Source of the DNA: Ruditapes philippinarum
Lineage: Eukaryota
Direction of reading: 5' to 3'
Length of the DNA stretch: 64,000 bases
Assembly (NCBI RefSeq): GCF_026571515.1
Contig: NW_026857342.1
Coordinates: 186,001 to 250,000 of the forward strand
Shown: one piece after another, positions 1 to 64,000 of the stretch
Numbering within the stretch: position 1 is the first letter of the stretch
How the letters are laid out: each line of letters opens with the position of its first letter
The notes under the pieces: generated by a model
Databases searched by the model: none
What the model saw: only the letters and a program-made list of their open reading frames with translations
What the model was told of the DNA's origin: nothing
Made by a program: the position numbers and the translations under genes

Positions 1-1198
1 ACTGTAACGACAGATCAAATACATTATGCCTTTAAATGAAGTTCTTCAAATGTCTTAACTTTTACAGAAAGTAATAGAAAAGATCGACAGCATGAATTAT
101 ATTATATTCTCGAAATGATGACCATCTAACATTTAGGTTATTTCAAATTGAGTAATTCCGAAGATGGAATTCACAATTGAGTGCAGTTTAATTAACTTTA
201 CAGTGTAGTTTCATTAAATTACATTTTCAACCATTTTACATTTTCCAAAAAAACAATATTAAAAGAGGAAACCATCAGTATCTTTGTACTTGCTTTGACT
301 TAAAGCTGTTTAAGACCAACAATAATTCACAAGAACTTTCACAGATACAAAACAAAACAAAAAACAAATCGCAGTGTATACATGCTCGAAGGAAGTATGC
401 TATTTATATAAAATGATTCAGTTCGTATACTTTTTCAAGTTATGTGATACAATGCTTAAATATATGAAATTGAAAAGTTTTATTTCACTTATTGTTAACT
501 ACGAGCAATACGTGTACATCGAAAGTAACGATGTAAGAGCAAATCTCTAATATTATAAAATCAATATTTGTCAATTGTACAACACATTGTTTTGAAAGGT
601 AAATACAGTATCATGTACATATACGCGTCTCCAAAAACACATTAAATAAGATATTTCTGTGCCATACACTTGACAAGATCAGTTTGTGAATGTTTTTGAC
701 AAAGGCGTTGAACACCATTCATATTCAATCATACAATGCCTTTAAACCATTTGTTTAATGTCATCAGACAAAGCTACCTAAATTGATCATTTTCTGTAAC
801 AAATAAAACTCTTTAATCTTAGTAATGGCTTAAATTAAGCGCAATGTCTTCCTAAGGCGGTAATAACTAACACAAAAACATCGATTTGTTACAAATGACC
901 GTTCCAACGAGGGAATTACCGACCAAAAGAGAAACGTTTTATGAAGATTGAAAAGTCCTTTTGAAAATGTCACTTAAAACAAAGACTTCACACTAGCTGT
1001 TCTATTTTAAGTTTCAGTCTCAATGTCTTGGCATAATAAGCATCTATCAATCTTAAATTCTACAAATATCATGTTTTGATCAGATGATTTATTGTACTTG
1101 TTTATAATTGTTTTATTGTTTTAGATATTTCAGATATGGGTCTTCTGAAACTACAGATGTTCTCAATGTTCTCTCTTCAATACGGTAACAAAATAGAA

Positions 1199-1398
1199 GG
1201 GGAGCGGTGGCCTAGTGGTTAATGTGTCTGCCTCTCAACCCTGAGATCATGGGTTCGAGCCCTACTCGGGCTACGACCATGTTTCCTCATATAACACCAG
1301 TACTGGTTGGTTCCAGGAAGCAGACTCGTAAGTGATTAATATAAGTTGCAAGATCTTATTTTGCAATCGAGCTTAAATAAATATGTTTAAACCAACAA
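1199..1398 (+). mobile_element. tRNA-derived SINE (central domain resembles bivalve Meta-type SINEs)
   Basis: Pol III A box TGGCCTAGTGG and B box GGTTCGAGCCC in a tRNA-like head, followed by a non-tRNA body (ACCAGTACTGGTTGGTTCCAGGAAGC) and an A-rich tail. Meta assignment is from memory. Confidence 0.8.
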
Positions 1399-2061
1399 AT
1401 AGATGCTAGTTTTTACCCAGCAAAGAATTTTTGATTCCTGAAACAAATATGTTTCAATGTTTATCATTATTAATTATCAGGAACACACTTCTAACAAATA
1501 GAATAATAACTAGTTTTTAAAAGCTTACTAAGTATAGAACAGTTGTAGAAAAAGTAAACATTTGTTCAAACATTTTCCCCACTTGTGATAACTTTTGCTC
1601 ATAAAATGCATCTACACAAATTTAATGAATCATTTTCAAAAAGTGTGCATCAATGTACAGTTACGAAGATAATGAAAAGAGTTTCCCAACAATAAGGTAT
1701 AACACATCCAGAAATTGTATGCATGACAATGAAACAGTTGATTTAGGGCATATTTCGCCCGAAATTGAAGTATTGTGCAACACGTCTTGGACAATCTTAA
1801 TTAAATGATTACTAGTTTGTAGTGTCATGGTTTATTCCGTAACACTTTAATTGTGGATATCATGTTTCATTTGTTGTGTAGCTTGACACTGAACCGGCAC
1901 AATTGTTAAGGTGGAAATTGCTTTTGTTATAATAAAACAATTTCTTGTGATCTTTAAAACATTTCCTTTTATTATTAGTTAATGCGTTGTTTGAAGCAAT
2001 TTAATAACGTTTATACAAACCACCCACATACGTTTGTTTTTACATTAAAATGACAAATGGT

Positions 2062-2282
2062 ACCGCCTCCGTGGTCGAGGGGTTAGAGTCGATGACTTCT
2101 AATCCAGTTACCTCTCTTGCTCGGGTTCGATCCCCGAGAGATGCTTTGGTAGTTTAGAACGGAAGAAGGTAGTCTAGTACTGGTGTAACTCTCCGGGAAC
2201 GATGGTTAGGACACTACCCGCCTATATGACTGAAATACTGTTGGAAAAAGGCGTAAAAATGAAACAAACAAACAAAACAAAA
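2062..2282 (+). mobile_element. tRNA-derived SINE with LINE-like 3' tail
   Basis: A box TGGTCGAGGGG, B box GGTTCGATCCC; tail ATATGACTGAAATACTGTTGGAAAAAGGCGTAAAA ending in (AAAC)n. Confidence 0.8.
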
Positions 2283-4781
2283 TGGCTAAAGAGCCACTAT
2301 CAATACCATTTTTATTATAAAGAAAATGTTTAAACGACTTAAGTCCTCCTTATATCACATAGCGACATGAACTAAAAGCGCGGAGGCTGCGTCATTCTAA
2401 CAGGATGACTTGGTGATACCTAAACTTCAAGATAGTTTAGGTATGAAGGAATTTCTGTTATTATACTACACATTTGAACTTAAACTTTTTAAGGGAAAGG
2501 AATTACTTGTATTTATGCAACGTATCAAGAAAATGTTAAAAATTTAGCAGTCAGAGATGGTTTGAAATGCACTTTAAAGGCGGTATTTCAAGAAGTTGTG
2601 AAGACTGCCACGTTCCTAAACTGGTCACTATAATTTTTTATCGGACCTCTTAAACTATCACCAGATAATGGTTATATGGTTCGCTGGCACTTACCAATCA
2701 CTAAACAGCATAATTTTATAATCGTATAAATCACAATTTCTTGCTGATACACATACCGTTTGATGAACAAGCCCTAACTAAAGACTAGCACATAAAAAAT
2801 TAGATAAACATATTATTGCACAAATCAAAATGTTAAATACATAAATAAATTTGTATTAATATATATTCTGTGAGACCAGAACGGACTAATAATGATTTAA
2901 TTGTATGTAAAACATAGACAAAAACAGAAATTCTCGAAACAGAATCTGTACAACCTCTGATATAAAGAAGCAAATAAATCTAGGAATCTTAATAGTCTAA
3001 TCAAAGTAAATAAAAAGGTTAAACTGTAAGCAACAGAAACAAAAAGTACGTTCCACGAAAGAACATGTATAGATAAGAGTTAATAAAAAATCGCATGCTC
3101 AGCGTTTTACCGTTTTGAAATAATTGACTTTTAAAAATAGCATTTTTAAAAAAAATTCTAATGGCCACAACCGTACACCGTACGCCGTTTTTGTTATCTC
3201 CCTTTGTTGCTCTCCAAGCAGAAGTTCGCACGCGCGAGGAATTCGAAAGTGTAAACAGTCCACGTTTTCACATATTTTTTTGCCTTTGGAGACAGAAAAA
3301 GGTAAATTATTGATGGTCTTGAACAGATAATACAATGCAGGACATGCATTTTATATAATTTTCTTTTAAATTATTTTTTTCCAAACATTTTATTTTAGAA
3401 CTCAAAGCATGTAGATGACCTTGGTTATGTCTCACGGGCTGGAGGCAGATATTTAAGATTTCTGGTGTATGTCTATCTCTGTTATGCTTATATTAACTTT
3501 GGTTTTTGTACAAACTAAGAATAATCACGCAAAGAGTGATTTTTTTGGCAAAAAATATCGTTCCGGTAAGCAAACGCTCGTTATTTTTTTTTTAACTACA
3601 GAAGCGGATACGGGTCAAAAGTACGTTTAAATCAATAAAATTATAACACATTTGTTTCGCATTTTACAGTGAAAGTTTGCATTTTTCAGTAAACTTCATC
3701 AACATTTTTAACAATTGACTAATCTTGCTGCACTTTCTTCTTATTTAAGCGTTAACAACAAAATTGAATATACATTTTTGAACTTTCATTTTACAGATAT
3801 ACCGTAACATTGACTGAATCTCTGTAGTGCTGCCTTCTGTTCTGAAAAGATGTTGATATGCAAGAGTCAACTATAAATGGAATATAATGAATAGTACGTA
3901 GATATATAATTTAACTCTGTGTGTTGAATATAAAATTTAGTTTATTCATAAGCTTAATTTTACTATAGTTACAAACATATACCTTTTAAATTACATATAT
4001 AGTAACACTGTAATTATTACAAATTATGTCAAATATGATCAACAAGTTTACATAATAAAATAACAATATTTTAATTCTTTTACAGACATGTCGCAGGCTT
4101 CGCCATTTAAAGCCGTCACATGACTGTTGCCCTATCATGGACTTGGAAATCTTGGCTTAAAAACTTATATAGACAGCATGCATAAAAAGAGTTCAATATT
4201 TTGTGAAAATAACATAAGCTAAGGTGAGTTTTTTTTAATAAGTACTCAGTATCATATATTTGTTCTTGAAAAGTATATATTGATTTTATACTTTGAGAAT
4301 TTATAAAAGGAAAAATAAGAGTTTTAGCGCAAACCTTGATTATTTTCATAAATTTTCAGGATACAAACACACAAATTTTATGAAAGCACTTTGAGCCTAA
4401 AAGAGTGATAGGTACATGATTAATTTGGATGGCATAAATTAAGTGGCAGGTAATTTTAACATGCTAATTTGTTTCAAAATTATGCCAAATTATATTTATG
4501 GTAAAATCGATATGAAACAATAGAATGATCTGGTTTGATAAATCTTTTAAAAATACTGATGAATCAAATAACTTTGATTTCCGATTCAAATTCAAATTTC
4601 AGTATCAACTATATACATTGTTTTGTACATGTAATTATATTAGTAATATTTAACATAATAACATATTTAACAGTTAAAATATAGGAATCACATGGAAATC
4701 ACACATATTTATTTATTTATTAATTTATTTTAAAGTGTAATTATTTCACTTAACCCTGATATTTTCATTATTAAACAGAAG

Positions 4782-6241
4782 ATGGATTGTCCAATTTTCA
4801 AGGAAGAGCTTGATCTAGATGACAAAAGTATCTCTGCTAAACTGAGTGAAAAAGGCTGTGTAACAATTAATGCATATGCTGAGAAAAACCAGGCTGAATG
4901 GAGAGTAATTCCTGGAGACTATATCCTTAAAGATTGTAGAAGAAATATTATACACATCCAAGAACTCTTAAAGAAATTACTGACAATAAATCCCCAGCAG
5001 AATTGCAACCTTATACTAGGTCAAATTACAAATTTGATTTTAAAACTAATTGTCTGTTTTGTGGTTCTCCTGCAAAATTAATTAAAGTTAGTGCAAATCA
5101 AAGAAAACGAAGTCGTAATGACGATGTGTATCCAGTCACAGAATTAGAATTTCAGGTGACAATTGACAATGATATCAAAAAGAGAAATTATGACAACTTG
5201 GCCCAGCAGGTATCGTATCGATATATTCAGGGAATAGATATATACACACATATATCAATTTGCATACAAATGTATATATAAAAACACACACATAAATGCA
5301 ACAAAAATAATTATAAGATTAATTAATGAGTATGTTCCCTAGGATTGCCCATTAAGCTAAAAGCTTATTTCCAATGGGATCCATTTACTGTAAAATTGTT
5401 ACACTAACTTACATAATAATAAATAAATTATAAAGAAGTTAAAATAAACGAAAATTTTCAACAATCAAGACACATTTTTCAATATATAATAAGACAAGTA
5501 CATTGTACACAAACAAAATGAAATAGGTATTTGGTAGAATTTCCAATGTGATAGATTTACCAGCAGCAGATGCTATCTATCACCAAGCATGTAGCTCCAA
5601 TTTTCGAACTGGTAGAGGAATACCTAAACGTTTTGCAGGAGAACAATTAGATGGTACTAGTCCATTTAAGAAACAAAAGATAAGTCCTAAGAGAACCACA
5701 GTTGACATTATGGAATCATTTATAAGCGTAACTAAATATATTGAGGACAATGAAGGAGTTATTCTTACCATTGGTGAACTTATCACAATGATGGAAAATC
5801 TTTGTGGTGATTGTGCATTCTCTATTCCTCATATAATAAAAGAAGCTTTTACATCATTTTGGAGATTGTATATCAATAATATCTAAAGAAGGGAAAGCCG
5901 AAAAGATTATGATGACAAAAACCGCGTCTGTTATTTTAAATGAATTTTCAGAACAACATTATGGTTTGACAGTGGAAGAAACGAAAAAGAAAATCATTAC
6001 AACCGCAGCAAAATTGATCAGATCTGACATTTGTTCAATTAAAGTGACCAGAAAGTATTATCCAACTCCATCACATGTGTCATCTATTGATGAAAATAAA
6101 AATGCTGTACCAGGTAGTATATTTGATCTTCTCTCAACTATAATTCCAGATAAACAGGAACCTCAGGTGATTTCTATTGGACAAACTATTATACAATCAT
6201 CTAGACCTAGAAGCGTGTTGATGCCTTTACAAATTTCATAG
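4782..6241 (+). pseudogene. Academ transposase N-terminal region: spliced, frameshifted, truncated
   Basis: ORF pieces 4782-5081, 5003-5209, 5527-5886, 5909-6241. A GT-AG intron at 5210-5526 joins LAQQ|VFGRISNVIDLPAADAIYHQAC. Motifs CLFCG, DLxAADAxYHxxC, AAKLIRSDI, SIGQxIIQxxRPRSxxMPLQI. No catalytic region follows. Confidence 0.75.
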
Positions 6242-6335
6242 ACAGTATAAACTTTTTGAACTTGGGGTTGCCAATGATCAAAGATATACAACATAATACA
6301 TACTTTGAAATTCAATAGATAAACTCAATAACATT

Positions 6336-6994
6336 GTAGACATCATAATTGGCAATAAACAATGCATGTTTAGTATAATTCATATATGTGGTAGACATCA
6401 TAATTGGCATTAAACAATGCAGGTTTAGAATAATTCATATGTGTGGTTGACATCATAATTGGCATTAAACAATGCATGTTTAGTATAATTCATATATGTG
6501 GTAGACATCATAATTGGCAATAAACAATGCATGTTTAGTATAATTCATATATGTGGTAGACATCATAATTGGCATTAAACAATGCATGTTTAGTATAATT
6601 AATATGTGTGGTTGACATCATAATTGGCAATAAACAATGCATGTTTAGTATAATTCATATGTGTGGTTGACATCATAACTGGCAATAAACAATGCATGTG
6701 TAGTATAATTCATATATGTGGTAAACATCATAATTGGCAATAGACAATGCATGTTTAGTATAATTCATATGTGTGGTTGACATCATAACTGGCAATAAAC
6801 AATGCATGTTTAGTATAATTCATATATGTGGTTGACATCATAATTGGCAATAAACAATGCATGTTTTGTATAATTCATATATGTGTGGTTGACATCATAA
6901 TTGGCAATAAACAATGCATGTTTTGTATAATTCATATGTGTGGTTGATATCATAATTGGCAATTAACAATGCATGTTTTGTGTAATTCATATAT
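6336..6994. repeat. 55-bp minisatellite, ~12 copies, inside the Academ element
   Basis: Unit GTAGACATCATAATTGGCAATAAACAATGCATGTTTAGTATAATTCATATATGTG; starts at 6336, 6391, 6446, 6501 etc. Confidence 0.95.
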
Positions 6995-7929
6995 GATTCA
7001 GACTTTGTTCTTGTTCTTTGTTTTTTATCATTAACCAAAACCAATAATTAATTGAATACTTTGTCATAATGTTGTATGTGCTGGTGTTTTATATGTTTTG
7101 TATCATATAATATATAAATGTAATTCATAGATTGTCTGAAATTGGATCTACATTACATTTAAATGGATTAAAATTGTTAATTTTATTCTAATTTCAATAA
7201 TGTGTGTATGACATTATAATAATGTATGTAAAGTTTGGTATATGAATTTAATAATATGTTCCAATATTTTGCGCAGGTCACATTCAGGACAGAAATTTCA
7301 TATAATTTATGTCAATTGGTATTGCCATTTGAACTATTCGACATTCACATATAAATATGTACATGTTAACATCGTTAAGATATAGGAATGAAAAAAATAA
7401 ATAATTACATTGATAACGATGATGATATTTTATTGTTTATTTGGTCACATTGAATGCAAATGCAAAGTAAAAGGTATATTTTCCATTAATTTGCTGTATC
7501 AACATTTGTATGAAATAGTGGGTGGGGTACATTATTTACCCCGTCAAAAAGTAAACAAATGCTTAAACAGCATGAAAAATGCCCACAGTAGGGCAATCAC
7601 ACATTATATTAGCGAGTTCAAACAAACAGTGAAGAATTAAAACCTTTAACAGTAATACTATAGGCCTATAGGCGTTGTAAAAGGCTTTTTTACATTATTA
7701 TTTCTCTCAAAAATCGGGATTTGGGACCTTAAATCAATGTCATTTTTCAAAAAAATGGTACGTGCGATTTTTTGCGATTTTTTTCACATCATCGTTCAAA
7801 TGTTATAGGTACTTGTTACAGAAGTTTTGTTTCTGTTGCTGATAGTTTAACCCTTTATGGAGTTTTTTCGGAGTTTGATCAGCCTATAAGTCCAGCTTCC
7901 TTAAACGACAGTCTATTACTATTCACGAA

Positions 7930-8422
7930 TTCGAAAACCTAGCTGAACGCTGTTTTCCGGTTAATTATGTACACAGCTCTGGGGAATCATCTACTAGTCT
8001 AAGAGTGTAATAATGAACTCTATGTTTTTTGGCCTTTTTCAATTAGAAGTGAAATAAAACAGTTATTTCTTTGTGAGAAAATAATTAAATATCATTGTAT
8101 GAAAAATTCCATACCAAAACTAAAGTAAATATTATACAAGTTTATGAAGAAAAGATCTCTATTTATTATGAAAGATGCCACTACGACTGTTTTAATTTTA
8201 TTGATTTTCATTTATATATAAACATTTTTGGAAAGATTTGCGATAGATATTAAAGGATTATTGATAATTTTCATGCACATCAATTATTTGCAACTTAAAC
8301 GGTAAAATAATGATAGAAAAATAGAAATATAATGTAATTGTGTTATGTACTTCATTTGGTTTCATTCCCCCAGAGCTAAATCCGTAACGTACCGGAAAAC
8401 AGTGTTTAGCTAGGTTTTCGAA
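7930..8422. repeat. 32-bp inverted repeat pair, probable MITE remnant
   Basis: TTCGAAAACCTAGCTGAACGCTGTTTTCCGGT (7930-7961) versus ACCGGAAAACAGTGTTTAGCTAGGTTTTCGAA (8391-8422), 2 mismatches; no clear TSD. Confidence 0.65.
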
Positions 8423-8590
8423 AAGTTCAATTGTTGGAGTTCTTAAAAGAAAAACGTAAACAAGATATTAAAAGATGCATGCTGTACTTCATGAATACAA
8501 AAAGCTGACGCCAGCCATTTCTACAAAACTGTCTTATTGGTATATTTAAATTTTTTTATCCTGATAACACTTTTACAAGAAAACCTTAAA

Positions 8591-8684
8591 ATAGATAAAT
8601 ACAGAATCCCTAAAGAAAGCCCAACACGGCAAAATTGAAAATGTTGCAGGCTCGGTTTGATTGAGCCTGTTCATGGACGGTACT
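8591..8684 (-). mobile_element. Structured short retroelement, family 1, 5'-truncated copy
   Basis: Near-identical to 11195-11288; shares the 3' end ...GGGATTCTGTATTTATCTAT; breaks off within stem 1. Confidence 0.8.
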
Positions 8685-9839
8685 TTAAGTCATTTGAGAA
8701 ACATCATGCAAATAAAGTTCAATTTTACAGTGTAATTCTGCATTTACAGGGAAATCATTTACACTGAAATATCAAGCACCTAGATTTATTGATATATTTA
8801 TGGCGTTCTGTGGCTAATGAATTATACATTTCGGGGCAAATAGATGTAAAGTAGCCTAATTAATTCGGCGTGAACGGTTTGACCCATTTTACAGACTTTT
8901 TTTCTTACTGTCAAACCGTTACGCCTAATTTTAACTGTCATTTTTACGCACGGAAAATCTACCGGCAACACTATCGATAGTTTGGACTGATTTTTACTGC
9001 TTAGAAAGTAACTTCAATGTCCTCTAAAAATCAATAGAATATAAATTCTTGTACTAACTTCTCCTAGAAAAAATATTAGATTGTACCTGTCTTAACGCAT
9101 ACATGCGATTTATTTCAAATTTGTACGGTCTACATTATCTTTGGCGGACATGTTATGACGTCATCGTAAAAAATCGATTCCGTGAAAGCTGGTAGTACCT
9201 GCCACTGTGTCTAGCAGGTAAGTTTGGGTAACGCAGGAAGATTAACTTGCAAAAAAATATAGGGGAAATAAATCTATTCATTTTTTGTAATAAATTTGTT
9301 CATTATTAAATACTAATGAAAAAATACCAATGTGTTTAACATAAAATGCAATGGTAGCAAATAGGCTCCGTACAAGTACTGTTGTTTAATATTTTTTAAA
9401 TGTTTTAATACATGTGCTCAACATTTATCAATAGGTGGTTTGCCTTCTTGTTTACTGCTCATGACTGCCAATGTCACTCTCGCATAAAATACTGACTTCA
9501 TTTATACATTTATATGAAAGAAATATTTATGGGAACTATTTGAATGCACATCAAATTATTCAGTATTTGTACAAATAATATTTCAAGAGTTCTTTTTCAC
9601 CGATTGCCGATAAATAATACCATATTAAACCTACTGATGAAGATTAATGTCTTCTTGACATACTTTATTAATTTACTAAAAAGGAACTTTATTGTGATCC
9701 AGCCATATGCTGTGTAACTATAAGGGAAGGGTCACATATTTTAATAGAAATATATTTTAAATAGAGGATATTAAAAAAAGGTCATTGAGAAGATAAGAAT
9801 TTTCAAATGAACAGATTAAGAGACTTGTACATGTTTAAG

Positions 9840-10243
9840 GTGTATGTCTTGTTGTTTTTACTGTTTTGGTGACACTTTTGTTTGTGTCCCTTGTTTTCTC
9901 GTCTATGGTAAGTGTCTTCCCTTTGCCCCTAGTTTTATTTCTTTATTTCGCCCCCTCCCCCTTCTTTGAATTTCCTATCCCCTTCCCATGTGCTCGTTTA
10001 CTTAGAGGCCCTATTAATCATTCATTTGTTTATTTTCTTTGATTTTGATTTCCTTGTCAGTTACCATTATTTCTTCATATGTATCATTTTAGTAAAAAGC
10101 CTGACCGTGCTCTCCCTTGCGCCCTGTCTTGTTTTTGTTTAGGATCCTCCTGGGCTCCTTGCCAATGGTTCTTGTTCGTGGGTCGTGTTGGGGTTGCGTT
10201 CATTGAATGTCACCTTTCCTTGTTCATCTTGTTTAACATATTT
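9840..10243 (+). mobile_element. PLE-like 3'-terminal fragment
   Basis: 10100-10240 is homologous to the reverse complement of 12960-13081 and shares the CCTTGTT(G/C)ATCTT 3' end with the 10785 element; pyrimidine-rich body. Boundaries approximate. Confidence 0.5.
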
Positions 10244-10600
10244 TATACATGTATACCGCACCGTAAAAAACACATAATGATTATTAATACAAGGTTCGGC
10301 AAGCAAGCAAAGAAATGTAAAGAAAATAGAAAAAACTTATCCAACCATCTCCCCGTCTTAAAACCCCCACAAAAACGCCTAAAACTGCAAAACCGAAACA
10401 TAATTACACATAAGTGCCAAAGACAGCTCTGGTAGGTGCAAGTGCTCCATTGCGCCGGTTTAAACATCACTTAAACATAATAATGTTGAAATTTTGAATC
10501 AACACCCACAGATGTGTACAAAATACGGAGGTAATCATGGAACTTTCAATGTGACACATTCGAGGTGCCGTTCAATGAAAAGCGGGCACTAGATAACATG
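10244..10600 (-). mobile_element. Fragment related to the body of structured-element family 1
   Basis: 10487-10588 aligns with 11363-11458 (GGTAATCATGGAAC.TTCAATGTGACAC...ATGAAAAGCGG) but has a different 3' part. Confidence 0.55.
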
Positions 10601-10784
10601 GAATTTTGCGACAGTCGTTCTAACAGACGACTACAGTAATTTAAACAGACTATCTGTCTTACATTGTTATGTTGTTCTACGTCTAAATTACGGTTACTTA
10701 ATTCCCACTTGCTGCGTTTTTATCATAAACCCTGTCATATCTGTGTGACAATTGCATTTTACTGAGAGCTGTAATTTCTAAAAA

Positions 10785-11965
10785 TAACAAGAATAAAGAT
10801 CAACAAGGCAAAGGCAACGTTCACAGGCCGCAGACGCCGCCCCCGGGCACACCCAAGCAGGACATCCAGAAGGCACCAAACAAGTACCTGGAGTGAACAC
10901 AAGGGCGAAAGGAGTGGGACATGTAATGTGAAATAATATAAACAAAAACAGGCCCACAAGGGAATTAAAGGGAAAAGGGCTGTACGGGTGAAAAGGTGGG
11001 GGGGGGGGGTAAAAATGGAAGAGGGGGGAGAGTGAAAATACCTACCGTCAACGACAATCCAACAAGACAGACATCACAAAACATGTAAACATCCAAAAAC
11101 AAGTAACAATACAGACAAGAAAAACACGTGAAGGAACACAAAGGGGTACCGCTTTGGAATGGTCAATGGTAGTTAAACCACTGGGGAGTTTAAAATAGAT
11201 AAATATAGAATCCCTAAAGAAAGCCCAACACGGCAAAATTGAAAATGTTGCAGGCTCGGTTTGATTGAGCCTGTTCATGGACGGTACTGGAAAGTGCAAA
11301 TTACCGTCCACGCCCCCTAGCACCGGCTTAAGCAGAATTCAACATTTAAACGTGAAATAGTAAAATTTTGAATTTAGAAACATCAGCAGATGTGTTCATA
11401 CGGCGGTAATCATGGAACCTTCAATGTGACACTTCCGTGCCATTCCATGAAAAGCGGCGTATGGTCCCCAAGTAATAAAAAGCGTGTGCCCTAAACGAGA
11501 AAACAATGGGCGGAACTAAATAAAATGGAATTTTGAAACCGGTTTTTAGCGCGCCAAACCTCACTCTTAGCCCCAATATGATCCTGAATGACACGAAAAT
11601 GTATATAAAATTAATCCCCGCCAAGTGAAATTCTAACAATGGCCATGGTTACATTAGACGAATTAAATAAAACACATACAAAATTATGTTAATATGTAGA
11701 AAAAGTTACTGCCTAATGACCATTACCAAAGTACTCAATACCTTATAGGAAGGCAGAGCAACAAGAAAATCACCTACAAGGGCCCGACGAAGCAAGGCAG
11801 AAGACGAACATTAAGACAATTCAGTCCCCAAAGGGCTTTAAGAACTGTCCATCATAGAGTCTCCCACTTGGTCCGTCAGATGTAATCAAAAGAGCAAAGC
11901 GTAGCGTCCAACTGTAAAAGGGTTGAACACCAAGCATGCGGAATGCCTTAAAATAACTTGAGAAA
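10785..11965 (-). mobile_element. Penelope-like (Naiad-type) element 3' fragment: ORF C-terminus plus 3' UTR, interrupted by a nested insertion
   Basis: Minus strand 11957-11838, corrected for two small indels, reads VILRHSACLVFNPFTVGRYALLFDYxLTDQVGDSMMDSS*, resembling the C-terminal motif I recall for Naiad PLE ORFs (ACLVxNPxxVxxYAxLFNCTxxxxxxDSM). The UTR carries the GTGAGGTTTGGCGC...AACCGGTTTAAAC...CCAGTGG...TGACCATTCCAAAGCGGTACC module. Confidence 0.65.
11195..11535 (-). mobile_element. Structured short retroelement, family 1 (longest copy), nested in the PLE UTR
   Basis: Removing 11195-11535 plus one AAA restores GTTTAAACCGGTTTTT; AAA is duplicated (11192-94, 11536-38). Full two-hairpin core at 11248-11333. 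Confidence 0.8.
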
Positions 11966-12959
11966 AGGCCAGTCTGAAATTTCATTTTATAGTGTGAAAT
12001 TTTAAGGGTTTTTTTCAAAATTTTTAAGTTATTTTTGGTTGCTTTGAACTTCTTCTCCTACGCAACTGTCCTCAATACTGCTTTTAAGACAATAAACTAG
12101 AAATTGATATGGAGTGTAATACAAATTGAAATTCTTCTTTGCTTCCTCGTGTATAGACTATTTATAATAATTATAATTCATTAAGATATACCTACAATTA
12201 CATTGTATTTTCGTATGTCATGTATGTGGGGAATCAAAGGCAGTTCAGAAATTTCACCTAATGATCACAGATGTTTAAAAACCCAACTGTATAATTTCTA
12301 ATTTGACAATTTTATTTAAACAGACTTAAATGCAGTATGATCTTATGTCGGACATCATAAACTATCTAATTTCTAAGTAAGGTTATCAGAATTTCCTTTT
12401 TACATTTTATTTTTAATGCTGAAATATTCGTGACTGTGTGAATATAAGAGTTATTCCTGCAATAATTCACACCAATAACATAAACAAATTGTATTCGATT
12501 GCCACCGATACCTGTGTTACACCATGAAATGTCACAATTTTACCATGACACCGCTTCCAATATGGCCGCTTTCAATAATTTTCAACGATTTAAAAAAATA
12601 AAGTGGAATATTTAGACTTCTGTTTGACTTTGAAGTATGATAATTTGGAACCTTACATAAAAAACGGTCCTCTTTCAGGTAATGTAGGCTGTTTCTTTAA
12701 AACTTTTCTAGTTTTCGCTCCCAACAACTTCTAATTGGGAACCTTGAAACAATGTATATACAAAATGTTGAGATTTCCTGACTAAGGTACAAAATTATAA
12801 ATAATGTTTCATTAAAGAGTTCAAAATATCATGAGACAGAATTTTTTCTTATGTTTTTTTTTCTTATTTTTATTTTATTTGACACTCGTTATATAATTCC
12901 ATTTGTAATATCTCTATGAAAAATCCTATTAAATGAGAGTTGTCTTGTATGATATAAAA

Positions 12960-13085
12960 TATGATAAACAAGATCAACAAGGAAAGGAGGCATTCAATGA
13001 ACGCAACCCCCACCCGACCCAGCAACAAGAGCCAGCGGCAAGGAGCTTAAGAGGACCTCAAACAAAAACAGGACAGGGCACAATG
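12960..13085 (-). mobile_element. PLE-like 3'-terminal fragment (paralogue of 10100-10240)
   Basis: AAACAAGATCAACAAGGAAAGG..CATTCAATGAACGCAACCCC..AAACAAAAACAGGACAGGGC is the reverse complement of the 10100-10240 segment. Confidence 0.6.
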
Positions 13086-16000
13086 CAGAAAAAAACTAAT
13101 AAAAACTAATCATCATGATCAACTTGCTTTATGATTGCTGCTGTTTTCATTTGAGATCAAACGCATTTTTGTTTCAGATATGACTTGTAGCTTAAGATGC
13201 TATTGAAATTTATTTCTTTTCTAAGACAACATTAGATAAAATAACAAAACAAAAAACAAGGACAACGCTTAATTGCCACCGTACAACAGTTAAATTGTAT
13301 GGCACAAATAATATGTACATGTTGCAATTTATAATGCAACCATTTAAAATTAAAAATCTTTTTGTACCTTAACAATCAGTCTTTGAATGTTCTGAAACAT
13401 TTAACCGATATCTTGTGCTTCATCATCTTTTTATCCTTTTTTGAAATGAGGTAATATTATTTTACGCATTTTTTCTAGATAAGATTGTTCGATAAGAATA
13501 TAAATCTGGTTAATTATCATGAAACATTCCATTATCAAGGTATAAAATCATCTGAACATGACATAAATAACTGAAAAAGATACGGAAAAATCGTTACGTA
13601 TTTTATAGATATTTGTGTTCAATATGCATTTGACTAGGATTTACGTCAATGTGCAAATAGCCTTGAATGTCGAGACATCAACCATAAGGTTATTTCACAG
13701 TTAGCTATTATATATTTAACATTTTAGAATTCAATTGAATATCTTGAACTAAAGAATATAGCTGACTCGAATACCTTAAAAAGAATGATATACAAGGTGG
13801 AATTGATTTAATAAAATTAAAATTTCTCTCCATCGAATCCTTTTTCTTTTCTTTATAAAAAAAACTTAAATAATGCGCGAGGCTTTATCTGATACACCTG
13901 GCTAAAAGACCCTCAAAATTTCCTATAAAGTAACGACTTAAAATACTATCATTTGATACTTGATTTGCATTCATACTCGAAAATTTTATTTGAATACATG
14001 TCATAAGATGTTGTTGATCTTTTTCTTAAGAAAATGTGATTTTAGAATGCTTTTAACTTTTTGAATGTGCACTTAACATAAAAAAATCATAATATTATGC
14101 AGTTTATTTTTTTGCTTCGGATACAAGCTATATAAATGCAATATATATACAGCTGTTCATTTCAAAGGAATTCTCAAACACAATACATCTACAATTAAAA
14201 TAAATATAGCGATATAAGTCAGAACAAGTTTATATCTTGATATATCAAGATTTATTTGTTCCGGATACATTTTCATATTATATAATGAATACAATGAACA
14301 GCTTTATTTCACTCATCTTAAACTACATGTATAATATATAGCCATACTACGATGTTTATATGTTAAACCATTTGTACCAGAGAATAAAGATGTTAGGTTT
14401 CTTTATTTTCTTTCATGCGTTCTATTTCATAATTTTGTACTGTAACAGTAGTGCTTAAAAATAAGAACTTATAGGTACTGGAATTTTTATCGCTTGGTTA
14501 CGACGACACCATAAACATATTGTTAAAATATCGAATTTCCGTTTGTATTTATTTATGGTTGTTCGATGATATAAAAGGAACTTTACTAAAAACATTTCCC
14601 TAAAAGAAACAACTTTATACTGGAAACACATTTTAATAAACCTGCTAATTAATTAATTATAAATATTTATTCCTTACTAATACACAAATATTTACATGAT
14701 AATAAAGCTAGGGTTGTATGTATCGTGTAGCAAGATATAATAATTTCAAAAATATTCGTTAAACAGTCGCCTAGTACAACACATTTGAATATTTGTCACA
14801 TGTAAGATATTTCCGGGATCAATATCAATTTCTTTATGCTTTAAAACATCTCTTGTCCTTAAATGCCTTTAAATAATTTGCTTTATGTCAACATACAAGA
14901 AATACTTTAATTGATCATTTTCTTTAATAGCACACTGTTTAAACAGTTAAAGCTCGTTCATCCTCGTAATGATACAATTTTAGCGCAAATACTCCTTAAA
15001 GCGGTAATTACTACACCGCAACAAATTGATTTGTTTAAAATGAACGTCCAAACAGGAAGTTTTGCTCAGAAAAATAAACTGTCGCTTGTAACAAAGATTA
15101 CAATTTTTACGTCTCATGTTCATTCTCTCAGCAAGCAGGTAAAATAAATCTTGAATGTCACAAAGCGCATTGTTTTCGTCATTTATTTCATTAAATTAGG
15201 ATGGTTTTCGTCGTTTAAAACATTTTGATACCATAAATCATGCATTAGTAGTCAAAAGAAAAAACGCATAAAACAATTTACCCTTACATACGGCAATGAA
15301 TGATTTGAAGTGATATCAAATTATCTTATTATATTACAATTTTATTAACTTGTATTTTATTTCTTTAAATGCGTCATATCCTGAAATATATTGTAAATAT
15401 TACAAATATAAATGAATGTGTATATTTTGTCTAATCAATTATATAATAATATTATGAAAACAAAATATTGCAGAAATGATATCACATTTCAGAAATACAA
15501 TTTCTGTGCTGACATAAAAATAACGTTATTATATTCTGGTGACTAATCAAATAAAGAAAGGATCAAAATATGTAGTTTCATTGGCATGCAATTTACCAAA
15601 TAACCAAAGTGTCCTGAAATACTTTTTTATGAAATACCAGACATAAGTCACAAGTATTTAGATATAACTTTTAACACATCACTACATATTATATAATGAA
15701 GTGTTGTTTTTTCCCCTCAAATATTGGATATCCTAAACTAGGGGCACAATCAGAGATTGATCCCTTAAACAGAAACATATTTAAATCCATCGTTTCCAGA
15801 TAAAACAGAAAAATACATCATTTTTAACGTTTTGTTGTTTGGTATACTATCAATTAAAAGTCTTTTTTTTCAGTTTTCCATTTTTTAACCCTTATTTTTT
15901 CAGTACAAATGTTCCGTAAATGAACACAAAACATCAAGACAGTATTAAGAGACAATTTGCCCGTTTAAAATTATTACAACAATTCTAGAGCATTATTTTC

Positions 16001-16209
16001 TACAAGTTAGCAGAAGTGCGTCTGCTACATCAGATGTTTAATGACTTTTTAACACATGAAACAAAAATAAACATTATCTATATGGTCGTATAACATAAGG
16101 CATCGGGAATGACAATAAAACATAGACAAAGCGTCCGGAGGTCTAATGCATGACAATAAAACAGTGCCATGTAGATCATGAAATTGATTTCCCATATATT
16201 TTGGTGCAA

Positions 16210-16317
16210 TAGAGTGAAATAAGAATCCCTAAAGAAAGCCCAACACGGCAAAACAGAAAATGTTGCAGGCTCGGTTTGATTGAGCCTGTTCATGGACGGT
16301 ATTGTTAAGTGCAAACT
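16210..16317 (-). mobile_element. Structured short retroelement, family 1, 5'-truncated
   Basis: Interrupts the motif GGTGCAAGACACAGAT, which is intact at ~47765 and ~55657; AA duplicated at the junctions. Confidence 0.8.
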
Positions 16318-19300
16318 AAGACACAGATAAAGTGGTGTGCAAAAATCGCGTCAAGGCCATGTTCTAGATTAAGGCTTACTCAAGTACTCATGTTTAAGTG
16401 TCATCATTAGTTAAGTTATGCTATAAACACTTCATTACAAAATAACAGCCTATTATTACCAGGGTCTTGTACTTCTTTGTTTGGTTTTTAATTACACTGT
16501 AATGAATGCACCACTTTTGAGTAAGCCATTGAGATTTTTCTTTTCAATTGACATATTACTATCTGATAGTATTTTGAAACATTTGAGAATATTTACGGAT
16601 TACAAACAGCCAGCTTCTTCATAACTAAGGACCTAAACCATCCAAACATCGAAATTTATGAATTATATGCAATAGAAAGTAATCAACAATCAATACCAAA
16701 TTTTTGTTGTTTGTTTCCATGATGAAACGGCGTATACGACTAATGGCTTCCTGATATCATAGCGACAGATCGGTCCCAGACCAAATAAAAAAGAGGGGGG
16801 AATAAAACTCTAAAACACATCTTAAACGGTAAAATTTAATGCTAACATTCCGATCTGTCTTTGCATGGAAATCTAAGAACTAACATGTGCAAATTAACCA
16901 GTTTTACTTCGGTCGAGTATCTATTTTTAAAGATACGTCTTGTTTTTCTTATATTAACTTAATTTATTTTTATTTCATTTATTTATGACAAATTAAATGA
17001 TAAACTTTTGCAGCTTATTATTTTAGCAATTATATTATTTTAACAATTATAATGATGACTGACCTGTAACTGATGATAAAAATAACTAGCATAAAATAAA
17101 AAGACTGCCCTACTCTTTTTTAAAATTGAACTGTACCGATACATTTAGCACGATATTTATAGACATTTCCGTGGGTCAGGTTGATTATTTATTATTTTTG
17201 CTAGTACAATATTATTTTAACACAATTATTGCAAAAGAAAAATTAGATTGACTTGAACTTGTGCATTCATCATTGATACGTGGATGAGCAATATGTCACT
17301 TTAATTGGTGGATGAAGACCTCGTAAGCCTCCCCTACCCCGTGTGTAATTAGGCACGTTCAGGTACATAAGTAGTACTACTATGTATGTAAAGATAAAAG
17401 ATTGACATGACAAAACAGATTCTGGTAAGCTGCTTTGAACACGCTTGCAGCTTAGCTTCCTATTGTCAATCTCATTCTAATTTTCGTCATAACAAAATTA
17501 GTGAAAAAGGATTAAATCCAAAAATGAAAATTTTGTTTTATACAATAATCAATTAAAATGATAAAACGTTAGTACCTTTACTTCTTTTTTGAGTATGAAG
17601 GATTTTAAATTGTAGATTCAAGTTTCGATATCAACTTTTTAAACTTTTTGAAAGATATACTTCCTTAACAGAATAAATTTTTCGTTAACACAGTATGTAT
17701 ATATAATAGACAATGTAATAAGTATGAGAATGACCGGAAGCATGTGGGAAATTTACAATCATGATTGTATCTCAAAAACGAAAGATCTTGTATGATAATT
17801 ATGATCTTGTATTGAACATGCATAATACTAGCAATCATTACGCCGGGCAAACGCTTCTAAAATACGATTTCAAACGTTAAGGTATTCCTTAATATTTTGC
17901 CGTCAGTTTATTACTTGCCCTAAACTGAATAATAAGCAATGTTTTATCTCAGACTGATAATCTGGGCTAAGAAATCCTCGTGAGTACTCGAAATTTCATA
18001 AAATTACAACACTTAATACAAACATTTGACGCCATTGTGGCAATCATATTTTATATTTTCAATGAAACATATCATTACATGCTGCTAAAACTACCTTTCA
18101 GAGAAGGCTGTTTTAGAAATTATTATATAAAGAACTTGTTTTACACCATCATTGGTATTTTGTTTAAACAGAAGCTACTTAAATGCAACATGAGGTTATT
18201 AAATTAAAACGAAAAACTCAAACGCTCTGTAGAAAAACAAATCACATTGTCATGTTAGCCCAGGAAAAGTTTCCATAAAATCCCAGAATATACTTTGGAT
18301 ATTTTGTTTTACATACATAATGCAATCAATCCAATTTTCATTTGAATAGTTTCGAACTTTTAATTATTATAGATATTTACTAAAACATTTACTTTTGACG
18401 CTAGATTATCAAACGGGTAATATGTGTAGTTTATTTGAATTTCTTTTGCATTTTTATTTACTAAATATGTATGTATATGTTATTATAGAAGTATTTATTA
18501 AATGTAGTCCTAGTGCTGTTTGGCACGAATATGATAGTTTGGATGAAAATATTATATTCAAATGCAATTAAGAAAGTCTGTTTTGCTAACCATACTGTAT
18601 GGTACAAGTAATCCACTGTTTCAATATTTTCAAAGAGACACAAGGTAAGTAAATGGTATCAAAACTATAGGCAGTATAATAAATGAGTAAATGTGCTTAT
18701 TAAATAACATTATATAAGGTATCCACATAAAAATAATTTAAAGTTTCTCTTGTAGTAGTTATACAGTAAATCAAATAAATTTCCCACTTGTGTTTATATC
18801 TTGTCATGAAATGCGCCAGTACCAATTTAAGAGCATTATTTTCAGCAAGTTTGCTGAATGTATGTCTGTAACGTAGGAAGTTAAATGAGCTTTGAACACA
18901 TCAAACAAAGATTACCATATGTTGTATCATTAATGAAAGTTACAGAGAATGAAACATAGATTAAGCATCCAGAGGTCTAATGCATGACAATGAAACAGTT
19001 CTATAGAGATAACAATATTGATTTGCCATATACTTAAGTGCCAGAAATAGATACAGTGGTGTGCATATCCGTCTTAGAAATATTCTTAATACAGGTACTT
19101 ATAAAATTACCCATTTGTCAGTGACATCTTTTTTATCGTATCAAAGAAACATCTTTACTGTTATTGAACGGAAAATGTGTAACGTTTGCTGTTTCTTATT
19201 AAAGACTTTAAAAAATGTTTAATTTGAAATATATAATTTATATAATAATTTTTATTCTATTGCTATATAATGCTATATTTGCTAACAAATATGGTACCTG

Positions 19301-19550
19301 ATCTTACTACATGGTAAGAGTATTTAGTATTGGACAGACAAGACCAGCCAATATAATTTTGAGGAAGTTGAATAACATGGAAAACACTTATTTACGTAAA
19401 GGTCTTAGACTGCGTCCTTCTTTTTTTACTTTTTGCTCTTTTTGTTGTTACATTTCATCGTATTATTTTAGTTTATGTGCTTACATAGACATTTAAAAAC
19501 TGAAATAACCTCAGCTTTGTTATTCTTATTAACAAACTAAAGCTGGTTTT

Positions 19551-19712
19551 AGTACCGCTCAAGCCGGTGCTAGGGGGCGTGAGGGATGTTGCGCATATTC
19601 ATTATCCCTCATGTACAGACTCAATCAAAGCGAGTCTGCAATTTTCTTGTAATATTGTTGTGATTAATGCTTCCGAGGGATCACTTTCCTTCAGATCTTT
19701 GCATTTTGTATT
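19551..19712 (+). mobile_element. Structured short retroelement, family 2, 5'-truncated
   Basis: Reverse complement of ~21310-21453; absent from the paralogous positions near 29975, 49920 and 60345. Confidence 0.8.
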
Positions 19713-21302
19713 GAAAAATCCTTAATAACCTAATTACAGTCCAATATTCAATATAACATTTATGATATTTAATTATCACGACACTGATTTGAAAGTCATA
19801 TAAAAAAAACCTCATATTTGAAGACGTATAAGTGTCTAACAATTATATTACTTTAATGGGTTCAAAAGTTTCAAATCAATGCAATAATTATAAATGTTCA
19901 ATGTTTTTCATTTGGCGCCAGTAAAGCAATTACACCTGCAACAACTCATTTTAAGATATCATTAGCTGAGATTTTTCGCATTCAAGAAAGAAAAACATGA
20001 TTGAAGGCTTGATGTTTACATTTGTGTTGATTCCCTCTTTTTTGGCCATTAATGAAATACAATAAAATTATATCAAATTATAGGCAAATGAGTTCATCTC
20101 AATATTTCCTTAAAGATTTGAGAAAACTTCTAAAGACTGTTTTTAGTTGTTATTTATTCTTCTTAAATAATAGTTTTAATGTGCAGGTATTTTAACAAAC
20201 ACTTTCCGTTTTTATTGCCTATTTATATTAGAAATAATAGACAGAATCACCTCAGTAGCTTACGAACAAAATGATCTAAGAACCAAACATATTTAATGTT
20301 TCATAAATGTGTCAATTCACCCACTTTTCATAACTAAAAGTAACCTTTTTGAATTAATATTTGAGGACAGTTAATATGAGTTGTTGATTGTTGTTGTTGA
20401 TGGTGTTGTTGTTTAGATTCTTAGTAAGGTGTTAATTTTGACAACATATATGAATGCAAAACTTGAACAAAAGAAGAAGGCAGCAACTATGTCACGTCCA
20501 GCCTCTTGAGTACTCCTCTGAGTAATTTGACATGGCTGGAAAGAATATCCTTAAAAAAAATTGATACCATTTGATGAAAATCTAGACAAATAACTTATGC
20601 GCTTAATTGTAGATCATAAAAAAAGTTTTTTTTGAAATGTGTATAATTATCTTAAAAACATGCTAAACGTTTAAACGAGTTTATTTTATATGTGACAAAG
20701 TTTTATGTTTTATTAAATGTTGTAGATGTTATTATTTTTTGTTATAAAATTGAACTAGTTTTCTATCATTTTTTCGAATGTGAATCTGATTCAGTAAACT
20801 TTTGTAATATTGATCAAAATGTCAGTTAAAAACGAAGTTCAATTACCATGTATTTGAAATGTAATCTGCTACGATTTGTCGCAAGAAATAAGTATGAATC
20901 AGTTATGATCATTTATAAAGATTTGTCAAAGAAATGAAGACAAATGAAAAACGATTTATCCTACCATTACTTAATTATATCCCAGCGATTTAATTGTGCG
21001 ATTTTATACCATGACACAATCTAAACTGTTCAATGAAATACAGGATATTAAGAGATTATTCCGTTAGAACACGCCGATTAAATAAATAATGGCGACAATT
21101 GATCATGCAATCAATCTATAACAAAACCTTCTTGATAATACATAATGCAATAGTTAATCTCTCGTTCCCAAACAATACATTCTTATGAGACGTTATTCGA
21201 AATTTTAAACGGTAACAGAGTTCGCACTTTCTTAACCTGTGCACAAGTTATATATACTTGTAATATTTTGTCCTTGTATGTACATATTTTTAATCGTAAA
21301 CG

Positions 21303-21656
21303 AAAATTCTGGAAACAAAGTGATCCCTCGGAAGCATTAATCACAACAAAATAATATAAGAATTGCAGACTCGGTTTGATTGAGTCTGTACATGAGGGAT
21401 AATGAATAAGTGCAACATCCCTCACGCCCCCTAGCACCGGCTTGAGCGGTACTCAATTCTCAACACTTTATAGTGCTGGCATCAATGATCCCGAAGAACC
21501 AGAAAATATAACAACACTGAAGTGAAGTACGGGGCAACTTTTTACGGCTGCCACACGGCACTTGACACCTGCTGTTGTGAAGTACAAAATTCTGGAAACA
21601 AAGTGATCCCTCGGAAGCATTAATCACAACAAAATAATATAAGAATTGCAGACTCG
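21303..21656 (-). mobile_element. Structured short retroelement, family 2: 283-nt monomer plus 71-bp terminal direct repeat
   Basis: 21303-21373 is identical to 21586-21656; empty site ATCGTAAACAAAGTCTATGAG in the paralogue at ~33572. Confidence 0.85.
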
Positions 21657-22396
21657 AAGTCTATGAGTTCTTGAAAATATGCATTAAAAACTAAAGACAG
21701 ACCTATTAGTTTGATACATTGACTACATGTTTTGTTTATTGCATTTTACGATATACTGTCATCAAGGGGGTCATACTATGCGCGCACATCCTCAAAATTC
21801 TGATACCGCGAACACTTTTTAAACAGGTATTTTGAACAAAAACGAGTCATGTAAAGCAATCTGAATAGATTTGAATTTAATTTCTTTTGCAAAGAAGATG
21901 TCCTTACTTCTAGTTTTAATATTCCAGATATCTTGACTTCCCTTTCTTGTCAGTATTTCGCGTTGAATGCGATTTTGATTCTGAATAGTGCGTACACCCG
22001 GCGTTGAAATGTTACAGAAATTGAGAAATTGTCGATTAAACTGAAAGTTTCACACAACTGGAAGGTGTTTATTGTAGAACCTGTTTCATAAATATATTTT
22101 CAATCTTTGTTATATTTCCTTTGTACGAATAATGTCTTAAAACGAACTTTTTACAGGATACAGACATTATGATACTGCGAACACTCTAAAAAAAATCAAG
22201 ATACTGCGTACACAGTCAATGATAAAGAATTTGCCTAAATAGCGGCAAAGCGGTTTGCTGTATGCTTTATATAAAACCTAATTCTATTTACGTCTATCAC
22301 AGTTGGAAGATTTATTTTCCTAAGTTAAGTTAACTACGTAGAATATGTTTCAAATTGTGCACACGTTTTAGTTTTCTGATAATTACTATACTTTAA

Positions 22397-22731
22397 AGCT
22401 GCATGCCTCCAGATGAGTAAAAATGTTTCAATAAAATCATACTTGAAAAATATATAGATCTACTACGATTTTGGGAAAAGTAATTGATTCAAGTAAAATT
22501 TTACATGTTATGTGCGGTTAATGACTGACTTTTAAATATTTACAACTATAGTTTTACTGCGTTACTTACGCAGTAAGGGCTATCTATGCATAATTTGACA
22601 ACTTTATGGTAATTTACGTTGTTTATAAGTGCCATTGATGATGTGCAAATTGCTTCCTTTTGGTTATTTCACAATATTATACATTTTCAAACTTTTCTTG
22701 AAAATTAGCGTAAATCTGGAGGCGTACTGCT
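22397..22731. mobile_element. MITE with TTAA TSD (Kolobok-like)
   Basis: TIRs AGCTGCATGCCTCCAGAT / AGCAGTACGCCTCCAGAT; TTAA on both sides; single TTAA empty site in the paralogue at ~45034. Confidence 0.85.
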
Positions 22732-23354
22732 TTAAACTTAGTTTGGTATCAAAACATAATAATGTTAAAATCCTAATAGGCATGCTCATGTTCTATAACT
22801 GTTCCATGCCATTTTGTGAAGCCTTTCCTTTGCAATTTTGAGATGTAATGATATAATTTACAATGTTAACTTCAAGAGAAATATACTTGTGTCAACATGA
22901 CATTCCATTTAATAAATGTGCATGCCTTTTGTGTGTCTCTTTCTTGAATTAAGAACAAATTGCATTGAGAATTATCACCATAATGCCTTTTGAAGGACCT
23001 CCAATCTGAGATTAAAGATTAAACAATAACAGATTTAACTTGTTTTCAATTGTTATTTTATTCTAATATGATGATAGTATGCAATATAATTATGTAACAA
23101 ATTTCCCCCAGGTGTATTTTCTTTAAATTTTATTTACGACTTTGTCAAAAGTTAGATTGTAAAATACAATTAACATGATAAGATATATAGATAATTTCAT
23201 AAAATATTGAAATGTATGATAAAGTTGCAGTTAAAATATCTTGTGTTTTGTCAAATATATATTATATATATCTTATGAATCAGACTTGATCAAAATAGAC
23301 AAGTAAATAATTCAAACAGCAAATTAAACAAAATGAAGAACGATTTCAAAAGCA

Positions 23355-23630
23355 TGTTGCAGCTGTAAAACGTTGGCCCGTATTTCACTGAAGTTTTATT
23401 TTTCTGATTTTTCAGGATCATTGATTCCAGCACATTAAGAGTTTGAGATAAAATACTACTTTTGAAAACCCATTTAGACCGTTACTTTTAAATACCCATT
23501 AAGGGGTGAATGAAGGATGTTGCATTTTCCCACCATCCCTCATAAATGATCTGAATCAAACCGGATCTGCAATTTTCATTTAATTTTGTTGGTTTTATTG
23601 CTTACCAGGGACTTCAATTTTCAAGACTGC
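23355..23630 (+). mobile_element. Older, diverged copy of the family-2 monomer (paralogue at ~45636-45890)
   Basis: Shares GCAGC.GTAAAA.GTTG.CCCG, GGATCATTGAT.CCAGCAC and the GATGTTGCA...ATCCCTCAT...AATCAAACCG..TCTGCAATT core. Confidence 0.7.
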
Positions 23631-26600
23631 CTCACTTTTAATTAAAAGTACGTTACCGATCAGTTACGAAGGATATTTATAGAAATTCTTGTAGGTCTCG
23701 TAAGTAACTGAGTATCTATGTGTAACAAAATAATGAATTGGAAAATATTTTGATATAATGTAAAATTATTATGATTTTTCCGAAACAGTAACCATTTAGA
23801 CACGTATGAGCATTATGTCACTTTAACTCCGTTAGAGAGTTGCAATGTGGCACAAATGAAATGATGGAGACTCTAACTTGGACCCAAAGTAACAACGGAT
23901 TGCAGTATATCGAGTGATTTCAAACGTGACAAACATTTATGTTTAAAGGATTTATAAAGCTCGAATAAATTCTATTTTTGTTTTGTTTTTCTTTAATTGT
24001 TTAATTCACCCTTTCATGTAGTTTTAAAAATGTTTCTCTGTTTTATATACTCTGCTATTGTTGTATGACAAATATGACATAAGACTTGGCGGATCAACGA
24101 CCTTTTTATATGTAATCCAATTTACCTGATTCTCTGAACCCCACAATTTTTCGAAACATCTGCGTTCGTCACATATAGCAGGTCATTGTTCCCTGAGACT
24201 CATTATTCATAATATAACAGATCTGTACATAGTCTTGTGATAGATATGAAGCAAAGGCAGACACATACGTTTACATTATGAAAGAATATGATGCATTGTC
24301 AAATAATTTACATATGTATGTGTTGTGCATAATATTATATTTTCTTTCTCGATTCTTAATATTTTGAAAACATTGTACATGTTTGGAGAATAATATTTCC
24401 GCTAATTAATCTTCTTTGTTTGTTTCCTATTCTTCAATTTATCCAAATCCTTTCTTGTGTTTGCTATGATGAATAAACAATGACTTCACTGTTTTGACTG
24501 ATAATCCAGTTATTACAATTCCGCACGCCAGTACAACAGGTACTATTAGGCTTCAAGAATTGGTAGCTTATTTTTTTCACATGTGATGTACCTTTCTACT
24601 TTTCCAAGAATTCAACAGTTTAATATGTTCATTTAATCTATTTCTAAGAACTGTGTTCTGTAGTTTAGTTTGAATTGACAATTAACTAGTTACAAAGCTG
24701 TATAGAAACAGGAACAGTGAATTTCATATGAAGTTAACACTAGTCTAGCAGCAAATGTACTACAACAACAAGACGTTTGTAATGATTAAAATGTTGTACA
24801 TAAAGCAAGTGCATATTTTTTTGCTTTGCTGAATTGAATAAATATGATATATATTAAATTTTGTACAATTATACAATTTATTTTAGTATTATGTTTCTTA
24901 TAAAAATTTGTGATGATAGCTTTGGCATACAAAATGTCATGAAGAAACAAACATTGTTAAGTAATTTTGATTAAGTCTAAATTTATTAATTAATATAACT
25001 GGGTATTTATTCCCGTTAAAATAGAGTGATTTCATGAATTGCTTTTCTTTTCTAAGACTTTTAGAAATGTTATACATTCTGTAATTATTAACACATCGTT
25101 AGTTAATGTAATAATTCTGGTAAATATTGCAAACATACTCTTATGTAAAAATTTAAATTAATATCTTACAAAATGTTATAAATGTTCGCAAATATAATAT
25201 ATTCATTAAGCAAACTACCTACGATCAAACGATTTTACTAATAGAACAAATGTAAGTCATTAAATATTAAGCATCATTCAAATAAACATTCCTCCATAAT
25301 CGTCAAATTACTCTAAGTGATTTAGAATATGAAATTGTTTCATTTTGTCTGCTATTTCCATGGTTATCAATAAAAAAAAAACATAAAAAAGACGAAAATA
25401 AAAACAGATATTATAATATTGCACATCAGTACAGCAGGTTTCTGAATTTGTAGCTTTTGCATATACTCGTATTTTGGTGCAAGACACAAATAAAGTGATG
25501 TTTTGTTAGTTCTGTATACTATCAATGAAAAGGCCGTTATAGGCTTTCTTTAAGATTTCCATTTTCGACCCGTATACTTTCAATACGAATGTACCGTAAT
25601 TGATTACAGAACATAAAAAAACAGTCTTAATTATGAAGCCATTTCCCCGTTTGTAGCTATTTCTGTTCATACTTACACCAATTCTAGAGCATTATTGTTA
25701 GCACGTTTGCAGTATGTGCGTCTGCTACATCAGATATTTGATGACTTTTTTAACACATGAAACAAAGATTAACATATATAGCCTTATTAAACTTATTAAA
25801 TGATGCATTCGAATGAGAATAAAACATAGACAAAGCGTTAGGAGGTCCGATGCTTGTTAAGGAAACAGTGTCATGTAGATGACAAAATTGATTTGCCTTA
25901 TATTATGGTGATAACAAGAGAAATTTTCATAAAAGTAGTAGGTTAAATGTGTATCGTACATTTTTTCTTGTTTTTACTTTATCTAATAATATTTATATGA
26001 TAAATAACATGAAAAGATATTCATAGTATTGCATAAACAATAACACTGAAAATAAGAATATTTGTCTGTTGGTTTTGTTTGATTCTGAGTCACACAGACA
26101 CTGTTTAGTCCATACGAATAACTGGTGGAGGAGGACAAAATTAACTTGAAAGTTTTGATTTATACAATTGCACCATTTATAGATTAAGGTTTTCTTGAAA
26201 GTTCACGGTATACAATCTTATTTACAGTGATGCTATTACTCCCGAAGTATATTTTTACCCTAATATCGTTAACTCCTTAAAAGGAAAATATATTATTTAT
26301 AAAACTTCTTTAAAATATGTAAACATTATGCTCATTTTATTATGTTAGATCTTTATTCATGCTCAAAGCATGACTTTTACATTTATGGCGGGAACATTGA
26401 CTATAAAAGCTCGTGAATTTATTGGGCAATTTTTAGATAAATCGTTTGCAAAAAAGACAACAACAACAGCAACAATGACATCATGCCTATCCAAGGGTAT
26501 ATAGTTGGTGAAGAGGCCAAAGTCAAAATATGCTTACTTTTCCCCATTATTCCTTTGAATTTTATGATTTGCTATGCATGATCGAAAAATAATGCACGTA

Positions 26601-28011
26601 ACCAAAATACATTTCTATAAATATCCAGCGGAAATTTCCTGTAACATGCAATTTTTCAATGAAAAAATGAGCATAATGTCTCTTTAAATTGCAGATAAAA
26701 TCTTTCGAACATTATAAGTACTTTTACCAAAAATTGTTTCACACTCTTTCAAGCACAAATTATTTCGACTTTGTCTATAAATATTTTAAACATTTTAAAA
26801 AAATACTTCCTAAATAGGATAAATCATCCGTTTACACAGTACGTATATGTTATGTTACAAGTATGAGAATGACCAGAAGCATGTTGGAAATTTACAGTGA
26901 TTATCGTTCCTCAAAAACGATAGATTTTGTATTATTTGATATTGTATTGAACATGCACAATACTAGCATTCATTCCAACGGGACAACGGTTATACAATTA
27001 GATGTCAAATTTTAAGTTATTCCTCAATATTTTGCCATCATTTTATTACTTGCTTTAAATTGAATAATAAGCAAGGTTTTATCTCAGACTGATAATCTGT
27101 GCTAAGAAGTCTTCGTGCGTACTCGAAATTTCATAAGGTTACCTCACTCAATACAATCATTTGGTGCCATTGTGGCAATCATACTTTCTATTTTCAATGA
27201 AACATATCATTACATGCTGATAAAACTACCTTTCAGAGACTGCGGTTTTAGAATTTATTATATACAGAACTTGTTTCACACCAAATTGGTATTCTGTTAA
27301 AACAGAAGATACTTAAATGCAACATGAGGTTATTAGGTTAAAACGGAAAAAACTCTAACGTGCTGAAGAAAACCAAATCACTTTGTGATGTAAGGCCGAC
27401 AAAAAGTTTCTTAGAATCTCTGAATATAATGTGGATATTTTGTTTTACAAACATAATGCAATCAACACATTCATTTAAATGGTTTCAATCTTTTAATTAT
27501 TATAGATATAACTATATTTTTTAAATGACGCTATGTAATCAAAAGGGAATGACGTGTGGTCTATGTAAGTTTTGTTTGCAATTTCGTTTACGTTTTATGT
27601 GCAATAATGTAATTATAGATATTTTTTATAAATATCTAAGTCTATTGGACATAAATATGATAGTTTGGATGAAAATATAACATTTAATATCTATCAAGTT
27701 TCCTTTGTCTACCAAAATGTACGAATTATTCACCGTTTCATTGTTTTCAAAGAAACATTAGCTAACTTGAAGTAAAATGATTTGAGCTTATAAAAACATT
27801 TCAAAAATATTGGCAGCACAATATGTGAGTAAATGTGCTTATTTTACGTAGAAGTGTAGTTTAATAATTTATGTGACATCTTTTGTTACCGCTTCATTAT
27901 TTATCTACAATTCTACAAAGACATCAAAACATGTTGAAATGTCAACAGACAAGAACTTCCTTTAAGTTCATCATTCTCATTAATAGCATAAATTGAAACA
28001 TATGAAGCAGA

Positions 28012-28145
28012 CAGAAATCAAATCCCTGACGAAAGTCCAAACTGCAAAATTGAAATATTGCAGGCTCGGTTTGTTTGAGCTTGTTCTTAAACAGTATTGG
28101 AAAGTGCAATTAACTTCTAACGCCTACTAGCACCCGCTTGATCAA
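28012..28145 (-). mobile_element. Degenerate family-1 copy (paralogue at ~58629-58752)
   Basis: GCAAAATTGAAA..TTGCAGGCTCGGTTTG..GGAAAGTGCAA..ACGCC..CTAGCACC retained; predates the unit duplication. Confidence 0.7.
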
Positions 28146-31100
28146 AATTTATTCTACATTTAAATACGGTTGTGGCAATTTTGGTCGTTCATCCTAGTTA
28201 TGGCGCTTTTTTAGCGCTATCTCTTCCTAGTGCGGGAATTACAACTGACCGTCCAAAAGAGCGATCGGAGTTTATAACATTAGTTTATCTGTGATATATA
28301 AACTAAATACCAAAATCGCAGTGTTATTATCAAAATTGCTTTATGAGAGAGTTTTGCATTTGTGATGAAGCATTTTCTATTCAAAAGAAAAAAAAACACA
28401 AAAAAATGAAGCAAGTACAATATATGTATATTTATGCTTTAAAATGACTACATACATGCAAGTAAATCTAGCTTGAAATAGTTTAATTAATAGCAAACAC
28501 CAAATAATAATTTATACCGACAATTTTAAGATGAATTTGTCTGCGCGATTATGAACTATTTATATCTAAAATGTGTTTATATCTGTTAAGTCGAGTTTTT
28601 ATTTATTTTATGTATTCTAACATGCAAAAATTGTATCTAATACAAGATACAAAATTAAATAAGCGGTCATAAATGTAATATAACTCAATTATACCTTTGC
28701 TGACCAATCTAACAAATCAAGAGAACAAAATTAGCAGTACCTTAGTTCTATGCAGCCTGCAACCTTTTAGGAACATTATATTATGAGTTATAAATATTTT
28801 TGACAGTTATAAATATTTTTGACATGGTTATATTGCAAACAACCGTTTATATACGGTCATATAACCTGTCAGGAATATTTATAACGAGTTTATAATACAG
28901 CAAACTTCCTTTTCTTGAAAAAAATGTGAGATTTCTTAGAAAATTGACAGCAGCCGTGTATACAAAACTATAAAAACGTCATGATTATCCAATGTAAAGT
29001 GACGTTACACACGTGCAGTATTATAAATGTGAAATATCTTATTTAAAGTTTCTCTTTTGGAAGACATTCAGTAATCTTAGTTATTGCTTTAACAAATTTC
29101 CCATTTGTGGTTATATCTGGTCATGAAATGCGCCGGTACCAATTTTAGAGCATTATTTTCAGCAAGTTTGTTGAATGTATGTCTGTAACGTAGGAAGTTC
29201 GATGAGCTTTTAACACATCAAACAAAGATTAACATATGTTGTTTCATCACAGAAAATTACAGAAAATAAAACATAGATTAAGCGTCCACAGATCAAATGC
29301 ATGACAATGAAACAGGTCTATGTAGATAACAATATTGATTTGCCAGTACCAGAAATAGATACAGTGGTGTGCATATTCGTCTAAGAAATATTCTAGAGAT
29401 AGGTACTTATAAAAATAACCCATTTGTCAGTGCCCTCTTTCGTTTTTGAATCGATTAAACCACTTTACTCACCTTGAACAGAAAATGTGTATACTTAAAT
29501 ACATTTTGTTGTTGCTTTTGTTGTTGTTATTTGAATGAATACACGTTTACTGTTAAACATGATCATTTGCGATTTGTTAGTTACTAAATGGGCAAAATGT
29601 GTTAACGTTTGATGTTGCTAATGAAATATTAATAAGTGTTTAATTTAAAATATGTAATTTTATAGGTATTTATTGATAAATGATGCTTAACTTGCTAACA
29701 AATATGGTACGTGGTTTTTAAAATGTAAATAAAATCAGATCTACACGGTAAAAATATTTCATATTTGACAAGATCAAACAAATGAATATTATATACTTTT
29801 GAGAAATTAAAAACAGCCCCTTATTTTCGGAAATGTTTAAAATTGCGTCCTTCTTTTTAACGATTTGCTCTCTTTTGTTATTAAATTCCATCTTATTTTT
29901 AAATTATTGTGCTTATAAAGACATTTTAAAAACTGAAATTGTCTCACTCTTGCTATTCTTATTAACAAAAAAAGCTAGTTTTATATTTTATATAAACGAT
30001 ATTCCTTAAATCACACAATTACTGTCCAACATTAAGCTATTTATAAAAATTGTTTATCGCAAAATCGTTTTGAAAGTCAGATAACACAAAAACATATTTG
30101 AAGAAGTATAAGTGCCTAACAACTTTATCACTTAAATGGGTTCAAAGGTTTCAAATCAAGGCAATAATTATAAACGTCAATGTTTTTCATTTGGCGCCAG
30201 TAAAGCAATTATACTTGTAACAACTCATTTAAAGATATCATTAGCTAAACCATTTTTGGATTCAAGAAAGAAAAACTTGATTGAACGCTTAATTTATACA
30301 TTTGTGTTGATTCCCTCTTTTTGGCCATTAATGAAATACCATATAACTATATCAAATTATAGGCAAATCAGTTCTTCCCAATATTCCCTAAACGATTTTA
30401 GGAAACTTTTAAAGGCTGTTTTTCACTTTCTTTATTTTCTTTCCTTTAAATGTGTAGCCAGTTTTATTACTTGTCATATAAGATTTCCGTGATTAAGGTG
30501 TATTTGTGTTAGAAATGAGAGACAGTATCGCTTTTGTAGCTTTATTAAAAGAAATAATCTAAAACCAAACAGACTTAAATATTAATTTTATAATAGATGT
30601 GTCAATTTTACCATTTTACATAATTGTAAAGTAGGTAATTTAACGCATTTGTTCAATCATTTGAGAAACAGTTCATTTGAGTTTTTGTTGTTGTTGTTGT
30701 TGATGATGTTTAGATTCTTAGGAGACATACAATTGAATTTAAAATAACGTAAATTATTTTTGCGTGTTTCTGTATTTAATATTATTATTATTGAATTATT
30801 CATAAAGAGAAACTGAAATACAAAGTCATTAATGACTGATAAATGTTTGTTTTAGTCTATAACTATTCCTTTGAAATACACGTGCTTTACAATGAATTTG
30901 GCACTCGACTAATGTTTCAAACGGAATATATCCAATTTTATTATTCATACATCGTTTCCTTATTTGATTGTTAATTTTAACTCATTTTTGTTCATATCTC
31001 GATGATTTGTCAACCTTACAGGCTTTCTCTGTTAACTTACTAGTAATAACCAATTTCTCCGATAAAAACCAACTGTCATATGTCACGACGAAATTTTACC

Positions 31101-31331
31101 AAGCCCGAGGATCCAAATCCGAACCGATGCTTTCCGTATTGAATTATGAACGCTACTAGATTGGTATATTTGAGTTTTGATATGTATTTACATCAATATA
31201 TTTTACTTCAATATCTTCAATAGCTCCGCGAAATTAGAAGTTAGGAAGTTAAAGTCTAAAGTCGACTGTCACAAATGATGCCTAAATAAGTGGCCATGTT
31301 CGAAGATTTTGAAACATTAAGCATTTGAAGC

Positions 31332-32566
31332 ATGCATTTTAGAAAATCTCGTGCTGTGCAGACTACATTTAGTTTCAATGTAGGTGAAAATATTCTCGAA
31401 ACAGTGGATCGATATAAGTATCTTGGTGTTGTTCTTAATGATAAAGGGCATATTTCATATCACTGTGAAGCTTTGGCAAAAGGTGCTGGTCGTGCATTGG
31501 GAAATATTATTTCTAAAATACATAACTATAAAGAGTGTGGATATAAATCATTTACAAAACTGTTCGAATCATGTGTGATACCAATCTTAGACTATTGTGC
31601 TTCTGTATGGGGATTCAAACATTACTAATCAATAGACAATATACAATACCGTGCTATACGCTATTATCTCGGTGTTCACCGTTTCGCCCCAAAACTTGCA
31701 CTCACTGGAGACACTGGATGGCTACCAAGTAATTATCGCCGTTGGATATCAATAATACGATATTGGAATAGGCTTATTTTATTCAATGGTAATAGGATTA
31801 CTAAACGCGTCTTCAACATGGACTACAATAAATGCAGAAATAATTGGTGCAGTGACGTTAAAACAGTTATGACAAATTTGATCTTGGTCAGTCAGTTTGA
31901 GAACAAAGATAAGCATAGATTACGTTTAGACCAGGATAACTCAATATTATACGGATATTTGGAAAACTGACGAAATTACGAACCTATGTTACCCTTAAGG
32001 ACAATTTTATAAAAGAAAAATATGTACAGTTAAATTTGAATAAAAATTAAAGATCAATGTTAACTCAGTTTAGGTGTGGCATTCACCCGTTAAGGATTGA
32101 AACTGGACGTTATATCAGTGAAACACCAGAGCAGATAATTTGTTTGTTGTGTACCGATAAAATAATAGAAGATGAAAAGCACTTTTTAGTCCAATGTTCC
32201 TTTTACAACAACATCAGAGTAGACATTTTTAGTGAACAATTTATGAATGCAGATTTTATGAACAGGAACGATGATATGAAAATGAAATATCTTGTTGTGA
32301 GTTTTCCACGAAAAGTAGCTAAATACCTTGTTAATGCTTATCTTAAAAGAAAGAAATCCTTGTTTAATCGTTGAAATATTTATCCTGCAATATTGATGAT
32401 GTGTACAGTATAATAATTTCATGTGAACTATTTACAATGTTTATATGTTTCAGGTGTCTTATTGGTCCATTGGGCCAGGTGTTGTGTTAAATTATTTAAT
32501 TTCGTTATTTGTAAACTGTCATACACATGTCACTATAATAAAATATTTACTTACTTACTTACTTAC
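31332..32566 (+). mobile_element. CR1-group (CR1-Zenon-like) LINE, 5'-truncated, degenerate
   Basis: RT end (YKYLGV), C-terminal CLLC...EDEKHFLVQC knuckle, stops and frameshifts, AATAAA plus (TTAC)n tail; absent in paralogues at ~51180 and ~61620. Confidence 0.9.
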
Positions 32567-33661
32567 ATTAACAGCCATTTCACGTTCAGTCTCTTGGTTT
32601 ACCTGCTAAAGGGACTCCTTTTTGACATAATGGTTTACCACTTGATGAAGATCAAGATCAATTACTATTGTGCTTAATTTCAGATTATTTATAAATCTGT
32701 TTTTCAAAAATAGTGTGCAAAATTATCTGAAACATATAAACGTTTTAAAAGAGTTTAACTGAAATCTTGCAAGGAATCATGTTTTCATTCAATTTCGTCC
32801 ATGTTATTTATTTCTGTTAATATACTCGTAAAAATATCGATATTGCTGTTTACCTTCTTGTCAAATGCAAATCAGTAAACTTTTGAGAAAAAAAATCGAC
32901 CTAGTGTAATTGTTTAAAATATCAGTTAAAATCTAAGTTATTATCACGTGTTTAAAAATGTTATCTGCTACAATTTGTCGCAGATAATAGATATTAATCA
33001 ATTATGATCATTTAAAACAATTTGTCAAGGAAATGAAGAAAAATGGAGAACGATTTCTCCTACCATTACTTAATTCTATTCCAGCGATCAAATTGTGCGA
33101 TTTTATACCGTGACACAATCTGAACTGTTAAAAGATGGTTCCATTAGAACACGTCGATTAAATCAATTACGCTGACAATTGATCATGCAATCAATCTATA
33201 ACACGTCCTTCTTAAAAAGAAATAATGCAATATTTAATCTCCCTTTCCAACACAATACAATCTTATAAGACGTTATTCGACATTTTAAGCAATAACGTTA
33301 GTTCGCAGTTTCTTAACCTTTGCACAAGTTATACATACTTGTAATATTTTGTCCTTGTCTTGCATTATTTTAAACGGAATTATTGCTCGTTATACCATAC
33401 TAATAAGTTGTAGTACATTTACAAGCTTAATAAAATAAATTGCTGCTCCATTTTATTTTTTAATAGACCTACAATTTAAGAAACAATTTTGTTGAAAGGA
33501 AAAAACAATAAATATCTAATTGAAATACAATCTATGTAAGGAAGAGTACAAAACTTTTCTAAATGTAAATTATCGTAAACAAAGTCTATGAGTTCTTGAA
33601 TATATGTGTTAAAAACTAAAGACAAACCTATTAGTTTGCTACATTGATAACTTGTGTTGTT

Positions 33662-35843
33662 ATAAGTAGTAATCTTTATTTACATCTCATCATTGTACAG
33701 ACATATACACAATGTTAAAAAAATTACAGCATAAAAGTACAATGCCACTCCAGCATGGAGTTATAAGAGATGAAAAAATATCACAATATTATAATATAAA
33801 TATATATATATATATATATAAATACATAAATCATTAGAACAACACGTTTAAGTAAAATAAAACTCCATACATAGACTAATAAAAGGAAACATCGTGACTA
33901 CCTAAAAGAAGCAATTTAAGATAGTAAGCGTACAACATTAAAACTGAGAAATCGTATAAAAATAACTAAAATAACGATTTTATTTCAGTTAAAAAAACAA
34001 ACAAACAACAAATTAATAAGAATAGCTAAGAAGAATAGCTGTAGTATTTCATACAAATGTGACAGATAGAAATATTTACATGAATAAGAAGCTATTTACA
34101 TAATAAAAACCGGCGTCTTTGTAAAATATTAAAACAGGTTTTGGCACAAATACGAATCATATCTATGTTTGTAAAAAGAAAACGGTATTTGTCATCATCA
34201 GACAGTGTCGAAAAGCTGTTATTTAAGGAACATGCTTTAGCCAACAAATCCCGCCTTATATCATTGTAAAGAGAACAATTCAAGATAACATGTAATTCGT
34301 TTTCTATACTATCAGTATTGCAAAAAGGACAGATCCTGGCTTGCTCTGGTAAGCCTTCATACCTCCCAGTTTCAATCCTTATGGGAGCGACCCCAATACG
34401 GAATTTACAGAAAGCAGATCTATGACTTGGTGGTAATATAAGTTTACAGTATTTTTCTACTTTATACTCAGTTTTAAATTTACTATACACTCGTAACTTA
34501 TTACGTCCACGACCAGAGGGCCCAATAACATTGTTGATTTTGTTATACCAAATACTTATACAATTATTCAATGTTTTCACTTCAACATCATGGGCAAAAG
34601 AACGAGGTATAGTACTGATAAAACTGGTGTACAAATGTAAATCATTGACATCATAATAACTTCTAACATGAAAATACCAGTTTCTACATGAGCGACTAGC
34701 TTTATTATAAGACCAGAGTGCCAAACGTTTATTAATTCTTGCCGAACTCATACATGATAGCTTAGACCAGTATAAAGAAATACATTTCCATTGTCGGACA
34801 ATTGGGGGTTTCCAACCCATATCGCCTGCTACACCATCATTAGGTGAATATTTCCCGACACCAAGAAAGAAACGCATAGCTCTGTTATGAACGGCCTCGA
34901 TACAAGAATATGACCGGAAACCCCATAATGGAGCGCTGTAATTAATAACTGGCCAAACGACGGTGTCGTATAATTTTGTAAAGACATCGTATGGTACACC
35001 ACCAATGACTTTGCATTTAGCAATTAGCAATCCTAAAGCACGACTGGCACTCTGGGCAACAGATTTTACAGTAATATCGTAATCTAAATGTTCATTAAGT
35101 ACTACGCCTAAGTAAGTATATCTATCAACAATACAAATCTGATTCGTTCCGCAAGTAAACATAAATTGGGTACATAATTCAGATTTCGGTCGGAAGTGTA
35201 CAACATTACTTTTATTGGCATTAACATTCATATTATTAAGCGAACACCAGCATTCTAGAGCATTTAATAACACTTGCAGATCCTCTGCTGATTCGGACAG
35301 TATAACAATATCATCGGCGTACAGCATAATACAAACATTCTCGGTTTCAATGTCTATACCTTTACCAAATGATTTAAGATAAATGGACAACTCGTTAATG
35401 AATAAATTAAACAAAAGAGGTGAAAGGATACATCCCTGACGTAGGCCACAATTAACATCAAACCAACCTGTCCTATGATTGTTAACCCTAACACATGACT
35501 TTACCGATACATATAATGATTTTACAGCTCCAAACATTTTACCACTTATGCCTATATCAGATAAGCGCTTCCATAAAATACTTCTATCTATAGTATCGTA
35601 TGCCTTTTTAAAATCTATGAAAGCACAAAAAGTGGATTTACGTAACTTTTTCCTAGTTTCAATTAAATTTGTTAAGCAAAGTACTTGGTCTGTAGTACTC
35701 CGACCTTTTCTAAAACCATTCTGTTCGTCAGAGACCTTATCATTGTTTTCGGACCAAGCATTTAACCTACTATTTAAAATAGAACAATAAATTTTATACA
35801 TAGAAGGGGCTAGGGCAATACCTCTGTAAGACAAGGGGTCTCT
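33662..35843 (-). mobile_element. CR1-group (CR1-Zenon-like) LINE, 5'-truncated
   Basis: Contains the uninterrupted RT ORF; 3' UTR with (TA)n and AATAAA near 33675; absent from the paralogue at ~52305. Confidence 0.92.
34092..35834 (-). CDS. Non-LTR reverse transcriptase plus C-terminal CCHC knuckle (ORF2 lacking the endonuclease)
   Basis: 580-aa ORF with SYRGIAL, QNGFRKGRS, FIDFKKAYD, GLRQGCILSPLLF, LYADD, YTYLGV, CPFC...ENELHVILNC. Not a native start: the element is truncated. Confidence 0.92.
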   Translation of the reverse strand: MSYRGIALAPSMYKIYCSILNSRLNAWSENNDKVSDEQNGFRKGRSTTDQVLCLTNLIETRKKLRKSTFCAFIDFKKAYDTIDRSILWKRLSDIGISGKMFGAVKSLYVSVKSCVRVNNHRTGWFDVNCGLRQGCILSPLLFNLFINELSIYLKSFGKGIDIETENVCIMLYADDIVILSESAEDLQVLLNALECWCSLNNMNVNANKSNVVHFRPKSELCTQFMFTCGTNQICIVDRYTYLGVVLNEHLDYDITVKSVAQSASRALGLLIAKCKVIGGVPYDVFTKLYDTVVWPVINYSAPLWGFRSYSCIEAVHNRAMRFFLGVGKYSPNDGVAGDMGWKPPIVRQWKCISLYWSKLSCMSSARINKRLALWSYNKASRSCRNWYFHVRSYYDVNDLHLYTSFISTIPRSFAHDVEVKTLNNCISIWYNKINNVIGPSGRGRNKLRVYSKFKTEYKVEKYCKLILPPSHRSAFCKFRIGVAPIRIETGRYEGLPEQARICPFCNTDSIENELHVILNCSLYNDIRRDLLAKACSLNNSFSTLSDDDKYRFLFTNIDMIRICAKTCFNILQRRRFLLCK

Positions 35844-38099
35844 GCATATATGTTATATGTTGTCATCGATCTTATCGATCTTCTATTTTCTTTTGTCGGC
35901 TTATAATGAAATATTATTTAGCACTTGTTTTTCAGTGAACGAATTTCATAATTTCATATTTTACTGTTTTAGTAATTCCTTAAAAACGCCAAAAACAGCA
36001 TAAAGTAAAAGCACGCAGCCTCGCTTGGATTACGTGTGCGACTTGAGAAAATCTTTAATGAATTTGATTGCATATAGACAAAAGGTATATTTGCTATTTT
36101 CAATTACTATGTTTTACTGTGTCTTTTTACGTTTAAGGTTGCTTGAATAACCTTTTTTCTTCAAATATTACATCGAGTTGAAAAAAAACATCAAGCGCAC
36201 GAAAGAATGTGTTTTTCGAAAACCCATATAAATTCTTATTATTCTAGTTAATCTTTATATAGTGTCAATATTCAGAATTGCAATCCCGTGTTATAAAAAG
36301 TAATTGACATTCAACCTTTGAGTTATTTATATATGATTTGTAGACTGGGCAGATTTTATGAAAGAGGAGTAAGAAAAAAAATCCAAGACAATCAAATTGT
36401 TAAAATGTCGATCAGCATTAATATAATTAAGTATTCAGTATTTATAAAACAAGGATCAAAGCATTGTTTCTTAGAAGTTACTTCAACACGTTTTACCGTG
36501 ATATAATTAAATAAGCTAACTTAAAGGTAAATTCAATTGATTTGATTCTCCTAAATTTAGAACTATTAATTCTCACATTTTAATTATTACAACTTTAAAC
36601 TTCGTTTTGTGCAAAAAGATAACGATTATATGGGTACATATAACAAGAACATTTAAAATTGTGAATCTTAGATCTCTACTAATTAGTGTAATGTAATTCC
36701 AATGTTTCTGCTTAGACCATTGATAGAATAAGATAATGTTAGGTAATAGATTAAAAGGGTGTTATAAATAAGGGTAAAGTCAAAAATAATGAGGCAAAAA
36801 TTTGAAAATAGGGTCAAAATTGAAAATTTATATTTCATTTTATTTTTCACCTAAAACCATGTGATATTGATTGATGTTTAATGCCGAGTAATTGGATTTT
36901 ATCTAACACAACACAAATTGTATAAATCAACATTTTATTTCAACTTATTAACAAAAATTAACAAAACCAATGCTTTATAAAATTGTGTCACTATACTTCC
37001 CAATGTTAATTAAATCATATGTTTTTGTTATATGTTAGTAACAGTAGTGATGTTAGGATAAGAAATACACCATTTTTTTTTACCAGAAGTTTTACAACAG
37101 AAAAAAATGCTATTGTTGTGTTACAAAAGTCTGATTTTCTTTAATGTAAGTACATCATGTTTTTCTATAGCTGGAGAAAATTGGGCAGAGAAATAAAAAA
37201 GTAGTTGTTAGTATGTATTAATAAATACTTTGATGTAAAATAAAGTTTCCAAATATTTCAACCTTTCAAAAAAAAATAATATGCAGTCAAATTTAACTTT
37301 GATTTTACATAAAAGCGTTACACTCCTGACATGACTAGCATAAGTTGTTTAAATGATAATAGTTCTTTACAGAAACATTGGAGGTAACAATAACATAAGA
37401 AAGACATGTACAGAACAACACTTATGTTTGAAAACATACTGATAGGTTATTAAATTTGAGAATAATTCTTAGAGGAAAGATATGAAGTTGCACTTAAAAC
37501 CGCAAACAAGTTTCTAACAAGTAAACAATTAGAAAATAAATGGAAATAAAGGTTATAAACATTAATTAAGCTTCTGTTCCTAACCATTAGGAAAATATGA
37601 AAATGATTTGTACCATGAAGAATCTATTTCACAAAAAAAATTACAGTAACACTTTAACATTTGAGTGTTACACTCCTGACAAATTCAGGCAAGACACTTA
37701 ATATCTTAAAATATTGATTTAAAAACTTTTACAATGAAATACTTAAGACAAGTATTAAGTTTTCTATGTTAATTGTTCCTTTTTGTTTGTCTTGCCTTTT
37801 TAAAAACACTTTGATAAAACCTTTTATAAATCTTTACTATATATAAATGTTAACCATCTGAGTGTAAAGATATTTTTTTGTATATATGACAATGTTCTAC
37901 TTGCTTTTCTACCCCTGTTTCATTACCATACTGGTTTAAGAGGACATTTACTTAAATAAAAGGATAAAAAGTAAACTACAAATTTAAACTACAAACATTA
38001 ACATGAACTGTCAAAATGTGTTTACACTCCTGACACAAGATGTGCACTTGACACTGTTTATTTTGAAAATATATGATTTCTTGGATTTTAAGTCATTCA

Positions 38100-38491
38100 G
38101 GTTAAATTTAAGCCTGATTCCGCGGCCAGGAAGAAGAATTGGCATTTTTGAGCTTCTGAACAATATCTTCCAAAGACTGCCAGGACACATCCTCTTTGGC
38201 TGGCCAAAACTGTACTCGTCAGCACCTCCGCTTGCTTTAAGGAACCTAACTTGGATGTCATCATCTGCCCTGTGATATTACCTATTCAATAAGTAGTTAA
38301 TATAATTTAAATGAGTTTATTTGGTCAAAGAAAAACAATTTCATTTCAAATTCTAAAAAATTCCGTCATAAAGTTACTGAGGAAACTAATGAAAAGTATA
38401 CAAAAACAACAATAACCCACCTTAGCAATGTACAGATATGTTTTTCTGTTTTGACTTGAGAGCTACAGCTACAAAATCTTCAGGGTTAAAT
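38100..38491 (-). pseudogene. C-terminal exons of the transposase gene
   Basis: Exon ~38491-38422 (FNPEDFVAVAL) and exon from 38281 (DDDIQVRFLK...WPAKEDVSW...PGRGIRLKF, with frameshifts); canonical splice sites. Confidence 0.6.
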
Positions 38492-38629
38492 CTGCAATAT
38501 GATAATTAAAAGGTTTTATACTGTGTCTTTAAAAGATACACATCTATAATTATTGGTAAAATTCTTCTGACAAAGAACAGAAACCTGCTTAAATTTATCC
38601 TTTTATATAAGATATTTATTTTGTCTTAC

Positions 38630-39170
38630 CTATTTAACCGCTGCAAGCTAACATAATGCTCAATTTCTGGAATGTAACCAACGACAAGTGTTGGTATGTT
38701 ACTGTCTCCATCTCCAATGCTTATGTTAGGAGTATCCCCATGAACAACATCTATCTTGCAAGACAGTGCTTTGCACATATTCTGTAAACACACATGGTCT
38801 GCATAGGTTCCATTCTTTGACATTTTTTCAATATATTTGGTTAAGTCACTTGTCAAGAACTGCTCTAATTCCAATTTGTCAGTCTGAAAAATAAAATTGT
38901 AAATTGTATCTTTTTTGAATCTTTGATTTAAAAATATAAAATTACAAGTTTTTTAAATTAAAAATTTAATAATTAAATGAATTTCAGGCATGACTTTAAA
39001 ACTAAGCTTTATAATAAATACCTCTGATAAATTTTGCATGTGATGAATTACTTTGCTTCTCAACTGCGTGTGAGTATGTTCAGTCATCCCCAGGGCATCT
39101 AACTGATCACTGATGGCCCAAAAGAAACAATTGCCGTCATCCTCGAAAATCTCCCCAACCCTTTTCTGCG
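38630..39170 (-). pseudogene. OTU-family cysteine protease (deubiquitinase-like) domain exons inside the Sola2 element
   Basis: Exon 39170-39022 VGEIFEDDGNCFFWAISDQL...LRSKVIHHM; GT-AG intron 39021-38884; in-frame exon 38883-38630 ...YIEKMSKNGTYADHVCLQ...LVVGYIPEIEHYVSL. The OTU D-G-N-C and H-Y motifs are both present. Confidence 0.85.
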
Positions 39171-39721
39171 AATTTTATTTTCAAAATTCACTTAGAGTTT
39201 TCATTTTTATGCTCTGTTGAGTTGTTATAAGACTCAATGCTTTCTGTAAGCACACCTCTCAGGTTAGTCTCTCTCTCACAATGGTTAGTATTACTAGCTA
39301 CTACTTTATTTAAGGATAGGTATAAAGCAAAAGCGGAGCAAAATGCAGTGTTTTTAGCAAAATTCAAAGGGTTAAAATAAAAGACTAAGGACTACAAAAA
39401 GCAAAGCAGAGAAGCAAGCAAAACTGAAAATTGAATATGTAGGAACTGCATGCAAAAATGTGATAGCAAAAAATGATTGCAGAATTAACAGTAATTATCA
39501 TAGATGAAAAAAAAAAAATTACTGTATGTCTTTATTGTTTTATTGACTTGGTTACCATTTAGAAATAATGTCAAATCTTATCATACTAATTGGCATACTT
39601 GTTTAAATGAGTTTTATAGGATTTAAGAATTGAAAATTGTCAAGGATACAATGATCAGATGATACTGTATCAAGTTCATGATAAATTTTGTTCTTCATGG
39701 ATTGTTTTACCTGTAGCCAAA

Positions 39722-42060
39722 CTAAAGTGTTTTTGGATTTTTTCTGTACTGACTATACAAGCAGTGACCCTGTTGGCCACCAGTACAGACAACACATATA
39801 CAACTCAGGTCATAGCAGGTGAGCACATCTGTACTTGGGTGATGCTGGGAAATCATATGAAAAGAATGTGTTCCTTTCAGAGACTTAAGAGTTTGTTTGA
39901 TCTTTGGTACGGATATCTTGATTTTCTTGTATGGCATGAAGATAATCTTTTGATTGATCTTCTCATTTGGATTTTGAGAAAGAGCAAGATATACTTGGTA
40001 GGCATTGTTTATGACTTTGCCTCCAAGAATGAGACGTTCCAGCTTTCTTTTGATTCCAGCACCAATGCCATCACTTTGACCTTTGCCATGTCCAGACTCC
40101 ATGAAATGGTAGATAACCTTGATGTCAAAAGTTTCTTGAAGAAGTGTGATATGATTAAATGCTTTGCTGCATTTGTATTGCGCTGCACAATTGTCAGTGA
40201 ACCTATGGATAACCTTTAATGGACAAGGACCTGGGTTCTTTGCAAGATGACCTATCAACTGTGTTGTAAATGTATAAACAACATCGGCATTGTGTGCTAA
40301 GTAATCAGATAGAAAAACAATTGACTCTTTCACAATCACTGGATTTTCTATTGTACTTTGTGGGTCATGTCTTTTTCAATTTTGTCCGTGTTGGGCTTTC
40401 TTTAGGGATTCTGTATTTATCTATGTTACTATAAAAACCGATGTAATGTAACTTGTTTTGTAGTCCAGTGAGCTGATTTCTATCTCATCTTGAGGTTGTA
40501 GGAGAAATGTTCTCTGAAAAGTCCATAACAACCAAGCAGTGGTCCAGAGGAAGGTCTGAAAGTAAGTAGGCTTTCCATTTTATAATTGGAAATTTGCTCT
40601 AAATAAATGGCTTGAATGACTTTTCAAGAGATTTAGCAATATCATGTACAAGATCTGCAACACTGCAGGTCTTTTCAGCTTGTATCCAGCGAGTTGTATG
40701 CTTTTTTATCTCCATCTTTAGAAATATTAACGACTCTTTTGAGGACTCCCATTGGTAGTACTTTGCCACAACACTGTTTCAGGCACATGCCTGAACAAGT
40801 GGTTTCATAGGTGTTGGACAACGATAGCAGTTCCACAATCGAACACATTGCCTAATCAACACATGAATTTTAGGGATGTCTTCAATATGGGCACAGAGAA
40901 TAAAGTTTGACAGCTTTTAGGGGTGGCTTTTTAATAATGGCATTGACTGCTGCTGGGCAATCTTATTCAAATTGGCTTCAACTTTTTGTTCAAAATTGAA
41001 ATCTTTTGTGCAAAGTGACATACAGACTCCCTTCTGCATGTCAAGTTCTAACCGTTTGAAATTTCTTAGGAATCATTTTTCTTAAAAGTGCTGAATTCTC
41101 CTTACCCTATAATCTGGAATTGAATAGCTTTTTAAAGCTCCTTGAACAAATTTTCCAATTTTTGTACAGAGCAGATGAACGGCTTTGGAACATGCCTGCC
41201 CATCTATCAAAATTGGTTTGTCCTTTTTGTTTGGCATTTTCTTGAATGTTCGTCAAAAGGAAAGCTTAGGTAGTTTTGGGCATCCATGATTGTTTAAATT
41301 GAGTGGTTTTGACAATCTTTTTGCTTGTTTGTTTTTTCTTCGTTTGTATTCATTTAGTGATTTTTTGCTATTCCAGAGTGAAGTGCTTTTTTTCTGAAAA
41401 AGCCAACTTCTTTTTTGCACCTGCCTGTTCCTTGTTAGGCCTTCCTTGTCTTCTTAATTCAAGAGTTTCTAGCAGATTTTCAGTACCTGGACTAGATGTT
41501 ACTCAAATTAAGCAAGACCTCCTCTTAGGTGTAGCATGTTTTATGATATGGCTCATTGTTTTGGCCCAGTAGTTGGAATCTTCAGGCAAGGACTTTCGAA
41601 CACGTTCAGCTCTTTTGCGTAATGTTGAATGTTGATCAACTTTCTTTTTACAACTGTACCTCACATTTGTGTTTGCTGTTTCAATGTTTAGTGTTTTGCT
41701 TTTACGTTTCCTACTGTCTTTTGTCCACTTTCTTTGCTTTACTTTACACTCTCTGTCAAAATTCTCATCATTTTCTCTCTTCAATTTTTGTTTAGATTTA
41801 TATGCTTTGTTCTCTGTTTTTTTCTTTTCTTTTAATTCAAGTAGCTTTTGTTTATAGACAGGGTCATTTTTAAGTTTTTCACGGTATTTACGAACCCGTT
41901 CTTTTGAAGATTTTGTTGTTTTTTTCTTTGTTTGTTTCTTGTCATCATCTTGTTTTTGTCTTGTTATATTTGTAGAAACATGTGATTTTAGAGCTCTTTC
42001 AATAGCAGGAAGGCTTACTTTTAGTTTTTTCATACTTACTTCAATTGTTTATAAGACTGC
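39722..42060 (-). pseudogene. Sola2-type transposase, frameshifted
   Basis: K/R-rich N-terminus (SSKERVRKYREKLK), VVMDFSEN at ~40520, IVFLSD..H..V, FTDNCAAQYKC, ESGHGKGQSDGIGAGIKR, Cys-rich SCICVVC; interrupted by a 52-bp retroposon. Confidence 0.85.
40373..40424 (+). mobile_element. 52-bp 3' end of structured family 1, inserted in the transposase coding region
   Basis: TTTTCAATTTTGTCCGTGTTGGGCTTTCTTTAGGGATTCTGTATTTATCTAT matches the reverse complement of 8591-8641. Confidence 0.85.
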
Positions 42061-45000
42061 TGAAAATAAAACAAAGTTAACTACAATTGCTGAAAAAAGA
42101 AAAAAAAATGTCAGGAGTGTAACACTTTTCACTATTCTCACATATTAACTTATATTGCATACAAATTCTTCAATAACTGTATATAAATGCTTTGTTCTGC
42201 AAAGAGTATATATATTATTTTAATTTCTCAATAATTTACTAAGTGTATTATCATTAGATTATATGATTATACTTGTCAATAGTAGACATTTAGGAAATTT
42301 TGATGTTATTTAAGTAAATATACTTAATATCAGAACTTAAGCATTGTTTTTTTAAAAAAAAAACTACTAAATTACCTTTCCTCATGAATAGTGGCAAGAA
42401 TCATTTTTAGATATGAAATTTACATGTTATATTCATGAAATAGTTACAAGGTTAAAAGATGCAAAAATAGTGTTACACTCCTGACGTCACTTATGATCAT
42501 GTACAGAAAGTACATGATTTAGTTAACTTGAACTAATGTCACTGCTGACATCACTTGGACTCATGTTTCTGAAAAAGAAAGAATATATTTATATAACACC
42601 ATGTATGCAATAAGGAAATCAGTAAAAGTACAAGATGTTACACTCCTGACACTGAGCACTGTCATTATTTTAAATCGAAACCGAGTCAATAACATTTAAA
42701 GCATAGAAAAAAGAGAATTTATATCCTTAACTATATACAATGGTCAAAATGTTAGAAGCAAGGAAAAGCTGTTAATAACAAAGAAATAAGCAGAAATTTT
42801 ACTGTTAGTACAAACCATGCATTTTTTAAAGTACATTTTATTTTACAACGACTGACTTTAGTGACTGGATAACCAAGTGGGATACCTACATTTTACAAAA
42901 AAAATAAGAAAAAGCAATTGCAAGAGCATTAGATATATAACATAAGTAACAAAAATTGTCATTTAAGAAACTGTTTTTCTGTATCAGGAGTAGAGAATCA
43001 TCATTTGTGTAAAATGTCACACTAAAAGTGTTACACTCCTGACATTTTTGGGTAATTTTTTTCTTGCAAATTTTTCACTTGTAGCATGATGTCCCTTAAA
43101 CTTGGCATATTTTACAACTCTGATAGATGCTATATTTAGCACATATAACAATATATACATCTATTAAAATATTAGTCTGGGTAGCCTTTAAATGTTTGGC
43201 CTCATTATTTTTGACTTTACCCATAAGAGAATCGCATTCTGGAGCATGCGTTGCGTTATTTTGTCAGTTGTTCTTATTAAAGTGATCAAACGTTACATTT
43301 AAAAAAAGCATATTCCATTTTTCCCCAAATAGACTTCATATTTAGTGTTCAAACCGTCTACAGTTATTTGGTACGCTTTCCACTCGCGGTTACAAAATAA
43401 ACGCACTGTTTGATACAATTTTAATAGTCCTCAGAACGAGTCTTGTTTTGCATTTTGCTTTGTTAATTCACCATACTATATATTTTTACCTGTTGCTCTG
43501 TTTAGCATATAAACCTATCGTTTAAATGTAATTCTACTTTGAACAAAATATTCATAGTAACTATACAAAGCCTTGATATAGTTTTTAGGATAATAATTAG
43601 CTGTGATCAGGAATAACGTTCAATGTCATACTTTCTATTTCTGGCCTGGAGTTTTTAACTTGAAAACGTAACAAAAAGTCATTTACATATATGTACACAT
43701 TTCTACTTTTTAGACAACCATACTTAACTTTTGCATATCTTTGCTAATTGGAAGACAGAGAAAAAAATAGTAAAAGAACAGTTTTTTTTTGCTGATACTT
43801 TAAAATTAGTAAAACGAAAAAGAATAACGTGTAGTCTCAATTTAAAAATTATATGGATGAATGGATACATGTAAAAACAAAGCGAACTAAAAATTAAATT
43901 CCACTTGTATAAACCAATGTTATATGTAGCTTATCTAATATTTAACACGATTTGAAGTAAATATTTTATCGTAGAATCACAGCATGAACTTGACATATGA
44001 TTCATAAGATCCAATATTTTATCCGATTGTTGTACATTACATCAAATATAAACTTAAATATTGTTATTTTTCAAGGCAGTTAAGCACAAATGACATATGG
44101 ACATATGACATATGAAGTTAAATACAATTTTCTGAATTACACACAAACATAAATAGGAAGGTTGATTTAAATTTATTTGATTACAAACTAAACTTAAAGT
44201 CCTATGAAATATATGTAAGTGTGCAGACCTATGTTCCGAAATTATTTGAAGCCACTAAGGTATATAAAATGTATTGTTGTGTCTAGCAGGCACAACAAGG
44301 TATGATTTGTCAAACAATTTAGCTTTTTACAGACTGAAAATTTTCTCTAAGTGGATGCTAAGCAAATCAGGTTAATCAAGATAAAATCAGGAAATTGAAC
44401 AATTATGATTATAATTTATGTACTTAATATTCAGAAATGTGTCTGTTTAATGAAAGTAAAGCGGAAATTGAATAAAGGAAGAAAGAACATTCATTTTATT
44501 ACATGTAACCCTGTACAGAATTTATTCCTTAACCAAACATATGTCACGTAGTTAGCAATGTATGGGAAGCAAGTCATTAAAAACTACGAATTTAAAAAGA
44601 ATTACAGAGAATAATGAATTGTTCTCTTCCTTTTTAGTCGTTTTGCCCTTTTACCCTCCTTGTCTGATAAATGAAACTGTAACTAAAATAGAATAATAGT
44701 TTTGTCTTTAATCAGCTTGAAATAACGACACTGTACCACAGTCAATGATAAAGCATTTGCCTTAAAAGTGTATCTGCTTTGATTTGCTTAGTTTAGATTA
44801 CTACGTAAGTTAATACGAGTAAACTGACTGCCTAATTGGAAACAAACTGTTCTTTAGAGGAACGGTGAATAATTAATACAGTAAACGAAGACAAAAAGTT
44901 GATTAAAAAAGAAATTGTCACTAAAATGTTACTAAAAAGTGTTTTAATTAGAAAGCTTTACTTAGGATGTAGGCGTCAAAGGAATATGTTTCGAATTTTG

Positions 45001-48000
45001 CAAACGTTTAAGTCTTCAAATGATTACTTTACTTTAAACTAAGTGTGGTATCAAAACATTAAAACGTTTAAATCTTAATAGGCATGCTCATGTTCTATAA
45101 CTATTCCGTGCCATTTTGTGAAGCCTTTCTTTTGCAATTTTTAGATGTAATTATATATTTTTCAATGCTCCTTTCAAGAGATATATACTTGTGTCAACAT
45201 TACAGTCCATTTAATAAATGTGCATGACATGTGTGTTTCTTAAATTGAGAACAGTGCATTGAGAATAATCGCCGGAAAGCCTTTTGAAGGACCTCCAATG
45301 TTAGATTAAACAAAAACATATTTTACTTGTTTTCATTTGTTATTTTATTCTAATATGATGATAGTATGCAATATAATTATGTAGCAAATTTCCCCTGGTA
45401 TACTTTTCTTTAGATTTTATTTGAACCACTTTGTTTAAAGTTAAAATGTGAAATGAAATAAATATGATAAGATAAACAGATAATTTCATAAATAATTGAA
45501 ATGTAAGATAAAGTCGCAGTTAAAATAACTTGTGTTTTGTCAAATGTGTATAATATATTTTTTTAAGAATCAGACTTGGTTAAAATAGACAATTTAACAG
45601 CAAATTAAACAAAAATGAAGAACGATTTCAAAAGTTTGGTGCAGCTGTAAAAGTTGCCCCGAATTTCAGTGCAGTTTTATTTTTCTGATTTTTCAGGATT
45701 TATGATTTAGCATATTAAGAGTTTGAGATTAAATACTACTTTTGAATACCCATTTAGACCGCTGCTGGGGTGCATGAGGGATGTTGCACTTTTTCACATC
45801 CCTCATGAATAAACTGAATCAAACCGTATCTGCAATTTTCATTTAGTTTTGCTGCTTATTGGTTCCAAGGAACTTCAATTTTCAAGACTGTCTAACTTTT
45901 AATTAAAAGTACCTTACTACCGATCACTTACGAAGGAAATTAATAGAAATGCTTGTAGGTCTCGTAAGTTAATGATTATCTATGTGTAACAAATTAATGA
46001 ATTGGAAATTTTTTTATAATAAATGTAAAATTATTATCATGATTTTTTTCTAAACAGTCATCATTTAGACACGTATGAGCATAATGTCACTTTAACTCCG
46101 TTTAATCATATTGAATAGAAAGTTGCAAGTGGCACAAATAAAATGATGAATACTCTAACTTGGGTCCAAAGTAATAACGGATTGCAGTATATCGACAGAT
46201 TTCAGACAAACGTTTATGTATAAAGGATTTTTTAAAGCTCAATTAATCTCTATTTGTGTTTTGTTTTTCTTTAATAGTTAAATTCACCATTTCATGTAGT
46301 TTCAAAAATGTTTGTTTTATATTCTCTGCTATTGTTGTATGACCAATATGACAAAAGGCTTGGCGGATCAACGACCCTTTCACTATGTAATCCAATTTAC
46401 CTGAGTCTCTTGAACCCCACAAAATTTTGAAACATCTGCGTTCGTCACATATAACAGGTCATTGTTCACCGTGACTCATTATTTATAATATAACAGATCT
46501 GTACATTGTCTGGTGATAGATTTGAAGCAAAAGCAGACACATACGTATACATTATCAAAGAATATGATGCATTGTCAAATAATTTACCTCAAATAAAAAC
46601 ATTGTGAAAGACCTTACACGGCCGTTTAAAACTTCCTAAATGTTCCTTATTCGATGTAATCATTATCGTACATTAAGTATTTTTATACTCCAAACGATGC
46701 AAATAATTCGATAAATATGTGTTGTGCATAATATTATATTTTCTTTCTCGATTCTTAATATTTTGAAGACATTGTACATGTTTGGAGAATAATAGTTTCG
46801 CTTATTAATCTTCTTTGTTTGTTTTCTGTTCTTCAATTTTTCCAAATCCTTTCTTGTGTTTACTATGATGAATAAACAATGACTTTACTGTTTTGACTGA
46901 TAATCCAGTTATTACAATTCTGCACGCCAGTACAACAGGTACTATTAGGCTTCATGAATTGGTAGCTTATTTACCCACATGTGATGTAGCGTTCTACTTT
47001 TCCAAGGATTCAACGGTTTAATATGTTCATTTAATCTATTTCTAAGAACTGTGTTCTGTAATTTAGTTTGAATTGACAGCTTAACTAGTTACAAATCTGT
47101 ATTGAAACAGGAACAGTGAATTTCTTATGAAGTTAACACTAGTCTAGGAGCAAATGTACTACAACAACTGGACGTTTGTAATGATTAAAATGTTTTACGT
47201 AAAGCAAGTGCATATTTTATTTTGCCATGCTGAATTTTATAAATATGTTAATATATTTGTACAATTATACAATTTATTTTAGTATTATGCTTCTTATAAA
47301 ATATGTGATAATGGTTTTGGCATACAAAATGTCATGAAGAAACAAACATTGTTAAGCACTTTCAATTAAGTGTAAATTTATTATCTATATAACTGGATAT
47401 TTATTCCCGGAAAAAATAGAGTGATTTCTTTTTGAATTTTGTCTGAATTTCTTTTCTTTTCTAAGACTTTTAGAAATGTTATACATTCTGTAAGTATTAA
47501 CAAATCGTTAGTTAATGTAATAATTCTGGTAAATATTGCAAAATACGCTTATGTAAAAATTTAAATTAATATCTTACAACATGTCATAATCACTAACAGA
47601 TTTATGTTAACAAAACTCATATTTTCATTAAGCAACCTACTTACGATCAAACGATTTTACTAACTGAACAAATGTAAGTCATTAAATAGTATGAATCATT
47701 CAAATAAGCATTCCTTGCCATAATCGTCACAGTACAATTAGTGATTAGAATATGAAATTATTTTGGTGCAAGACACAGATAAAGTGGTGTTTTGTTAATT
47801 CTGAATACTATCAATGAAAATGTCGTTGTAGACTTTCTTTAAGATTTCCATTTTCGACCTGTATACTTTCAGCACGAATGTACCGTAATTGATTACAGAA
47901 CATAAATAAGCAATTAATTATGAAGCAATTTCCGGTTTGTAGTTATTTCTGTTCATACTTTCATCAATTCTAGAGCATTATTGTTAGCAAGTTTGCTGTA

Positions 48001-51000
48001 TGTGCGTCTGCTACATCAGATGTTGGATGACATTTTAACACATGAAACAAAGATTAACATATATAGCCTTATTAATTGATTCATCTGGATGAGAATAAAA
48101 CACATACAAAGCGTCCGGAGGTCTGATGCGTGTCAAGGAAACAGTGTCATGTAGATGAAAAACTTGATTTGCCGTATATTATGGTGCAAGCAAGAGACAT
48201 TTCTATAAAACTAGAAGGTCAAATGTGTATCGTACAGTTCTTTCTTGTTTTAAAATTATCTTATATTATTTATATAATATATATTAACACGAAAAGACAT
48301 TCATAATATTGCATTAACAATAACACTGAAAATAAGAATATTTGGGGTGTTTTGGTTGTTTTTCATTCTGAGTAACGTAAACACTCTTTAGTCCATACGG
48401 TTAACTGGTGGAGGAGAACGAAATTAACGTGAACATTTTGATTTCTACAAAGATTAAAGTTTTCGTGAAAGTTCACGGTATACAATCTTTTTTACAGTGA
48501 TGCTATTACTCCCGAAGTATATTTTTTACCAATATATAGTTTACTCCTTTGAAGGTAACTATATTAGTTATAAAACTCCTTTAAAATATGTAAACATTAT
48601 GCTCTTTTTATTATATAAGATCTTTAATCATGCTAAAAACATGATTTTAACATCTCTTTGGTGGGAACATTGACTATAGATGCTTGAGACTTTATTGGAC
48701 AACTGTTCAAAATTCATACTCGACAATTTTAAGAACCATTTTTCTACAATATAATGAACTATTTATATCTTAAATGTATTTATATCTGTGAAGTCGAGTT
48801 TTTATTATTCAATTTATTCTAACATGCAAAAATGCTATCATATACATGATACAAAATTGAATAATCTGCCATAAAGGTAATATAACTCAATTATACCTTT
48901 GCTGAACAATCTTACAAATCAAGAGAACAAATTAACAGAACCTTAGTTCTATGCAGCCCACAAAATTTAAGGAACATTATATATGTAGATGTAAATAATT
49001 TAAAGTTTCTCTCATGGAAGACATTTAGTAAATTATAGTTTACTTATTGTTTTAACAAATTTCCCACTTGTAGTTATATCTGGTCATGAAATGCGCCGGT
49101 ACCAATTTTCTTTGCAAGTTTGCTGAATGTATGTCTGTATCGTAGGAAGTTTAAAGAGCTTTTAACACATCAAACAAAGATAAACATATGTTGTCTCATC
49201 AATGAAAGTTACAGAGAATAAAACATAGATTAAGCGTCCAGAGGTCTAATGCATGACAATGAAACAGGTCTATGTAGATAACAATATTGATTTGCCAGTA
49301 CTAGAGAGAGAGATACAGTGGTGTGCATATTCGTCTAAGAAATATTCTAGAGATAGGTTCTTGAAAAAATAACCCGTTTGTCAGAGCCCTCTTTTGTCTT
49401 GGATCGATAAGACCACTTTACTGACGTTGAATACTTGAATACGTTTTGTTGTTGCTTTTGTTGTTGTTATTTGAATGAATACTCGTTTACCTTTAAACAT
49501 GAACATTTGCGATTTGTTAGTTACTAAATGGGCATAATGTGTTAACGTTTGATGTTGCTAATGAAGTATTAATAAGTGTTTAATTTAAAATATGAAATTT
49601 TATAGGTATTTATTGATAAATGATGCTAAATTTGCTAATAAATATGGTACATGCTACTTAAAAGGTAAATATTTTCAGATCTACACGGTAAAAGTATTTC
49701 ATATTTGACAAGATCAAACAAATGAATATACTTATTATGAGAATTAAAAAAAAATAAAAACAGCCCCTCATTTCCGTAAATGTTTTACATTGCGTCCTTC
49801 TTTTCAATGATTTGCTCTCTTTTGTTGTTCCATCTTTTTTTTAAAATTATTGTGCTTATATAGACATTTTAAAAACTGAAATTTTCTCACCCTTGCTATT
49901 TTAATTAACAAAATTAAGCTAGTTTTATATTTTAAATAAACGATATTCCTTAAATCACACAATTACTGTCCAACATTAAGATATTTATAATAATTATTTG
50001 CTTATCGCGACATCGTTTTGAAAGTCAGATAACACAAAAAAAACATTTGAAGACGTATAAGTGCCTTACAACTATACCACTTAAATAAGTTCAAAGGTTT
50101 CAAATCAAGGCAATAATTATGAACGTTCAATGTTTTTCAGTTGGCGCCAGTAAAGCAATTATACTTGTAACAACTCATTTAAAGATATCATTAGCTGAAA
50201 CATTTTTGCATTCAAGAAAGAAAAAACTTGATTGAACGCTTGATTTATACATTTGTGTTGATTCCCTCTTTTTGGCCATTAATGAAAAACAATATAACTT
50301 TATCAAATTATAGCCAAATCAGTTCTTCCCAATATTCCCAAAACGATTTTAGGAAACTTCTAAAGGCTTTTTTTTCTTCCTTCTTTTTCCCTTTAAATGT
50401 GTAGCCAATTTTATCACTTGTTATATAAGATTTCCGTGATAAGGGCCTATTTGTGTTAAAAATAAGAGACAGTGTCGCTTTTGTAGCTTTATTAAAACAA
50501 ATAATCTAAAACGAAACAGACTTAATTATTAATTTTATAATTATTATAGATGTGTCAATTTTACCACTTTTCATAATTGAAAAGTAGGTAATTTAACGCA
50601 TTTGTTCAAACATTTGAGAAATAGTTGATTTGAGTTGTTGTTGTTGTTGTTTAGATTCTGAGGAGTCGTACAATTTAATCTAAAATAACGTGAATTTTTT
50701 TTGCAAATTTCTGTATTTAATATCTAATTATTCATAAGAGAAACTGAAATACAAAGTCATAAATGACTACGACTATACCTTTGAAATACACGTGTTTTAC
50801 AATGAATTTGGCACTCGACTAATGTTTCAAACGAAATATATGCAATGATATTATTCATACATTGTTTTCTTATTTGTATGTCAATTCTAATACATTTTTG
50901 TTCATATCTCGATGATTTGCCAACCTTACAGGCTTTATCTGTTAACTTACTAGTCATATGTCACGACGAAATTTTACCACGCCCGAGGATCCAAATCCGA

Positions 51001-52894
51001 ACCGATGCTTTCCGTATTGAGTTATGAACGCTATAAGATTGGTATATTTGAGTTTTGATATGTATTTACATCAATATATTTTACTATCTTCAATAGCTCC
51101 GTGAAATCAGAAGTTAGGGAGTTGATGTCTAAAGTCGACTTTTATAAACAATGCCTAAATAAATGGCCATGTTCGAAGATTAAAAATAACATACAAACAC
51201 AGTATTCTGGAGAAAATACGTGCGGGCGTGATAAGCATTCATGACTCAGTCGCAATTTTGTAAAGTTAACAGCCATTTAACGTTCAGTGTCTTGGTAAAC
51301 GTGGTAAAGGGATTCCTTTTTGACATGGTTTACCACTTGATGAAGATCAAAAACCAATTACTATTTTGCTTAATTTCAGATTATTTATTAAAACGTTTTA
51401 CAATAATAGTGTGCACAATTATCTGAAACATATAAACGTCTTTAAAGAGTTTAACTGAAATCTTGCAAAGAATCATGTTTTCATGTAATTTTGTACAAAG
51501 TCATGTTATTTATTTCTGTTAATATAGTCGTAAAATTAAAATCGTTGTTTACCTTTTTGTCAAATGCAAATCAGTAAACTTTTAAAAGATTAATCGACCT
51601 AGTGTAATTGTTTAAAACATTAGTTAAAATCGAAGTAATCACCACGTGACTGAAAAATTCTATCTGCTATAATTTGTCGCAGATAATAAATATAAATCAA
51701 TAATGATCATTTATAACGATTTGTCAACGAAATGAAGAAAAATGGAGAACAATTTCTCCTACCATTACTTAATTCTATTTAAGCGATTAAATTGTGCGAT
51801 TTTATACCGTGACACAATCTAAACTGTTCAATGAAATACCGGATATTAAAAGATTATTCCGTTAGAACACGTCGATTAAATCAATTACGGTGACAATTGA
51901 TCATGCAATCAATCTATAACACATCCTTCTTAATTTGTATTTAATCTCCTGTTCCCAAACAATACATTCTTATACGACGTTTATTCGCACTGTCTTTACC
52001 TGTGCACAAGTTATTCATATTTGTAATATTTTGTCCTTGTATTGCATTATTTTAAACGGAAATATTTCTTGTAATACCATACTAATAGTACGAACTTAAT
52101 AACATTAATTACTGCTCCATATTATTTGGAGGTTTATTAAAGAAACAATTTTGTTGAAAGGACAACACAATAAATATCTAATTTAAGGAAGAGTACAATA
52201 CTTTTCTAGATAGACATGATTGTAAACATAGACTATGAGTTCTTGAATATATGCGTTAAAAAACTAAGGACAACCCTATTAGTTTGATACATTGATTATA
52301 TGTTTTGTTCATTGCATTTTACGATATGTTGTCATCGATCTTTTTTCTTTTTTCAGCTTATAATGAAATATTATTTAGCACTTGTTATTCATTGAACTGA
52401 TTATATAATTTCATAATTTTATTGTTTTAATAAAATGGAGAAAAACGGAATCCCTATAGAACGGCTCAAACAAAGTAAAATCATGCAGCCTCGGTTAGAT
52501 TACGTGTGCGACTTGAGAAGTCTTTAATAAATTTGATTGCATATAGACAAAAGATACAGTTTATTAAATATCAGCTTCAACTTTTATCTCAACTTATGTA
52601 CGAATTACATGTTTTGTTTTACTGCGTCTATTTTACGTTTGAGATTGCCTGAATAACATTTTGTTTCAAATGAAATTATAATATCGAGTTAAAAGTAATG
52701 ATTCCAGCTGCATGAATGGAGTTTTTTCCAAAATACAACAGAAACCCTTATTAATGAAGTGATATATTTATGTAGTCTGAATACAATATTAAATAAAAAC
52801 TGATTTATATATGATTTCTAGACTGCGGCAGCTTTTATGAAAGATGAGAAATTACTTAATTAAATTTTATGCTGGTCAGCTTTTAAATAAGTTG

Positions 52895-53225
52895 ATTGTC
52901 TCGGAACTTTTTTCTTACCTAGATTTAATACAAAATAACTCATTTAAAATAGCATTAACAAAATTTCGATTATCGTCTCATGATTTTATAATTGAAAAAG
53001 GAAGACACCTCAATATCCCAAGAAATGAACGAATATGTTAGAAATGTAATATAAATATAATACATGTAATAGAAAACGAGTATCATGTTATTCTAGTGTG
53101 CCAAAAATATAATGATTTACAAAAAACTATTTCAATCCTTATTTTTGTAACTGGCCTGCAAAACAAAAGTTTATTTCACTTATTGCTTTGGCCTCTGCTC
53201 AAACTATTAATGTTAGTAAATTAAT
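52895..53225 (+). mobile_element. LINE 3' fragment (CCHC knuckle region), degenerate
   Basis: ALTKFRLSSH..IEKGRH..PRNERIC*KC...ENEYHVILVC..YNDL. Confidence 0.8.
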
Positions 53226-55734
53226 TTTTAAAGCTTCTTAATAACAATAATTTCCAGGCTTGAATATTGTTAAGAAACCATTTTTGACAGATGTTTTCTA
53301 ATATTTATGTTCACCTTATCACAGAAAATGTTAAAATGTAAGAGATATTTTTTACAAAATACTTTGCTACACATGTACTTGCCATTATAAATTAGTATAA
53401 TATGCGATTTGATATGGCTATGAATGCTATAACATTTTTATGCTTAATTAACATTATGTTATGCTATATATTATGATCTAAGAAAAATGGTATGTCGTGG
53501 AAATTCATCATGAACTGGACGTATGATTCATTAGATCCAATATTATAAATATTTTCATATAAAATCTCATTCTGTATTACGTATAATACAGTTGGAAAAT
53601 TTGTTTTTCTAAGTTTAGATAACAACGCAGAATAATACGAGAGGAACTGACTGCTTTATTTTGAAACAAACTGGTCTTTACAGAAAAAGTAAATAATTGA
53701 GTCAGTTAACGAAGACAAAGGTGAATAAAAAGGAATTGACACTAAAAATGTATTTAATAAGGAAGCTTTGCTTAGGGTGTAGGCGTCAGAGAAATAAGTA
53801 TATGTTACGAATACTGCACACATTTTTGTCTTTCAATATTTACTTTACTTAAAACTTCATGTGACATCAAAATCATGGCATCATGTTAAAATTTTTATAG
53901 ACATGTCAATGTGATATTGCCATTCCGTTTCTACAATTAAATGCATTTTAGAGATGTAATAATGTAAATTAATATTATCACATTTTACAAATTGAATGTC
54001 AACTTCAAGAGACAGATACTTGCGTGAACATGCCAGTCCATTTGATAACTTTACATATGCGTTTCTCTCTTTAATTAAGAACAAATTGCATTGAGAATTA
54101 TAACCACGAAACCTTTTGACGGACCTTCAATGTGAGATTAAAAGATTACAGCGTTTACTTGTTTTCAATTGATGAATGTATGCAATATAATGTAGCAAAT
54201 TTCCACCTCGTATATTGCCTTTAAATTTTATTTGAACGACTTTGTTTAAAGTAAGATACTAAATTTTAAGTATTAACGGAATGCCGTATACCGAGTGATT
54301 TCAAAGTGACAAACGTTTATGTATAAAAGTTTTTTTAACGTGACTTTATATTGTTTTGTTTATCTTTTATTGTTTAATTCTCATTTGCATCTGTTTTTTG
54401 AAAAGTATCTTTTTTTCACTTACTCTAATATTTTTTATATGACCGATAGGCGGATCAACGACCTGTTTCTACATAATCCAATTACCTCATTTTCTTGAAC
54501 CCCAAAGGTTTTTGAAACATCTGCGTTCGTCACATCTAACAAGTCATTGTTCACTGAGAGTTATTATTCATAATATTACCGATCTCTACATAGTCTGGTG
54601 ATAGATATGAAGCAAAAACAGAAGCACTAGTACACATTATTATTAAACTCCAAACGATGCAAATAATTTGACAATTATGTGTTTTGCGTAATATTGTATT
54701 TCCTAAATCGATTTTTAACATTTTGATAACATTGTTCATATTTGGGAAATAATGCTTTAAGGCTTCAACATGGTTATATGTTCATTTACTCTATTTTAAG
54801 AACTGTGTTCTGTAATTTAGTTGTTTGAATTGACAGTTTAACTAGTTACAGAGCTGTATTGAAACAGGAACAGTGAATTTTTAATGAGGCTTCTAGCCTA
54901 GGTGCAAATGAACTACTTCGTATGATTAAAATGTTTTACGTACAGCAAGTGCATATTTCATTTCGGTTTGTCGAATGGTACAAATTTGTTATATATTTGT
55001 ACAATTTTGCAATTAACTTTTTATCATGGTTCTTGTAACATATGTGATAATAGCTTTGGCGAATACAAAATTATGAAGAAAAAATTGTTTAGCTATTTAA
55101 ACTAAGTCTGAATTTCTTAATTTATATAACTGGGTATTTTTTATTTTGCTTGAAAAATAAAACAGATTGACTACAGATTGACTTTTTTCTACAATTTTGT
55201 CTGAATTTCTTTCCTTTTTTATCAGAAACGTTATAGTTATTAACACATCGTTAGTTAATGCAAGTTTTGTAAATATTGCAAAAATACGCTTATGTAAAAG
55301 TTGAAATTAATATCTTACAACATGTTATAATCAAACACAGATTTATGTTAGCAAAACTCATATTTTCATTAAGCAAACAAATTAAGATCAAACGATTTAC
55401 TAACTGAACAAAAGTAAGCCATTACATATTATGCATCATTCAAATAAACATTTCTTGCCATAATCTTCACATTAGACTTAGTGATTAGAATATATTTTTT
55501 TTTAATTTTGATTGATTTTCCAAGGTTATCAATCTAAAAAACATTAAGAACAGACAAAAAAACACAAGACTTTAAAATACAGAATTTAAAATTCTGCACA
55601 CAAGTGTAGCAGGTTTCTAATTTGCTACATGAATTTGTAGCTTTGGCATATATTTAGGTGCAAGACACAGATAAATTGGTGTTTTGTTAGTTCTGTATAC
55701 TATCAATGAAAAGGCCGTTATAGGCTTTCTTTAA

Positions 55735-56082
55735 AGATGTACAAGGCTAATCTTTTAGTAAAATATTTTTGTCGCAGAAATTTATTGAAATCTGTGAAAT
55801 TCATACTGGATATGTCTAATTTGAATAATAGAATACATAAAATGAGTATGGAAAGCTGCATTCCATATAACAGGTCAAGTAAAGTTGGTCATTTCTTAAA
55901 AAAAACTGCCAGTTTTTTTAACGACACTGTGTATTCATACTGTATTTACCTATAGTGTGTAGAGTTTAAAACATAACATATGCAATATTTGTGTATTCGA
56001 AACATGTTTATTTTACATATAAAAAGAGAATGTGCAGAAATTATCACTAAATTCAACTAACAAATTTGAGCCTAGTATATCT
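55735..56082. mobile_element. MITE with TTAA TSD (Kolobok-like)
   Basis: TIRs AGATGTACAAGGCT / AGATATACTAGGCT; TTAA on both sides; empty site GCTTTCTTTAAGATTTC at ~25545. Confidence 0.85.
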
Positions 56083-59000
56083 TTAAGATTTCAATTTTCG
56101 ACCCGTATACTTTCAGTACGAATGTACCGTAATTGATTACAGAACATTAAGAAACAGTCTTAATTATGAAGCAATTTCCCCGTTTGTAGCTATTTCTGTT
56201 CATAATTATACCAATTCTTAAGGAGAATTGTAGCACATTTGCAGTATGTGCGTCTGCTACGTCAGATGTCTAATGATTTTTTACACATGAAACAAAGATT
56301 AACATACATAGCCTTATTAAATGATACATCTGAAATAGAATAAAACATAGACAAAGCGTCCGGATGTCTGATGCATGGTCAAGGAAACAGTGTCATGTAG
56401 ATAACAAAATTGATTTGCCTTATATTATGGTGCAAGCAAGAGACATTACTAAAAAAACTAGTCAAATGTGTATCGTACAATTTTTCTTCTGATGGTATTT
56501 ATAAAATAAATAACATGAAAATACATTCATAATATTACATTAACAATAACACTGAAAATAAGAATATTTGTTTGTTTGTGTGTTTGATGCTGAGGCACAC
56601 AGGCACTGTTTTGTCCATACGGTTAACTGGTTGGGGAGGACAACATTGACGTGAAAACTTTGATTGATACAATTGCACCATTTATAGATTAAAGTTGTCG
56701 TGAAAGTTCACGGTATACGATCTCATTTACAGTGATGCTATAACTCCTAAATATATATTTTTACCTGAATATAGTTTACTCTTTAAAAGGTTAATATAAT
56801 ATTTATAAAACTCCTTGAAAATATGTAAACATTATGCTCCTTTTATTATGTAAATCTTTATTTATGCTAAAAGCATGATTTTGTACATCTCTTTGGTGGG
56901 AACATTGACTACAAATGCTTGAGAATTTATTGGAAAACTGTTCAGATAAAATTGTTTTTAATAAAAGACTGTTGGAATTCATTAAAGTTAAAAGTAAAAT
57001 GTGATACTCTACAACATTATGCCCATCCAATTTTATATAATTATTTAAGAGGCCAAATTCAAAATATGTTTACATTTTTCCAGAATTCCTTTAAATTTTA
57101 TGATTTGCTATGCATAACAATATATAACCCACGTAACCGAAAGACATTTCTATAAATATCCATCGGAAATTACCTGTAACATGCAATTGATAAAAAAAGA
57201 TTGGGCAATCTTTTTACATTTATGTCAGATCTATATTTTAAACTAAAGACCTTCAAAAATATCGATCAATTTTTTGAAATATATTGACATTTCAGGTGAA
57301 CTTGATAATGAAAAAAATGAGCATAATGTCACTTTAAATTAAAGATAAGATATTTTAAGTATTTTTACCAAAGATTGTTTCACTCTTTCAAGCATAAATT
57401 ATTTCGACTTTGTCTATAAATAGTTTAAACATTTTAAAAGAAAAACTGAACCAAAATAGGATAAATAATCCGTTGACACGGTATGAATATGTTATGTAAC
57501 AAAAATGAGAATGACCAGAAGCATGTGGGAAATTTACAGTGAATATCCTATCTCAGAAACGATAGATTTTGTATTAATTTAATTTGATCTTGTATTGAAC
57601 ATGCATAATACTAGCATTCATTCGGCCGGGACAACGTTTCTAAAATAAGATGTCAAACTTTAACTGATTCCTCAATATTTTGCCGTCAGTTTATTACTTG
57701 CATTAAATTGAATAATAAGCAAGGTTTTATCTCAGACTGATAATCTGGGCTAAGAAGTCTTCGTGCGTACTCGAAATTTCATAAAGTAACAACACTCAAT
57801 ACAAACATTTGGCGCCATTCTAGCAACCATACTTTCTATTTACATTAAAACATATCATTACATGCTGTTAAAACTACCTTTCAGAGATTGCTGTTTTAAA
57901 ATTTATTATATAAAGAACTTGTTTTACACCAACATTGGTATTTTGTTTAAACTTCAATGCACATAATGTTATTAGATTACAACGAAAAAACTCTAACGTG
58001 CTGAAAGAAAACCAAATCACTTTGTGATGTTAGGCCGACAAAAAGTTTCTTAGAATCTCTGAATATAATGTGGATATTTTGTTTTACAAACATAATGCAA
58101 TCAACGCATTCATTTAAATGGTTTCAATCTTTTAATTATTATAGATATAACTATGTATTTACATGGCGCTATGTTATCAAAAGGGAAGGACGTGTGGTCT
58201 ATGTAAGTTTCGTTTGCAATTTCGTTAACGTTTAATGTGCAATAATGTAATTATAGATTTTTTTTTATAATATCTAGATCTCTTGGACATAAATATGACA
58301 GTTTGGATGAAGATATCATATGCAAGTTTCCTTTGTCTACCAAAATGTACGAATTATTTACCGTTTCATTGTCTTCAAAGAGACATTAGAAGTAAAATGA
58401 TTTGATCTCTTAAAAATATTCAAAAATATTGGCAGCACAATATGTGAGTAAATATGCTTATTTTACGTAGAATTGTAGTTTAGTAATTTAGGCGGCATCT
58501 TTTCTTACCGCTTCATTATTTATCAACTATTCTACAAGGACATCAAAATATGTTGAAATGTCAACAGACAAGAACTTCCTTTAAGTTGATCATTCTCATA
58601 AATAGCATAAATTTAAACATATGAAGCAGACAGAAATCAAATCCTTGACGAAAGTCCAAACGGCAAAATTGAAATATTGCAGGCTCGGTTTGATAACAAT
58701 ATTGGAAAGTGCAATCAAATTTTAACGCCTACTAGCACCCGCTTGATCAAAATTTGATGGCAATTTTGGTCGTTCATCCTAGTTATGGCGCTATTTTAAC
58801 GCTATCTCTTCCTAGCGCGGAAATTACAACTGACCGTCCAAAAGGGCGATCGGAGTTTATAACATAGTTTTGTATTTGTGATGAAGCATTTTCTATCCAA
58901 AAGAAATAAAAAACACAAAAAAATGAAATCAGTACAATATATGTATATTTATGCTTTAAAATGACTATAAAAATGCATGTAAATCTAGCGTGAAATAGTT

Positions 59001-59271
59001 TGATTAATAGTAAACACCAAATAACAATTCATACCGACAATTTAAAAAAAATAAAATGTGTTTATATCTGTAAAGTCGAGTTTTTATTTATTCTATGTAT
59101 TCTAACATGCAAAAATTGTATCCAATACACGATGCAATATTGAATAAGCAGTCATAAATGTACTATAATTCAATTATACCTTTGCTGACCAATCTAATAA
59201 ATCAAGAGAACGAAATTAACAGAACCTTAGTTTTATGCCGCCCACAAACTTTTTGGAACATTATATTATGA

Positions 59272-59400
59272 GTTATAAATATTTTTGACAGGTTATATGG
59301 CCCTATATAAACGGCTGTTTGGAAATATGAACCGAGCCGCAAGGCGAGGGTTTTATTGCAAACAACCGTTTAGTCATAACCTGTCAGGAATATTTATAAC
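59272..59400. repeat. Fold-back (long imperfect hairpin) element; paralogue with deleted centre at ~28807-28885
   Basis: GTTATAAATATTTTTGACAGGTTAT...AAACGGCTGTTTG...GCC-GCAA-GGC...CAAACAACCGTTT...ATAACCTGTCAGGAATATTTATAAC; absent from the unit copy at ~48980. Confidence 0.75.
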
Positions 59401-62400
59401 GAATTTATAAATTTATAATTTTTTTAGAAAAATGTAAGATTTCTTAGAAAATTGACATCAGCCGTGTATACAAAACTATACAAAAGTCATAATTATCCAA
59501 TAAAAAGTGACGTTACAAACGTGTAGTAGTATAAATGTAAACATAAATAATTTAAAGTTTCTCTTATGGAAGACATTTAGTAAATCTTAGTTATTGTTTT
59601 AACAAATTTCCCACTTGTGGTTATATCTGGTCATAAAATGCGCCAGTACCAATTTTAGAGCATTATATTTAGCAAGATTGCTGAATGTATGTCTGTATCG
59701 TAGGAAGTTTAAAGAGCTTTTAACACATCAAACAAAGATAAACATATGTTGTCTCATCAATGAAAGTTACAGAGAATAAAACATAGATTAAGCGTCGAGA
59801 GGTCTAATGCATGACAATGAAACAGGTCTATGTAGATAACAATATTGATTTGCCAGTACTAGAGAGAGAGATACAGTGGTGTGCATATTCGTCGTAGATA
59901 GGTACTTGAAAAATAACCCATTTGTCGCCCTCTTTCGTTTTCGGATCGATAAAACCACTTTACTTACCTTGAACAGCTTTTGTTGTTGTTATTTGAATGA
60001 ATACTCGTTTACTTTTAAACATGAACATTTGCAATTTGTTAGTTACTAAATGTGCAAAATGTATTAATATGGTAGATGCTATTTAAAAGGTAAATAAAAT
60101 CAAATCTACACGGTAAAAGTATTTCATATTTGACAAGATCAACCAAATGAATATACTTATGAAAAATTTTAAACATTGAAAACAGCCCCCCATTTCCGTC
60201 AATGTTTAACATTGCGTCCTTCGTTTTAACGACTTGCTCTCTTTTGTTGTTAAATTCCATCTTATTTTTAAATTATTGTGCTTATGTGAACATTTTAAAA
60301 ATGAAATTTTCTCAGCCTTGCTATTTTAATTAACAAAATAAAGCAAGTTTTAAAGTTTGAATAAACGATATTCCTTAAATCACACAATTACTGTCCAACA
60401 TTAAGATATTTATAATAATTATTTGCTTATCGCGAAATCGTTTTGAAAGTCAGATAACACAAAACACATATTTGAAGACGTATAAGAGCCTAACAATTAT
60501 ATCACTTAAATGTGTTCAAAGGTTTCAAATCAAGGCAATAATTATAAACGTTCAATGTTTTTCATTTGGCGCCAGTAAAGCAATTATACTTGTAACAACT
60601 CATTTAAAGATATCATTAGCTGAGACATTTTTGCATTCAAGAAAGAAACACTTGATTGAAAGCTTGATTTATACATTTGTGTTGATTCCCTCTTTTTGGC
60701 CATTAATGAAATGCCATATAACTATATCAAATTATAGGCAATTCAGTTTATCCTAATATTCCCTAAACGATTTTATGAAACTTCTAAATGCTGTTGTTTT
60801 TTTTTTCTTTAAATGTGTAGCCAGTTTGATCACTTATTATATAAAATATGTGATAGTGATTATTGCCTATTTGTATTCTAAAATAGAGACAGTATACATT
60901 TTTATATTAGTAGCTTTACGAAAGAATAATCTAAGAACCCAACAGACTTAAATATTATAGTGATAATAGATGTGTCAATTTACCACTTTTCATAATTGTA
61001 GGTAAAGTAAACGTATTTGTGCAAACATTTGAGAAACAACCAAAATGAGTTTTTCGGAGTTTTCTTGTTGATGATGTTTAGGGGTTTTTAGTTAGGTGTC
61101 ATACATATTAATTTAAAATAATGCCTTTTCTGTATTTAAACTAAATCATAAGGTCATACAGTGACTGATATGTTTTTCTATAAGTCGGCAACTTTTCCTG
61201 AAATATACGTACTTTACAATGAATTTGTCACAAACGGAATGTATGAAATTATATGATTCATACATGTTTTTTTGCTTCGTGTATCAAGTATTTTTTTTCT
61301 CTTTATTTGTACGCCAAGTTTAACACATTTTTGTTCATATCTCAATGATTGGCCCTCGTAATATGATTTCCCTGTTAACTAACTAGTAATTATCAATCCT
61401 CCGATAAAAACCAATTTTTAACTTGCCCGATGATCTAACCAGGGACCGCAAGGTTACAAATTTCACTATTGAGCTATGTTGTGTATTTAGATTTTGTTAT
61501 GTAGTTACATCTGTATTTTTCTAATTTCTTAAATAACTCCGACAAATCAGAAGTTAGGAAGTTGAAGTCTAAAATCGAGTGTTATAAACATTGGCTATAT
61601 GACTGTCCATGTTCAAAATTTCAAAGTAACATACAGACCTTCTTATATGGTGAAAATACATGCTGGCGTAACTAACATTTATGAATCGGTCGCCATTTTG
61701 TGAAGTGTGCAACTATTTTACGTTCATTCTCTTGGTTAACGTGCTTAAGGGACTTCTTTTTGACATGGTTGAACATAATATTCTTTATAATTCAATACCG
61801 TTTGATGAACACCAAGACCAACAACTTTCTTTTCTTTAATTTCAGATCATTTGTTAATCCGTTTTACAAAAATAAAGTGCAAAATTATCTGAAACACATA
61901 AACGTTTTAAACAAGTTTAACTGAAATCTTACAAGGACTTATGTTTTTATATAATGTCGTACATGTTATTTATTTCTGTTAATATATTCGTAAAATTAAT
62001 ATAGTCTTCTACCTTTATGTCAAATGCAAATTACTAAGCTTTTGAAAGATAAATCGACCTAGTGTCATTGTTTAAAATTTCAGATAAAATCGGAATCATT
62101 ACTACGTGTTTGAAAAATTCTATGTGCTACAATTTGTCGCAGATAATAGATACGAATCAATTATGTTCATTTATAAGGTTTTGTCAATGAAATGAAGACA
62201 AATGGAGAACGATTTCTCCACAATTACTTAATTCTATTCCATCGATAAGATTATGTGATTTTATACCGTGACAAAATCTAAACTGTTTAATGAAATACCG
62301 GACATTAAAAAATTATCTCGTTGGATCACGTCGTTTAAATCAATTAAGGTGACAATTGATCATGCAATCAATCTATAACACATCCTTCTTAAAGGAATAC

Positions 62401-62604
62401 TCGGGCAAATTAATTACAAAAATATCAACATGATATTTTGAACTCAAACTACGCTAAAATAACACTTTTAAAACCCCAGTATAAATTTTTGTATTGAATT
62501 CTATATAGTTTGGGTTTGAAACGTAAATAGATCTATTATATATGTTGAACACATTTAGAAGCCGACCGAATCACCAAGAAGTGTTAAAACAAATTTTGTG
62601 ACCG

Positions 62605-62670
62605 TCTTTGAACAGGCTCAAATAAACCGAGCCTACAACACTTTCAGTTTTGTCGTGTTGTGTGTTCTTT
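62605..62670 (+). mobile_element. Degenerate family-1 copy
   Basis: TGAACAGGCTCAAATAAACCGAGCCTACAACACTTTCAGTTTTGTCGTGTTG. Confidence 0.7.
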
Positions 62671-64000
62671 ATCCGTGTTTACGGTCATTTCGTGAATAGT
62701 TTACCCATACAAACTTATGAATGCCAGAACTAAAAATGTAGAAGTTTGAAGACAAACAAGTGCATAATCACATTATGACCTAAATGGATTCAAAAATGTC
62801 TAAATAAGACAATTATTTCAAACATTCATCGTTCGATATTTGACATCGGAATAGCAATCATATTTTAACAGCTCAAAGGAAAAAACATCATTTGCTGCGA
62901 CAAAAGTAAAACGGAGTAATATTTTCTTTAAATAACAGCCACTTTTCACTTGCTGTGACTAGTGCCAAATTATTTTCAAAACTTTCTGTCAATATTTTTA
63001 CTGTTATCAATTCATTTATTTACTCAAAATATTGACAAGCAATCAATATAAATAGTGTTACATGTACATGTACGCAGTGAAACAAGTCTATTAAAAGTAC
63101 GGATTTATTAAGAACTTCAGATAATACTATCGAATAGTACGCTCCTTTTTTCGTCATTTTGCTCTCTTGTCTGATAAATAATACTGTAAAAATAGTCTAA
63201 GAATTGTAGTTTTGTCTTACATCTTTAAATAACGACACTGTACCACATTCAACGGTAGAGAATTTGTCTTATTATAGTGTATGTGCTAAACAGGGTTTTG
63301 CAATTTTTTTTCAATAAAAAACCTAATTCGGTTTACGTATATCACAGTTAGCAGGTTTGATTTGCTAAGCTTTTATTTCTACGTAAGTTAATACGAGTAA
63401 AACTGACAGCTTAATTTGGAAACAAACTATTCTTTACAGGGACTGTGAATAATTGATACAGTTAACGAACACACTAAGGTGATTTAAATGAAATTGTCAC
63501 TAAAAATGTGTTTTAATTAGGAAGCTTTGCTTAGGGTGTAGGCGTCAAAAGAATTAGTATATGTTTCGAATTCTTTGTGTTCTGTTCTACGATTTATCCA
63601 AATACTTGCACTTCTTTATTGTGTTTGCTGTAATAAATAAACAATAAATTTACTGTTTTGACTGTTGATCCAGATATCAAAATTCTGCACATCCAACAGT
63701 CCATTAAAACATCGTTAGTTAATGTAAGCCTTGTAAATATTGCAAAATACGCTTATGTAAAAATTAAAATTATATCTTACAACATTTTTAATCAATAACA
63801 GATTTAGGTTACCAAAAATAATATTTTCATTAAGCAAACTACTTACGATCAAACGTTTTCACTAACTGAACGTATGTAAGTAATTACATATAAATTCAAA
63901 TAGAATTCCTTGCCATAACCGTCGCATTACACGTAGTGATTAGAATATGAAGTTGTTTTATTTTGTCTGATATTTAAAAGGGTTTAAATCTTAATTAAAA

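What the first reader, a model, noticed from the sequence alone, without database searches (positions are those of the whole stretch)
21303..21656. 283-nt monomer with a perfect 71-bp terminal redundancy: retrozyme-like architecture without a hammerhead
Seen: the insertion is 1.25 monomers (21303-21373 = 21586-21656, period 283) and sits cleanly in a site that is empty in the paralogue (~33572). The monomer folds into a run of hairpins (GGCAGC/GTTGCC, CAGCACT/AGTGTTG, AGTACCG/CGGTGCT, the two core stems, GTGAT/ATCAC) whose G-U pairs favour the minus strand as the RNA. I see no CUGANGA hammerhead core and no Pol III boxes. Established: partial tandems are typical of PLE pseudo-LTRs and of metazoan non-LTR retrozymes, small circular RNAs processed by hammerheads. 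Inference: reverse transcription around a ~283-nt circular or concatemeric RNA processed by a different motif.
Basis: partly seen in the sequence, partly recalled or inferred. Interest (0 to 1): 0.75.

Follow-up and report, generated by a model that had tools for sequence, protein, structure and literature searches.

The report
Naiad-dependent mini-retroelement, published as biv-TRIM
This is one copy of a very abundant 283-base bivalve repeat that matches the published 'biv-TRIM'; it shares its head-to-tail joint and a predicted RNA fold with a Naiad (Penelope-like) jumping gene, so it is likely pasted by that gene's enzyme rather than being a miniature LTR element or a hammerhead circle.

Summary
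The 71-bp repeat is exact, but it is not a designed terminus. It is what remains when copying of a head-to-tail 283-nt unit stops at random after 1.25 rounds. Genome copies run from under 1 to 14 units; 36 of 39 arrays end at one point and 5' ends fall anywhere. The RNA strand is the minus strand. The family matches biv-TRIM (Satovic 2019; primer 19/20, period 283), filed as a mini-LTR element with no known partner. I found a likely partner: an abundant Naiad retrotransposon whose unit starts, right after its own head-to-tail joint, with the same hairpin (83% over 60 nt). A long-range helix clamps the two sides of the joint in this repeat, its 629-nt sister and Naiads from other organisms, with compensatory changes. 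Insertion ends run 2-5 nt into the next unit, so the template spans the joint, as shown in vitro for another Penelope-like element. No hammerhead, intact twister or twister-sister core was found in the repeat. A circular RNA is neither shown nor excluded. This scan noted the family before on other pieces of this genome.

The parts
21303..21656 (-). The whole insertion: 1.25 units of the 283-nt family (family A, matching biv-TRIM), 5'-truncated
21303..21585 (-). One full unit; its 3' end (21303, ...AUUUU) is the fixed end shared by the family
21586..21656 (-). Last 71 nt of the upstream unit (the 'redundancy'); 21585/21586 is the head-to-tail junction
21502..21579 (-). Junction hairpin shared with the 5' end of Naiad units (near-invariant core 21527-21561); inferred protein-binding and start-site signal
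21481..21497 (-). 5' arm of the predicted long-range clamp helix
21324..21341 (-). 3' arm of the predicted clamp helix (second copy at 21607-21624)
21357..21462 (-). Predicted four-way module: closing helix, near-palindromic loop hairpin (21433-21453), stem 1 (21392-21425), stem 2 (21366-21388). Shared with the 629-nt sister family, absent from the Naiads examined; role open
33560..33590 (.). Empty paralogous site
19548..19701 (+). Older 5'-truncated copy of family A (others at 23355-23611 and 45641-45870)
11190..11538 (-). 5'-truncated copy of the 629-nt sister family B (others at 8585-8684, 16217-16314, 28021-28163, 40373-40428, 58640-58694, 62601-62671)
9838..10244 (+). 3' UTR fragment of the Naiad partner (others at 11533-11955 and 12956-13080, minus strand)

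Best explanation
The 283-bp repeat is a non-coding, head-to-tail, 5'-truncated element that shares its junction with a Naiad Penelope-like retrotransposon and is likely mobilised by the Naiad reverse transcriptase and endonuclease. Shown: fixed 3' end, random 5' end, multimers, sequence identity with the Naiad 5' end right after the junction, a covarying fold on the minus strand, and a 2-5 nt family-specific run-on past the junction. Inferred steps: (1) a transcript spans the junction; (2) the Naiad protein binds the conserved hairpin just downstream, while the clamp helix holds the U-rich start site beside it; (3) the endonuclease nicks T-rich DNA, often inside an earlier Naiad-type copy; (4) reverse transcription starts internally at the junction, aided by a few bases of homology, and runs back through one or more units until it stops at random. 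This copy stopped after 354 nt. The template is most likely read-through multimeric RNA from arrays, with clamp-assisted re-entry on the same molecule (about 60%), a covalent circle (about 25%) or jumps between molecules (about 15%). No self-cleavage is needed.
For: 36 of 39 arrays end at unit phase 276-6; 2 others are cut by the locus edge and 1 is interrupted. 5' phases of 101 copies are spread from 3 to 275 with no pile-up. Naiad identity: N-terminal Cys motif plus GIY-YIG-like core, CxC, DKA motif and C-terminal RT, the diagnostics listed in PMC8557442. In 10 of 114 distinct occurrences of the hairpin it lies between a Naiad 3' end and a Naiad body. Unit positions 25-84 are 83% identical to the Naiad start, E 1e-13; local score 70 against a maximum of 31 in 200 shuffles; the sister family is 92% identical over 83 nt. 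Clamp: own-family duplexes are -24 to -31 kcal/mol, cross-family -8 to -18 except between the two Naiad subfamilies; in all 4 units the best partner of the 3' arm lies at +78 to +84. The hairpin occurs in 16 of 80 Naiad loci from other organisms; 19 of 31 pairs show double changes, reached by 0 of 500 shuffles. Run-on: bases after terminal ends match each family's own continuation (Fisher p 5e-4 to 2e-6 at position 2). All three families mostly lack TSDs (6 bp or more in 8/101, 7/120, 16/161; control about 3%). 8 of 36 arrays sit in a Naiad-type copy against 1.6% background cover. Internal initiation on junction-spanning RNA without ribozyme cleavage is shown in vitro for Poseidon (PMC11167929).
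Against: Mobilisation by Naiad is not tested; the evidence is shared cis-sequence and shared insertion behaviour. The four-way module is absent from the Naiad 3' UTRs examined (90 genomic loci; 80 outside loci), so another or extinct partner is possible. Two typical Penelope-like hallmarks were not seen: a 30-40 bp tail (1 of 119 Naiad ends, itself a chimera) and clean 5' inversions (4 of 36 flagged, all explained by nesting or a duplicated locus). Pfam did not recognise the Naiad RT or EN pieces. The structure counted was predicted from the same alignment. No usable RNA reads were obtained.
Confidence: 0.8

Rival explanations
1. Retrozyme-like circle: the unit is cut by an unknown or dimer-dependent ribozyme (the four-way module), ligated to a 283-nt circle and copied by rolling-circle reverse transcription, with Naiad or another Penelope-like enzyme.
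For: Precise junctions (77 of 78); no 5' pile-up; units of one array share variants far more than chance (55% uniform against 6% permuted; 10 private variants in all units); compact fold; covarying module of unknown role. Size fits animal retrozymes (PMC7229834).
Against: No hammerhead blocks on the RNA strand, only a chance twister parse, no Rfam ribozyme hit. The twister-sister-like dimer reading has U at G5, a change that abolishes cleavage (PMC5660989). 9 of 20 cases mix haplotypes within an array and 11 old divergent units sit inside arrays.
Confidence: 0.2
2. TRIM, as published: a miniature LTR retrotransposon with 202-218 bp terminal repeats, a 77-80 bp inner domain and tandems made by recombination.
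For: The published primers and inner motif match the window plus strand (19/20, 14/20 ungapped, 12/14) and the period fits (PMC6934838).
Against: The fixed end lies about 45 nt inside the published terminal repeat and the other end is random. No regular short TSD. The authors found no canonical primer-binding site and no LTR partner. The published polypurine tract and forward primer fall in the Naiad junction hairpin read on the opposite strand.
Confidence: 0.04
3. Rolling-circle DNA element (Helitron or Helentron type) with a fixed origin on the plus strand and ragged termination.
For: One fixed end, one variable end, tandems, mostly no TSD; Helitron features recalled, not looked up.
Against: The fixed end and junction are shared with an RT-coding Naiad; the conserved fold depends on G-U pairs on the minus strand. 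No Helitron partner was searched for.
Confidence: 0.03

Closest known systems
biv-TRIM (Satovic et al. 2019, PMC6934838; read parts 1-2 of 5, passages; supplement text searched without hits, figures not seen)
   Same: Period about 283, primer and inner-motif matches, mostly fragments, long tandem arrays, bivalve host.
   Different: Here the true unit boundary lies inside the published terminal repeat, the RNA strand is the opposite one, and a Naiad partner is identified. Identity was tested with two primers and two motifs only, not with the deposited sequences.
Naiad Penelope-like elements, selenoprotein type (Craig et al. 2021, PMC8557442; read passages, sections 6 and 15, supplement searched)
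   Same: Partial tandems, 5' truncation, shared junction sequence and fold, few TSDs, no canonical hammerhead.
   Different: No ORF, 283 nt instead of about 4.2 kb, extra four-way module, no tail seen. The paper's passages name no non-autonomous Naiad; long sequence runs in its supplement were cut, so that search is incomplete.
Non-autonomous Chlamys elements such as MRC1 (same paper, passage)
   Same: Multicopy head-to-tail insertions, earlier misfiled as non-autonomous LTR elements, dependent on an N-terminal-endonuclease PLE.
   Different: Green alga; similarity reported mainly at 3' ends, whereas here it is centred just downstream of the junction.
Animal non-LTR retrozymes (Cervera and de la Pena 2020, PMC7229834, parts 2-3 of 6; Li et al. 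2026 bioRxiv 10.64898/2026.07.22.740005, abstract and discussion)
   Same: 150-450 bp self-paired tandem units proposed to be non-autonomous Penelope-like derivatives.
   Different: They are defined by a type I hammerhead and shown as circles; neither holds here.
Poseidon of Anolis, internal initiation (Frangieh et al. 2024, PMC11167929; parts 1-2 of 4)
   Same: Reverse transcription starts inside an RNA spanning the pLTR junction, needs sequence downstream of the start, prefers AT-rich DNA and needs no ribozyme cleavage.
   Different: C-terminal endonuclease clade, two start sites giving a tail, no homology to the target; here one start site with 2-5 nt of apparent homology.

Membership tests
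Non-autonomous Penelope-like element (Naiad-dependent) | Fixed 3' end, 5' truncation, partial or multicopy head-to-tail tandems | tested here: met
Non-autonomous Penelope-like element (Naiad-dependent) | Terminal cis-sequence shared with an autonomous PLE of the same genome | tested here: met
Non-autonomous Penelope-like element (Naiad-dependent) | Partner has Naiad diagnostics (N-terminal endonuclease, CxC, DKA, C-terminal RT) | tested here: met
   read by eye; no tree built, Pfam silent
Non-autonomous Penelope-like element (Naiad-dependent) | 30-40 bp tail and inverted 5' copies (frequent, optional) | tested here: not met
   also not seen for the Naiad itself in the case of tails
Non-autonomous Penelope-like element (Naiad-dependent) | Mobilised in trans by the Naiad protein | not testable with these tools
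   needs an in vitro priming assay
biv-TRIM (as a sequence family) | Published primers, inner motif and 279-298 bp period | tested here: met
   deposited sequences not compared
TRIM / non-autonomous LTR retrotransposon | Copies bounded by two whole terminal repeats with a short regular TSD | tested here: not met
TRIM / non-autonomous LTR retrotransposon | tRNA primer-binding site and polypurine tract | tested here: inconclusive
   published tract is exact in sister B, not in A; primer site not found by the authors, not searched by me
Non-LTR retrozyme | Type I hammerhead in each unit | tested here: not met
   no GAAA on the RNA strand also excludes the non-circular block orders of PMC10085705
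Non-LTR retrozyme | Abundant unit-length circular RNA | tested here: inconclusive
   only contigs and a restriction-digest-like raw run
Twister-sister ribozyme | L1 with G5-C6-A7-A8 facing G59-C60-U61-N62-A63 | tested here: not met
   GCUCA is present but the facing strand in the dimer reading has U at position 5; the other GCAA is paired in the closing helix
Twister-sister ribozyme | SL4 loop G29-U30-G31-C32-A33-A34-G35-U36-C37 | tested here: not met
   commonest word GGUGCUAGGG in 210 of 259 copies: A33, U36 and C37 differ
Twister ribozyme | UAA, P2, T1, T2, P4 loop and GA in register (layout recalled) | tested here: not met
   one chance parse each in A and B at unrelated places; look-alike words not kept in B
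tRNA-derived SINE | tRNA head with A and B boxes | tested here: not met

The most novel reading that the evidence does not exclude
A ribozyme-processed or protein-ligated 283-nt circular RNA is the template; the Naiad enzyme starts at a site fixed by a conserved, telomerase-like RNA domain (hairpin plus clamp), and the four-way module is a new class of self-cleaving or dimerising RNA that replaces the hammerhead of retrozymes.
Probability: 0.15. Interest if true: 0.82.

Novelty: new variant of a known kind. Interest (0 to 1): 0.5.

Why it matters
It would move a published, widespread bivalve element from the LTR class to the Penelope-like class and give it the partner its describers could not find. 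It also points to a conserved RNA domain at the Naiad junction that likely sets where reverse transcription starts. How Penelope-like elements build tandems is an open question (PMC8557442 calls for an in vitro system), and a 283-nt natural substrate with compensatory variants makes it directly testable. I found no description of this junction fold or of non-autonomous Naiads in searches; the library lacks most subscription papers and repeat databases.

Tried and rejected
RNA evidence. The only raw-read run (X24, four pooled runs labelled RNA) gave equal strands and loose ends at GATC with GATCGATC joints, so it looks like a restriction-ligation DNA library and is not used. RNA contigs (X2, X1, X9) hold the element, with relatively less depth over the junction hairpin than a DNA-like run, but contig depth cannot rank parts or show circles. 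C-terminal-endonuclease PLEs: 40 regions picked from 149 GIY-YIG matches carry their own hammerhead-type ends and not the module. Other Naiad families: two C-terminal queries and one endonuclease query returned only one family with subfamilies; a published Mytilus Naiad was not available as a query, so a further family is not excluded. Module outside this genome: no exact pattern hit in metagenome contigs and no profile hit in 80 Naiad loci (best E 1.7). Apparent tails were my extraction limit or true tandem junctions (corrected). Apparent 5' inversions were nested insertions. A twister-like word pair in the unit is not conserved in the sister family. An HDV-like reading of the two stems lacks P2/P3 (layout recalled). 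A short pseudoknot between loop 1 and the 3' side is 75% paired, overlaps the closing helix and is not supported. No pile-up of 5' ends marks a cleavage site in A, B or at the Naiad twister-like site. The B row used wrong coordinates and was redone.

Full report
Observation. The 71-bp direct repeat is exact and does not extend. The paralogous site near 33572 is empty; 4 bp can be read at both junctions, which is microhomology at most. The minus strand is the structured one: circular fold -96.7 against -62.6 kcal/mol, z -6.4 against -1.6. Rfam gives nothing relevant on the insert or on an array, and no tRNA or A/B box was found.

The family. A genome search gave 97 matches among 40 scored of 1,069 candidates, most 98-100% identical and many in 283-bp tandems. 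A rough count from 9 ends in 445 kb of loci picked for other reasons gives about 28,000 copies. Of 39 arrays, 36 end at unit phase 276-6 on the minus strand; two are cut by the locus edge and one is interrupted. Lengths run from 1.25 to 14.3 units. In 101 copies with an intact 3' end, 5' ends are spread over the whole unit and 41 are shorter than one unit (this set is biased towards long copies by my queries). The 'terminal redundancy' is therefore a chance 5' truncation. Internal junctions are precise: 77 of 78 have the same length. A 629-bp sister family behaves the same way and shares two blocks with the 283-bp unit.

It matches a published element. In PMC6934838 the repeat is 202-218 bp plus a 77-80 bp inner domain. 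Its primers and inner motif match the window plus strand at 19/20, 14/20 ungapped and 12/14. The authors filed it as a miniature LTR element but found no canonical primer site and no partner. My end mapping contradicts that class: the fixed end lies inside their terminal repeat, the other end is random, and TSDs of 6 bp or more occur in only 8 of 101 copies against about 3% in shuffled pairs.

The partner. A third 3'-anchored repeat found beside these copies is the 3' UTR of an abundant element with an N-terminal Cys motif and GIY-YIG-like core, CxC, DKA and a C-terminal RT. These are the Naiad diagnostics of PMC8557442. Full-length copies sit behind a copy of their own 3' end, and the first 85 nt after that junction are the block shared by both short families: 83% over 60 nt for the 283-bp unit (E 1e-13; score 70, maximum of 200 shuffles 31) and 92% over 83 nt for the sister. 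Of 114 distinct occurrences of the block, 55 lie between 283-bp units, 18 between sister units and 10 between a Naiad end and a Naiad body, in two subfamilies. All three families end in AUUUU, mostly lack TSDs and insert into one another: 8 of 36 arrays against 1.6% background cover.

A conserved junction RNA. In the 283-bp unit, the sister and both Naiad subfamilies, the stretch 16-45 nt before the junction pairs with the stretch just after the hairpin, with different sequences in each family. Own-family duplexes are -24 to -31 kcal/mol; cross-family duplexes are -8 to -18 except between the two Naiads. In each unit, up to 4.2 kb long, the best partner lies at +78 to +84, and 0 of 500 shuffles reach the observed energy. 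The hairpin is found in 16 of 80 Naiad loci from other organisms. On 13 aligned junctions 19 of 31 pairs show double changes, against 11 in shuffles; the structure was predicted from the same alignment, so this count leans towards it. In 8 outside junctions the own duplex beats the mean of the others in 8 cases and is the best in 4. In a unit-length RNA this helix would hold the 3' end next to the 5' hairpin.

Where copying starts. The bases after terminal ends resemble each family's own next unit: at position 2, G against A is 23:14 for the 283-bp family, 22:58 for Naiad and 6:44 for the sister (p 5e-4 and 2e-6); position 4 agrees. The template thus continues past the junction and is not cut there. 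This fits PMC11167929, where a Poseidon protein starts inside junction-spanning RNA, needs sequence downstream and needs no hammerhead cleavage. That the hairpin is the binding site is my inference.

Circle or multimer. Units in one array share segregating variants much more than chance (11 of 20 cases uniform; 6% expected), and 10 private variants occur in all units. But 9 of 20 cases are mixed, and 11 old divergent units, dropped before that count, sit inside arrays (38 arrays). Repeated copying of one template and mixed templates both occur; later gene conversion and sequencing error can contribute. RNA data did not decide it.

Ribozyme search. The RNA strand has no GAAA and no CUGANGA within one mismatch, which excludes all block orders of PMC10085705. 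The four-way module has covarying stems (20 double-change cells, 0 of 500 shuffles; 7 of 20 pairs, 67 of 500) and a near-palindromic loop, perfect in the sister. Earlier notes read it as a dimeric twister-sister. Tested against PMC5660989, the reading has U at G5, which abolishes cleavage there, and three changes in the SL4 loop. I rate the module as a protein-binding or dimerisation element first and a new ribozyme second. It was not found in the Naiads examined.

Against my reading. Trans-mobilisation is untested; tails and clean 5' inversions were not seen; the source of the module is unknown; a further Naiad family is not excluded.

Verdict. A known repeat, likely misclassified: a non-autonomous Naiad-type Penelope-like element (0.8). 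This scan reached similar readings on other pieces of this genome; those notes are not independent support. Interest 0.5.

Noticed in passing
Naiad 3' UTR, about 437 nt before the unit end (L267:1949-2093 and 16 further distinct sequences; window fragment near 11533-11955): A conserved fold with the layout of a type-P5 twister (layout recalled): double changes in P2, both pseudoknots and P4 among 17 parsed of 19 extracted sequences, flanked by a palindrome where P1 should be. Rfam did not call it and cleavage is untested. Earlier notes report the same.
   Followed up: partly
Naiad ORF and 3' UTR (L311:3651-4115, L267:1703-1764): In-frame TGA codons at fixed places, including the first Cys of the endonuclease motif, and a SECIS-like hairpin below Rfam's cut-off just after the stop in 8 of 10 Naiad loci: likely a selenoprotein Naiad as described for clams.
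   Followed up: partly
L307 around the junction: A splice-donor-like word in the upstream pLTR and an acceptor-like stretch about 215 nt after the junction suggest an intron spanning the junction hairpin, as in Penelope and Chlamys-3 (read by eye).
   Followed up: no
L136-L156: Several C-terminal-endonuclease Penelope-like elements carry a second ORF with a C2H2 zinc finger between the main ORF and the hammerhead-like end.
   Followed up: no
run X24: Labelled RNA-seq, but reads break at GATC with GATCGATC joints, as in a restriction-ligation DNA library.
   Followed up: no
window 16000-63000: Several diverged segmental copies spaced about 8-10 kb apart, probably a tandem gene family; the insert lies about 750 bp from an exon-like stretch at 20420-20560 on the minus strand.
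   Followed up: no
window 34092-35852 and 39722-40375 (minus): A 586-aa frame that reads like a LINE reverse transcriptase and a 217-aa transposase-like frame (by eye).
   Followed up: no
window 6339-6995: A 55-bp minisatellite of about 12 copies.
   Followed up: no

Follow-up and report, generated by a model that had tools for sequence, protein, structure and literature searches.

Organization of the element and its transposase gene

The window analysed here is a stretch of 64,000 nucleotides of Ruditapes philippinarum DNA (contig NW_026857342.1, positions 186,001 to 250,000), and all positions refer to it. The window sequence contains a Sola2-type element of 6,451 bp (36772-43222) with 24-bp TIRs and a 4-bp TSD. 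Its transposase gene comprises a long DDE exon, two exons that each encode half of an OTU domain, and two exons for a C-terminal module (Table 1). As previously described, the DFSEN, FTDNCAAQYK, HGKGxxDG and WP motifs lie on a common strand, within the TIRs; these form a perfect pair bordered on each side by an ATAA duplication.

Table 1. Positions of the element borders, exons, introns and motifs in the window
Feature	Position	Strand	Evidence or state
Left TSD, ATAA	36768..36771	.	Read from sequence
3' TIR, 24 bp, perfect, begins GGG	36772..36795	+	TIR pair comparison
3'-arm subterminal motifs GTCAGGAGTG, n=3 (37321, 37671, 38025)	37321..38034	-	Motif search
Exon 5: WP half of C-terminal Tudor/BAH-like module, and stop	38058..38281	-	Contig joint; open frame in L025
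Intron 4, major class	38282..38420	-	Spliced, contigs of 4/8 runs
Exon 4: DFVAV half of C-terminal module	38421..38491	-	Sequence and contig joints
Intron 3, major class	38492..38629	-	Spliced, contigs of 5/8 runs
Exon 3: C-terminal OTU half, His codon CAT 38658-38656	38630..38883	-	Pfam E=2.7e-6
Intron 2, major class, divides OTU domain; spliced and retained forms	38884..39021	-	Spliced, contigs of 4/8 runs
Exon 2: linker and N-terminal OTU half, Cys codon TGT 39129-39127; start inferred	39022..39300	-	Pfam E=2.6e-4; L025 frame open from acceptor
Predicted U12 branch site, CCTTA from 39315; three in-frame AG acceptors ending 39304, 39301, 39298	39298..39315	-	Motif; pairs with host U12 snRNA
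Intron 1, predicted U12-type (GT-AG subtype), phase 1; donor GTATCCTT 39649-39642	39301..39649	-	Retained in RNA contigs
Exon 1: basic N-terminus, Cys-rich region, Sola2 DDD core (DFSEN, FTDN, HGKGxxDG), Cys-rich tail	39650..42033	-	Frameshifted in assembly copy
59-bp piece of unrelated repeat within exon 1	40374..40432	.	Missing from contigs of three runs
5'-arm subterminal motifs GTCAGGAGTG, n=4 (42110, 42476, 42641, 43034)	42110..43043	.	Motif search
5' TIR, 24 bp, perfect	43199..43222	-	TIR pair comparison
Right TSD, ATAA	43223..43226	.	Read from sequence

A perfect 4-bp TSD flanks 9 of the 11 full copies of the element. Exact copies of the TIR number 36 in this genome, with 16 as pairs, and include five 2.8-kb pairs and four single ends. 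The element ends, GGG...CCC, fit the GRG...CYC end rule that Bao et al. reportedly gave for Sola2 in 2009. According to the Sola2 description in PMC3627910, a 4-bp TSD is a criterion of this group. The element further shares with Sola2, as characterized there, short TIRs, DF(A/S)EN, Q-x-E-I-x-S-x-HW, TLHP, Q(Y/F)K, HGK-x-x-DG and a C-terminal WP module, and its core motifs agree one by one, as matched by eye, with the Repbase Sola2 alignment rows of the supplement. A Pfam profile search gave no match for the DDE core, and a link to Vertnin was dropped, the literature giving only an HTH note. TIRs, TSD and core motifs all agree with the original assignment, and their sequences support a Sola2-type cut-and-paste transposon.

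The window copy of the element carries many frameshifts. It differs from copy L025 by 63 extra-base events, 12 missing-base events and 15 substitutions. Because indels thus outnumber substitutions and the listed frameshifts are missing from contigs, true decay is unlikely, although this is not proven.

Exon joints were compared in eight runs, comprising seven contig sets and one raw set sampled at about 4 in 100, with a depth below 2 over most of exon 1. None of the runs is recorded as RNA among those listed, and X2 and X15, which lack a canonical joint, may be DNA. The two in-frame spliced OTU exons noticed earlier are joined in phase 0 over a 138-nt GT-AG intron, and this joint is present in contigs of four of the eight runs. 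The OTU exons are spliced to the C-terminal exons through GT-AG introns in RNA contigs of 4-5 studies. The first OTU exon had been thought to start at about 39165-39170; it actually starts near 39300, as sister copies continue upstream in frame. In a homolog, the C-terminal module gave weak Tudor/BAH-like fold matches (Z 6-7.7). This module and the DDE core share one ORF in 16 of the 17 intronless Sola2 ORFs of the same genome, and the OTU and DDE regions are unbroken in six related Sola2 ORFs. Thus the parts belong in one chain. The window gene differs from other Sola2 genes by an OTU domain ahead of the C-terminal module and by four coding introns, the first of them predicted to be U12-type, whereas all 17 other Sola2 ORFs of this genome are single ORFs without an OTU.

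The OTU domain

The OTU signature was recovered by the Pfam profile PF02338, which matched the second OTU exon with 28.3 bits, over the cut-off of 23.3, and the first with 21.9 bits, under it (E-values in Table 1). A spliced Mercenaria homolog, P0049, reached 52.9 bits (E=6.9e-14). Fold evidence comes from a model of this homolog, used as a stand-in for the window domain (pLDDT 91.7), whose best structural match is OTUD3 (Foldseek E=2e-9, Z 18.0, rmsd 2.2 over 133 residues). The model resembles OTUD3, OTUD1 and yeast Otu2 (PDB 4bou, 4bop, 7pl7), with Z 17.7-18.0 and rmsd 2.2-2.8 over 133-143 residues, and has DGNC and HY loops like theirs; it differs from them by an identity of only about 20% and by a Val at His+2. 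The OTU fold is thus supported as real in the window gene.

The positions first given for the catalytic Cys and His codons held on re-reading. An Asp is present three residues before the Cys in the window. The third catalytic residue of OTUD-type enzymes is an Asp or Asn at His+2; since a Val occupies this position, only the Cys-His pair and the Asp before the Cys are visible. The same Val is found in 106 of the 128 homologs with the motif. The third triad residue varies among OTUs generally, and some act as a Cys-His dyad according to PMC11776055. All four intron-bearing families, and the intronless fusions too, keep D-x-x-C and H-Y unchanged.

The OTU is present in sister copies, in four further intron-bearing families and in six uninterrupted Sola2-OTU ORFs. 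It is also carried by 10 deletion derivatives and a second long copy, and private capture, a possibility raised by the preliminary description, is ruled out. In a tree, Sola2 OTUs form one clade (99/98), separate from integrase-linked OTUs. That the OTU is an integral transposase module is supported by the unbroken DDE-OTU ORFs of related Sola2 lineages and by OTU-to-C-terminal splicing. Within the clade, L041 and L044 lack it (at least two losses), as do all 17 of the other Sola2 ORFs, and it is thus dispensable. In six family pairs, OTU pN is 0.33-0.44 versus a saturated pS of 0.71-0.86, and exceeds the pN of the DDE core (0.22-0.30). These losses, this pN and the Val at His+2 could indicate that the OTU is not a working deubiquitinase but a passenger, or a ubiquitin-binding module with little or no catalytic activity. 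We consider this rather unlikely, given the invariant motifs and the OTUs for which a dyad suffices.

A predicted U12-type intron between the DDE exon and the OTU

The link across 39180-39720, left open in the preliminary description, can be filled: the DDE exon ends at 39650 and is followed by the donor of a predicted U12-type intron. A main donor at 39710 (GTAAAA) was ruled out, as homologous ORFs continue beyond it and reach the GTATCCTT site. This sequence closes the DDE exon, once per element, in all seven clade families with DNA (window, L031, L041-L044, L046); the more distant L045 does not have it in this place. The U12 5' splice site consensus, given as [G/A]TATCCTT in bioRxiv 2020.10.12.336362, is matched in 7/7 families. 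Of the 22 homologous ORF calls extending into the donor region, 17 terminate in [C/R/S/G]-I-L, which is what reading through N|GT ATC CTT would leave, where about 4% would be expected; five of these come from families already represented among the DNA loci.

All six introns with an intact 3' end harbor a branch-like motif 6-18 nt before a phase-1 AG (CCTTA in five, ACTTAAC in one), against a background of 63 of 5,872 window AG sites (1.1% per AG), the motif having been chosen post hoc, after inspection of the introns. Measured against TTCCTT[G/A]AC at about 45 nt or less from the 3' site, the branch core is present in the six introns with 2-3 mismatches, two sites having three. Branch motif and phase-1 acceptor are retained even in families without an OTU. 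The host has two U12 snRNA genes (>100 bits) with the canonical branch-pairing sequence. In L025, joining at the U12 sites leaves 274-276 further residues without a stop, through the end of exon 5, and read-through of intron 1 hits a stop after 8 residues. These sequence features predict that the stretch separating the DDE exon from the OTU is a U12-type intron conserved in the clade, across which we infer the DDE-to-OTU joint.

In X1, X3, X4, X5 and X7, intron 3 is spliced, yet the contigs continue through the U12 donor, and those of X1 and X3 span the whole of intron 1. A spliced intron 1 joint was seen in 0 of the 8 runs, contigs being prone to drop rare forms and so unable to show absence. 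Intron 2 is about half retained in X3, and part of the retention may thus be nascent RNA. The transposase-OTU fusion first proposed is supported by the unbroken DDE-OTU ORFs of Sola2 relatives and by OTU-to-C-terminal splicing, but not by a DDE-to-OTU joint in the runs; the initial observation is confirmed and its interpretation partly supported.

Splicing and the products of the gene

The locus is probably best explained as a Sola2-type gene in which an OTU precedes the C-terminal module and follows a predicted U12 intron, the latter being retained in RNA contigs. Since this intron is both conserved and retained, the host minor spliceosome likely rations the full-length enzyme. Slow or tissue-restricted U12 splicing would yield a DDE-OTU-reader protein of about 1,030 residues. 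Retained RNA would give a protein of about 760 residues without the OTU and C-terminal module, or be degraded. The OTU might then act as a putative Cys-His deubiquitinase at the transpososome, beside the Tudor/BAH-like module, possibly targeting the transposase, or chromatin and repair proteins close by. More tentatively, and with rather less confidence than we place in this explanation, the transposon lineage may have gained the minor intron within its transposase gene and now use the host minor spliceosome as a switch, splicing adding the putative deubiquitinase and chromatin-reader-like module to make an active enzyme and retention leaving a truncated repressor. If true, the jumps of this selfish element would be timed by minor-spliceosome activity, and the U12 intron would be a datable gain in animals.

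The intron could instead be spliced with no selected regulatory role, its retention reflecting ordinary minor-intron slowness or nascent RNA and its persistence the rarity of precise loss. U12 introns are generally spliced inefficiently, as stated in bioRxiv 2020.10.12.336362, and intron 2 is partly retained too. We nonetheless hold this to be unlikely, because the strict donor persists among families of 45-66% protein identity whose introns differ in body and length (198-413 nt), none of the seven families has drifted to a major-class donor, and most Sola2 relatives examined are intronless.

The gene could also make two products: a DDE-only protein, ended by polyadenylation within the intron or by read-through, and, from an internal start, an OTU-plus-reader protein of its own. 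The U12 signals would then serve to block or separate the parts instead of joining them. A weak hint of this comes from three studies, whose contigs (X2, X4, X5) end near 39525, just past an AATAAA at 39536-39531; but a variable T-run there can break contigs, those of X1 and X3 cross the spot, and AATAAA occurs in only three of the six introns. An in-frame Met lies about 20 residues ahead of the catalytic Cys in L031, L042 and L043 (three of four families), so that the OTU could be made alone there, whereas L025 has no in-frame ATG ahead of the Cys. RefSeq holds separate models, P0049 and P0050, the former being a gene for the OTU-plus-C-terminal region, and of the 47 further proteins that the Mya model recovered, none spans both parts. 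Set against the uninterrupted DDE-OTU fusions of relatives and the acceptor and branch motif kept in six of six introns, even without an OTU, two separate products are quite improbable.

Comparison with known systems

Transposase-OTU fusions are already known. As outlined in PMC2836005, Ginger1 transposases carry a C-terminal OTU or Ulp1, OTUs occur in Helitrons, and a link to ubiquitin and DNA repair was proposed in 2010. The window gene is similar to Ginger1 in fusing a DDE enzyme to an OTU, in animals and with frequent introns, and differs in its transposase superfamily, in the internal position of its OTU and in the distinct Sola2 OTU clade. The preliminary description had understated the Ginger1 precedent, for which the same functional idea was published in 2010. 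Neither an OTU in Sola2 nor a U12 intron in a transposase was found in the literature searched, mostly at title and abstract level; Repbase and a bivalve library (PMC10294476), which lay outside this search, may already note the OTU. What is new is the predicted U12 intron between the DDE exon and the OTU.

As in intron IVS3 of the Drosophila P element, described in PMC7776569, retention would stop the frame and lose the C-terminal part, and splicing would restore the full protein; in L025 the frame stops ahead of the C-terminal domains 8 codons past the donor. P element control acts at the U1 snRNP (major class), a third of the enzyme is lost and repressor activity is proven, whereas the window intron is predicted to be minor-class and its predicted truncated form retains the whole DDD core. 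DNA transposons are likewise tied to U12-type introns in the Physarum expansion, according to bioRxiv 2020.10.12.336362. In that proposal, however, it is the transposon that turns into an intron. In the present case a predicted U12 intron interrupts an autonomous transposase gene, which would thus depend on the minor spliceosome.

The same preprint describes U12 introns as rare, mostly ancient and seldom gained, and DDE transposases in their most basic form are said to be intronless. A predicted U12 intron at one position in at least seven transposon families, with none there in sister Sola2 lineages, makes a case of minor-intron gain, and offers a simple system for asking whether slow minor splicing rations a protein. 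Such an intron would also account for gene callers shortening these transposases or splitting the OTU off as an orphan gene. With its OTU, Sola2 joins Ginger1, Helitron and Mutator among transposons with ubiquitin-family proteases. The OTU lies beside a reader-like module, so that an older idea, the editing of ubiquitin by transposases at their DNA breaks, becomes testable with one short domain.

The DDE-OTU link is a predicted U12-type intron

The link between the transposase catalytic (DDE) exon and the first OTU exon, left open by the preliminary description, is now read from sequence as a predicted U12-type intron (intron 1), with a donor, a branch-like motif and an open frame. GTATCCTT, which starts at base 39649, is a minor-class donor (consensus [G/A]TATCCTT in the available text of bioRxiv 2020.10.12.336362). 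It occurs exactly once per element, always directly after the DDE exon's Cys-rich tail, in seven elements: the window copy and loci L031, L041, L042, L043, L044 and L046, the last being frameshifted with its intron apparently interrupted. Identity to the window DDE ORF among donor-bearing families is 45-66%. The outgroup locus L045 has no GTATCCTT donor at the corresponding position, its sole GTATCCTT lying upstream of the ORF. By eye, this copy (L045:1165) is followed by AG, and an apparent major-class donor of different phase stands at ~3540, close to the U12 intron position.

Twenty-two of 24 homologous proteins extend to the donor region, and 17 of these terminate in C/R/S/G-I-L (background ~4%), as would result from a gene caller reading N|GT ATC CTT on into the intron; the other five are the Mya model, two proteins that end early or are frameshifted, P0018 and P0020. 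CCTTA or ACTTAAC, branch-like motifs picked post hoc after inspection, is located 6-18 nt upstream of a phase-1 AG in the six introns with an intact end, versus 1.1% of window AG sites. Two U12 snRNA genes (L115, L116), identical over their first 40 bases and containing the canonical branch-pairing bases, are present in the host. In L025, a second long insertion of the family, each of three tandem acceptors allows a join across intron 1 whose frame stays open up to the end of exon 5; the unspliced frame meets a stop 8 residues on.

The OTU domain in Sola2 elements

Both OTU exons match the Pfam OTU profile in order, at positions 3-40 (E=2.6e-4) then 44-92 (E=2.7e-6), and the OTU exons first described from one copy are found in its sister copies L025 and nine derivatives, and also in other families. 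The order DDE, two OTU halves and C-terminal module is repeated in L031, a second family of the same genome (57% identity), and in two metagenome contigs, L042 and L043. A gene model from Mya arenaria follows it too, holding DDE, the first half of OTU and the WP motif. By sequence comparison, OTU is thus a lineage trait of these Sola2 elements.

We performed a profile search with the second OTU exon, which yielded 358 proteins (E up to 0.001). The best 150 of these plus protein P0052 were inspected (39 with at least 240 residues), and this set includes six uninterrupted Sola2-OTU ORFs (P0052, P0098, P0104, P0117, P0119, P0129). In a 36-row OTU tree, where the labels of P0004 and P0015 come from loci 86-94% identical, Sola2-linked OTUs form a single clade (99/98, including one unassigned row), separate from integrase-linked OTUs. 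A 46-row DDE tree contains an intron-bearing group with L045 (100/99) and an intronless OTU group (100/98), with rows without known OTU between them. Within the intron-bearing group OTU is missing from L041 and L044, the L041 frame passing directly from linker to C-terminal module. One old capture followed by many losses and module exchange among Sola2 lineages both fit this distribution.

The HYV-type OTU subtype also occurs in fusions with other kinds of protein, namely chitin-synthase-like/SAM, ankyrin, kinase and TPR proteins (P0124, P0127, P0155, P0165, P0167, P0174, P0188). It is a mobile domain, possibly a source of the Sola2 capture. Transposase-OTU fusion is itself a known theme (Ginger1, Helitron), and integrase-OTU ORFs are present in this genome; loci L038, L039 and L040 are Ginger-like, integrase-like ORFs with an OTU domain, the L038 frame having 1,120 residues and an acidic repeat tail. 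We found no report of OTU in Sola2 in the literature that was searched, and OTU is missing from the main texts of two surveys, one of bivalves with 14 curated Sola2 families (PMC10294476) and one covering DDE elements broadly (bioRxiv 2021.09.26.461848). Nor was a U12 intron inside a transposase gene found in literature judged mostly from titles and abstract starts. Novelty rests mostly on the predicted U12-type intron.

RNA evidence

Eight sequencing runs, seven as contig sets and one as raw reads, were compared with the element; such contigs are not transcripts, they lose rare forms, and reads are not assignable to a single copy. GT-AG joints were observed for intron 2 (X1, X3, X5, X7), intron 3 (X1, X3, X4, X5, X7) and intron 4 (X1, X3, X4, X5, with exon 4 skipped in X7), these five runs being from five different studies. 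Mid-intron 3 has no coverage in X3, X4, X5 and X7, so their contigs do not derive from genomic DNA. Of the proposed DDD-OTU-WP transcript, the OTU-to-C-terminal joints are thus seen, and no joint across the DDE-OTU link is listed in the eight runs, whose contigs lose rare forms. An unspliced contig crosses 39649 in each of X1, X3, X4, X5 and X7, and the entire link is read through in X1 and X3. Contigs of X2, X4 and X5 (three studies) end at ~39525, directly after an AATAAA and ahead of a variable T-run, at either an intronic poly(A) site or an assembly break.

Proposed mechanism

Of 17 intronless Sola2 ORFs sampled from this genome, 16 have the C-terminal module within the transposase chain and none has OTU. 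The full enzyme of the intron-bearing lineage therefore most likely depends on intron 1 removal. Alternatively, the DDE protein and an OTU-bearing protein could be two separate products, as favoured by an in-frame Met ahead of the Cys in 3/4 families and by the contigs from three studies that stop near an AATAAA. Under dependence on splicing, the bulk of the RNA would retain intron 1 and give a truncated protein or decay, since U12 introns are generally slow (bioRxiv 2020.10.12.336362, available text) and contigs show the retained form; a small or tissue-limited spliced fraction would encode the DDE-OTU-reader protein. This would resemble intron IVS3 of the P element (available text of PMC7776569), except that the Sola2 element would go through the minor spliceosome; the short form may act as a repressor. 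Retention of intron 1 could also be neutral.

The OTU would remove ubiquitin at the transpososome, off the transposase itself or chromatin/repair factors, a role carried over from the ubiquitin trimming proposed for Ginger1 (available text of PMC2836005). Deubiquitinase activity is putative because His+2 is mostly Val (106/128 homologs having the motif), and the OTU might be inactive; dyad catalysis occurs in some OTUs (available text of PMC11776055). OTU codons have pN 0.33-0.44 versus a saturated pS of 0.71-0.86. For the Mercenaria homolog P0049, the structure model has a pLDDT of 91.7 and aligns with OTUD3 at Z 18.0; its final 88 residues match BAH, Tudor and PWWP domains only weakly (Z 6-7.7).

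Element anatomy and family copies

The motifs and catalytic codons originally described were correctly placed (see table). Core motifs agree by eye with the Repbase Sola2 rows in the supplement alignment of PMC3627910, whose available text gives a 4-bp duplication as one mark of Sola2. Exact terminal-repeat matches number 36 in the genome and include 16 pairs. Eleven full copies were compared (window, L025 and nine 3.6-4.1-kb derivatives; a tenth, retrieved in part, is outside the count), and 9/11 have a perfect 4-bp duplication. The nine derivatives keep the OTU exons.

Features of the window
Feature	Position	Strand	Length	Remarks
Sola2-type element	36772-43222		6,451 bp	perfect 24-bp terminal inverted repeat, ATAA duplication at each side
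OTU Cys codon (TGT)	39129-39127	minus
OTU His codon (CAT)	38658-38656	minus
Segment missing from the nine derivatives	42025-39619
Subterminal motif	37321-38034 and 42110-43043			seven times; spacings 350, 354, 366, 165, 393 bp
Fragment of high-copy repeat	40374-40432		59 bp	very high read depth; further copies 8591-8640, 11195-11244
LINE-type reverse transcriptase	34095-35852	minus		586-residue open frame (motifs, by eye)

L025 has flanks different from those of the window copy and a deletion within its DDE exon, and a named Ruditapes philippinarum gene model matches it along 566/566 residues, which makes this clam or a near relative the likely host. In two stretches compared with L025, the window copy shows 63 extra-base and 12 missing-base events alongside 15 substitutions. 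Since indels outnumber substitutions and the RNA-run contigs lack the listed extra bases and the 59-bp insert, most frameshifts of the window copy are likely assembly errors. Six bases replace this insert in contigs from three runs.

The 5' arm of L025 (L025:6559-7791) holds an inserted 167-bp tandem array of 7.4 copies. The subterminal motif is also found in L031, L041 and L044. Loci L026-L030 and L032-L036 are non-autonomous 4-kb derivatives that lost the U12 donor together with the DDE exon and kept frameshifted OTU exons; they appear transcribed (diverged contigs and reads).
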